Below are positions 1 to 64,000 of a DNA stretch of 64,000 bases, in pieces (position 1 is the stretch's first letter; every line of letters starts with the position of its first letter). The stretch covers positions 6,457 to 70,456 of the forward strand of contig NIVC01003903.1 of NCBI GenBank assembly GCA_002269645.1. The letters are read 5' to 3'. A program made the translations under genes and the position numbers. The stretch is from Macrostomum lignano. Taxonomy: Eukaryota. The notes below the pieces were generated by a model, which did no database searches, was not told the origin of the DNA, and worked only from the letters and a program-made list of their open reading frames with translations.

Positions 1-775
1 TGAGAGCGAGAGTAGATGAGAATGAGAGCGAGAGTAGATGAGAATGAGAGCGAGAGTAGATGAGAATGAGAGCAAGAGTAGATGAGAACGAAAGCGAGAG
101 TAGATGAGAATGAGAGCGAGAGTAGATGAGAATGAGAGCGAGAGTAGATGAGAATGAGAGCGAGAGTAGATGAAAACGAGAGCGAGAGTAGATGAGAACA
201 AGAGCGAGAGTAGATGAGAATGAGAGCAAGAGTAGATGAGAACGAAAGCGAGAGTAGATGAAAATGAGAGCGAGAGTAGATGAGAATGAGAGCGAGAGTA
301 GATGAAAACGAGAGCGAGAGTAGATGAGAATGAGAGCGAGAGTAGATGAAAACGAGAGCGAGAGTAGATGAGAATGATATCAAGAGTAGATGATAAGAAT
401 GAGATCGAGAGTAGCTGAGAATGAGAGCGAGAGTAGATGAGAATGAGAGCGAGAGTAGATGAGAATGAGAGCGAGAGTAGATGAGAATGATATCAAGAGT
501 AGATGAGAATGAGAGCGAGAGTAGATGAGAATGATATCAAGAGTAGATGAGAATGAGATCGAGAGTAGCTGAGAATGAGAGCGAGAGTAGATGAGAATGA
601 GAGCGAGAGTAGATGAGAATGAGAGCGAGAGTAGATGAGAATGAGAGCGAGAGTAGATGAGAATGATATCAAGATTAGATGAGAATGAGAGCGAGAGTAG
701 ATGAGAATGATATTAAGAGTAGATGAGAATGAGATCGAAAGTAGCTGAGAATGAGAGCGAGAGTAGATGAGAAGA
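1..775. repeat. 22-bp minisatellite (TGAGAGCGAGAGTAGATGAGAA)n, truncated by the window start
   Basis: Unit read directly; about 35 copies with variants (GATATCAA, AAACG). Confidence 0.95.
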
Positions 776-1149
776 CAGCGAGTATAATGAGATCAGCAAA
801 AGCAGCTCACCCATTCTCTCCAGCAGAAATATCCTGTTGCACAGTGTTAGTCGCTAAGCTGAGGTATTGATATTAATAAATTTATGCCAGAAGTCGGGTG
901 TTTTTTGAAATGACAGAAAAGTAAATTTCATGCAAAGATCGTACACTCTGTGCTGCTGTGCTGCTTATCTAACACTGCTGTTCAAGCTTTTAGAAGCAAT
1001 TTCTGTGACAAAAACAGAAATTCCTAAGGTGCAGTCAACATTATCAATGTATTTATCTTAACCGCTTTGACGAACTGTATTTCTGCTTCTTTGCCAAAGC
1101 AAATGTAGTGTAAATGAACAGTGTGCTTTGAAATCGTAAACCGAGTGAG

Positions 1150-1810
1150 ATGGAGAGAGGAGAGGTGGGGCGAGGGAGAGAGGAGAGGTGGAGTGAGTGA
1201 GAGGAGAGGTGGAGTGAGTGAGAGGAGACGTGGAGCGAGGGAGAGAGGAGAGGTGGAGTGAGTGAGAGGAGAGGTGGAGCGAGGGAGACAGGAGAGGTGG
1301 AGCGAGGGAGAGAGGAGAGGTGGAGTGAGTGAGAGGAGAGGTGGAGCGAGGGAGACAGGAGAGGTGGAGTGAGTGAGAGGAGAGGTGGAGTGAGTGAGAG
1401 GAGAGGTGGAGCGAGGGAGACAGGAGAGGTGGAGTGAGTGAGAGGAGAGGTGGAGTGAGTGAGAGGAGACGTGGAGCGAGGGAGAGAGGAGAGGTGGAGT
1501 GAGTGAGAGGAGAGGTGGAGCGAGGGAGACAGGAGAGGTGGAGTGAGTGAGAGGAGAGGTGGAGTGAGTGAGAGGAGACGTGGAGCGAGGGAGAGAGGAG
1601 AGGTGGAGTGAGTGAGAGGAGACGTGGAGCGAGGGAGAGAGGAGAGGTGGAGTGAGTGAGAGAAGAGGTGGAGTGAGGGAGAGAGGAGAGGTGGAGTGAG
1701 TGAGAGGAGAGGTGGAGTGAGGGAGAGAGGAGAGGTGGAGTGAGTGAGAGGAGAGGTGGAGTGAGGGAGAGAGGAGAGGTGGAGTGAGTGAGAGGAGAGG
1801 TGGAGTGAGG
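1150..1810. repeat. Purine-rich ~21-bp minisatellite (GAGAGGAGAGGTGGAGTGAGT / ...GCGAGG)
   Basis: Read directly; it generates the spurious ORFs 1024-1872. Confidence 0.95.
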
Positions 1811-2669
1811 AAGAGAAACGATAAGTAGATAGAAGCAAGTGTGCAATTAAACCTTTTGTCCCTTTTGCACATCCTGCTTGAAGAAAATTCTACATTAACT
1901 GAGCATTGCTATTCGCGAGGGGCACCGCGGACAGCATGAGTAGTTCTACTGGACAGATAAGCATATTGATAAGGATGTTTGTCAGACCTCTTTATCAGGA
2001 TTTAGTTGACGTCAGCCAGAATCTACTAGCGCATATATTCTAGACTAAATTGTGGACTGCAATATCCCCGATCTAAAGTAGAGCGTGATAGTTGGCAACT
2101 ACTAGCTTGAGAACATGAGCGAGCCGCAGCAGCAGCAGCAGCAGCCTCCACCCTATGATGTCGTCACTCTCGAACCAAATGCCGCAACTATCGAAGAGAG
2201 CAGAAATTATCGATTTACAGAGTGTGAAATTATCGATTTATAGTGTGAAATTATCGATTTCTTGTGGGTGAAAGCATCGTATTTCATTAGGCTCAATACT
2301 TGAGAAGTTGCTGTTCCAAAAATGCAACGTCTACTCTTTGTAGCTGGCGTTTAAAACAAGCAAGAATCAACAGCCAAAAAAAACATTGGTTTGTCGTTTG
2401 CTTCTAAATTTTTACCAACCTTTGGCAAAACACTCACAGGAAGCAACCCAGCCACCCCTGATTGCTAATAAACTTAGCAGATGCACAGCCTGTGCGCAGT
2501 GCAGGGCGGGCAGTCAATGCACACCGCCAGCTGCACCCCACTGCACACTCTACCCCAGCTGTACAATACGCACAGGGCGCAGCACTAAGACGGAAGGCGC
2601 AGGCAGTTCATATCAGCCTTCATCTCAGCAGTGAATTCTCAGCTAACTGCAAGCATCGCAGAGGCCGTC

Positions 2670-5600
2670 ATGCCGCTCCGCCAGCCGCTGAACCTGCGCA
2701 CCAGACTGCACCAGGTGCGAGCTCGCTACCCATCCACCTGGGCCATCCTGGGCCGCAAGCTGCAGCAAGGCGAATCTTGGCGAGCTCTGGTTGAAGACTA
2801 CCTGGATTCTGAGGGCCGGCCTCTGTCAGCCGACCAGGCCCTGCTGGTCTGCCAGAGTCCTGGCGGAGAAGCCGCGGCCGCCCTGCTGCTGTGGGAGCGC
2901 AGCTGCAGCCTTGAAGAGCTGCTGGAGGTCCTGAGCCGTCGGGGACTTCGCGAAGCCGAGGCCTTCGTGCGGTCCAACCTGCTGAACCAGGCCTGGCAGC
3001 CTCCGCCCACGACTGCGGAGCCGCCCCCTCCGTCTCTTCCGCCCCCGCCCCCGCCCGCGCCTCCGCCTCCGCTTCCACCAGACGACTCGCCGCTGGAGTT
3101 CCCGGCGGAGCAGCTCCGGCGCGCCGTGGCCTGCGGCTCCCTGATCGGCTCGGGCGGCTTCGCCGAGGTCTTCCGGACGGCAGCGCTGGTCGAAGGCCGG
3201 CAGCACGCGGTGAAGGTCTACCGACCGGGCATCAGCGAGGAGGCGCGCCAGGCCATCCGCAGGTCGATCGGCGCCCTCAGCGGCCTGCGGCACCCGAGCA
3301 TCGCTCGGCTGGTCGGCTTCGGCTACTCGCCCGCCGACGACCGCATGTACTCCGTGTTCGACTTCCACAGCAACGGCGACCTCCGCCAGCTGCTCGACCG
3401 GTTCGCCGAGCCCCACAGCTGGTGGTCGTCGGCGGAGGCGGTGGCCAGCGGGTTTCACCTGGGCGGCACGCGGCTCCGCATGGCAACCGACATCGCCTCG
3501 GCCGTGGAGTTCCTGCACGCCACCGAGGAGAAGTCGATGGCGCGAGACGAGCGGGCCGGCCTCCTCAGCTTCAGCTTCGTGCACAAGGATGTGAAACCCA
3601 GCAACATCCTGGTTGACGGCGACTGGCGCTGCCGCCTCGCCGACCTGGACTTCCTCGACCTGACCACCGCAGGGCTCGGCCAGACCGTCTGGGGTGAGCA
3701 GCGGGCCCAGCAGGTGGCCAGAGTGCACACGCTGGGCTACCGGCCGCCCGAAGACCGAGTCACCTGCAAGTGGGACGTCTTCAGCACCGGGGTCACCATC
3801 TTGGAGCTGCTCACCGGCCTGCGCGGCCAGCCCGCCAGCAGCGACACTCCGGAGGAGTCCTGGCTCTGCTGGGCCCTGGCCGACGGTCGGGCTCCGCCGC
3901 CTCAGCCGGGGCTGCGGCTGTCCGCAGGTCTGCACGCCCGCGTCTGCAGAGAAGCCGTGGCGCCCTGCCTGCTGCACAACTTCGCCGAGAGGTGCACCGC
4001 CGCGGTGCTGCGGGGCCGCCTGCAGACGCTGCTGGCCGCGGCCGAGGCCGAGGACGGTGAGGCCGGGCTGCAGGAGTTCAGCTTCGCCGAGCTGGATGCC
4101 GCGGTCGGCGAGGAGCTCGGAGCCGGCAGCTTCGGCCGCGTGTACCGGGTGAACCTGGCAGGGCGGCCGGTCGCCGTCAAGAAGCTGCTGCCCGACTCTG
4201 CGGGCATCCCGCTGGAGGCGCTGCGGCGCCAGGCGGGCCTCCGCCATCCCCGGCTGCTGTGGCTGCTCGGCTTCGCTCACCGCGGCGAGGCGGCGGGCGG
4301 CGACCTCCTGCTGGTCTACGAGCTGTGCGAGGCCGGCAACCTGCGGCAGCTGATTGACGACTTCGCCGCCGGCCGGGCACCGCCCGCCTGCGAGTTCCAG
4401 CTGGCCGGAGTTCGAATCCGGATGGCGCACGAGCTGGCCAGCGCCCTGGACTTCCTGCACAGCTGGCAGGAGGTCGAAGCCGCAGCGGCTGGCGACTGGC
4501 GCAGCTTCAGCCTGGCGCACCAGGATGTGAAGAGCACCAACGTGCTGCTCACTGCTGACTGGCACTGCAAGCTGGGCGACCTGGACAGCCTGCAGGTGCG
4601 TCTGGGGAGATCGGGGACAGCCTGCAGGTGTGTCTGGGGAGATCGGGGGCAGCCTGCAGGTGTGTCTGGGGAGATCGGGGACAGCCTGCAGGTGTGTCTG
4701 GGGAGATCGGGGACAGCCTGCAGGTGTGTCTGGGGAGATCGGGGGCAGCCTGCAGGTGTGTCTGGGGAGATCGGGGACAGCCTGCAGGTGTGTCTGGGGA
4801 GATCGGGGGCAGCCTGCAGGTGCGTCTGGAGAGATCGGGGACAGCCTGCAGGTGCGTCTGGGGAGATCGGGGGCAGCCTGCAGGTGCGTCTGGAGAGATC
4901 GGGGACAGCCTGCAGGTGCGTCTGGGGAGATCGGGGACAGCCTGCAGGTGTTGGGGAGATCGGGGACAGCCTGCAGGTGTGTCTGGGGAGATCGGGGACC
5001 GTCTGGGGAGATCGGAGACAGCCTGCAGGTGTGTCTGGGGAGATCGGGGACAGCCTGCAGGTGTGTCTGGGGAGATCGCGGCTGCTCAGGCAACTGAGTT
5101 GAGGCTGCTCCGTCCTTTGAGTAGGGGCTGCTCTCCGTTCTCAGTCTCAGACTCTCCCTCCCTTCCTCCTCCCGCGCCAAGGACCACTGTAGTTTAACGC
5201 CAAGGACCACTGTAGTTTAACGCCAAGGACCACTGTAGTATAGCAACATGGACCACTGTAGTTTAACGCCAACAAGGAGGAATGAATGATTCCAAATTTT
5301 CCCTAAGCAGCCTCATCACAGTCTCCATTCCTGCCCCATCAGACGGCCACCGCAGGATCGGGCCTCACGCGGATGGAAGACAGGCCGCAGTCCTCGCAGC
5401 CCAGAATCCGCTACTTCACCAATGGCTACTTCGTGCCGGGAGAACCGGACAGGCCAGGCGCACCTGGCGAGCTCCTGTCCTGCAAGGTGGACGTGTACGC
5501 CCTTGGCGTCACCCTGCTGGAGCTGTTCACCGGCCGGCGCGCCTCTGGCGGCGGTGAGCCCGAGCTGCGACTGAGCCTGCTGGGCGACTCGTCAGTGCAG

Positions 5601-5777
5601 CAGCCGCCGTCGCCGCAGGTAGGGCTGCTTATCAGCGACAGGTGCTATCTAGACCTGTGCGACAGGGTGTTCAGACCGTGCCTGGCCCTGAACTCGGCTC
5701 AGCGACCGACTTCCACCAGAGTGCTGCAAGAACTCGACAGATTTTACAGCAGCTGCGAACCGGATCTGGAAAATTGA
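2670..5777 (+). CDS. Death-domain plus tandem (double) IRAK/Pelle-like protein kinase, ~786 aa; exons 2670-4595 and 5343-5777
   Basis: N-terminal death-fold-like segment (STWAILGRKL...WRALVED...LEELLEVL) and a Pro-rich linker. Kinase 1: GSGGFAEV, AVK, HKDVKPSNIL, DLD, TLGYRPPE, DVFSTG. Kinase 2: GAGSFGRV, VAVK, HQDVKSTNVL, DLD | intron | TNGYFVPGE, DVYALG. A phase-0 splice from CAG|GTGCGT (4595/4596) to CCATCAG|ACG (5342/5343) gives DLDSLQ-TATAGSGLT, matching kinase 1 DLDFLDLTTAGLGQT. Confidence 0.85.
4583..5077 (+). repeat. 32-bp minisatellite (GGGGACAGCCTGCAGGTGTGTCTGGGGAGATC)n spanning the exon/intron junction
   Basis: About 15 copies; the first copy overlaps the exon end and the donor site. 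Confidence 0.95.
5174..5272. repeat. 23-bp tandem repeat (AACGCCAAGGACCACTGTAGTTT), ~4 copies, in the kinase intron
   Basis: Read directly. Confidence 0.85.
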
Positions 5778-7181
5778 GTGCAAAGCTGGGATTGCGCGCT
5801 TTGCTCTGATTTTTTTAAATTTGTCCCGATTCGATCAACACTTCGACTAGCTTTTAGTCTTGAGCTTCAAGAGTGTACCACAGGAAGACAAAAAATAGTG
5901 TTAACTTCTCGTGCATGTAGCCTTGGAAGTCTCATCACATTTTAAGCTATGAGACTAGACTTTGTAGTTTTAATATTTAACCACTATATACGCGCGCGTA
6001 GTAGAAAATAAAGAATTTGTCTTATGTGGAGGTATGCTGCGTTTTAATATTTTTTTCGTTGATTCTGCTTTATCCATTGCAAAGACACACTCGTAAAAAT
6101 TGACAGTACTTCTACGTTTTACTTCCATGTATGATAAAAAACTTAGGACATCCTGCTTTCTGTTGTTGGCAGATTTAATTACTGATTGTGGGTAAAAATG
6201 GTGCTATGCTATAAAGGAATTAAAACTAATGGATTGAAAGATTTCTTTGAAAGAGAAATTTTTTAAATCATTTTAAAAGTTCTTCAAGCAGATTTCACCT
6301 TGGCTCATTTTTAAAACTTTTGTTATTTTGAAGTGTAAGTGCCGTGTTTAATATTTAAACTCAGTCAAAAAGTTTTAGTTTTAACAATTGATTTAATGAT
6401 CGATTATTACGCCACGTTGCATGTGCAGCGTAGCAACACGGACAAAAAGCAGTCTCCTGCCCGACTCCTGGAAGGCATTCACCTCAGCGTCAATATAAGC
6501 AAAAATTCTTTGCGTTATTTAGTTAGTAATATGTTTGTATTTTTGGGCATGCATTTTTGCAACTTAACCTTGGCTTGGCCCCTTGCTAGCCCACTAGATT
6601 AGTCAGCTTGGCTAGGTGTTGTGCATGTACACTACAGTACACAGTATACCTTTTTTATGTCTACGCAGCTGCCAGCTGCTCAACTAAATGTACTAGGCCC
6701 CTAAATGTTATCCATTTGTACAAACAAATCTATTATTATATTGACTATTGCCACTTTGACTGTCACCTGGATTGTTTGTTGCTGTATTATCTTGTTGCCA
6801 GTTTGACTAAAAGTTTATAGCATAGGTCTTAGACTAGTATAAATGCTTTAAAGATAGTAATTATCATGGAAAATTTGTTTTTATTACTTGACAAACATTG
6901 TTTTGTATTAGTAGGCCTACTATATATATTATATTATACAACTAAAATAAATTGTAATTATACTATCTATATTAATATTAATAAAGGTATAGACTATAGC
7001 AATTATATATTTTAATAAATCCTAGGTTTTTAAAAAGGAAGTAATGATCCCCATGGGCAAATATTTCCAATTTCATTTGCATGGATGTTAGAATTTTTAC
7101 CTTGGCCTATTCATAAGCCACAGCAGCTTATTGAAATAATAAGTGACTATTTTAATTTAAGGTAGTTGTTATTGTTACGGT

Positions 7182-8577
7182 CAGGGGTTGGACGGGATCC
7201 CGATCATGTTCCCGAAAACTCGGGATCTCGACAACTTCAATTTCCAGAATCGGGATAGGCTAATGTCATTTTTGTTTTTTTTTTCTGCAGAGTAAAAGTT
7301 TTTGCCATAGTCATTTTACTAGAAATATTTTCATCCAAACAAATTGTTTAAACTATTGTTTCAAGCCCCTTGCTAAAGAAGTCAAGCTACTGTTACTTCA
7401 ATATCATGGCAACACGATATAATGAGGTAAGTCAAATGGTTTATTTAAGTGCTGACTGTTTTAAGTTAGTGCTAGTTTCAGTTGAATTCGTATTTGTTAT
7501 AGGTAGGCATAAATTTTTTTGAATAATTAATATAGGTGCATGAATGTTGAAGCATCATTACATTTACATGTTTGTACTTTGTACTGTTAGCAATATTGCC
7601 AGAAAAAATATTCACAGAAATAAAACATTCTATGTCATTATGCACTACTACAATACTATATATACATGTATTTCATTTTGCATAAGCAGTAAATTGGATG
7701 TAAAAAGTGAGTATTGGTCATACTAAACTTTGTTTTTCTACATTTTGATTTCAGAAAATTTCAATTTTGAGTTTGGAAAGTTAATAAATTTTGATTTTGA
7801 GGAAACTGCTCTTTCGGGACATCTCTAATAATCCTAAAGTGCGGGAAAATAATTTGACTCTATTCTTAAGTGCATGTCTGCGGGTTTTCAACATTTATTC
7901 CAATAGGGATGATAGGCATAGGCCTACTACTAATAAATACTATTGGATTCATTAGTCATCAATATTTTATGGCACAACCACAATACAAAAATTCCAGTAT
8001 TAGAATTTAGTTTCATTTAGAATTTTATTTGTTTTAAATTTGATTAGCCTAGGACTGAATTTTTAATTTAAGAACATTTTCTATGAATGAAAAAATTATT
8101 TAATTCATCAAAGTATTGATTACATTAAAAATATTATGAAAAAAGTAACACTTGATTTAATTATGAACTTGTAATTTACATTTAATTAGTAATATTATGT
8201 AAATTTAAATTATGCATACATGCAAACAAGAAATGTTATAAAAGTTATAATATATATTTTACTGATTTCCTCATTTATGTTGGTCCAGTAGACTAGTCCT
8301 ATGGGGTATGGACTAGTCTAGTAGTTAGTTATTGGACATTGGTATTTGTATTGGTACTAATTCTAATTTCTAACATTCATAACATAACATAAGAATTAGG
8401 ATACAAATGTATTGTTTACCTAGGCATATAGTGGGTATACAATATACATGTATGTATGATATGGATGGACTTTGGGTATGGTATTTGTATCCATATAGAG
8501 TTCATTTGCCCCTATCCCAAATCCTGATTCCCGATCCCAATCCCGATCCTGAAAATTTTGATCCCGTCCAACCCCTA
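7182..8577. mobile_element. Non-autonomous hAT-like DNA transposon (~1.4 kb)
   Basis: TIRs CAGGGGTTGGACGGGATC (7182) and GATCCCGTCCAACCCCTA (ends 8577); subterminal ATCCCG repeats; degenerate 8-bp TSD GTTACGGT/GTTATGAT; AT-rich interior without a transposase. Confidence 0.75.
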
Positions 8578-11500
8578 GTTATGATGACCTTATAAATAAC
8601 AAAATGGTTACTTTTTATGGTTAACTCAAAAGACACTATGCGAGCCTATGGTCTTTACTTAATGTAACCATATAAATAGAAAAACTGTTATTTTTATGGT
8701 CACCATAGATAGGAAGCAAAATGGCTATTTTTACAGTCATATGGAAGAAATTTCTGTTAAATTACAAGGTAATACACTAATAGTAACAATTATCTAAAGT
8801 GAGCTACCATGACAAGAACCACTAAAAGTTACCATGGTATTTATTAATAAAATGTTTCTTTATTTTTTAAATCTAACCATCATAGTATTTGCACAGCAAG
8901 TTTGTCACTTCATTTAGATGGTATTTGTTTTAAGTGTTAACTGTAAAAATAACCATCTCACTATTTATACGGTCACTGTAACAATAACAACTGCCTTAAT
9001 TTAAACTATTTTCAATAAGCTGCCATGAGGATAAGCTGAAAATTGTTGATATATCTCTATGAATAAAATTGGAATTATTGGCATAGGACTGTAGTCTAAG
9101 GATAAGCACTTCTTTTTGACAAAGTATTATTTATAATTAGGCCTGGTAGTTTTATTTTTTTGTATAATTATAAAAACTTTTATATTTAATATTCATTTCA
9201 AAAACAAAATAGATATTTTAGAGTTAGAAAATTAATGATTTTTAATTTAATTATTTTTAATAAATATAGACTCTTGGTTGAAAAAACTAGGCCTATGGTT
9301 TTAAATACACTTTTAATATTTTTAAAGCAATTTTGACTCAATTATTATAATTAACATTTTAATTACTTTGAAAATAGATATTACAATTAAAGTTTTTTGT
9401 TATAATGGCTTACATATGTCTAAGGCATTTGAACAAATGAAGTTTCATAAACTGTTTATAGACTATATATCTTAGTCTTTATCTGATATAATTGACAAGC
9501 ATTATCTCATAAAAATATTTAATATATGTATAGTAACTGAGCTTTTGGTTGCTCGGGCTAGGTGGACTGCTATTGGCCGAAGCAACCTTGCTGAGTATAC
9601 TTATGGGGGTTGAGACTGAGGAGAAATCTAAATTAAGGGTAGTGCTGCCACCAGCATGGGAACCGTAGGATCCACAATGAAGGGGTTTGTTTGGGCTCCA
9701 CGCAAATAAATAATGCTTGAACAACTAGTCTCAGATATTTCAATGTCTAAGTGACAGGACTCAATAGTAGCAAATGGCCTGAGTGGCGCAGTCCTGGCAC
9801 TGACAAGTGTCCGCGCTTGAGCATGTCTGAGTTTAGTTCTCAGAGGATCCCTAACTCCTTTACCTAATAGCTATGTCTCACGCAGATGGGCGGCAAGTAA
9901 ATAGGTCTATGCACCTGAAGCAGCAATAGACTCTAAGCCTATAGTCTAACAGCTATTTCTTAGAATCGCGCACGAGTGCTGCGACTGCACACTCACTCTC
10001 ACTCTTATTCGCACCTATGTTGCAAATAGACACTAGCAGAATGGCTTCAGCCAACTGATTTCCTGCCAATAGGGTAGGCTGGAAAACCAGAGCTATAGCA
10101 CTAGCAATGCTCTACCAAGACTTGCTCAGGAGTGTGCTTTCTGCTTGAGCGCTGCAATGCTCTACCAAGACCTGCTCAGGAGCTTGCAGCTGCTTAGCGA
10201 TGCTTATAGCTCTACCAAGACCTGCTCAGGAGCCTTTGCTTTGCTGTTAACCGGCGCTAGAGCGCTTACTCAGAGATAGCTCTCAACAAGTCTGACCAGC
10301 GGTCAAAACGGTTCTGAGGAAAAATTCAGACAAGTGGGCCTGCATTCGTTAATATAGAACTGGAGGGTGGAGCATTTGGGCATTCCGTGGCTTGACCATG
10401 GAACTGCAGTCCAAAAAGTGCGGATAATGATGCACAACAGATATTGATTAAACATGGGGGGAAAGAGTAGCTTCTACAAAGCGCCGACAGTTGCCTCAAG
10501 CCACTAGTGACAATGGCATGCCAAATTTGGGCTTGTGCGCACAAGGCAGCATGTGAGGGAGGGTTCAGCTCGGGACACGGGGTCCATGAAAACCCTCAGT
10601 CTAAAAATAGAATGACGCATGGGGAGAGGCTCGGACGCAGGAGGAACGAGAGAGCAGAAGGGGGAAGGGTCCAGAGAGCGCACGGGGGAGGAGTGCGGCT
10701 AACTAGACTTGCGTACACTGAGCAATTGTATGCGGCAGGCCAGGCAACAACAGTACAGGCAAGCACCAAATTTGGTGGCTTCCACTAACTAACCCTAGGC
10801 TAGGCAAAACTTCCTAATTTCCTATGTTAAAGATTGCGCCATATTGTGCAACTTCTGAGCGCCAAGGAAGGCTGCTTAGAGTGCATGGAGACAGCAGAAA
10901 ATTCCTATTCCAGATACTAGCAGTGGACAGCAGTGCCTAAGATGTGACTGCGTCCCTATGCTTGCAGCAGAAGACTGCAGCCACATCATATGCATATGGT
11001 TAATATAGTCCTATATCTTTAACATGAAAAAATATAATTTACATGCCCAATTGCTAGCCAATATAGCCACCATAAATTGTGGTAGACCAGAGGTAATTTG
11101 CAAAAATTCCTACCAAAAAGAATATAGATGTAGTGCTAATTAAATCATACAGGCATTTAGCCTTGATAAGACAGTCATAGTTACTCCTGCATAATTACTC
11201 CATCATAGTTACTAATTTTGCTTTAGGTTTTCTATATGTAAGTTGTATTTTTGGTCAAAAGGTAAGTTACATGGCCAGTGTAAATCAGTGGGATTGTGCA
11301 TGTATCAAATAGAACCTTAAAATATTTAAATAAAATTGTATTACTAATATAGAAACCAACCATCTATTCTTTATTTTAGAAGCTAGTATTAAAAATAATT
11401 CTTTATTTAAACTCAATTTCTTTTATTTTAGCCAAGTACATTGATCAAAATGGACTACAATATTGGTATTAATGCATGCAAACCAGCTTCTGCTCTCAAT

Positions 11501-11764
11501 GGGCCACCATTCCAACAGTGCATTCTTGACTCAAAGGATGTTTCAAGGTAAGAAAAAAAATTGTATTTTTCTATGTTTACTTTTTATATCTTGATACTAA
11601 TTACATTTTTAAAAATAATGTATTGATCCTTATTACTAAAAAGATAATAAGTAATAATTTTCATTTTTTAAAAACTTCCTTTAAATTTGTAATATTGATT
11701 CTGAATCTTTAGAAGTTAAAATTATAAGATATTTATCAATAGGCCTATTGATCCCATCTATTAT

Positions 11765-12200
11765 GGATGCTGATCCCTAAACCTAGAATACTGATAACTC
11801 TAATTCTAATAATCTCTAAGCCTTGGATACCAATACCCAAGTGTTAGATACTAGCCCCTAATCCTATGATACTAATGCCTAACCCTAGCTTACAAATTTC
11901 TAATCCTAGAACACTGATCCCTAATCCTAGCATACAAATCCCTACTCCTAGGGCACTGATTGTTAATCCTAGGATATAAATCTCTAATCCTAGGACACTA
12001 ATCCCTAATCCTAGCATACAAATCCCTAATCTTAGTTCATTAATCGCTAATCCTAGGACACTAATCTCTAATGCTAGCATACGAATCTCTTATCCTCGGA
12101 CACTAATCTCTAATCCTGGGACACTAATCCCTAATCCTACGACAGCAATCCCTAATCCTAGGACAATAATCCTTAATCCTTTAAGCTACTCCCTAATCTT
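11765..12200. repeat. Degenerate 7/21-bp repeat (CTAATCCTAGGACACTAATCT-like), probably in a UPRT intron
   Basis: Read directly. Confidence 0.85.
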
Positions 12201-12250
12201 AAATTACCGATCTCGAATGCCGCGACTGATCCCAAACCCCTCAATCGCAG

Positions 12251-12971
12251 AGCGGCCTACCGGTCCGACGGCACCGGTCGCCAGCGCCAGCCATCGGCGC
12301 CAAGCACCGCCGTGGAGGAGGCCGCCGACAGTGACTCCAGCGGCAGCCGAGTCCGGGTCCTGACGCCCAGCTGCCAGCTGTGCGAGCTGCACACTCTGCT
12401 GCGGGATCGCGACACCAGCCGGTCGGATTTCGTATTCTACGCTGACAGGCTGATTCGACTGCTGGTTGAGGAAGCGCTGAACTACCTGCCCTACCAGTCC
12501 CTGTCGGTGCTGACGCCAGGCGGGCATCCCTACGACGGCCTGCGCGCCTCCCGCGGCAGCTGCGGCATCAGCGTTATGCCGTCTGGCGAAGCGATGGAGA
12601 AAGGCCTGCGCGACTGTTGCCGGGCAATCCGCATCGGCAAGATGCTCATCCAGGGAGGCGACTGCGCTGGCGGCGACTGCGCCGACGCACCGGAGCCGGT
12701 GTACGTCCGTCTGCCGCCTCGGGTGCACCAGCGTCGAGTCCTGCTGATGCAGCCAGTGCTTGGCGACGGCCGAGTTGCCACCAAAGCCCTGCAGCTGCTA
12801 ACCGAGGATTATCAGGTGCCCGAGTCGAATCTGTTTCTGCTTAATCTGTTCTCAACTCGGCACGGCTTAGACTCTGTGCTGTCGGAGTATCCGGACGTTC
12901 GGGTGCTCACTACCGAGGTGCACGATCTGGTGCCGTATCACTTCTGCGCCAGGTATTTCGGCATCGACTGA
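12251..12971 (+). CDS. UPRT: Uracil phosphoribosyltransferase homolog (metazoan type), main exon; probable first exon 11450-11547
   Basis: LHTLLRDRDTSRSDFVFYADRLIRLLVEEALNYLP, SGEAMEKGLRDCCRAIRIGKMLIQ and TTEVH...YFGID closely match metazoan UPRT as recalled. The exon has no in-frame ATG. ATG 11450 to donor AG|GTAAGA (11547/11548) is phase 2 and fits acceptor CGCAG|A (12250/12251); the first exon is tentative. Confidence 0.9.
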
Positions 12972-13194
12972 ATGGATGTTTTACTCATTTTTTCAGATTT
13001 TAACCATCCTGCTTGAAGGTATTCTAAATTAAATTTATCGTCATGAGACTCTTTAATACTAACCAGAATTTTGATCAAGTCAAGGATGTCTGGAATCTGT
13101 CATTTTTAAACTCGAACTCACTGGTTTCTGTATTCATATCCTTGTTGTTTTCTAACCTTTGATGCAAGGATTTTTCAAACATATTTATGGATTT

Positions 13195-13445
13195 CTGTTT
13201 GATTCCTAATCCATAGCCTTCCAGATTATAATCCATGGATTTCAAAATCCGAATCTATGGATTTTCAGATTCTAATCCTTGGATTTCCAAATCCTAATCC
13301 ATGGGTTTCCAAATCCTAATCCATTGGTTTCCAAATCCTAATCCACGGATTTCCAGATTCTAATCCATGGATTTCCAGATCCAATTATTGGATTTCAAAA
13401 TCCTAATCCATTGGTTTCCAAATCCGAATGCAGGGATTTATAAAT
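13195..13445. repeat. Degenerate 21-bp repeat (CTAATCCATGGATTTCCAGAT)
   Basis: Read directly. Confidence 0.8.
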
Positions 13446-14039
13446 TCCAATCAATTAATCCCTAGAGCAGCCCATAGATTGTGAGGGATATTGTTTTGTA
13501 TTTATTTCAATGCTTGCATTGCCTTTTATTCATGATTTTTATATGACTATCCAGTTAACCTTATACCCATTATTTAACATTAACACATTTAAAAAAATTA
13601 ATGCCATAATTCACTGTTAATAATGTTGCCAATAGTATGTAGTGCTCATTATGTGCCCCTTTTTGACAAAATTTCGCTCATGACTTTGTCAATTGAGTTG
13701 GCTGTCGCTCTGTCAATGAGGTAAACTGCATCTGAACTTTGTACATAAAAACTATAGGGCAAAGTTTGGGATCAGAATAGTTTGTGGGATTTGTCAAAAT
13801 ATTTTTGTCACATTTTTATCCATTTTTTACTGGCTGCATTTTATCACACAAAACTTCAAAAACTGTATCGGCGTTTTAGGGCAATTTTTATCTTTTGTTT
13901 TATTGTTTGCCTTCTGTGTCATTGCAAACTTCGGGACTGCATCGCATCAACCATGTGACTTCATGAGTCCACGTCTCATTCCTCACCCCCATCGCGTCCA
14001 TATTCTCACTTTCCAATTCTCTCTAGATCCTCATGCCCC

Positions 14040-14730
14040 AATTCTCATTATCTTCAGATCCCATCTCCAGATCCCCATTCCAAGACCCCCATTCCCCCTA
14101 GATCCCATTCCCCATATCCTCATTCCCTTCAGATCCCCATTCCAAGACCCCCATTCCTTCTAGATCCCATTCCCCAGATCCTCATTCCCTTTAGATCCCC
14201 ATTCCAAGACCCCCATTCCTTCTAGATCCCATTCCCCAGATCCTCATTCCCTTCAGATCCCCATTCCAAGACCCCCATTCCTTCTAGATCCCATTCCCCA
14301 GATCCTCATTCCCTTTAGATCCCCATTCCAAGACCCCCATTCCCCATAGATCCCATTCCCCAGATCCTCATTCCCTTCAGATCCCCATTCCAAGACCCCC
14401 ATTCCCCATAGATCCCATTCCCCAGATCCTCATTCCCTTCAGATCCCCATTCCAAGACCCCTATTCCCCATAGATCCCATTCCCCAGATCCTCATTCCCT
14501 TCAGATCCCCATTCCAAGACCCCCATTCCCCATAGATCCCCATTCCCTCTAGATCCCCAATCCTTCCAGATCCCCATTCCAAGACCCCATTTCCCCCTCG
14601 ATCCCCATTCCCCAGATCCTCATTCCCTTTAGACCCTCATTCCCTTTAGATCACCATCTTCAGATTCCAATTTCCAGATCCCCAATCCCTCCAGATCCCC
14701 ATACCCTCCAGATCCCCATCCTCTAATTCT
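14040..14730. repeat. C-rich minisatellite; ~62-bp higher-order unit of AGATCCCCATTCC-like subunits
   Basis: 62-bp period seen at 14221 versus 14283. Confidence 0.9.
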
Positions 14731-15254
14731 CCCATCTGATCGGAGCTGCATGTAATTTACTTCATTTTTTGTGTGTCCTTCTATCTGGCTTTCAACAACA
14801 TATCGAGTGCCGCACTGTTCCCACGTCCAAAAAATTGTATTTTTTATCGCAAAATTTATCACGAGAGTTCCCAAATCTGCTATACTATTTAAGCAATGGC
14901 CAAGACCATTTTTAATTGCGTTTTAGGCATCGATTGTATTTTGTTTATTTTTGATTGACCCTGATTGGCAAACTGGTGAACTTGATCTCTTAGACAACTT
15001 TTCCTAATGTACTCGTATTTTGCTACTTGTCAATCGCATCTGCATTGTGCTACCAATATACATTTTGTTTGGCGAATTTTTTAAAAAAATTGACCTGATT
15101 TTATCATTTCGTATAAGGCATGAATTTCAGTGAAAATTATATGCTTGTAGTAATTCTCCTCCCTTTGTCCTCTGTTGACTTTCCCTTTATCCACATATCC
15201 ATGCGCCACATCCCATGTCACTTATTTCCTTTCCTAATAACCCAATTTTTACCG

Positions 15255-15500
15255 ATACCCTTTACCCGATCCCCATGCCCGAATCCCCATGCTCGAATCC
15301 CCTTTACCCGATCCCCATGCCCGAATCCCCTTTTCCCGATCCCCATGCCCGAATCCCCATGCTCGAATCCCCTTTTCCCGATCCCCATGCCCGAATCCCC
15401 ATGCCTGAATCCACTTTTCACGATCCCCATGCCCGAATCCCCATGCCTGAATCCACTTTTCACGATCCCCATGCCCGAATCCCCCATGCATGAATCCACC
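15255..15500. repeat. C-rich repeat (CCCGATCCCCATGCCCGAATCCCCAT...)
   Basis: Read directly; source of spurious ORFs 15120-15542. Confidence 0.9.
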
Positions 15501-15662
15501 TTCCCTGATCGCCATGTCCCAATCATTTCCATTGATTTTTAATAGATCCCTTTGTTCGATCTATTCATATGTTCCCAAATGTCAATTTTTTAAATAAATC
15601 TGCCAAATAGACTTCTCAATCTCAGCTACTCCAAGCCTCTTCATCACATTGCTCGCCCGCAG

Positions 15663-16682
15663 GCATCCCCGGCCGCAGTCCGCCTTGGCCGCGACTTCTA
15701 CGCCCGCGACTGCGTGGAGCTGGCTAAGCGGCTGCTGGGCCAGCGCCTGGTCTGCGAGGCCTCGGACCCCAGCGGCTGCCGCTCAGCCGGCCGCATAGTG
15801 GAAACTGAGGCCTACCTGGGCGAGGCTGACCCGGCCGCGCACTCTTACAGAGGCCCAACTGAGCGCAACGCCGCTATGTTCATGCAGCCGGGCACCTGCT
15901 ACGTGTACAGCATCTACGGCCAGTACTGCTGCATCAACGTATCATCCAATGGCGACGGTTGCGCAGTACTAATCCGCGCCTTGGAACCGTGCGAAGGCGA
16001 GTCGGCTATGCAGTCGCGACGCGGCAAATTCGGTAAAACTACTAATAGTAGCAATAATACCGTTGGCGCAAAATTGTTGAAACCGCACGAGCTGTGCAAC
16101 GGTCCGTCCAAGCTGTGCCAAGCACTAGCAATTGATAAGCTGACTCATAATAAAACTGACATGTGCGATCCGGCTGCCCGGGTGTACATTGAGTCGGCGC
16201 CCGGCCCGCCAACCAATCAGATTGTCACTTCGCGGCGGATCGGTATTGACGGCTGCGGGCCGGCCGCCGCCGCCATGCCGCTGCGATTCTATTGGCTCGG
16301 CTGTTCCTGCGTTAGCCGGCGAGATAAGGACGCGGAGGCTTTGACGGCGCCAGCCGAGGCGGCAACATCAAAGGCGTCAACTAATGCCAACTTGCCAACT
16401 TCAAAGCAGATATCGCAAGCAACTTCAAAGGCACCGCCGCCAAATTCAAAGGCACCGCCGCCAACTTTAAAGGCACCGCCGCCAACTTCAAAGGCACCGC
16501 CGCCAACTTCAAAGGCACCGCCGCCAACTTCAAAGGCACCGCCGCCGCCAACTTCAAAGGCACCGCCGCCAACTTCAAAGGCACCGCCGCCGCCAACTTC
16601 AAAGACGTCGGCTAGGCCTAAATCACAAATCCGGAATGCCGATTCCGATTCGTCGCCACCCAAACGAAAGCGGCTTCGCTAG
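15663..16682 (+). CDS. MPG: DNA-3-methyladenine glycosylase (MPG/AAG), main exon; 5' exon not identified
   Basis: RLGRDFYARDCVELAKRLLGQRL, GRIVETEAYLG, YVYSIYG, AVLIRALEP, NGPSKLCQAL, SRRIGI and PLRFY are family motifs. Acceptor CCCGCAG|GCA at 15662/15663 is in frame. C-terminal TSKAPPP repeats and PKRKRLR. Confidence 0.92.
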   Translation, partial: ASPAAVRLGRDFYARDCVELAKRLLGQRLVCEASDPSGCRSAGRIVETEAYLGEADPAAHSYRGPTERNAAMFMQPGTCYVYSIYGQYCCINVSSNGDGCAVLIRALEPCEGESAMQSRRGKFGKTTNSSNNTVGAKLLKPHELCNGPSKLCQALAIDKLTHNKTDMCDPAARVYIESAPGPPTNQIVTSRRIGIDGCGPAAAAMPLRFYWLGCSCVSRRDKDAEALTAPAEAATSKASTNANLPTSKQISQATSKAPPPNSKAPPPTLKAPPPTSKAPPPTSKAPPPTSKAPPPPTSKAPPPTSKAPPPPTSKTSARPKSQIRNADSDSSPPKRKRLR

Positions 16683-17084
16683 TTAGAATATAATTTCCAT
16701 TTCCATGCGTAGCTGATGTTTTTATTATTGTTTTCTATAATCACTCTCGGCATATTTTTCAACGTATTCAACGATGCCTCTAATAGGCATTTTGACATTC
16801 CACTTACGCTCGTACTAAGCAGTAGTATTGGCAGATTTAAAAAATATTTTTGTAGTAGCATAAATTAGCCTCTATTTGCACTTGTTTTAATGCTATTTGC
16901 AGTCATATATAAAAAAGAAACAATTTTTCCTATCACAAAATTCTTTCTTGTAACCGTTGATTACGCTCAATTAAGCTTGTTTTATTTGTTACATTTGTAT
17001 TTGCCCTATTTTTTCTAGTCATTAATTTTCAACTTTTACCGGCACTCTTTAGTTGCTGGCTCGCCCTCCTAGGTAGATTTTCAG

Positions 17085-17716
17085 GCTGGCCCTCCCAGAT
17101 CCTCAGGGTAGCCCTCTCAGATCCTCAGGCTGGCCCTCTCAGATCCTCAGACTGGCCCTCCCAGATCCTCAGGCTGGCCCTCTCAGATCCTCAGACTGGC
17201 CCTCCCAGATCCTCAGACTGGCCCTCCCAGATTCTCAGGGTAGCCCTCTCAGATCCTCAGGCTGGCCCTCTCAGATCCTCAGACTGGCCCTCCCAGATCC
17301 TCAGGCTGACCCTCTCAGATCCTCAGACTGGCCCTCCCAGATCCTCAGGCTGGCCCTCTCAGATCCTCAGACTGGCCCTCCCAGATCCTCAGACTGGCCC
17401 TCCCAGATCCTCAGGCTGGCCCTCTCAGATCCTCAGACTGGCCCTCCCAGATCCTCAGGCTGGCCCTCCCAGATCCTCAGGCTGGCCCTCTCAGATCCTC
17501 AGACTGGCCCTCTCATATCCTCAGACTGGCCCTCCCAGATCCTCAGGCTGGCCCTCTCAGATCCTCAGACTGGCCCTCCCAGATCCTCAGACTGGCCCTC
17601 CCAGATCCTCAGACTGGCCCTCCCAGATCCTCAGACTGGCCCTCCCAGATCCTCAGGCTGGCCCTCCCAGATCCTCAGGCTGGCCCTCTCAGATCCTCAG
17701 ACTGGCCCTCCCAGAT
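17085..17716. repeat. 22-bp minisatellite (GGCCCTCCCAGATCCTCAGACT)n upstream of STX5, possibly a 5'UTR intron
   Basis: Read directly; preceded by donor-like CTAG|GTAGAT near 17071. Confidence 0.95.
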
Positions 17717-17785
17717 CCCATAGCAGTTGCCAAGCGCCTCACAACGAAAATTTCCCATCGCGCTCCCTTTTGCAGCTCAGCCCCC

Positions 17786-19131
17786 ATGAACGGTGAATTT
17801 GGCGCCAGGCATCGGCGCGAGCCAGTCGGCGCCAGCTGGGGTCGCTCTGGCGCCTGGCAGGAAACTTACTACGGCTCCCCGGCGCCGTCACCGCCTGCCG
17901 CGTCTGGTTTTAGCGCCACGGCGCCGGCGTCAAACGCGTCGATGGCGCCTTCGTTGCCGAGCGGCGGCGCCGGCGGTTGTCGCGATCGGACGCCGGAATT
18001 TCGCGCCGTCGTCTCCCAGATGTGCGGCCTTGGCGGCGGTGCCGCCGGTTGGCGCCGAAGAGCTGGCGCCACACCAGGCGCCGTTGGCGAGTCCCGTTTC
18101 GCAATGCACGCGCGCCAAATTGGCGCCAATTTGAATCGGACAGGCGCCAAAATGCAGAAACTGGCGCTGCTGGCCGGGCGTACCGCCACCGGGCATCAAC
18201 AGCTGCCGGTTTCTGTCGGAGAGTTCGACGAGCTCGCCAGGATTGTCGGTCAGGTGAGAGTGCAACTTCTGACTGGCGATATGTATCGTAAATAACTTTG
18301 TTTAGCGTAAAAGCTGCGTTAAATTTTTAAACAAAGCTGATGAAATTTGGTAAAATTTAATAGTTTAAATATTGGAATTCCATCCCAATGTCTATCCTAA
18401 TTATTCCCATTCTTATCCTCTATCTGAGGTTAAGCAGAGTCGGTTGTGGTTAGTATGCAACTTCAATATCCGAGAAGCTTAAAAGCGGGTATATTGCTAC
18501 TCTACTGTTAGTAATATCAGCTTGATCGGAAAAACCGGCACTTGCACAGGATCTGAACGGCCTGAACCAGTCGATCGGATTGCTGCAAGACTCCATCAGG
18601 CACAGCGGCGCATCTCCGCACGGCCAGTCGGCAGCCCACAGTAGCGCTGTAGTGCTGGCGCTGCAGACCCGTCTGGCCGACATGTCCGGCCGGTATCAGG
18701 ACACTGTCCAGCTGAAGCAGCAGCAGCAGAAGCAACACCAGGCCGCCTATCAATCTGATTCGATGCACCGCAGTCAATCTGACGCTTCGGTCATTGACAT
18801 GTCGGGCATCGTGGAGCAGCACCAGCGGCAGGGCCAGGTGCTCGCCAATGCGCGGGAGCAGGACGAGCGGGACGATGCAATGCGAAGCATCGAACAGACC
18901 ATGGTGGACCTCGGCTCCGTGTTCCAGCAGCTCGCCACCATTGTGAAGGAGCAGGACGAGCTGGTGCACCGTATCGGAGCCAGCGTTGACGACACCGCCC
19001 TCAACGTCGATGTGGCTCACGCGGAATTGTTAAAATTTTTCAAATCTTTAACCTCAAATAGGAGCTTAATGCTGAAGGTGTTCGGCCTGCTTGTCATTTT
19101 CTTTGTCTTGTTTGTTGTGTTTCTGCGATGA
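17786..19131 (+). CDS. STX5: Syntaxin-5 (Qa-SNARE), ~349 aa; exons 17786-18253 and 18550-19131
   Basis: CRDRTPEF N-peptide; FDELARIVGQ|DLNGLNQSIGLLQ matches STX5 IEELTYIIKQDINSLNKQIAQLQ; SNARE motif IEQTMVDLGSVFQQLATIVKEQDELVHRI; SNRSLMLKVFGLLVIFFVLFVVF TM anchor. Phase-0 intron CAG|GTGAGA...CACAG|GAT. Confidence 0.93.
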
Positions 19132-19234
19132 GAGTCTTTTTATGAGAGTAATTTGCCTCAGTGCTGTGGCGTCTCTGACATCTGGCTTTATTGGTGCCGT
19201 TGTTTGCTGTCTGAGATTTCATACTGATATATTG

Positions 19235-20285
19235 GTGAGAATATCTAGCCCAGGTATGAGATTAGAGATTAGGCATCTACTAAAATAAATGAGAATATGA
19301 GATTAGAGATTATATATCTAATAAAATAGGTGAGATTATCTAGCCAAGGTATGAGATTTGAGATTTGACATCTACATGGTGAGAATATCTAGTCCAGGTA
19401 TGAGATTATAGCTTAGACATCTACATAGGTGAGAATATCTAGCCCAGGTATGAGATTAGAGATTTCACATCTACATGGTGAGAATATCTAGCCCAGGTAT
19501 GAGATTAGAGGTTAGACATCTACATGGTGAGAATATCTAGTCCAGGTATGAGATTATAGCTTAGACATCTACATAGGTGATAATATCTAGCCCAGGTATG
19601 AGATTAGAGATTTCACATCTACATGGTGACAATATCTAGCCCAGGTATGAGATTATAGATTTCACATCTACATGGTGAGAATATCTAGTCCAGGTATGAG
19701 ATTATAGCTTAGACATCTACATAGGTGATAATATCTAGCCCAGGTATGAGATTAGATGTTAGACATCTACATAGGTGATAATATCTAGCCAAGGTATGAG
19801 ATTAGATGTTAGACATCTACATAGGTGATAATATCTAGCCCAGGTATGAGATTAGATGTTAGACATCTACATAGGTGATAATATCTAGCCAAGGTATGAG
19901 ATTAGATGTTAGACATCTACATAGGTGATAATATCTAGCCCAGGTATGAGATTAGATGTTAGACATCTACATAGGTGATAATATCTAGCCAATGTATGAG
20001 ATTAGATGTTAGACATCTACATAGGTGATAATATCTAGCCCAGGTATGAGATTAGATGTTAGACATCTACATAGGTGATAATATCTAGCCCAGGTATGAG
20101 ATTAGATGTTAGACATCTACATGGTGAGAATATCTAGCCAAGGTATGAGATTAGATGTTAGACATCTACATAGGTGATAATATCTAGCCCAGGTATGAGA
20201 TTAGATGTTAGACATCTACATAGGTGATAATATCTAGCCAATGTATGAGATTAGAGATTTAAATCTAAAATAGGTGAGAATAAAG
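19235..20285. repeat. 50-bp minisatellite (ATATCTAGCCCAGGTATGAGATTAGATGTTAGACATCTACATAGGTGATA)n
   Basis: 50-bp period seen at 19741 versus 19791. Confidence 0.95.
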
Positions 20286-20929
20286 ATTTGACATCTAAAT
20301 GGGTGAGAATTTCCTGCTAGGAGATGAGATCATATTTTATGTGTGAGATATACTGCAGAGAATCTAATTTACCCGAGTCTAATTGCTGTACCTCTCGGAT
20401 CTCGTGTTATCAAAGCTAAGACAAAACAGCACCAGCAGTTTAATATTATAAGTCTTTCGCTCATAAATATAATGTGTTTTTGTTGAGTTTAAATCATTGA
20501 TTTAATTGCTAAGTTAAAAAAAACTCGTAGATTTTTTCTCTTATGATGCAAATGGTTTCTGAATGACTGAGTGAGTTTTGAAATTCATTATTTATTTAAA
20601 CTAGCCTATTAATAACCTATTAACCTTTGTCTTGACTTTCAGTGGTGGCGGTTAAACATGTTAGGCAGATGTAATTCAATTATATAAATCATTAACTGTG
20701 TACTCTATGCTAGGCATAGCATGTGTACGCAATATTGGCCTATTTGGCTTTTATTGGAGGACCAAATTTCAATCATATATCTATTGCTGTGTCACCTTCT
20801 CGTAGCTCTGTAACGACTGTAATACAAGTGATGTTCACTGTTATTGTCACTGGAGTGCCTTCTTTGTTGCTTTATAAGTCGTTTAAGTAGGTGAATGTCT
20901 TAATGAGTTATCTATTTGGTATTGCTGTT

Positions 20930-21655
20930 CAGGACTTTAGGCTGGATCCCTCACCGATTCGTCAGGACTTTAGGCTCAATCCCTCACCGATTCTTCATGA
21001 CTTCAGACTCAATCTCCCGCCATTTCTCAGGACTTCAGACTCGATCCCTCACCGATTATTCAGGACTTCAGGCTCAATCTCCCGCCATTTCTCAGGACTT
21101 CAGACTCAATCCCTCACCGTTTCTTCAGGACTTCAGACTCAATCTCCCGCCATTTCTCAGGACTTCAGACTCGATCCCTCACCGATTATTCAGGACTTCA
21201 GGCTCAATCTCCCGCCATTTCTCAGGACTTCAGACTCGATCCCTCACCGATTATTCAGGACTTCAGGCTCAATCTCCCGCCATTTCTCAGGACTTCAGAC
21301 TCGATCCCTCACCGTTTCTTCAGGATTTCAGACTCAATCTCTCACCGTTTCTTCAGGACTTCAGACTCAATCTCTCACCGATTCTTCAGGACTTCAGACT
21401 CAATCCCTCACCGTTTCTTCAGGACTTCAGGCTCAATCTCCCGCCATTTCTCAGGACTTCAGACTCGATCCCTCACCGATTATTCAGGACTTCAGGCTCA
21501 ATCTCCCGCCATTTCTCAGGACTTCAGACTCGATCCCTCACCGATTATTCAGGACTTCAGGCTCAATCTCCCGCCATTTCTCAGGACTTCAGACTCAATC
21601 CCTCACCGATTCTTCAGGATTTCAGACTAAATCTCCCGCCACTTCTCAGGATGTT
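20930..21655. repeat. 32/33-bp alternating minisatellite (TCAGGACTTCAGACTC...) upstream of METTL1
   Basis: Two alternating unit variants (..AATCTCCCGCCATTTC and ..GATCCCTCACCGATTAT). Confidence 0.95.
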
Positions 21656-21767
21656 AGGCTAAATTCCTCAAAGCTCTTCTAGGCTTCGATCCTCAATGCT
21701 ACTCCGTACTTCAAACTCGATATTTGTCCGCTCCATTTCAGACTGCAGACTCGAGCCCTCATCCTCA

Positions 21768-23683
21768 ATGGCCTCAATAAGTGAGGAGCAGCAGCTGCCG
21801 CAGAAGCGCTATTTCCGGCAGCGGGCGCACTGCAACCCGCACTCCCGGCACAGTCTGGACTCGCCAAGCCGGCCGGCTGACGTCGACTGGCCGGGCATCT
21901 TTGCCAGCGATTTCAAAGAAGGCGACGATGTGGAATTCGCCGATGTCGGCTGCGGCTACGGCGGCATGCTGTTCGCCCTGGCCGAGCTGCACCCGGACAG
22001 GCGGGCGCTCGGCATGGAGATTCGGATTAAAGTGTGCGACTATGTGCAAGAGAAGATTCGAGCTATGCGGGCCGCTCATCCTGGTTGCTATGGCAACATT
22101 GCCTGTGTCAGGAGCAACGCTATGAAACAGTTGGTTAATTATTTTCGAAAGGTGCGCGTTCGCAGAGTTTGATAATTCTACACTCAAACAGTAACTTCTG
22201 CCAATTCCTGAGATGCCATTTTTGATCTGAAACTGTTGTCGCATCGTTGTTAGATGTGACGCATTGAGCTGAACCACAACTTGATGCATTGATTCCAGGA
22301 AATGACACCTTAATTCCAGGAAATTACACCTTGATTCCAGGAAATGACACCTTGATTCCAGGAAATGACTTCTTGGTTGCAGGAAATGACACCTTGATTC
22401 CAGGAAATGACACCTTGGTTGCAGGAAATGACACCTTGATTCCAGGAAATGACTTCTTGGTTGCAGGAAATGATACCTTGATTCCAGGAAATGACACCTT
22501 GATTCCAGGAAATGACACCTTGATTCCAGGAAATTACACCTTGATTTCAGGAAATGACACCTTGATTCCAGGAAATGACACCTTGATTCCAGGAAATGAC
22601 ACCTTGATTCCAGGAAATTACGCCTTGATTCCAGGAAATGACACCTTGATTCCAGGAAATTACACCTTGATTCCAGGAAATTACACCTTGATTCCAGGAA
22701 ATGACTTCTTGGTTGCAGGAAATGACACCTTGATTCCAGGAAATTACTTCTTGGTTGCAGGAAATGACACCTTGATTCCAGGAAATTACACCTTGATTCC
22801 AGGAAATTACACCTTGATTCCAGGAAATTACACCTTGATTTCAGGAAATGACACCTTGATTCCAGGAAATTACACCTTGATTCCAGGAAATGACACCTTG
22901 ATTCCAGGAAATTACACCTTGATTCCAGGAAATTACTTCTTGGTTGCAGGAAATGACACCTTGATTCCAGGAAATTACACCTTGATTTCAGGAAATGACA
23001 CCTTGATTCCAGGAAATTACACCTTGATTCCAGGAAATGACACCTTGATTCCAGGAAATTACACCTTGATTCCAGGAAATTACACCTTGATTCCAGGAAA
23101 TTACACCTTGATTTCAGGAAATGACACCTTGATTCCAGGAAATGACACCTTGATTCCAGGAAATGACACCTTGATTCCAGGAAATTACACCTTGATTCCA
23201 GGAAATTACTTCTTGGTTGCAGGAAATGACACCTTGATTCCAGGAAATTACACCTTGATTTCAGGAAATGACACCTTGATTCCAGGAAATTACACCTTGA
23301 TTCCAGGAAATGACACCTTGATTCCAGGAAATTACACCTTGATTCCAGGAAATTACACCTTGATTCCAGGAAATTACACCTTGATTCCAGGAAATTACTT
23401 CTTGGTTGCAGGAAATGACACCTTGATTCCAGGAAATGACACCTTGATTCCAGGAAATAATGTCTCGATTCCAAGCAATGACCAAACTTGATTCCAGAGA
23501 ATAACACCTTGATTACAGCAAATAATATCTTTATTCTTAAGTGAAACAATTTTTGGAAAGAACATCGTAATTCTAAGAAATTCACATCTTAGTTCTAGGA
23601 AATGATGCATTAATTTTCTGAAATGAAACTTGATAATTTAAGCAAAATCCGATTAGAAAATCAGAGGGCCGTTTTACACCCTG

Positions 23684-23733
<50 letters not shown>

Positions 23734-24356
23734 TGTATTTACAGAATTTACAAACGCTTGTATGTTTCTCAGTAGTCAGGGGATTGGGCAGAATCGCCTC
23801 AGTGTTGGTTATGAGACTATGTCGCTGGAAGCGTTGCGCCAGGATATACTTATATGAATTGGGTTAATAAATAATATTTATTGGCCTAGTTAAAGGGTCC
23901 AGAGAGCTTCTTTCTTGGCATCGGAGACTGTTTCTGGTTTCCTTGTACATCTCACTCGTTTCTCATTGGCCATCGCGACCCCGGCAGGGCCAGCTCAGCA
24001 AGCTGCTGTTCCTGTACCCCGATCCGCATTTCAAACGGGCCAAGCACAAATGGCGAATCATCAGCCCGGCCCTGCTAGCCGAATACGCCTACGTGCTGCG
24101 GCCGGGCGGCCGGCTCTACACGGCTACTGACGTGCCCGAACTGCACGACTGGATTGTGCAGCACGCCGCCTGCCATCCGCTGTTCCGCCAACTGTCGCCA
24201 GATGAGCTGGCGAGCGACCCATTGACGCCGCGTCTGGTCGATACGACCGAGGAGGGCCGGAAAGCTCAACGAGAGGGTTGCAGCTGCCTGCCAGCCGTGT
24301 TCGAACGGGTGCCAGATCCGGCAGATACTACTGGCCAAACTGGTGCTGTTCAGTAG
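21768..24356 (+). CDS. METTL1: tRNA (guanine-N7)-methyltransferase METTL1/Trm8, ~250 aa; exons 21768-22151 and 23988-24356
   Basis: PQKRYFRQRAHCNP, EFADVGCGYGG, GMEIRIKV, NAMK, GQLSKLLFLYPDPHFKRAKHKWRIISP. Phase-0 intron AAG|GTGCGC...GGCAG|GGC. ATG 21696 is an alternative start. Confidence 0.95.
22290..23500. repeat. 21-bp minisatellite (TTGATTCCAGGAAATGACACC)n in the METTL1 intron
   Basis: About 57 copies; source of the 603-aa and 400-aa spurious ORFs. Confidence 0.97.
23689..23730. repeat. (GT)n microsatellite
   Basis: Read directly. Confidence 0.95.
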
Positions 24357-25299
24357 TAGTGTAGTTTGCATATGCTGTTTTAATCTTATGCACGCTTTGT
24401 GAATAAATGGCTCGTAAAAAATAAATTTATTGCGTTACAATTTGCGCAAAAACTCATCCGTTTATTTGGAGAAAAACCTCTCATTTTAATTTCTCGTCTT
24501 CGACACTGATGTCTTAGAAATTTCCAATCCAGAATTCAAGCGCAGCCCATCACAGTTCAAAATGAGCAAATCAAAAACTGGACTGCGAGACGAATGATTC
24601 CTTACCAGAACAGGATATTCGACCAGATTTTTCCATAAGCGCCAGTGTATTCAGTACACCCCTGTGCGCCTGCATGTGTCTGCATCAGCTCTGACTTCGT
24701 TGGAAGCTCAACTGCTGGACATCCTCAGCTAGTCTCTTCAAGTATTTAGTCATCACCCCGACGCCGTCGACACCTTCAACAGATTACACCAGGTGAAAGA
24801 CTGCGTTGCTCCGTTCCGGCGCAGCAAAAAATTTCCAGGGTTCCCTCTTGGTAGTTCGACGGGCGGAATACATGCACGAATGGTATTATTTACCCTGCCA
24901 GCTAAGCGTACTACTTATAATCAGTAGAGAGAAGTAGAATGTTAAGGTAGCTGTCAGCAGGACAAAATCAAGGCCAGCAGACTTCTGCTCGCCACGAGTG
25001 CTGCTTGGATTCTCGAAGATAACGCTATAAACAAAATGTGACCCTACTCAGCTGCGTCTCAAAAGTGTACAAGACTGATAAGCCAAAGGTTCTTTAGACC
25101 GACCTGTACAATTTATATATGCTTATTTTGTTTGACGCTCTGGAGACAGCATTTCTTTCGGAGCAAACTCAAACCTTTTTGAGTATTCGAATTTGTTAAC
25201 TGTATATTTAGGTAAGTGCAGGATCGGTTATTTGTTTTTTTTATTCGACTACTAAAACATATTGCTTCACTTGTATTCTGCTTCCAAGCTTGCTTATGC

Positions 25300-25590
25300 A
25301 GCCAAGAGAGCAGGGCTTTGAAGGTCGGGGTTCGAATCCCGATCCCACTGGAAAAAAAATGTGTCCTTGAGCAGGGCACTTAACTCTGCATTCATTGCTT
25401 CAGTTCAGCCAGCTGTAAAATGGGTGCCAGCATTAGCTGGGGTAATTGAGGGTGTGTGGCGACCCCCCAGTTCTTGGACTGAACAGCCGTACGCAGCCTT
25501 CAGATGCGCCGTGCAATAGCTACGGCTGAGCTGTCGGTTGCACATCTAGCGCAATTATGGAAGGTGCATGTAATCAATTATTATTTAAGC
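25300..25590 (+). mobile_element. tRNA-derived SINE with a CORE (MIR-like) domain, 5'-degenerate
   Basis: Pol III B-box GGTTCGAATCCC at 25329-25340. GTGTCCTTGAGCAGGGCACTTAAC...CAGCTGTAAAATGGG resembles the CORE consensus GTGACCTTGGGCAAGTCACTTAAC...CATCTGTAAAATGGG. Ends in a TTA-type tail. Confidence 0.7.
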
Positions 25591-25974
25591 GAAACTGCTT
25601 AACCATACGTTCACTTGGTGCCGTGATGCCAAAGGTAATTTTAAGTGTTTTAAGCCCCATAGCATTTTATAATTATACACCAAAATAAAGTTATCTACAG
25701 TACTCTTATCTCTGTGAACTATTGATCAAACAAAGTAAGCATTAGCTGTGATTGTGAAAACAGTCATGCCAGTCAGCTATCTGGCGCAGAACACATTTAA
25801 GGCCAGTTCTCACATCACCGCCACCAGCTCTGCGGGTCCAAAATTGCTCAAATCAATTTCGAAATGTGTCTGAACCAACTGCACATTGATTTGAGCAATC
25901 TTAGAATCCTAACTCATCCAATTACCCAAAGAGGGCCGTTTTAGATTTGTTATACTTCACTTGCATTCAGAAAC

Positions 25975-26406
25975 ATGAGCGACTGGGCAACGAGCAAGCC
26001 GGGCTCCGCCTACGGTGGCACCGACCGGGATCAGCTGCACTCGTCAGCCAGCTCAGTGGCCCGGTCGGGCAGATCCGGCGGCAGGCGGCTGCTCAGCGCC
26101 CGCGAGCTGCTGCTCATCTGGACACTATTCGTATTGGGCTTCGTGCTCATCCTCAGCGCTGCGGTGGCCTACTCGGCGAGGTTTGCCGGCGCCGGCACCG
26201 CCTGCCTGCTGTGCGGCATCGCCAGCATCGTCGGCGCCTTCGTCTGGCAGTGCCGGGCCAGCGGGGCGCAGCTCGCCGACCTCGGCAAGGCGGCGGCCGC
26301 CGCGAGCACCTACTCGCAGGTGCCCGCACCTGGGGTCGGCGCCAGCCCCTACAACATCCAGGATGATGCGGCTGGCGATGGGGCTCCAGCTGCCCTTCAT
26401 TTCTGA
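25975..26406 (+). CDS. Small membrane protein, 143 aa, two predicted TM helices, unknown family
   Basis: GC-rich coding island like neighbouring genes; acceptor TTCAG|AAAC just before the ATG; hydrophobic segments LLLIWTLFVLGFVLILSAAVAY and AGTACLLCGIASIVGAFVW. Confidence 0.7.
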   Translation: MSDWATSKPGSAYGGTDRDQLHSSASSVARSGRSGGRRLLSARELLLIWTLFVLGFVLILSAAVAYSARFAGAGTACLLCGIASIVGAFVWQCRASGAQLADLGKAAAAASTYSQVPAPGVGASPYNIQDDAAGDGAPAALHF

Positions 26407-26624
26407 TTTGTTTCAACTTCACTATAGTTTTATATTGTAAATTGCAAACAATATATGATTTTTATATTGTACGTAATGGACAAAATTTCTAATGAAGAAA
26501 AAACATTTGTTCTTAATTTTTACGCTCGTATGATGCTTCTCTCCAGAAAATTGTTTGATATTTAATCATCATTTTGAATGATGTGTTGATTCTGCTCGCA
26601 TGCGTTCGGCAAGATCAAAGGCAC

Positions 26625-27290
26625 TAGCGAGTTGGGCGGGAAGGTCAAAAAGAGACACTAGCGAGTGCGGCAAGATCAAAGAGACACTAGCGAGTTGGGG
26701 GAGATCAAAGAGACACCAGCGAGTTGAGCGGCAAGATCAAAGAGACACCAGCGAGTTGAGCGGCAAGATCAAAGAGACACCAGCGAGTTGAGCGGCAAGA
26801 TCAGAGACACCAGCGAGTTGAGCGGCAAGATCAAAGAGACACCAGCGAGTTGAGCGGCAAGATCAGAGACACCAGCGAGTTGAGCGGCAAGATCAAAGAG
26901 ACACCAGTGAGTTGAGCGGCAAGATCAAAGAGACACCAGCGAGTTGAGCGGCAAGATCAAAGATACACTTGCAAGTGTCTGCAAGATCAGAGACACTAGC
27001 GAGTTGAGCGGCAAGATCAAAGAGGCACTAGCGAGTTGAGCGGCAAGATCAAAGAGACACTAGCGAGTTGAGCGGCAAGATCAAAGAGGCACTAGCGAGT
27101 TGAGCGGCAAGATCAAAGAGGCACTAGCGAGTTGAGCAGCAAGATCAAAGAGACACTTGCAAGTGCGGCAAGATCAGAGACACTAGCGAGTTGGGCGGCA
27201 AGATCAAAGAGAGACACTACTCGTAGCAAGTGCGGCAAGATCAAAGAGATACTAGCAAGTTCGGCAAGATCAAAGAGACACTAGCGAATG
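26625..27290. repeat. 32-bp minisatellite (GCAAGATCAAAGAGACACCAGCGAGTTGAGCG)n
   Basis: Read directly. Confidence 0.93.
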
Positions 27291-28066
27291 CAACCAAGTC
27301 ATAAAAGGATAACAACTGAAGTTGAATTGACAACTTACTACACGGATAATAAATGCAATAAAATCGAAAAGCTAAATGATTCATTGTCGAAAAAGCAACG
27401 AGCCCGCAAGATGCATAACACTGTATAATAAGCTTTACGCGTGTATTAATGCCCAGGTAACATTATTCATCAAAAGAAGTCCGAAAAATAAGAAATAACA
27501 AAAACATTGCAATAAATATTTGCTAATCATGTCACAAATGAAACAAAATCCTTTCAATTTAGTTAGCCAGATAACCAGAGTTGCTAACGCTCTGATTATA
27601 AGCATAGCTGGATAACCCATGATTATCTACGTGTATGGATCTACGAGTATTTATTAAATTTTTAACTGAAAGGAATGTGAATGACACTGATTTAATATAA
27701 TACTTTATAAAAACCTACACGTCCTTTTTATAATCTTAGCTGGATTCTGGAATAAAAAATAACAAGTTTAACAGCGGCACTTTAGCGGTAGAAGCTGGCA
27801 TCAGTAGTATAATAAGTGCACGAGCTTCTTATTTATGATAGCATGCTGTACATGCAACAAGGCCTAGCATTGACAGGTGGCACCAGGAAGATTTCGGTTG
27901 CAGGTCGTACAAGTTTGTTAAAAATTAAACTATATTATATTAAATTTTGGAAGCAAAGGTTCCGCATACGGTGAGTTACTATCATAGTCTGATGATTATT
28001 TATTAAAAAATCACGCCATCAGTTCTAAAGAGATGGACCAGGCGCCTGGCAGATTTTATTCCGACT

Positions 28067-31000
28067 TTAGCCTTGCCTCAGCCGCTCCAGGGTTTGAGTC
28101 AGCAGCTGCACCTGGCCCTGAAATGCAAATAGTTGCTTGCCTAGGTAACCTTCGAACCTTTGAGCTCAAAAAAGATTCGAGCTCATAAAGATTCGAGCAC
28201 ATGAAGATTCGAACTCATAAAGATTCGAGCTCATGAAGATTCGAGTTCATAAAGATTTAATTTCATGAATATTTGAGCTATAAGGATTCGAGTTCATGAA
28301 GATTTGAATTCATGAAGATTCGATTTCATAAAGATTCGAGCTCATAAAGATTCGAGCTCATGAAGATTCGAGTTCATAAAGATTCGAGCTCATAAAGATT
28401 CGAAGTCATAAAGATTCGAGCTCATAAAGATTCGAAGTCACAAAGATTCGAGCACATAAAGATTCGAAGTCATAAAGATTCGAGCTCACAAAGATTCGAG
28501 CACATGAAGATTCGAGTTCATAAAGATTCGAAGTCATAAAGATTCGAATTCATAAAGATTCGAGCTCACAAAGATTCGAGCTCATAAAGATTCGAAGTCA
28601 TAAAGATTCGAAGTCATAAATATTAGAGCCAATAAAGATTCGAAGTCATAAATATTAGAGCCAATAAAGATTCGAAGTCATAAATATTAGAGCCAATAAA
28701 GATTCGAAGTCATAAATATTAGAGCCAATAAAGATTCACAGTCATGAAGATTCGAGGCTTCGAGCTGATAAAGATTCGAGCTCATAAAGATGAGACAGCA
28801 CAGCTAACAGTAACAACGGCTCACCCTGGAGTGCTTGATCTGCAGTTCGGCCAGCTCCGTGAGATTCTTGTGCAGGTAGGCCACCCAGCGCTGCTTGAAG
28901 CTGATCAGCTCGGCCCTGGCCGCCTCAGAGATGGTGTTGAACGTGTTAAACGCCGCCTCCTGATCAGCCTCGGCCTTCTGCACCGCTTTGCCCTTAGCCC
29001 GGGCCTTTTCTAATTCTTTATTAGCGGACTCAAAGTCGGCCAGAGCTCTGGCCCGCCTGTACAGCAGGTCCTTGGCGCTGTTGCAGTCGGATACGTAATA
29101 GTGCAGAGTGTCCGCCAGCTTCAGGTCGCTGTCCGAGGCTGTCCGGCCTTCCAGCTTGCGGTACCGTTCGCAGAACTCTGCGAATGAGCTCAGAAACCTG
29201 CCGGGTTCGGGGGCGGGCGGACCGTTGGAATTTTAATTGGTTTCTGTGACATTTGAAGGCGATCGCGGTTGACTATGCACGGACAATGACTAGGGGCACC
29301 AGGCTAACCATGAACGTCATCACCCGCAATCCACGACCATGCACATGCAGCCATCACCCGCAATCCACGACCATGCACATGCAGCCATCACCGGCAAACC
29401 ATACACTGGTCAGCACCCACAAATCCAGAAATCGGTCATCACCTGCAAATCATAAATCGGTCATCACCCACAATCCATAAAATGGTCATCACCCACAATC
29501 CATAAAATGGTCATCACCCACAATCCATAAAATGGTCATTACCCACAATACAGAAATCGGTCATCACCCACAATCCATAAAATGGTCATCACCCACAATC
29601 TAGAAACCGGTCATCACCCACAATCCATAAAATGGTCATCACCCACAATCCATAAAATGGTCATCACCCACAATCCATAAAATGGTCATCACCCACAATC
29701 CATAAAATGGTCATTACCCACAATCTAGAAATCGGTCAGCACCCACAATACAGAAATCGGTCATCACCCACAATCCATAAAATGGTCATCACCCACAATC
29801 TAGAAACCGGTCATCACCCACAATCCATAAAATGGTCATCACCCACAATCTAGAAATCGGTCATCACCCACAATCCATAAAATGGTCATCACCCACAATC
29901 CATAAAATGGTCATCACCCACAATCCATAAAATGGTCATCACCCACAATCTAGAAATCGGTCAGCACCCACAATACAGAAATCGGTCATCACCCACAATC
30001 CATAAAATGGTCATCACCCACAATCCATAAAATGGTCATCACCCACAATCCATAAAATGGTCATCACCCACAATCTAGAAATCGGTCAGCACCCACAATA
30101 CAGAAATCGGTCATCACCCACAATCCATAAAATGGTCATCACCCACAATCTAGAAACCGGTCATCACCCACAATCTAGAAACCGGTCATCACCCACAATC
30201 CAGAAATCGGTCAGCACCTACAATCCAGAAATCGGTCAGCGCCCACAATCCAGAAATCGGTCAGCACCCACAATCCAGAAATCGGTCATCACCCACAATC
30301 CAGAAATCGGTCAGCACCCACAATCCAGAAATCGGTCATCACCCACAATCCAGAAATCGGTCATCACACTTAAACTATAAACCGGTTATTACCCACAAAT
30401 CATAAATCGGTCATCACCCTCAAATCATAAATCGGTCCTCACCCTCGAATCATAAATCGGTCATCACCCACAATTCATAAATCGGTCATCACCCTCAAAT
30501 CATAAATCGGTCATCACCCTCAAATCATAAATCGGTCATCACCCTCAAATCATAAATCGGTCATCACCCGCAATTCATAAATCGGACATCACCCACAAAT
30601 CATAAATCGGTCATCACCCGCAAACCATAAATCGGTCATCGCCCACAACAGAGATTAGCCACGGGGCGCTAAACTCACTCGGCCAGCCCATCGTCCCGTT
30701 CAAACTTGGTGCAGGCGGAGGCGCAGGCTGACACGCGAATGTAGGTGTCCGCGGTGGCTGAAACAGGTTGCCAATTCGAAATTGTAATAGATCAATAAAT
30801 CAAACATGCCAGCAATCCAGATGGGAAAATCCGAGCACCTTTATAATGCCGATTCATCCTGTCAGCCTCGGACAGAGCGGACCTCAGATGCCCGTAGAAC
30901 ACGGTGATGAAGCGTTTCTGAGCCTCGAAAAATTCGTCTTTCTCTTTTTGAGTTGACAGAATTGCGTCATCGACAGTTTTCCAGCCGGTCTTGAGGAAGC

Positions 31001-33753
31001 CCTGCACCATCTCGCGCTTGTTCTTGGACCGGACGCTCAGCTGGGTTGGGAAGGGAAGGGAGAATCGGGCATTAACCTAAGGGGGACTCTCTCAGGAGTA
31101 GAAGGGCGATTCTCTCAGGAGTAGAAGGGCGATTCTCTAATGAGTAGAACGGCGATTCTCTAATGAGTAGAAGGGCGATTCTCTCAGGAGTAGAAGGGCG
31201 ATTCTCACGGGAGTAGAAGAGCAACTCTCTCAGGAGTAGAAGGGCGATTCTCTCAGGAGTAGAAGGGCGACTCTCTCAGAAGTAGAAGGGCGATTCTCTC
31301 AGGAGTAGAAGGGCGATTCTCTCAGGAGTAGAAGGGCGATTCTCTCGGGAGTAGAAGGGCGACTCTCTCAGGAGTAGAAGGGCGATTCTCTAATGAGTAG
31401 AACGGCGATTCTCACGGGAGTAGAAGGGCGACTCTCTCAGGAGTAGAAGGGCGATTCTCTCAGGAGTAGAAGGGCGATTCTCTAATGAGTAGAACGGCGA
31501 TTCTCACGGGAGTAGAAGGGAGACTCTCTCAGGAGTAGAAGGGCGATTCTCTCAGGAGTAGAAGGGCGATTCTCACGGGAGTAGAAGGGCGACTCTCTCA
31601 GGAGTAGAAGGGCGACTCTCTCAGGAGTAGAAGGGCGACTCTCTCAGGAGTAGAAGGGCGACTCTCTCAGGAGTAGAAGGGCGATTCTCTCAGGAGTAGA
31701 AGGGCGACTCTCTCAGGAGTAGAAGGGCGATTCTCACGGGAGTAGAAGGGCGACTCTCTCAGGAGTAGAAGGGCGATTCTCTCAGGAGTAGAAGGGCGAT
31801 TCTCACGGGAGTAGAAGGGCGACTCTCTCAGGAGTAGAAGGGCGATTCTCTCAGGAGTAGAAGGGCGATTCTCACGGGAGTAGAAGGGCGACTCTCTCAG
31901 GAGTAGAAGGGCGACTCTCTCAGGAGTAGAAGGGCGATTCTCACGGGAGTAGAAGGGCGACTCTCTCAGGAGTAGAAGGGCGATTCTCTCAGGAGTAGAA
32001 GGGCGATTCTCACGGGAGTAGAAGGGCGACTCTCTCAGGAGTAGAAGGGCGATTCTCTCAGGAGTAGAAGGGCGATTCTCACGGGAGTAGAAGGGCGACT
32101 CTCTCAGGAGTAGAAGGGCGATTCTCTCAGAAGTAGAAGGGCGATTCTCACGGGAGTAGAAGGGCGACTCTCTCAGGAGTAGAAGGGCGACTCTCTCAGG
32201 AGTAGAAGGGCGACTCTCTCAGGAGTAGAATGGCCATTAGAAGAGCCATTCTCAAAGTCCTATTCTCATAATTATCAAGCCGCTCACATCCTTGTCGAAC
32301 TCCAGAAACACCTTGAAAATGTCGTCCTCGCGCAATTTCGGGTGCTCGGCGATGCGCCGCAGAAAGACTTCGTGCATGGCGACCGTTTTCTTGAAGGTGG
32401 CCAGGTACTCGCTAGGAGACACGGCATGGTTGGGATATTGAAACTTGAGTTCTGAATAGAAATCACACAAAAATATATTTCTGTCTTATTTATGACTACT
32501 CCAGACTGTTGTGAGCCCCCACTCTTAGACTGATGACCCTCAACTTTAGACTGTTGTGAGCCCCCACTCTTAGACTGATGACCCCCAACTTTAGACTGTT
32601 GTGAGCCCCCACTCTTAGACTGATGTGACCCCTCCCCCCAAATTTTAGACTGATGTGACCCCAGTCCCCTTAACTCCAGACTGATGTGATTTCCCTAACC
32701 CCAGACTGATGTGACCCCCCTAACTTCAGACTGATGTGACCCCCCTAACCCCAGAATGATGTGACCCCCCTAACCCCAGACTGATGTGACCCCCCTAACC
32801 CCAGACTTATGTGACCCCCCAACTTTTGACTAATGTGACCCCCACTCTAAAAGTGATGTGACTTCCCACTCTTAGACTGATGTGACCCCCCTAACCCCAG
32901 ACTGATATGACCTCCCTAACTCCAGACTGATATGACCCCACCTAACTCCAGACTGATGTGACCCCCCTAACTCCAGACTGATGTGACCCCCCTAACTCCA
33001 GACTGATATGACCCCCCTAACTCCAGACTGATGTGACCCCCCTAACCCCAGACTGATGTGACCCCCCTAACTCCAGACTGATGTGACCCCCCTAACCCCA
33101 GACTGATGTGACCCCCCTAACTTCAGACTGATGTGACCCCCCTAACCCCAGAATGATGTGACCCCCCTAACCCCAGACTGATGTGACCCCCCCAACTTTT
33201 GACTAATGTGACCCCCACTCTAAAAGTGATGTGACTTCCCACTCTTAGACTGATGTGACCCCCCTAACCCCAGACTGATGTGACCCCCCTAACTCCAGAC
33301 TGATGTGACCCCCAACTCCCGACTCACGCCTCCAGCTCGGACTTCATTTTGTCGTACTCCTCCTTGGACATGGAGCTCTCGCCCTCGCCCAGCCTGGCCA
33401 GTTTCTCTCTCGACGAAGAAAAATCCGGCGTCGGCGGCACCGGCGGGATAACGCAGCCGGCGTATTCGACATTCTCGGCCAGGCGGTCGGCCAGCCAGGC
33501 GAATTCTTCGTGTGTTCGAATAACGGAGAACTCTGGCCGGGCGAACCGCGGCACCAGGCTGGTCACGGTGCGGATGGTGAACTTCACGCGCTCCTTTTCG
33601 CTGAGAGCGTCGGAGATTTCGACCCGCAAGTCGTTGCCATTGCCAAGGTCGACACTCTCGGTGCGACCCTGGCGACTGTCGGACAGGTCCACGTGGTGCT
33701 GCTCAAGCTCGTCCTGGCGCGGTTTGGAAATCGATTGTAATTGTTACTAGCAT
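28067..33753 (-). CDS. SNX6: Sorting nexin 5/6/32 family (PX-BAR), ~406 aa; exons 33753-33748 (tentative), 33713-33328, 32411-32288, 31040-30839, 30757-30679, 29197-28825, 28117-28067
   Basis: [79 protein letters not shown] and [13 protein letters not shown] match SNX6. All junctions are GT-AG and phase-consistent; the six firm exons total 1215 nt. Confidence 0.93.
28170..28790. repeat. 16-17-bp minisatellite (AAAGATTCGAGCTCAT)n in the last SNX intron
   Basis: Read directly. Confidence 0.93.
29330..30650. repeat. 25-bp minisatellite (AATCCATAAAATGGTCATCACCCAC)n in an SNX intron
   Basis: 25-bp period (29461 versus 29486); shorter variants at the right end. Confidence 0.95.
31075..32230. repeat. 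23-bp minisatellite (TCTCTCAGGAGTAGAAGGGCGAT)n in an SNX intron
   Basis: Read directly. Confidence 0.96.
32495..33320. repeat. 25-bp minisatellite (GACTGATGTGACCCCCCTAACTCCA)n in an SNX intron
   Basis: 25-bp period (33001 versus 33026). Confidence 0.95.
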
Positions 33754-35938
33754 TCAATCCATGTATACTTTACCAATCGCTATGGGAACAGAAAAATGCT
33801 AAAATATGATGCTTATAGTTGGAATGCTTTTAATTATACATTTTAGAGTCTAATCTGATTATCATGTCAACAAACTTGAAGTAAATACTTTTTTGTGACA
33901 TTTTTAAGATTAGGATAAAAAAATCTTAAACATATTAAGTCTTAAGTCTTAAACATACCCTCTCCCTAAACCTAGACTATTGGAGCCATGAAGGCAATAT
34001 GCATGCAGAAAAATTCCTATACATAAATAGACAAAAAGTATTAACTTTTTATGACATACAGTGCAATTTTGTTGTTATGAGAGAGGTTGAGGAGAAGTGG
34101 GGTACAAATGTTCATTGTTGCAATGTGTCACCCATTGCTTGCTTGCTTGTTCCTTCCTTCCTTTCCCCCTTCTGTTTTGTGTATATATATGAAAGAACCT
34201 GGAAGGTTTTTGTTGCTTTTGTACAGTACTTGCTAAATATATAGGAGCAACTGGCTCTTTGGAGCAACTTTTTATATAGCTCCAATGTAGATTCTTTGCA
34301 GGTCCTACATAAGACTAATTAAACAATGTCCAATGCAAGACAATGAGATAATTAAACAATAGAAAATGTCCAAAAAGGAAAATATATTTAGATAGGCTTA
34401 TTATTTAAAGTATTGAAAATGTAAAAAATATATTTAATTAATGTTGCAATAGTAATAATCTTTGAGATAATTTATATTAAGTATCTATAAGTGTATATAG
34501 CCAAAGACTTGGGCTTTCCAGTTGTAGTTACAAAGTTTAAGTGCCTAGTGCACAGTTGCTTTATTTATATTTTATCCGCATTAGAAAAATGATACCATTG
34601 ATATTTCCAATATGTATCAATGTATATACATTGTTAGATATACCTATAGATTAAGATATATTATCTATAGATATACCAATCTGCATACGTTTTTTTTGTT
34701 TATAAGCCCTAGAATTTTCCAAAATAATATATATCTCCTTAAGAATAGATAGACATATATTAATAAAAAGGGCAAAGGTTAGGCCAAAATATAATAGTAT
34801 AATGGGGTTTGAGTTCTTGTATATCATTTAGTGTGCCATTGTTGTAAGTCTTTTTGCAAAGTAATTATTGGTATTTAATTATTTTATTTAATTGTACATC
34901 TGTATACATTGTTTGACATGTTAAGCAGATTAAGTTTAGACTATTTTGTTAAAATCTTAATACTCCAATTTCAAATGACTATTAAATCATTTTGCATTTT
35001 CTTGCAAGCTGCTTGTTTAGTTTGTTGCTCATTGCTTTTGGCTTTGTGCTGGCTCTGATATTTAATAGATAAGTATACTAAATAGTTTGCAGATATTTGA
35101 CTATTTTCAATAGCTCCCTATAATTTGCCTAGTTCACTTTTACTTTCTCATATATATAAATCCTAATCGACTGCTATACAACTCATCAACATCAACAAAA
35201 GAAAAGTAGGCTTAATAAAATTGTCACAATAGTCAATATATTTAAAATTATATAAAAATATTTAGGGCCCAACTTTTAGTATCATTTCAATTATATAATA
35301 TTATAATAAAATTAAGCCTACTTAACACCTTAATATCTTTAAATTAGCAATTTACAATTAAAGATTTATGCAACTAAAAATTTATAAATCCTAAGGAGAG
35401 TCAAAGCCCAATAATAAGGCAAAAAGAATAGTCCTTTATTTGGCAAATAAAAGGAACATATCGTACCTAGGCCTAATGCCAAAAATTGATCCTTTTTAAT
35501 CTCTACTAGGCCTATATGTTTAGGCTTAACAAGGCATAAGCCAAAGGTCTTAATCTTATTTTTAAAATCCTAGTTTACTAAGGCATATTTAGTATCAATA
35601 ATTTTGATTCTATCTAACCCCAATTTTAACCTATTTTATATTGCATTAGGCCCTAGACTAAATGCAACATTGCAATTGTGCAAAAAATGCAAACATATCA
35701 AACAAAGCTAGGCCTAACTTTCTATTTTGTAAATGTAAAGCCTAAGGTTAAGCCTTGCTTTTGGCCTTGGAATTTAGCATGCCACTTTTTTAAATTAGGC
35801 CTAGGCCTAGGCCTAATGCTAGATTGCTTTTGCAAAAACATAGGCCTACCTGACCTTGGTAACAATAGGATATTTAACCTTGAGCATGGCTAGAAAAAAG
35901 CAATTGTTTTACTATTATTATATACATATATGCTCAAC

Positions 35939-36080
35939 CTTGGGAATCACCCGGCCATTTCTATTGGCAACACACACATGTAAGTCACTATTGGCTGAGA
36001 GCAATCACGTGACTACTATTCCATCCAATAGCAACTTACATATGTGTGTTGCCAATAGAAATGGCCAGGCGAATCCCTAG
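35939..36080. mobile_element. ~140-bp fold-back element / MITE
   Basis: GGCCATTTCTATTGGCAACACACACATGTAAGT pairs with ACTTACATATGTGTGTTGCCAATAGAAATGGCC; outer CTTGGGA/TCCCTAG; short centre. Confidence 0.7.
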
Positions 36081-36103
36081 ATTGCACCTAAGCATGATTA
36101 TAT

Positions 36104-37790
36104 TGAGGCAGAAGGCCTTTTAGTTTCAATAGATGGAATGGCAGCAAAGATTTTGCGCTGCTTTGCGCGTATGCTTATATTACAAACAGCGCGAGATTAT
36201 AGAGGGGTCTAGGGAGGTGCGCACATGTGGCGTGGCGTGATTGGCTGGGGGGGGGTTTCCAGTGCGGCTGCACTGGTGCTGCCGGTCGCGTAGACTGGCC
36301 GCCACACAGCTCCCCCCAGCACCGAGCTAGACCACGAACGTCGGGGTAGCCGAGGCAGCGAGAGCGCCAAGGAGCGGGCGCCAAAGGCGGCGGGGGCGCG
36401 AGGCGGGCGCCGAAGGCAGCAGCAGGGCGCCAGGCGGGAGCCGAAGGCGGCAGGGGCGCGAGGCGGGTGCCGAAGGCGGCGGGGCGCCGAAGGCAGCAGC
36501 AGGGCGCCAGGCGGGCGCCAAAAGCAGCAGGGCGCCAGGCGGGCGCCGATAGCAGCAGTGCACCAGGCGGGCGCCGATGGCAGCAGGTCTCCGAGCGGGC
36601 GCCGAGCGGGCGCCAAGCGGGCGCCGAAGGCAGCAGGGTGCCAGGCGGGCGCCAGACGGGCGCCGAAGGCGGCGGGGCGCCAGGCGGGCGCCGAAGGCAG
36701 CAGCAGGGCGCCAGGCGGGCGCCGAAGGCAGCAGGGCGCCAGGCGGGCGCCGAAGGCAGCAGGGCGCCAGGCGGGCGCCGATAGCAGCCAGCGGTGCTAA
36801 CCTAGAAGTAGCTGCAGCGTGTGGCGCTGGTTGGTCCAATGCGGGGGCCGAAAAGCGAGACCCCAGGAGCTACCGGGGGGCGGGCTGACTGGGCCGATTT
36901 GTGCTGCTGGGCTGCGGTGCTGCTGCTAGCCTAGCGTCCCCAGCCTCTGTGCAGGAGCATCGATCCGGCTCACGGCGGCAACTGACTGTCAATTGCCTCT
37001 GGTGTGGTCCGGCCGCGCGCCCCTGCTGCCTTCGGCGCCCGCCTGGCGCCCTGCTGCTGCCTTTGGCGCCCGCCTGGCGCCCTGCTGCTGCCTTCTGCGC
37101 CCGTCTGGCGCCCTGCTGCTGCCATCGGCGCCCTGCTGCCTTCGGCGCCCGCCTGGTGCCCTGCTGCTGCCATTGGCGCCCTGCTGCCTTCGGCGCCCGC
37201 CTGGCGCCCTGCTGCTGCCTTTGGTGCCCGCCTGGCGCCCTGCTGCTGCCTTCGGCGCCCGCCTGGCGCCCTGCTGCTGCCTTCGGCGCCCGCCCGGCGC
37301 CTGCTTGGCGAGCTGCTGCCATCGGCGCCTGCTCAGCGACCTGCTGCCATTGGCGCCCGCTCAGCGACCTGCTGCCATTGGCGCCTGCTTGGCGACCTGC
37401 TGCCACTCCACGGCTGCGGTGCTGTTGTGCTGCGGTGCTGCCGTTGCAGTCGGCCAAGGCGGTTGGCTACCAGGACCGCACAGGGCCGACCAGGTAGGCC
37501 TAGCATTCCGCGCTGGGAGTCGGGCTCACCAATGAGGCGGAAGGCCTTTTAGTTTCAATAGATGGAATGGCAGCAAAGATTTTGCACTGCTTTGTGCGTA
37601 TATTTATATTACAAACAGTGCGAGATTATAGAGGGGTCTAGGGAGGTGCGCACATGTGGCGTGGCGTGACCCTCGTAGCGAGCCGGCTAGCGCGGTGCGC
37701 CACCACCCCACCTCAGCTAGACAAAGGTTGGCGGGGGGGTTTCCAGTGCGGCTGCACTGGTGCTGCTAGTCGCGTAGTCTGGCCGCCACA
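36104..37790 (-). mobile_element. Non-autonomous LTR retroelement (TRIM/LARD-like) with an internal inverted GC-rich repeat
   Basis: Direct repeats 36104-36306 and 37533-37790 with TG...CA ends; 4-bp flanking ATAT/ATAT; minus-strand PBS TGGTGAGCCCGAC (37531-37519); PPT GGGGGGAG before the other LTR; no gag/pol. Confidence 0.75.
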
Positions 37791-40455
37791 ATATATTATT
37801 AATAAATAGTCAATAGAAAAAAAGTATTGAAGTATAGGCCTAGTGAAATAAAAATACTACTTATTTATTAATACAAAGTAATAAAAAGATCCACCCTTAT
37901 TCTTAACAATATTAGGCCTATCAATTGACAAATTAATTAGATAAGAATAGAGAGGCTCTTTATAAATACTCTTTTATAAATATTACTGAGCTGTTTTTTT
38001 AAGGTTAGAAATTTAGTTGCCAGCTGGCCCTTGGGGCTCAAAATCCAGTTGCCAATGGCTATTTTTGGTTGCCCATTGGCAACTTGCCAAATTCTTGAGG
38101 ATAGATATTTCCGAGGCTCATTAAACATGTATGCACTGTATGACTATGGGAATGAGACTGTCTGGGACTTGTTATTGACATTGTCAATTTTCGCAACTTA
38201 TTATTTGCCATAACTTAGATTCATATAGGCCCTAGCACTTTTATTACACTTGCAAAATCATTTTCTGGAAGTGGCAACTGGCACAAAGAAATGAAGTTGC
38301 CAGATTGGCCTCTGATGCCAAAAATCCAGTTGCCAATGAGATTTTCAAGGGGCAAAAAACCCCATATGGTCCAAAAATAAACCTAGCTAGGCCTACTGAG
38401 GCTCTTTTTTAGGCCTAATCTTCATTTATAAAAAAAGAGCAATTGTACATAAATGTACACAGATCATGAGTGATGTACTAATGCAATGTGTAGGGCCTAC
38501 TAATGAGAATATTATGTCGTTATAATTCAAAGTTCTGCTTAAAATAGCCTAGGGCCTATAGGGATTCAGTCATTCAGCAAATGAGTGAATACAGGTTACT
38601 AGGGTAAAAGCACTAGGCCCCTAGGTTACATAGACATTCGTTTGGTTTAGTATAGTAGTACTGGACTAACACCGATATGACTACACAGAAAAAATCGATA
38701 ACAGCTGTCGATTAAATTAAAAAAACTATCAATATTTCCCGTCCGCTATTAAAACAATCTGTAGCTACTATTAGCTAGCTAGCAACATTACTTACAAGCA
38801 TACTTTATTACAAGTTGTGCAAGATGTAAGCGTAGTTTATTATTTGCTTTATAGAGTCAGAGTCACGTCTACCAAAGCAGTACCAACGGTCCAAGTTAAA
38901 TATTTAGTTTAGCCAAGCAAGTCAAAGTGAAAATAGTAAGGTCAGGGTCAGGCAGTCTTTAAATGTACACAAGTCAAGTGCTATACAATGTACGCCTAGC
39001 ATGTAAATCAGATTCAGTAAAATTGAAAACGGCAGACGGCAGTAGATTAAAAACAACGATTACCTAAAGTTTTTAAATAAGCCGCGAAATTTTGATCAAA
39101 TGCGGTTATCAAAGTTTTAAATGCTCGAGCCCATTTCAATTGTTAATATTTTTGTTAAAACAGTCAGTATAATCAATTCAGGGCTTTGACATCAGCCAGC
39201 TGATAATACAATGTCGGGGGGGGGGGGCGATTTGAACGATCATCAATTATGCCTCTAAGGCATCAACAATTAATTTGATTCCTTTTGTCGACGAAAAAGC
39301 ATTAGAATCATTTACAGTAAATGCATACATCTAATTTCATTTCTAGTATATATCAGGACAGCAGACATTTTAAATTTTAAGTATAGGGGAATTAGTGGAT
39401 GAAATAACTTTCATGTAGGTAGTAGATAACTGCTATAACTGTGCAGGGCACAAATTAAGAAGCCAAACGGGTTCTTCTTGACAAATAACCGAATAGCAAG
39501 AAGTCCCCCATTCGGGAACAAAAAGCGGCACCGCGCTTATATTAATTTACGTTTTTAGCAGTAAGTGTATACCATGGCCTCTCACATTTAAGCAAAATCA
39601 ATTTTTAGATTTTCCTACATAAAGCCGTTGAAAAGCCATAGTTTGTATTGATTGATGCACAAAGATAGAATTATCGCAGCTCAACCAATTGGGCATGCAG
39701 GCACGCGCGACTGAACGTACGCAGCTCTGTGTTTACAGCTATATAAGGCTATGAGATTGAGTGGACCATGACTAGAACAACGAAAACAGAATACGTTGTC
39801 AGCCTTCACGCAGTCAAGCGATCGAGTCATGAGAGGCAGAAAACGACGTCACAGGGCGCGTTAGAGAATAGCTGCTCAAGCTGCAGGGACTGCGCATGGC
39901 TAGGCCAAGTGAACGGCGAGATTCTATTCTCTGCCCCCTTTTCTCTCCTCTCTTCCCTCTTTCCTCCAAGAAAAACACCTACATCTAAATCAGAACTGTA
40001 ATTTGATGAATAGATTAATATCAATGAAAAGCTGATAGAAAATGCTTATAGCCAAAGCTAGCGCGATCGCGGCTTGTAAATTACATTAACAGACGCGGCG
40101 GAGTGGCCGGCAAAGAAGGACCGGCATGCATATTATATGTGCGCACTACTGAGGCCATGCAGAGAGGCGCGGTAGACAGGTAAAAATTAGAGAATTCTTC
40201 TCTCAGAGAAGAGCCAACCGTGAAAAGGAGATATATAAAAGAAACAATGCACTTGTTGAGTATTTCATTAAATATATTTTCTTTCATAATTTTCACGAAC
40301 GAACGTGCAGTAGTGATTTGTAAACGATCAAGCAAAACACAATCCATCAAACCTAAATTAAGCTATGATACAATAGCTATTTTATGATTTTATAGATGCA
40401 GCATATTATAATTAGTTTTGCAGGGCATACGATTATTTCAATTGAACTTGTTGCA

Positions 40456-41439
40456 TTAGGAATTAAAGACGAATCGCCGGAAACTGAACGTCAATCGACG
40501 CAGTCTGGCCGCCAGCTTCCCGTCTGCGGCTGCTGCTTGTTGCTGCTGAGGATGCAGCAGCTGAGGCGGTTGCAGCGCTGACGACGGAGGCGGCGGAGCT
40601 CGCCGTTTTGATGCCCGCCTGTAGTCCTCGCTGCTGGCTGAGCGTCGAACTGTGGCCACTGCAGTGATCGGTGTCGGGGGCGGCGGTCGAGGCGGTGGAG
40701 TGGGCAATCGCGGTGGCGGAGGTCGCTGCGGCGGCAGCTGCCGCGATGCAGATGACTCTTGGGTTGGCGAAGTCTCTAACTGAGGCGCAGTCTGCAGACG
40801 CGGCACCGGTCCGGCTTGGGGCGGAAGCAGGTCGTTCAGCAATGCGGGAAGTTGTATGCGACGCCAATCCTGCTGACCATCGGCGACAGACAATCCGGCG
40901 ATCAGGTCGGCTAGAACTGCTTCAACTGCATTCAGCCGGGCAGCGTCACTTCGCTCGGGACTTGTCAATGCCGTGGAAAGCGCGCCTGGATCACTTCCTG
41001 TGCTTGAATTTGCAACACCGGAAGCAGCACCGGAGGCAACACCGGAAGCAACTTCAGAAGTAATTCCGGAAGCAACACCGGAAGTAAAATCTGAAGAAGT
41101 ATCTATAGAAATAACATCAGAAGTATTCGTGCCTTCAGAAGCAACACCAGAAGCGTAGATTGCCGCTCTACGCCGCTCGACCAAGCCAGCCAGGCAGACA
41201 TTTCTGGGCAGCTCCAGTCCCGCAGGACAGCGGCCTCGGCAGAGCGGGCAGGCGTCACCGCCGGGCTGCTGACGCCAGTCGGTCAGGCAGGCGCAGCAGA
41301 AGCTGTGGCCGCAGGGCGTCACCCGTGGATCCTCAAACAGGCAGTCGCAGATGCTGCAGGTGAGATCCGCGTCATCGTCATCATTGGATAGATCTGCTCT
41401 GACTCGCTCAGAAGTTCCTAATCCGAGTTGTGACATCAT
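40456..41439 (-). CDS. Single-exon RING-HC (C3HC4) protein, 327 aa, probable E3 ubiquitin ligase
   Basis: CSIC-x11-CGHSFCCAC-x11-CPLC; then ASGV repeats, a Pro-rich region and KRRAPPPP. Acceptor ACACAG|GCAATG before the ATG. Confidence 0.85.
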   Translation of the reverse strand: MMSQLGLGTSERVRADLSNDDDDADLTCSICDCLFEDPRVTPCGHSFCCACLTDWRQQPGGDACPLCRGRCPAGLELPRNVCLAGLVERRRAAIYASGVASEGTNTSDVISIDTSSDFTSGVASGITSEVASGVASGAASGVANSSTGSDPGALSTALTSPERSDAARLNAVEAVLADLIAGLSVADGQQDWRRIQLPALLNDLLPPQAGPVPRLQTAPQLETSPTQESSASRQLPPQRPPPPRLPTPPPRPPPPTPITAVATVRRSASSEDYRRASKRRAPPPPSSALQPPQLLHPQQQQAAAADGKLAARLRRLTFSFRRFVFNS

Positions 41440-43114
41440 TGCCTGTGTGTGTGTGGAGGATTACATTTGCATACTCTTGTTAGGTACTCATAATAAACCT
41501 ATGTGTATAAGTACGTATATTTTTATAAAAAATAGTGTCTTCATTGAGTATACATATATAATCCATAGACATAAAGATTTTCCGTGACAATATTTGCAAG
41601 ACTTTGTAAGTCTTTATAAGTCATTATAAATGTCTATGGTTTATACGAGATTACACATTTTCATAAATCCCTCGGGCCTTCGGCCCTCGTACTTTAGTCG
41701 CCCATGGTATCGAACTTTAGTCGAATCCGGTGGGGTTCTATTTAGTGCTAAAAAGTAATTCGTCTATGGCTGAAATCGCATTCTGGTGATTGAATAGCAA
41801 AGAAGTTCATAGGATTGTACATGCGACATAAAACGAGAAAACAGACAGAACGGTAATACACTGTAGAATAATGGGTGAAAAAAGTAAGTGTAAATTCTCG
41901 CTTCATATTAACCTGCCATTACTTTACGTTGGTCTAGTAAATCTGCATTATAATCACAGTTCCCAGGATAGTTTTAGTACGAGTATATCATGGAAGTTGT
42001 ATAAGGCTTGGCCACAGACTATGCTTTTAAAGGAGTCGGCCTCGCACTTTTTAACCACATGATTATAGCGAGTTGCCGCTGACAGTCAGTAGCTCAGTAG
42101 TAGTGTCGGGACATGGACAGATTAATTTTTTGCGCTCTTTACAAAATCATGCAGCTGGAATTTAAGGTCGATGTGCGTCTAAGCTACTAAAATTTGACTC
42201 GTGATTTTTGCATAGAGGTTAGCATACACGAATCTCATTTTTATTTAATTATATCTAATAATACAGACCATCAAGTTCAACCAATAGACGAGATCAATCC
42301 TACACGACGCTGGAGAGGGTGGGGGAGGGGTAAGAGGGAAGAGGGGATTTTGAAAATTTCTAAAAATGAATCTCAATCCGCACCTATAATACAACACAGG
42401 AGATTTTGCCTTGGCATCAAATGAGAATGCTTGCGATCACAGAGTGGCACACCTTAGGTTTATGAATTTTGGTCTGAGCTCATGTGTAATGTAGCTTACA
42501 CAGGTACGAGCCTGTGTAAGGAAATTGATAGCTACATATACGGGTAAAGCTAGAGTTTAAATGTTACTACGATGTCTGTCGCACTAGAAAGACTAAAATC
42601 TATAGCTAATGACAAAGCCACAAGCACATTGACATCTTGTAATCTATTTCACTTACCATTAGTTGACTAAATTTTGATAGGATTAACTGAATTAAGACGC
42701 TACAGGTTTAGCTCAAGCGGACCAGTATTAGATTCGATTCCACGCGGTAGTGCAAGCGGCGTCACAAGGCCCATGTCGAGCTACATGTACAGGTATAACA
42801 GCTATAGTAATCAGTATTTAACTCCCTACAGCTTTGGCCAGAACAGACGGGGTTAAAGAATCGATAAATATTTCTCAGAATTTTCAGCTGTGTTTTCTCT
42901 GCTAAATGACAAAAGTGCGTTTAGTTAAACTGTACTCAGGGGAATTGTGTACAATCCACTATCTGTCTGAGCTGCATGTACAATTATGTAGCACGGCTGC
43001 ACAGAAGGGCTAAAGGACGACATTTCTACATTTTTCGCTTTTAAAACTAAAAAAACACTTGACGTCAATTGCTACAGATGGGGCGATTAGCGGCATTTAC
43101 ACTCATTTTGTGCT

Positions 43115-45015
43115 CACACTAATAGCTCAGTCAGCGATGTGCTCACATTACTAACTTACAGTCAATGATGTGCTCACACTAATAGCTTACAGTGAGTGAT
43201 GTGCTCACACTAATAGCTTACAGTGAGTGATGTGCTCACACTAATAGCTTACAGTGAGTGATGTGCTCACACTAATAGCTTACAGTGAGTGATGTGCTCA
43301 CACTAATAGCTTACAGTGAGTGATGTGCTCACACTAATAGCTTACAGTCAATGATGTGATCACACTAATAGCTTACAGTCAATGATGTGCTCACACTAAT
43401 AGCTTACAGTCAGTGATGTGCTCACACTAATAGCTTACAGTCAGTGATGTGCTCACACTAATAGCTTACAGTGAGTGATGTGCTCACACTAATAGCTTAC
43501 AGTGAGTGAAGTGCTCACACTAATAGCTTACAGTCAGTGATGTGCTCACACTAATAGCTTACAGTGAGTGATTTGCTCACACTAATAGCTTACAGTGAGT
43601 GATGTGCTCACACTAATAGCTTACAGTGAGTGATGTGCTCACACTAATAGCTTACAGTGAGTGATGTGCTCACACTAATAGCTTACAGTCAATGATGTGA
43701 TCACACTAATAGCTTACAGTCAATGATGTGCTCACACTAATAGCTTACAGTGAGTGATGTGCTCACACTAATAGCTTACAGTCAATGATGTGCTCACACT
43801 AATAGCTTACAGTGAGTGATGTGCTCACACTAATAGCTTACAGTCAATGATGTGCTCACACTAATAGCTTACAGTCAATGATGTGATCACACTAATAGCT
43901 TACAGTGAGTGATGTGCTCACACTAATAGCTTACAGTGAGTGATGTGCTCACACTAATAGCTTACAGTGAGTGATGTGCTCACACTAATAGCTTACAGTC
44001 AATGATGTGATCACACTAATAGCTTACAGTCAATGATGTGCTCACACTAATAGCTTACAGTCAGTGATGTGCTCACACTAATAGCTTACAGTCAGTGATG
44101 TGCTCACACTAATAGCTTACAGTGAGTGATGTGCTCACACTAATAGCTTACAGTGAGTGATGTGCTCACACTAATAGCTTACAGTGAGTGATGTGCTCAC
44201 ACTAATAGCTTACAGTGAGTGATGTGCTCACACTAATAGCTTACAGTCAGTGATGTGCTCACACTAATAGCTTACAGTGAGTGATGTGCTCACACTAATA
44301 GCTTACAGTCAATGATGTGCTCACACTAATAGCTTACAGTCAGTGATGTGCTCACACTAATAGCTTACAGTGAGTGATGTGCTCACACTAATAGCTTACA
44401 GTCAATGATGTGATCACACTAATAGCTTACAGTGAGTGATGTGCTCACACTAATAGCTTACAGTGAGTGATGTGCTCACACTAATAGCTTACAGTGAGTG
44501 ATGTGCTCACACTAATAGCTTACAGTCAATGATGTGCTCACACTAATAGCTTACAGTCAGTGATGTGCTCACACTAATAGCTTACAGTCAGTGATGTGCT
44601 CACACTAATAGCTTACAGTCAGTGATGTGCTCACACTAATAGCTTACAGTCAGTGATGTGCTCACACTAATAGCTTACAGTGAGTGATGTGCTCACACTA
44701 ATAGCTTACAGTGAGTGATGTGCTCACACTAATAGCTTACAGTGTCAGTGATGTGCTCACACTAATAGCTCACAGTCAGCGATGTGCTCACACTAATAGC
44801 TTACAGTGTCAGTGATGTGCTCACACTAATAGCTTACAGTGTCAGTGATGTGCTCACACTAATAGCTTACAGTCAGTGATGTGCTCACACTAATAGCTCA
44901 CAGTGTCAGTGATGTGCTCACACTAATAGCTTACAGTGTCAGTGATGTGCTCACACTAATAGCTCACAGTGTCAGTGATGTGCTCACACTAATAGCTCAC
45001 AGTGTCAGTGATGTG
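43115..45015. repeat. 31-bp minisatellite (GATGTGCTCACACTAATAGCTTACAGTGAGT)n, ~60 copies
   Basis: Constant core with variant junctions GTGAGT/GTCAGT/GTCAAT/GTGTCAGT. Confidence 0.97.
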
Positions 45016-45281
45016 CAGGGCATGCCCAATTCACTGATTAAAATGAAAGACAACCAGGACTCACGTTAGCTACATAAATGTACAACACAGAGCATACGAA
45101 AGAGCAAAAGCATATTAAAATTTGTATATTTGTGTTATTTTGGCAAATTTTAAAAACATCAACACATTAAAATTCTACAGAAATTTTCAGAAAGCATAGG
45201 CTAAGAGACTTAACAGTAATTGAGATTTGAAGATTCAGTTCCAGATAGACATGGATCATGGATTGCGGATCTAATGCCGAA

Positions 45282-48200
45282 TTAGAAATTAACAGTGCTG
45301 GCCTCCAAACCAACGGCGAAGCCTTCGCCCATGGTGACTGGCAGCCAGGCCAGCCGGTAGTACCAGTTGCTCACCGCCAGCAGCTGGCCCGGCCGCAGCA
45401 CCGCCTGCAGGGGGGCGCACCGGCCGCTGCAGGCCTCGCGCGGCGTCAGCTCGATCCGAATCGTGCCTTTCACCTGGGTCAGAGAGTGGTCAGCTGGATC
45501 AGAGTGGCAACTGGGTCAGATAGCGGTCACCTGGGTCAGAGTGCTCAACAAGGTTAGGCAACTGGTCACCCGGGTCAGAGTGGTCACCTGGGTCAGAGTG
45601 CTCAACAAGGTTAGGCAACTGGTCACCTGGGTCAGAGTGGTCACCTAGGTCAGAGAGTGGTCACCTGGGATAGAGTGGTCACCTGGGTCAGAGAGTGGTC
45701 ATCTGGGTCAGAGAGTGGTCACCTGGGATAGAGAGTAGTCACCTGGGTCAGAGAGTGGTCACCTGGATCAGAGTGATCAACTGGGTCAGATAGCGGTCAC
45801 CTGGGTCAGAGAGTGGTCACCTGGGTCAGAGTGGTCAACAGGGTTAGGCAAGTGGTCACCTGGGTCAGAGAGAGGTCTACTGGGTCAGAGAGTAGTCAAA
45901 TGGGTCAGAAAGTGGTCACCTGGGTCAGAGAGTGGTCACCTGGGTCAGAGAGTGGTCACCTGGGTCAGAGAGTGGTCACCTGGGTCAGAAAGTGTTCACC
46001 TGGGTCAGAGAGTGGTCACCTGGGTCAGAAAGTGTTCACCTGGGTCAGAGAGTGGTCACCTGGGTCAGAGAGTGGTCAACTGGGTCAGAGAGTGGTCAAC
46101 TGGGTCAGAGAGTGGTCAACTGGGTTAGAGAGAGGTCAAATGGGTCAGAGAGTCGTCAAATGGGTCAGAGAGTCGTCAAATGGGTCAGAGAGTGGTCAAA
46201 TGGGTCAGAGTGGTCACCTGGGTCAGAGTGGTCACTTGGTTCAGATAGTGGTCAACAGGGTTAGACAATTGGTCGACTGAGTCAGAAAATTGGTCAACTG
46301 AGTCAGACAATTAGTCAAATGAGTCAGACAAATGGTCAAATGAGTCAGATAACTGGTTAAATTAGTCAGATTATTAGTCAAATGAATCAGACAAATGGTC
46401 AAATGAGTTGGATAACTGGTTAAATGAGTCAGATTATTAGTCAAATGAGTCAGATAACTGGTCAAATGAGTCAGACTATTGGTCGAATGAGTCAGACTGT
46501 TGGCCTAATGAGTCAGACAATTGGTCAAATGAGTCAGACAAATGGTCAAATGAGTCAGAAAATTGGCCAAATGAGTCAAATAACTGGTTAAATGAGTCAG
46601 ATTATTAGTCAAATGAGTCAGACAACTGGTCAAATGAGTCAGACTATTGGTCGAATGAGTCATACAACTGGTCGAATGAGTCAGACTATTGGTCAAATGA
46701 GTCAGACAACTGGTCGAATGAGTCATACAACTGGTCGAATGAGTGATACAACTGGTAAAATGAGTCAGACAATTGACCAAATGAGTCAGACCTGATGCAG
46801 CAGCAGCAGAGTGTGCTCAGGCCTGGTCGGCAGTGTCATGAACTCGTGTCCGGGATGTGACTGCCACATCAGCAAGTGGCTGTGTCCGAATGAGACGGAC
46901 AGGGGGAGGCATTCCGGCCGGCCGAGATACAGGCGGAATTTGCGCACGACCTCCGGATGGCAGTTGCGCCAGGAGGCCGCCCAGCCGGTGCCGGGGCCGC
47001 TGCCCAGAACTTCAGTGGCGGCCGCCCGGAGCAGTCGAGTCGGCGAGTTGAGCGACGGCCGCGACCTAGCCAGGCTGTGCCGCATGTCGCAGACGCCTTC
47101 AACCGCGGCCGAAACCAATAAAGCCGCCGACGCGGCTTCTTTAGCTGACTGCGGGGCGACGTCCGACAGCTGAGGCTCCAGTGGAGGCAGCTGGGAGTAG
47201 AACGTGTGCAGCTGCGCCACCTGGGCGATGGACGGCCCCGCTGAGAACAGCGGAGTCGAACCCGCGGCCTGCCGTTTGGGTGGGGAAGGTTGTTGGCTAA
47301 ACCCGCGATTGATGATGGAGCTTTAGAGATTTTCCTATTGGGTTTAGGGAGGGCGATTTTTCTATTAAGTCTGGGGAGGGGCGATTTTTCTATAGGGTTT
47401 GGGGGGCGATTTTTCTATTATGTGGGGAAGGGCGACTTTTCTATTGGGTTCGAGGAGGGGCGATAATTCTATTGTGTTTGGGGAGGGCGATTTTCTTTTA
47501 GGTTCGGGAGGGCAATTTTTCGATTGGGTTTGGGGAGGGCGATTTTCTTCTGGGTTCGGGAGGGCGATTTTTCTATAGGGTTTGGGGAGGGCGATTTTTC
47601 TATTAAGTCTGGGGAGGGGCGATTTTTCTATTGGGTTTAGGGAGGGCGATTGTCCTATTGGGTTTAAAGGGGCGATTTTTCTGTTGGGTTTGAGGAGGGC
47701 GATTTTTCTATTAAGTCTGGGGAGGGGCGATTTTTCTATTGAGTTTGGCAATGGGCGATTTTTCTATTGGGTTTGGGGAGGGCGATTATTCTATTGGTTG
47801 AGGCAGGGCGATTATTTCATGGGTATCGAATTCACAAGCGCACCTCCGGGTCGATAATTGCAGGCTGCTGAGTGTTAATCAGATCGCGAACAAAGTCGGC
47901 AGGTCGGAACGGGCCCTCCCGGATGCGGATGACGCGGTCCAGCGAGGCGCAGTTGCGACAGTCGTCGGGCGATTTCAGCACAAACGGCGGAGTGTGCATC
48001 GGGTTGCCGATGAGGCAGAGCTCGTCTGGCAGGCCGAGCCACTCGGCAATGGGCAGAATGGTGGCTGCCGTTGCTACGCGGAGATGCTTCATCACCGATA
48101 GACTGGCCTGCATGCGAGAATTCAAGAGTCGGCGATTTCTCCTATTATTTACTACTCTCATACTGCTAGTAGTATGGGCTTGATATGTGAATAAAAATTG

Positions 48201-48874
48201 TAACAAAATATAAATAGTTAATACGAATGAATTGTACAGCTTGTACATTGCTGAGACTGTGGGGGGGGGTTCTTGAGAATTGCCCGCAGACGAATTACTC
48301 GCCCATGTTAGCCCATAATGCTTAATTAAGTCTTAAAATATAGATTTACCCATCCAAAAACGTCTCGATAGTAACTGCATATCAAATGCATCTTTTTCTT
48401 GTACGTTTTCATTTTATATACATGCAGGGGTACATTGGAGGGGTAAATTACTCTGGGCTGCAAGTGGCGCAACTATAATGAATATGGGTCCGCAGAGTTG
48501 TATCTAAATTAGAATCCAAATGCATTTTGCATTTAAAACAAACTATTTAGTCTACTTGAGTTAGTAGAAAGTTAAGCGCTAGCATGACTCTTGGAAAACT
48601 TTTTCACGACTCTTTCTGTGAGTTGCAAGAATTACAAAATTTAACTTACCTGCTCATTCATATAAATCAAAATGCTTGGCACTACAATGAGCAGCACAGT
48701 TAAAACAGCAGGTCTGAGATGATACTTCATCTTCCAAGATGTGCACACTTTTGACAGCTTTTTAGACACTGCTGAAGGTGGACATGCTTGTTGTTCAATA
48801 ATTAGCTGCCTTTTGAATTCTTGTAGTAGTTGCTCTGTGTGAACCAGATCAATTGATTCACCAGGTGTTGACAT
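45282..48874 (-). CDS. Membrane-anchored cupin/JmjC-like protein resembling the C6orf89 (BRAP) family, ~385 aa; exons 48874-48650, 48107-47844, 47268-46792, 45473-45282
   Basis: Four phase-0 GT-AG-joined exons give one open frame: N-terminal TM (AVLTVLLIVVPSILIYM), CLIGNP...DCRNC, PAIID, and C-terminal HQVKGTIRIELTPREAC...GQLLAVSNWYY. The gene structure is well supported; the family call is from memory. Confidence 0.7.
45474..46791. repeat. 20-21-bp graded minisatellite filling the whole third intron
   Basis: Units change from GGTCACCTGGGTCAGAGAGT to GGTCAAATGAGTCAGACAACT; the array abuts both splice sites. Confidence 0.95.
47320..47815. repeat. ~27-bp G-run minisatellite (GGGAGGGCGATTTTTCTATTGGGTTT) in the second intron
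   Basis: Read directly. Confidence 0.92.
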
Positions 48875-51422
48875 AATGTAAGTTGTTCAAGTTGTCAGCA
48901 ATAATTAATTGTCCATGCATTAAATTTTTATTTGCTAAACATTATCAACTTCTTTAGATTGGAAGTACACTCAATAATATTTTTTTTCATCACAAAACCA
49001 GCTCAACAGGACTGAGGACTGAGTTGCAGCTTTTATTTAATTCTATAGTCATAATTCTCCACTCTCCTTATCAACCCAAGCCAGGGCTTTGTGACAAAAA
49101 TCGCATCACCTATAGCTTAGATAAGAATGGTGCACATGGTATAAATTATATCACTTAATGCTAAGATATAAAGAAAATTTAATCACTGATTTTAGGATAT
49201 AAACATGTTACTAAATATATAATACTATTTTGGAAGCTTTAACAGGACCAATACCAATTGAATACAGCTATATCAAAACCCCTATTAGGCATAAATCTAT
49301 ATCAAAGTTCTTTGATAAGCAAATAATGTCATACATAATCTTAAAGTTGCCAAGTAATTAACCCAAGCTACTATTGAAAGCCTATATTTTAGCAAAGGAT
49401 CAAATTGAAGTTTTAAAAATAATATTAGATAATATTAAGATGCCAAATATAGCCAACTTTTTATTTGCCATAGACATATAGACCTTAGTATACTTGGCAA
49501 ACTATTTTTACAAAATCTACAAAATACCCTTTGGTTATAGGTTTAAAAGCAAGATTTTGCTATAGTGTCCTATTCTATGACAAAATGTAAACTAAAAAGC
49601 TGCTAGCCTGACTTGGTCTTATGGAAACTAGACAAGTCTAGTTAAAGACTATTTAAATAAAGTAGAATAAAAGCTTAGGGCCTATTAGAATATATTAAAT
49701 AAAAATTATTTAGGCCTATTAACTATCATCTATCTGTTTAGGCCTATTTCAATAGCTATTTGTTGTTTCAATAAAACTTATTATCAATGGATACTAGTAA
49801 TTAATTTTAGGCCATTTTGGCGAATTGCCAAAAATATAGATTTTTAAGGATGCAAATATTATTTGATTGCCTTTAAAATGACTAGGCTAGGCTCCACTAT
49901 ACTTTAAATAAGAAACTCTTTGTATCATTTTTTACAATAAAAATTAGCCTAGAATTAAATTGTTATAAATTATTATACGGCCTATGAAACTTAGTTTTGG
50001 CATGATTATATCCAAGATATAGCCTTGCTTATACTCTTTACTTGGAATAAACAAATATTAGTAGCTTGTTCAAATTCAAATACTAATGATTAATGTCAAT
50101 TTAAATTTGCAAGACATGATATCCCTGTGATCTATATTTAGTTGATTATTTCTTTAAAAATACAAATATAAATTATTTGTCAAATGGAATATTAAAAACA
50201 TTTTTTAGTTGGCATTCAAATTTTATTTGATACTAGTCATATTGAAATTAATTATTGTCAATGATTTTACCCTTAATCTATTTCAGGCTAAGCTTTAAAT
50301 TGAAAGTAATACAAAAGTATGAGTCATCAGTCAACCCTAGACAACCGGATTGCTCATTAATTATTGTGATTGTAATTCAATTGGGAAAATTGTAAAAATT
50401 GCAATTTGCTCGTGCAATCAGCTTGCAATCTAGATAAGTGCCTAAGAGCCATCTTTTTCTACTGATGAGTAGTCAAGTTAAAATTGGGGACTTGCGATAA
50501 TTGCAATCTGATTATAAGAACATGCATGGCAGAAAAAAAAAGTGTTCTATGTTTTATATATTCAAATACTTTTATGACCATACACAATATTTTTTCATGA
50601 AAATATCTTTATTTTTATAGGTTCTGATAATGCATTCTATTGTTGTTTTACTTTGCATTAAAATAATGATCTAACCAAAATAAGTAAACGGCTTGCCAGG
50701 TATAATTTTCTTTGCGGCAAATGCTGACTACAGTGAGGGCTCCCACGGCGTTTCTTCTTCAAAGTTTCTACTACATCTGTACGAACAGAACCATTTGTTC
50801 TTTTAACTTTCTTGTAGTGTGTTTATATTCAGTCTCAGTCTAAAGTTTTTTCTTTTCGCACTGAATTTAATTTTTAACATTCACAATGCACAAAGCAAAT
50901 GTAGATGCCAAGGGCAAGGCTATTCATTCATTCATTCAGTCAATCAATAATCAGGTTATTCATTCATTCAGTCCATTCAGGGGCTGTTAAAAAATTGTAG
51001 CTATATTTAGCTATATTTAGTTTTTAGCTATATTGCCTCTAAGTCAAATCAAAATTGAAACACTCTTAATTCTTTAATAGTGATAATCAATTTTGGTTAA
51101 TAGTTTGCTCTTTTGGAACTTTTAAATGCCAGTTTTTTCTTTTGGTAATCCTGCTTTATATTCTAGATTTTCAACTTCCATCCTATTCAATAGCTAGGCC
51201 TAGTACTATTCATATATTGTCTAATGTCTCCTTATTTTATTTGCATGTATTTGCTTACTATAAAATAAATTGCTCTCTCTAGACTAGTAGTCCAATGAGT
51301 CTATACCTATGCTACCAAGTACCTTAGGCCTAACTTTAATTAAATTGAATTGTTATGCTATAGAACCTTGAATAGCTACTAGGTATAGCTAGTTTTGAAA
51401 TATAATTTGAACATTGAAGACT

Positions 51423-52020
51423 TGGAATCTGGTCCATTTCAGCAACAAACCATTTCGGTGACACCCATTTCGGTGACAGGTTGATTTGGCAAGAACCATT
51501 TTGGCAACAGTTTTTAAATAGGATTTTGAATGTATTCTTATCTCATAGCCACAAAAGATTTCAGAACTTACACAAATTTACAACCTTTGGTTTGATTAAG
51601 TGTTGTTAAAATGAATTATAGTGTAAAACAATTTACATTAAACTTTATAAGCTTTGTTAAAACTATGTTAAAACAATTTTTAATGTAAAACTTAAAACGA
51701 ATGGATTACAATTAGAAATTAATGTTCTTAAGAAACAAGAAAATTCAAATTCCAATTCAAAATTACAATTCGTGTATGATGTTTACTCTTCCACAGGGGC
51801 ATTCATGCCACTGCATGCAAGCAGCGCCTCAAGAGTTCTGGTGCCGGCTTTGTACTTTGCCCAATAGTTTCAACAAAATGCCTGTTGGGGGTCATGTCAG
51901 CTGGGGGTAGTTTATTGTATTGTAGATACTTGTAATTTTTCTATTATATTTGTCAAGGAAATGGTCGTCGCCAAATTGACCTGTCGCCAAAATGGGTGTT
52001 GCCGAAATGGACAGGTACCA
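51423..52020. mobile_element. ~600-bp MITE nested in the CMC element
   Basis: TIRs TGGAATCTGGTCCATTTCAGCAAC... and ...GTTGCCGAAATGGACAGGTACCA with CCATTT(C/T)GG subrepeats; 5-bp duplication AGACT at 51418-51422 and 52021-52025. Confidence 0.75.
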
Positions 52021-52580
52021 AGACTTAAAGTAGCTAAGCAACAGGCCTACTAGACTATAATAAGCAGTAAGGGTGGGCCTAATACTAATTGGTACTGGTA
52101 TCCTTTTTTAATTGAACTATCACCTATGCCTATGCTATGGGTATGGCTATGTTTAGATAGCTATTATATTACTATAGGCCTAGTTTATAGTAGAGCTACT
52201 ATAGTTAGGCTATACAACATGTCAACAATGCTATAACAGTCAAAACTAGCTACCCTATGGATCTATATTTTGATATGTTCTAGCTATTTTCTTTTTTACA
52301 CAATGCTGAAGTCATTAAAATTGTAAACATGCAAAGGTAATGAAAATAGATACATGATTAAAATTCTATTGAATATATTGTGTTCATATTAATAGTCTAT
52401 AGAGTATAGACTATATAATCATTAGGTCCAGTATAGCTATTTAGGGAAAATTAATTAATTAATTGACAAAAAATAGATAGCTATATAGCTCTAGTATCAT
52501 AGTAGTATTGATCTACATTTTGTTTATTTGATTTCATTGGTATAGTAAAAAAGCTTAAATATTTTTTCATCTTTTCAGGT

Positions 52581-53690
52581 ATGAAAACTTCTCAACACAT
52601 TAATTCTCGCTCAAGATCATCCAACAAGCTTGACAAGTTTGCAACTCTAAGTTTTGACCATGTCATTCTATGGTTCCCAAAGACAAATTCCCATAGTGGA
52701 CCTATTTATATAAATTCTAGTTTTCTTAGCCATTTTGACAAGGCTGAGAAAATGGAATTTAAGGAGCGTCAACAAATCAAGATTCGTGAAAAGAATGGAT
52801 TCCATGATGCCATTATTGTGAAGCTCGGCACTTATGCAAAAATTAAAATTGCTGAACAAACTATTGACCGCCTTGCTGAAGAAGGTTATAGTACTGAGAC
52901 AATTTTTGAGAGACTTGATAATGAAATGTCTGTTGATTTGGATGCACGAACACGAACCTCTGCTACCTATTTGGGAGATAGTGATAGCAATGAAGGTGAT
53001 GATGAAGAAAATGATGAGAACTATGTGCCACCTGATGACAGGTCTACAACTTTTAAGCCTCCTTTGACAATTACTAGCCAGACTATGTCTTTGGAAAGGC
53101 AGAAGGAAGCAGATTTGTTCAAGTCTTATGGCAATGTGATTGTGGAGCCACCACTTAAGAAAGCTAAGAGTGCAAGTTGTGACCTTATTGATAATGCTAA
53201 GAATGGTGCCTGTGCACCTTTGTACTCATCTACACCACCTAGAAAACCACAGGATGTTGCCCTAGCTCAATGTATGAGACCAAGTAGCTTTTTTGTGACT
53301 TTTACAGAGCCAGCTACTGCTGCAGCAAGCCCACTTGCTCAGGGTTCCAAACTTCAAGCACCTGAGCCTAAAGTGTTAGATTTGCTTTTGCTTGAGGCTC
53401 GAGTACAAACTGGATTGTTGAAAAAGATCATCCGGCTACAGGAAGAAGGAAATGAATTGCTCAGACAAGGGTTTGGTTTCAATGATGAGGTTGTGAGCAA
53501 AGAAGATCAAGTTATTGCTGGTTGTGATGGCCGACCCTTTCGCCTGTCTCAGTTACCATTGCCACCTAACCTTTTTGCTCATGAGTTTGTACTCCGCAAA
53601 TTTGGTGAACAGCTTTGTGAAACAACAATTATTGAGTCACATGGCAGAAGTGAAAGGATTGCTATGGATGTTGATTCAGTTCAAGCTCAT
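52581..53690 (+). pseudogene. Accessory ORF of the CMC transposon, truncated within a possible BEN domain
   Basis: ~370 open codons after acceptor TTTTCAG| at 52578. LFAHEFVLRKFGEQLCETTII...ERIAMDVDSV resembles the start of a BEN domain; it then fuses to Pao sequence. Confidence 0.5.
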
Positions 53691-54758
53691 TCAGTCGGCC
53701 GCTGTTGTATGTACCTTCAGATTCAGGCGACGGTATGGGGGTCATCACACTGTCCCATTTCATTGCAGCTAGTCGTCTCAGCCAAGAACCGGAAGATATT
53801 GACGATGAGGCGGACTCCATTCTACCGCTTCCGAAATGGCTCAGAATGCTTAGAGCAGCTCTGGATTGGTTTTGGAACCAATGGAAGACGTCCTACTTGG
53901 AGTCTCTGCGCGAGAAAGCCCTAAAGGATCAACCTAACCACCGCCTACCAAATGTTGGTGAAGTAGTTCTTCTGGCAGGTGAAGCTCAACAACCAAGACT
54001 CAAGTGGAAATTGGGTATTGTCGAGGAAGTTCGTCCTGGCCGTGATGGTGCTATCCGGTCGGTTCTTTGCATTGCGGGTGCTGGGAGTTCTTTGGGAACG
54101 GGTGAGACAGCCAGTCCAGTCGTTAATTCCTTTAGAGGTTCAATCCTAAGACCGTTATTTTTTTGTCCTTTCCCACGACTCTCGAATTTGTTTGCTAACT
54201 TTTTTGACAGCCTCTTGCAAAATTTTGTAATGGGAAAAGGTTTGTTTTCTGTTTTTGAGATAATTCTCTTGGTGGTGGACAATGTTACGCGTCATTATTC
54301 GTCATTTTTCCATTTACGTTGTAATATATTTTTTCCTCATCTATCATGCTCACATACACTTAAACTTGGCTCTAACAGTTTTCTGTTCTCTGCTGACTGT
54401 TTCACTTACAACAACAAACCAGTCCTTGTCTGTTATGCTAAGATTTTTTTCCTTTTTCATTGTTTTTTTTGCAACAAGTTTGAATGTAATGTAGTTTTGC
54501 TGCTCCGAATTTAAAAAATCAAATGATAAATCATTTGGGGGGAGTGTCGAAAAATGAGTTGGCCTAGGCTAGCCGCTTATTTCATCTAATTTATTTTCTC
54601 TTATTTTTCACTGTATGCACAATGTATATCTCCGCCAACACCCCAAAATTCGTTAAGTTAGAAAATATAAAAGCTGGATTCTGGGCAGCGACCGCCCTAA
54701 CTTCATTTTCTTTATCGCCAGTCAAAATCAATTATTGGTTTATTTTATTATAGGAACA
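53690..54758 (+). mobile_element. 3' fragment of a BEL/Pao LTR retrotransposon (integrase C-terminus, PPT, 3' LTR 54545-54758)
   Basis: SRPLLYV, FWNQWKTSYLESLRE, PNVGEVVLL, RLKWKLGIVEEVRPGRDGAIRSV and, after a frameshift, QPVQSLIPLEV are Pao integrase C-terminal (DUF5641-type) motifs. PPT GGGGGGAG at 54537-54544 followed by TG...AACA. Confidence 0.85.
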
Positions 54759-56322
54759 GGGATTAAGACAGACATACTTAAAAATTGTCCAATAATTTAT
54801 GATACTGCCCAAGTTATTACAATCTTTTTGCATCTTTCCACTGATGGCTGTAGCTTGTACTCTAATTCTCCCTCTTCTTTGTGGCCTGTTCAAGCTCAAA
54901 TTTTAAATCTTCCAACATTTTTGCATTTTCAGCCAGAAAACTTCTTAATTTTTTCTCTCTTTCTTGGTGCAAAGAAGCCTAACTGGAAAACATTTCTAGA
55001 AGACCATCTGGCTTCAGTTTTTGAAAAAAACATTCTGTTTTACTATTCAAAACAGGCCTATGCATTTTCGTGTTAAACTCTTTTCGGCTACTTTTGATCT
55101 TCCTGCCTTGGCTAGCATACTAAACCATAAGCAATTTAATGGCGAGTTTGGTTGCCTTTACTGTGAAAATCCCAGTAGTACTGTTAAAGTCGGCCATGGA
55201 TCCGCACGCAAGTATTCTGAGCCTCATTTATCTACTCCAGTTTCGAATGCTGTTTATTTATCACGAGTTCAACTAGTCTGTCTCTCTGGTGAGAAGAGCC
55301 TTTTTGGTATTAAGGGTGATTCTGTTCTTAGGAAGTATGTGCGCATTCCAAAGAATATTTTGCTTGATTCATTGCACTTTCTTTATGAAAATTGTTGTGG
55401 CACTCTAATGAAATATATGTTTGATGGTTCCTACCAACAACTGAGTTGCTACCTTGGGCAAAGTCTGCCCTTCTTTAATGATACTCTTAAAAGAGTCAGC
55501 GTGCCTAAGTCAGTAACAGTATCATTTTGTCTAGAGCTTCGCTCTTCGTGGAAAGCCAAGGATTACATGTTCGCTGCAATGTATCTATTGCCTATATTTG
55601 CTTTCCATTGCTTCAGTAGGAAAAATCAGGCATGCGCCATTGCTTTGCTTTCTTTTTCTCTTGTTTGTCATGTAGCAAATTCTGTAGACTGTGAGCACTA
55701 CTTGGCGCTTCTCAATAAAGTAATTCAACACTTTATGTCAACTTTAGGAACTGCATTTGATGCCAATGTATACACAATTAATTTTCATCTCCTGTGTCAT
55801 TTGCCTGAACAGCTTCTCAATTTTGGTCCTCTAACAGGATACTCTATGTTCTCATTTGAGAGTCAATTTTCAACGGTAAAGAATTATATTCAAAGGAATC
55901 GATTCCATATCAAGCAAATATGCGAAAAGCTCATTCTGCAAAAATGTTGCACTTTCTGTCTTAAGGAGGGAGCTGCTGCTCAATCTAACAGCTGCATTTT
56001 TGAGCTGCTCACTTCTAAGTTTAGAATTTTATCAAGCAGTCCTTCCGCCTGCTGGCGATTTCTATCCACTTATGCAATAGTGCAAAACAATCGTCTCTTT
56101 TATGCTACTTCTTATTCGAAATTGCCCCCTACTCGGTCATGTATTGTGCAGTTGAAAGATGGTTGTTTCTGCAAAGTAGTTTGTTTTCTGAATGGCACCG
56201 ATATTTTAGCTGATGTAATTTTTTTAGACATCTGCAATTTACAAGACTTTTTAGGTAAAGTGGCTCGCTTGATGAAGAGTAGATAAATAAAGGTACATAT
56301 CAACATGAAGTGTTGTTTGAGT

Positions 56323-56368
56323 TGCCGATGCATTTCGTCCATTTGCATTGGGACATCGTCAGGGTCTT
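56323..56368 (-). ncRNA. Second hammerhead motif copy in the inverted pLTR arm
   Basis: Reverse complement reads GACCCTGACGATGTCCCAATGCAAATGGACGAAATGCATCGG. Confidence 0.6.
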
Positions 56369-56996
56369 TTTATTGAGAAACAATTTGAACGAATATTCAG
56401 TATATATAGATAGTTGAGAGTAACAAGAGTAGTTGAATTGAGTTTTTAATTGATGGTTTAAAACTTGTACATAGTAATCAATTTTTGATACAGTATTGGT
56501 TGGGTAAAGTGCATATCAGTTTCAAGCCAGTCCGGTCATTGACAAATCAGCTAAAAAATTCTGAGTTGACGGCTAGCCCCACCCATCGCAAGTTGGTTGT
56601 TTAACGTGGGCTGTTTGGTCTTAATGTACATGTTTAATGTACATCTTTAATGTACATTAGTTAATGTACATCTTTAATGATAAAGGCTATTGATTTTTGT
56701 AATAGAGATCACATGCTCTGCCTATTAGAAGCCCTGTACATTAAGACCAAACAGCCCACGTTAAATAACCAACTTGCGATGGGTGGGGCTAGCCGTCAAC
56801 TCAGAATTTTTTAGCTGATTTGTCAATGACCGGACTGGCTTGAAACTGATATGCACTTTACCCAACCAATACTGTATCAAAAATTGATTACTATGTACAA
56901 GTTTTAAACCATCAATTAAAAACTCAATTCAACTACTCTTGTTACTCTCAACTATCTATATATACTGAATATTCGTTCAAATTGTTTCTCAATAAA

Positions 56997-57042
56997 AAGA
57001 CCCTGACGATGTCCTAATGCAAATGGACGAAATGCATCGGCG
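56997..57042 (+). ncRNA. Minimal type I hammerhead ribozyme motif in the Penelope pLTR
   Basis: CTGACGA-T-GTCC(10-nt loop)GGAC-GAAA-TGCA-TC; palindromic stem III ATGCAT; predicted cut after C57038; stem I has only 2 bp (CC/GG). Confidence 0.6.
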
Positions 57043-58439
57043 GCTCAAATGGTGCTTCATGTTGATATTTACCTTTATTTATCTACAAGACTTTTTGAAT
57101 CTGTCCAATGTACCTATTGCTGCTGATATATTATGTTTAGCAAAGACTTTCTTGTTTATCTGCTGCCCGTCTTCTAACACCTGCACTATTCCAGTGGGAT
57201 GTAATTTTCTGCATCAGTGTGTTTCAGTCAATAATATTTTTCCCGATAAGGACTTGTGTCTTGTTATACTAGATTCTTGCCACCATGAATATAGCTTAAT
57301 TTGGGATGACTTAAAAGCTGAGTAGGAACTGTTAAAACTGAGTAAGCACTACTAAGAATTGTATCTGTCGCGGATCATTTTCAAAATATAGATCACTTGA
57401 ACCAATTGCCATACAATAATTGCTTATTGCTTGCTAGTTGTGTATCTTGTTTGATTTTTTGTTGACTGTTGTATAGTTAGAAAAAGGTAAAAATACAAGA
57501 AAACATTTTATATGTACTCAAATTTCAATTTTAATGACTTTTAACGTTTCACTTTCTATGCAGCTTTAATTTGAGTGTTATATAAATATAATAATGGAAT
57601 GCAATTGTGCATATTGTACTAATTGTACATTATAAACTGCCCTGAATAGTAATCGATTCTGGTTAGAAAAACATCCTCTCATGTGTTTATCGTCTTCCTT
57701 ACATTAATTTTCTAATCTAAAAATTCAGAACATTGGCAAAAGCCATACATGCTACTCAGAGTAAACTGTGTGTCTATCCACCAAAAGTAATTGCAATTGG
57801 ATTACGCCAGAAATTGCATAAATTATAATTCAATTGGTCTAAATTGCAACACTTACAATCTGCATGTACAAAATTGCTAAAATTGCAATTTTGATTGTAA
57901 TCAGCTTATTCAAAATTGCAATTGACGTGCACACAATTGGCAATTATTGTACAATTTCGGCAAGTAGATTGCAATTTTCAACAATTTCTTGTAATTTTGG
58001 TTGACTAGGGAAGACTAATAAGAGAAAAAAAGACAAACTAGGCTATATTAGGCCAGGCTAATCTAACCAGACTCTAATCAAACAACTATTATAAATGACA
58101 CTTGTTATTTGCACAGTACCCTATAAATAGTATTGTCATTATTTACAAAGTAACAAGCTGTTGAAACCCGCAGATTTTGAACCCGGGGAATTCCAATCCC
58201 CGGAACTACTTTTGCATGTATTCTAAAATCTAAGGTCATGCACAAACAAAAACTTGTTAATAGTTAGTAGGAAAGAGGTAGACATAAAATGGACACATTC
58301 GTGTAAAATTAGGATTTGAAGCAAAAATTGATATTGTTGGCTGGGGTACTTCACAGAATGTCAGGCAATGTCTGTCTGACTCTAAAACATGTATTGCTAA
58401 ACTTTGGTCTCTCCCTGACTCTCCCTATGTCCCTTGGAT

Positions 58440-58978
58440 CCTTTAAAATTTCTATCGTCTCTTCTGTTTCCTCTCTTCTCTCTCGTCCCTCGTCTCTCCT
58501 CTCTCTTCTCTCCTCTCTCCTCTCTCTCTCATATCTTCCCTCATCTCTCTTCTCTTTCATCTCTCTTATCTCTTGTCTCTTCTCTCTACTCTCCTCTCTC
58601 TCTCTTCTCTACTTTTCGTTTCTCTCTTCTCTCCTCTCTCCTGTCTCCTCTCTACTTTTCGTTTTCTCTCTCCTCTCTCCTCTCTACTTTTTCGTTTTCT
58701 CTCTTCTACTCTCTCCCCCTCTTCTCTCGTCTCTTCCTTCTCCTCTCTATTCTTTTCTCTCTTCTCTTAACTCTCTCCTCTCTTCTCTCACCTCTTTCCT
58801 CTCTCTCTTTCCTCTCATCTCTTTTCTTGTTTTATCTCTTCTCTCTCCCTCGTCACTCGTCTCTTCCCTCACCTCTCTTCTCTCTTGTCTGCGTTTTTAT
58901 CTCTCCTTTCTCTTCTTTTATCTTTTCTCTCTTATCTCTTCTCGTTTCTCTCTGCTCTGCGCTCTCTCTCTCTCTCTG

Positions 58979-59043
<65 letters not shown>

Positions 59044-59830
59044 TCTCCTCTCCCATCTCTCTTCTCCTCTCTACTCTCTCCCCTCTTCATTCTCCTATTT
59101 CCTCTTCTCTCTCCCTGTCTCTCCTCTCTCCTCTAGTCTATGTAATCTCTTCTCTCTTATCTCTCCTCTGTTCTCTCTACTCTCCCATCTCTCGTCTGTT
59201 CACCCTCATCTCTGCTCTCTCATCTGTCATCTTTACTCTCTAATACGTTCTCTCACTTATCTCCTCTGTAATCTTCTCTTTCACCTCTTCTGACTCCTCT
59301 CTTTCCTTACTCCTCTCTTCTTTTCTCTTCCCTCTTCTATACTCTCTCTCTCCTCTATTATCTTCTCTCATCTCTCTGCACTCTCCTCTCACCTTTTTCA
59401 TCTCTCATCTTTACTCTCTCATCTCTCCTTTCATTTGTCTCATCTCTACAATCTCATCTCTCCTTTCTCCCCTCTTCTTACACCCCTCTCTTATCTCTAT
59501 CTCTTCTCTTCTCACTCCTCTCTCCCCCTCTTATCTCCTCTCTTCTCTATCCTTTCTACTCTCTCCTCTCCTCTTGACCCTCTGTCATCTTCTTTCTGCT
59601 CTCTCATCTCTACTCTCTTCTCACTCTTCTTTACTCTCCTCTCATTGATCCTCTGTCTCATCTCTCCCCTCTTCTCACCTTTACTCTTCTCACCTTTACT
59701 CTTTCCTCTCCCTCCTTTCTCCCCTCCTCTCGCTTCTTCCTCCCTTCTTTTCTGCTCTCTCCTCACCACTTGTCTCTCCTCTTATCTTCCATGTTTTCTC
59801 TAATCCCCCTCTCGCCTCTCCTCTCTTCTA
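58440..59830. repeat. ~1.4-kb polypyrimidine (CT-rich) low-complexity tract with a pure (TC)n core near 58960-59040
   Basis: Read directly; source of the Leu/Ser-rich spurious ORFs. Confidence 0.95.
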
Positions 59831-60066
59831 ATAGTCTATTCCTTCTCCTTTCCACTCTCATCTGGCCCGCACATGAGCTGGATTCTTTATCTGGCTTTTG
59901 AAGTAAAAGTCTGCCAATCACTGCTTCGAAAGCCAGTTTGTGGGACGTACTACTCTCATCGTTATTCACATGCTTTGATCACGTCATCTTTCTTGCCAAT
60001 TTGCAGCCCTGAAAGGAATTTGTGTAATCTTCAGCTCCACTGCAGTCTGGACTCTGGATCAGTCTA

Positions 60067-61089
60067 ACAACCAAGGAAATACGCATTTCTTAGGAGGCCA
60101 TTTAAAATTTACACACTACCTTTAAAAGAAACCTAAAATTTCCATGGTGTGGCTAATTTAGTAGGGTTGTATTGCACTGCATTGCCTTTTCATAAATCTT
60201 TCGCTTTTACAAACCATGCTGGATTCCCTCGATTTGCCAATTGCCATCCACTGTTAAACTGCTGCAGAGTTTGCCAATACAGAGGGGAGGGCAGTGGTTA
60301 GAATTTCTCACTAAACTGTTATGGCTAAACGTAGCCTCTCCACTCTCGGGGTGCGAGAAGGCTATAAATAAAGTTATTCCAAAACACTCTACATTTGCTA
60401 TGTACATTCAGTCCTATTGCCTGACCCTTCGTCTGGCTCTGGGGGGAATGAGTGGAGTGAGTGAGTGGCACAAACAACAGAAAAAGCAGACAAACTTCAC
60501 ATGCTTACAGTTTCTTTTTCGGTTGAGTTACAGAGTTGAAACTTTACATTTAGACAGAGAATGGGTCAATGAAGAATTGTGTCAAGTTTGAAGTCAATCG
60601 TTTTACGTGGAGCAAACTTATGGCAGCTGAAAGTTAGTCAATTTGAAACCCTTTTACACATCTGGGCCCAGATCGGGAAAGAGAGGCAGGCAGGCGGAGG
60701 TTGGGGTGGCTGTCTCGCTGAAAAAAACAGCCTAACTTTAAAAGTGCACAGCGCCGTTCAGGATTAACTTTGAGATTTAAAATTTTACACGATTGTGTCA
60801 AAATAGTTAAAAATTGCCTGTGTCAAATTTGAAGAGAATCGGTAGAAGTGGAGCGGCGCTATGGAGGATTTAGTAAAAAAATCGCGCATTTTGAGCAGTT
60901 TTTTTGTACTTTTAGGTAGGAAGACTTGAGTCTAGGAAATTTAAAGGTAGCCTAAGACATTCTCCGTAGTAAGTTTAGGGTGGGTATAAAATTTGGTGTC
61001 ATTTGGTTGAGCGGTTTGGGAGTCCATAGCGATCAAAATTGTCCACACACAGACACACACACAGAGTTTTGATTTTTATATGTAGAGAT
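60067..61089 (+). mobile_element. Probable Helentron-associated (DINE/HINE-like) non-autonomous element
   Basis: Internal core repeats TGTGTCAA(A/G)TTTGAAG..AATCG...GTGGAGC (60578, 60819); a 3' ACAC/AGAC microsatellite; terminus TTTTTATATGTAGAGAT. The left boundary is uncertain. Confidence 0.5.
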
Positions 61090-62169
61090 TAAAAAAAGAC
61101 TAATATATAAACTAGTTTTATAAACTGTATAGTACATATAACTATGGTCTAATTATATTTGACCACAAATCTACATGTATCTTTTTAAAAGCAAATAAGT
61201 TGCATTGTTGTTTGTTTCTTTTAAAACACCCTTTTGTATTCTGCATCATAAATAGTATGCAAGTACAAAGCTAATAAAAAATGCTAAGCTATCAACACAT
61301 AAAATCAAGCCTAAACTCTATTTACCAACTTTAGAAGTTTAGTTAGTTAAAATTCATTATGAAAATATAAGATACAGGGAAAATATTGAGTAGTCCCTGA
61401 TAGGATAATTATTTAAAAGGTATTTTTTCAGTTACTGTGTAAATAACACTGGCAATATTTACATGGTAGGCCCTACTGTGCAAATAAATAACAACTGCTA
61501 TTATAAATACCATTACCACTGTCCTTAATATTAAAATAAATGGTTTACTTGGATTGCTTTGCTAAAGTCAAAATATCAAAGAGAAGTCAAAGAGAAATAG
61601 CAATAGCTTAGAGTAAAGCATTTTATTATTAGATTTCAAATTGTAAGATATTGAATTATACTTAAAAAAATATTAGACTTATCACTTAGTCTTAGACTGC
61701 TGCCTAGCTAACATTAACAACTAATGAAAAAATCTATTTGTTCAGTCCCCAATCAGTTTGTCATTACTCATAATCTGCCATTTTGTCATCTTAATAATTT
61801 AGCATTTTTACTAACTGAAGACCAGAAGAGCGTCACAAAAGCAGTTTGATCGTGTGTACTCCAGACTCCGGATTGTATACATGTACGCCGGAAAATTCCG
61901 GCGTACAGAGGGACCTAGATTACACATTGGCGTACAACTTGGCGTACAAAGGCGCCTGGCGTGCCCTCTTGGCGTACGGCGTATAGAGATTGCCGAGACC
62001 AGCAGGTGGACCAAAAGTTCGAGTCCCAACAATCAATCTACATAATTAGCATACAAAAATGATTAAGTTTGCATTTGGCATAGTTTCCATGTACATAGTT
62101 ACAGTAAATATACAGTAGCTAAATTTTGATCAGAAAGAATGGCTGGCCCTTTACGAAAAAAACGGAAAA

Positions 62170-64000
62170 TGTAATAGTGCTCAATTTGCGTGCGCGTGCA
62201 CTTCTAGTGTTTTCTCCGTATTTCTTTCTGCGTCACCCCACCCCTGCGTATAGCCTTTTCTAGAAATTTCTTTTTGTTTCTGATTGGCTGAAAACGCGTG
62301 AATAACGAGCCCCAACCAATAGAGTGCTTAGTGCCTACCCTATCGGCGAAATCCGATTGGTTAGGATTTTCTAAGCTGCGTTTTTCACCCTGCCCTCCCC
62401 CATCGCGGTCAGTCTATTTAATCAAGCAAGCAAGCTGGAACGCAAATAAATCAAGTTTTTCTCTGACTAAAGAAGTCCCGGCAGTTAAACTCAAGAATAC
62501 GCGGCTACATTGGCGACCACGCCAGTTTTTCCACATGTGGAATAACGACGACTACCTGGAACTACGTGGACGTCTCGTCGGACGACGGCGCAACGCAGGC
62601 GACGAGGCAGCTTCCGTTTCTACAGAGTCTACGAACGCGTCCAACCCCTTCGTGTCGATGACCACAGTCAGCGAAGCCACAAATCCCTTCCTCGTTGCCA
62701 ACGACCTTCAGAGGGCACACTCGGCGGAAGTCTCAACCAACCCGTTCCTTGAAGACATCGACAAGCGTCAGGGCAGGCCTCAGCAATGCAGCAGTACGCC
62801 TATCTCTCCAGCTCACGGATACGCAGCGCTGCCAGACTACAATCCAGTACGGCTCTTCCGCCAGTACCTAAGCCTGCACCGTACAACGGTCGGAGGATTT
62901 CGACGACTTTCTCATCAGGATCAGCGCCTATATTAGCGCGGTTCCCAGGCCTTCGAGACGCCGACAAGATCAACACCCTGACTGCGTTCCTCGGACCGGC
63001 TTTTGCAACGTACACCACCTGGCTGGCGATCCAGTGTGCCTACGTCGGACTGCCACCGGGGACAACCCTGGACCAGCTACCTGGTGTCCGCTATGAGGGC
63101 CTCGTTGAACACCTCCGGTCTCGTCACGGCGGGGCCAAGAGTGCAGCGTTACTTCGCCGCGAGTTCCGTGCTCGGCAGCGTCGACCAGAGGAGAGCTTCG
63201 AAACGTACCTGACGGAGCTTCAACGGCTAGCTGCAAGGGCATACCCGGACCCAAGAGCTCAGGCTTACGTCCAACAGACAGTTAGCGAGCAGTTCATGCA
63301 TGGTCTCAATGACGGCTACGTCACCGAGCGACTACTGAATCAACCAACACCACCAAGCACTGTGGAGCAGGTTCTACGAATAGCCCCAGCAGCTTCGAGA
63401 AACCCGGGCCTACATGGAATGCTGGCCGTGGCGAAATCCAGCCCCAGCAACCGAGACCACCACAGAGCCAACTTTCAGCGCCACCGAAACCACTAATGCC
63501 TCAGCAGCCTGCCTCATCTGGCGGTCGAGGACAGCAACGACAGCAATCACCGGCTAGTTCCAACTGTTTCGGCTGCGGTCAGCCGGGCCACATCCGACGC
63601 AATTGCCCAAACGCCGAGGGGGCTGGTTCACGAGGCCAGCACCGGCCTCTCAGCACTAACGCATTCGGCCTCAACACACGCCTCAGCAGCTGCCAGCCTG
63701 GCCAGGTGCGCTTCGTCACAGCGCGCATCCTTAGACGACGGCGCCACTGTCTGATCGACACCGGGGCAGAGGTGTCCTGCATCAGCGATGACATATGTAA
63801 GAAAGCTAGGCGGCGGCTGCAGCCCAGCAGCATCATCATAAGAGGCGTGGATGGCAACCTACAGTCTGTGCTGGGCGAGACTACTTTGGCAGTGACTCTG
63901 GGAACCGTACAAGTCCATCATCGTTTCGTCGTACTCGAGAAGCTTCACCGACGTCCGTCATCCTGGGCTGTGACTTCCTCAGTGAACACGACGTCTCGGT
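62170..64000 (+). mobile_element. Ty3/gypsy LTR retrotransposon, 5' part (LTR 62170-62509, PBS, gag, protease), frameshifted; continues beyond the window
   Basis: LTR TGTA...TACA; PBS TGGCGACCACG (62511-62521, tRNA-Arg-like); gag ATG 62535; capsid-like ESFETYLTELQRLAARAYP...EQFMHGL; zinc knuckle CFGCGQPGHIRRNC (63565); protease LIDTGAEVSCI (~63751); at least three frame changes. Confidence 0.9.

Follow-up and report, generated by a model that had tools for sequence, protein, structure and literature searches.

A putative protein-less LTR retroelement whose body is an inverted-minisatellite fold-back

The closest described systems

LARDs are several kilobases long, with kilobase-sized LTRs and a non-coding interior that is often structured or repeat-rich. 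Animal TRIMs with LTRs of ~200 bp and short G-rich polypurine tracts (PPTs) have been documented (PMC6934838; also PMC3532108 and PMC4558846), among them biv-TRIM, with repeats of 202-218 bp and the 7-bp PPT GGGGAGA (PMC6934838). Retrozymes and Cassandra are small LTR elements as well, carrying an RNA module (hammerhead and 5S, respectively) in place of genes (PMC4918200, PMC7215508), and in maize Sireviruses the hairpin-forming palindromes of the LTRs have been linked to host siRNA targeting (PMC4728375). Foldback DNA transposons have a unique centre between long inverted arms, which are built from short tandem repeats (PMC3573991, PMC4079207), and the hpRNA loci that give rise to endo-siRNAs yield transcripts able to fold into long, imperfect dsRNA hairpins, which Dicer processes (PMC5392987, PMC8728187).

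Here we describe a 1,687-bp element (positions 36104-37790) from a 64-kb window, the whole stretch of DNA that was analysed, which falls between TRIMs and LARDs in size class. Like TRIMs, it has terminal direct repeats in the 100-260-bp range, with a putative primer binding site (PBS) and a PPT-like tract bounding a non-coding interior, carries neither gag nor pol and would require a partner acting in trans. Unlike TRIMs, it has an interior of 1,226 bp between the LTRs instead of tens to a few hundred bp, this interior is made of inverted minisatellite arrays, and the total length lies above the strict TRIM limit (less than ~1 kb, with a short interior; PMC6934838). The non-coding, repeat-rich interior between LTRs is shared with LARDs, although the element is much smaller. 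Its body has the long inverted arms of short tandem repeats and the unique centre of foldback DNA transposons; however, the arms of those transposons are termini flanked by target-site duplications (TSDs), whereas here the arms are internal and bounded by direct LTRs, and no TSD of at least 7 bp occurs at the arm ends. As in hpRNA loci, a long inverted repeat capable of forming dsRNA is present (275 inter-arm pairs in the predicted fold), so that by analogy a hairpin serving as a Dicer substrate is plausible, but the arms are a low-complexity repeat without another target in the window. With Sireviruses the element shares hairpin-forming sequence inside an LTR retrotransposon; the Sirevirus palindromes, by contrast, are short, lie in the LTRs and belong to autonomous plant elements, whereas here arms of 400 bp occupy the body of a non-autonomous animal element. 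Identity with a retrozyme or with Cassandra was rejected, as no Rfam family, hammerhead and 5S included, matches the element even at E<=1, and no tRNA was detected in it either. From the one copy seen, we regard the locus as belonging to a known kind, the non-autonomous LTR retroelements, with an unusual fold-back body, and as a curiosity rather than a demonstrated new design.

Borders, LTRs and priming signals

A GC-rich block with sharp borders, the element is surrounded by AT-rich non-coding DNA, with a sorting-nexin-like exon on one side and a RING-finger gene on the other, and it reads on the minus strand (Table 1). In 300-bp windows, GC content is 73-77% within the block versus 23-38% on either side, and the jumps in composition coincide exactly with the borders of the terminal direct repeats. 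Within the element, GC content (66-81%) is uniform over the arms, the spacer and the unique segments. The predicted empty-site sequence reads ...GATTATAT|ATTATTAA.... Compositional contrast is extreme across the window as a whole: the AT-rich non-coding DNA (for example, 34104-36103) has 30% GC and a CpG o/e of 0.15, versus 59-71% GC and a CpG o/e of 0.84-1.1 in exons (for example, 2631-4580, 15714-16400 and 40456-41439) and mobile elements. A hairpin of ~150 bp (35935-36084), with 63-nt arms that are 86% complementary and a 24-nt loop, lies 20 bp to the left of the element; since its matches to Rfam, on both strands, are only to generic miRNA-precursor models and fall below threshold, it resembles a palindrome of the MITE type.

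Table 1 Features of the element and its immediate borders (window coordinates).
Feature	Position	Strand	Description
Left TSD copy	36100-36103		ATAT; abuts LTR outer end
3' LTR	36104-36306	-	203 bp; sense starts TGTGGCGG, ends CTGCCTCA; carries TATAAT
Unique segment	36307-36373	-	67 nt, left array to 3' LTR; contains ACGTCGGGGT; no similarity elsewhere in window
PPT-like tract	36310-36317	-	GGGGGGAG (G6AG), 8 nt; 3 nt upstream of 3' LTR
Left arm	36374-36788	+	~14 units of GGGCGCCAGGCGGGCGCCGAAGGCAGCA(+GCA); 81% GC
Spacer (fold-back loop)	36789-37020		232 nt, unique; 66% GC; non-coding
Right arm	37021-37405	-	~14 units, reverse complement of the GGGCGCCAGGCGGGCGCCGAAGGCAGCA repeat; G-rich 5' arm of sense RNA
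Unique leader	37406-37518	-	PBS to right arm; just a 23-nt GCAGCACCGCAGC motif in common with spacer
PBS-like site	37519-37531	-	TGGTGAGCCCGAC; 1 nt past 5' LTR end
5' LTR	37533-37790	-	258 bp; TATAAT 37630-37625, TATAAA 37608-37603
Right TSD copy	37791-37794		ATAT; abuts LTR outer end

Aligned globally, the two LTRs agree at 191 sites and disagree at 9 (95.5% identity over the sites aligned), and they are further set apart by two indels, of 58 bp and 3 bp. Changes from CpG to TpG or CpA account for six of the nine mismatches, as would be expected of ageing LTRs through the usual decay of duplicated sequence in a methylating genome. The 58-bp segment (37670-37727) is present in the 5' LTR and absent from the 3' LTR; a candidate likeness of this segment to the PPT region was dismissed, as it scores at chance level only (score 17). 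The LTR ends have the TG..CA form (TGTGGCGG...CCGCCTCA, with the terminus reading CCTCA), and the 5' LTR has a terminal inverted repeat, in which the opening 8 nt agree at seven of eight positions with the closing 8 taken as reverse complement. In an orientation that agrees with the PBS and PPT, TATA motifs are found 70-95 nt upstream of the LTR end; TATAAT occurs in both LTRs. Sampling of the real AT-rich flanks puts at 0.7% the chance that 4 bp at fixed borders match as they do on the two sides.

The PBS-like site matches 12 of the 13 nt of a tRNA-Trp-type PBS, for which we assume a textbook reference rather than the tRNA of the host, and it is the sole match with at most one mismatch on both strands of the window. 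Complementarity to the textbook tRNA-Trp ends after these 13 nt. No tRNA genes were found in the window, and a literature string search with the PBS sequence returned unrelated primer sequences only. On the sense strand, the 3' LTR is preceded by ...GGTGCTGGGGGGAGCTG|TGTGG, with CTG separating the PPT from the LTR. A second PBS-like piece in the sense strand of the element, formed by ACGTCGGGGT (36338-36347, + strand), lies ~20 nt upstream of the PPT and matches at 10 of 10 positions what we take to be part of the tRNA-Trp 3' end; it may be due to chance or be a relic of an older rearrangement. Self-priming, by pairing of the PBS with the LTR transcript, was considered and rejected, the best match by eye being a gapped 9 of 13 that lies upstream of the TATA motifs.

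As a single feature, the 4-bp TSD, all A/T in AT-rich DNA, is weak, and so is the PPT, short at 8 nt and not flush with the LTR; the candidate PBS, judged from its sequence and position, is strong evidence for a retroelement. Taken together with the composition borders, the PBS, PPT and TSD are by far best explained by the insertion of a retroelement. An earlier note on this DNA had proposed TG..CA LTRs, an ATAT TSD, a 12/13-nt match to a tRNA-Trp-type PBS and a PPT. The LTRs were recovered as direct repeats, the TSD stands at both outer LTR ends, and the PBS lies 1 nt from the LTR as a site unique in the window; the PPT has its counterpart in a G6AG tract, albeit one of just 8 nt that is 3 nt away from the LTR.

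The inverted minisatellite and its predicted RNA

The body consists of one GC-rich minisatellite with a 28/31-bp unit, arranged as two inverted blocks of 415 and 385 bp around the 232-bp spacer. The left arm is G-rich on the + strand and hence corresponds to the C-rich 3' arm of the sense RNA. Outside the right arm, positions 37406-37532 form a 127-nt stretch with the PBS at its end. Individual arrays are heterogeneous, with 74-94% matches between units (TRF). Eight ORFs of 80-198 aa span the arrays on both strands, and none contains a Pfam domain at E<=0.1; they are open because the GC-rich repeats lack stop codons. The absence of retroelement proteins asserted in the earlier note is thus borne out, as are its two inverted arrays and the unique loop between them, with array borders corrected from 36360-36790 and 37015-37400 to those of Table 1 and the spacer from ~220 to 232 nt. 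Overall, its description of a non-autonomous LTR element with an inverted-minisatellite fold-back body holds on every feature that can be tested in sequence.

Since the same minisatellite is present as two opposed blocks, a transcript of the body would form a long hairpin, and since both arms are the same repeat, they could pair in any register. The predicted minimum free energy (MFE) of the internal region is -926.9 kcal/mol for the sense RNA and -996.0 kcal/mol for the antisense RNA, versus -700.7 +/- 9.7 kcal/mol for dinucleotide shuffles (z = -23 for the real fold) and -595.5 kcal/mol when the right arm is flipped so that both arrays are direct. In the MFE structure, 275 nt of one arm are paired to the other in 24 helices, the longest unbroken ones measuring 48, 38, 31 and 29 bp. 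By comparison with the shuffles and the flipped arm, the predicted fold-back is far beyond chance, in agreement with the long stable dsRNA stem that the earlier note had anticipated. Each arm alone reaches -178 to -228 kcal/mol; single arms fold well because the unit holds two GGCGCC palindromes, and such local hairpins would be expected to compete with the long-range stem during transcription.

The two arms have an identical 28-nt consensus, of which each contains three perfect copies. Several rare variants also recur in both: AGAC in place of AGGC, units starting with GGTC, a short unit of 17 nt and the +GCA form. Clearly, the arms derive from one array. Their later histories differ. When one arm is aligned collinearly to the other in reverse complement, the sites aligned are 90% identical, but 101 gap columns have to be introduced, and the order of units is not significantly mirrored between the arms: 404 of 1,000 permutations score at least as high as the observed arrangement. 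That permutation result led us to discard a mirrored order, the mark of a one-step inverted duplication; the unmirrored order and the 101 gap columns point instead to independent unit turnover in each arm since the split. Each arm also has an expansion of its own: the three outermost units on the right are GGTCGC..AATGG units, and the outer left end has a 57-bp higher-order repeat. Comparison of the arms revealed neither an ordered nor a compensatory pattern, and no sign of selection maintaining their pairing. We see roughly equal chances that the fold-back predates this insertion and that it does not.

Minisatellites are abundant in the surrounding DNA. The window contains more than 20 others, with units of 16-65 bp and many exceeding 1 kb (for example, 22289-23523, 29386-30648, 31079-32238 and 43109-45016), so that array growth appears to be common, a general trait of this genome. 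One array, of 59 copies of a 21-bp unit, lies between the ORFs 21696-22172 and 23943-24356, which by eye look like exons of a tRNA m7G-methyltransferase; the array between them is probably intronic. Another, a 32-bp minisatellite with 13 copies and 94% matches (4583-5078), is located at the end of a long kinase ORF (2631-5102) and, being open in all three frames, is probably intronic and not coding.

Relatives, rival explanations and meaning

Self-BLAST revealed no second copy of the LTRs or of the unique segments in the 64-kb window. Neither an ORF of the element nor the RING ORF was on record in an exact look-up, and searches of two protein libraries with the element ORFs recovered no homologue. 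Exact-pattern scans, with probes taken from the LTR/PBS junction, two LTR cores and the repeat unit, gave zero hits in metagenomes (LTR/PBS junction and 28-mer repeat), in viral contigs (three probes) and in prokaryote genomes (two probes), all of them collections from which the host lineage is absent. This lack of relatives is probably explained by the host, an animal and probably a spiralian, belonging to a lineage that these collections do not represent. The window encodes a two-kinase-domain protein, a UPRT-like protein, a methylpurine glycosylase (MPG), a SNARE and a RING protein; the best matches of the MPG, from molluscs and a brachiopod, are just 50-56% identical, and an identity of at most 56% implies that the host lineage is lacking in the protein database.

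Several other mobile elements occupy the window and are unrelated to the element. At ~62000-64000 lies the 5' part of an LTR retroelement, with a gag that carries a CCHC zinc knuckle, the DTG motif of a protease and, near 62508, a PBS-like TTGGCGACCACGCC. It runs past the window end; it was considered as the autonomous partner and rejected, its PBS being different and its LTR showing no similarity. An ORF at 53705-54514 contains DUF5641, which we take to be the C-terminal domain of BEL/Pao-type integrases, and seems to be the integrase tail of a mobile-element remnant; a transposase-like ORF at 55021-56286, with the transposase-associated DUF4218, also looks like a remnant of a mobile element. 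Both are surrounded by AT-rich DNA. A foldback element (56279-57086) sits right at the stop of the DUF4218 ORF; its arms are 97% complementary, and its loop of 104 nt contains repeats resembling TTAATGTACATC.

The account that we favour, with moderate confidence and on the anatomy of this one locus, is a single old insertion of a protein-less LTR retrotransposon whose fold-back is a by-product. Under this account, an autonomous element would have copied the RNA in trans, with reverse transcription primed at the PBS by a tRNA-Trp-like tRNA ending in ...GTCGGGCTCACCA or close to it, plus-strand synthesis starting from the G-rich tract, and integration that duplicated 4 bp of the target. Part of the array would have been inverted, or duplicated inversely, through template switching in reverse transcription or a replication fold-back, after which each arm would have gained and lost units separately. 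We regard the fold-back accordingly formed as a structural by-product, not as a selected device. Any transcript of the body would be an imperfect hairpin with arms of ~400 nt and should make a good Dicer substrate; the likeliest activity, if there is any, would be as a source of small RNAs directed at the repeat itself, which we consider possible but rather doubtful.

Three rival explanations can be envisioned. In one, which builds on the proposal of the earlier note, the fold-back is conserved across a family of elements, as an RNA hairpin used for packaging or dimerisation, as a mobile source of endo-siRNAs or a decoy, or as an inhibitor of the partner in trans. The predicted hairpin is real and very stable, the arms show unit turnover, and array heterogeneity (74-94% matches between units) exceeds the 4.5% divergence of the LTRs, which is compatible with an inversion before insertion; yet minisatellites evolve faster than unique DNA, so that the heterogeneity of the arms does not date the inversion. 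A published retroviral experiment bears on both sides of the question: replication was severely impaired when the genome carried a hairpin of 300 bp, and truncated hairpins were selected, yet the hairpin-bearing genome was a strong inhibitor of the wild type in trans (PMC1819390). Given the replication defect, copying of an RNA with arms of 400 nt may be difficult, and efficient spread is doubtful; by analogy, a hard-to-copy hairpin may fit an origin after insertion and may equally call into question whether the structure ever transposed. Given the inhibition in trans, an element acting as an inhibitor of its helper stays a minority reading. The single copy seen in the window, the many pairing registers open to arms made of the same repeat and the missing ordered or compensatory pattern further weigh against conservation across a family, which we think unlikely; we hold to be no likelier its specific form, an LTR family with an inherited hairpin RNA with arms of ~400 nt that spreads an hpRNA/siRNA-generating or partner-inhibiting module.

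Alternatively, a foldback-type DNA transposon (compare Drosophila FB, Galileo and Tetris) could have inserted into a small TRIM-like LTR element. The body does resemble such transposons in its inverted arrays of ~30-bp units around a unique loop (PMC4079207, PMC3573991), and the window does contain another foldback element, with 352-nt arms (56279-57086). The arms, however, lack a flanking target duplication, which leaves a nested insertion unsupported: the best 7-bp matches are 50 bp off the arm ends and go with no inverted termini. Moreover, little unique internal sequence would be left once the arms are removed, and the GC content does not change between arms, spacer and unique segments. 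We consider this origin improbable. Even less credible to us is the proposal that the locus is no transposon at all but a local GC-rich minisatellite island, with direct repeats created by segmental duplication and LTR hallmarks arising by coincidence. This proposal would accommodate the single known copy, the wealth of minisatellites in the genome and the little weight that the PPT and TSD carry one by one; against it stand six independent hallmarks at the exact repeat borders, the jump in composition and a correctly placed PBS match that is unique in 128 kb (2 x 64 kb).

Read as a single old insertion, the locus cleanly exemplifies a small LTR element that lacks proteins, from a poorly sampled animal lineage. 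It shows that a minisatellite within a mobile element can turn into a long inverted repeat, which is useful for repeat annotation and involves no new mechanism. Were the fold-back common to many copies, an LTR element could carry and spread a long dsRNA-forming module, and this would bear on the origin of hairpin siRNA loci and on the interplay between retroelement parasites and their helpers.
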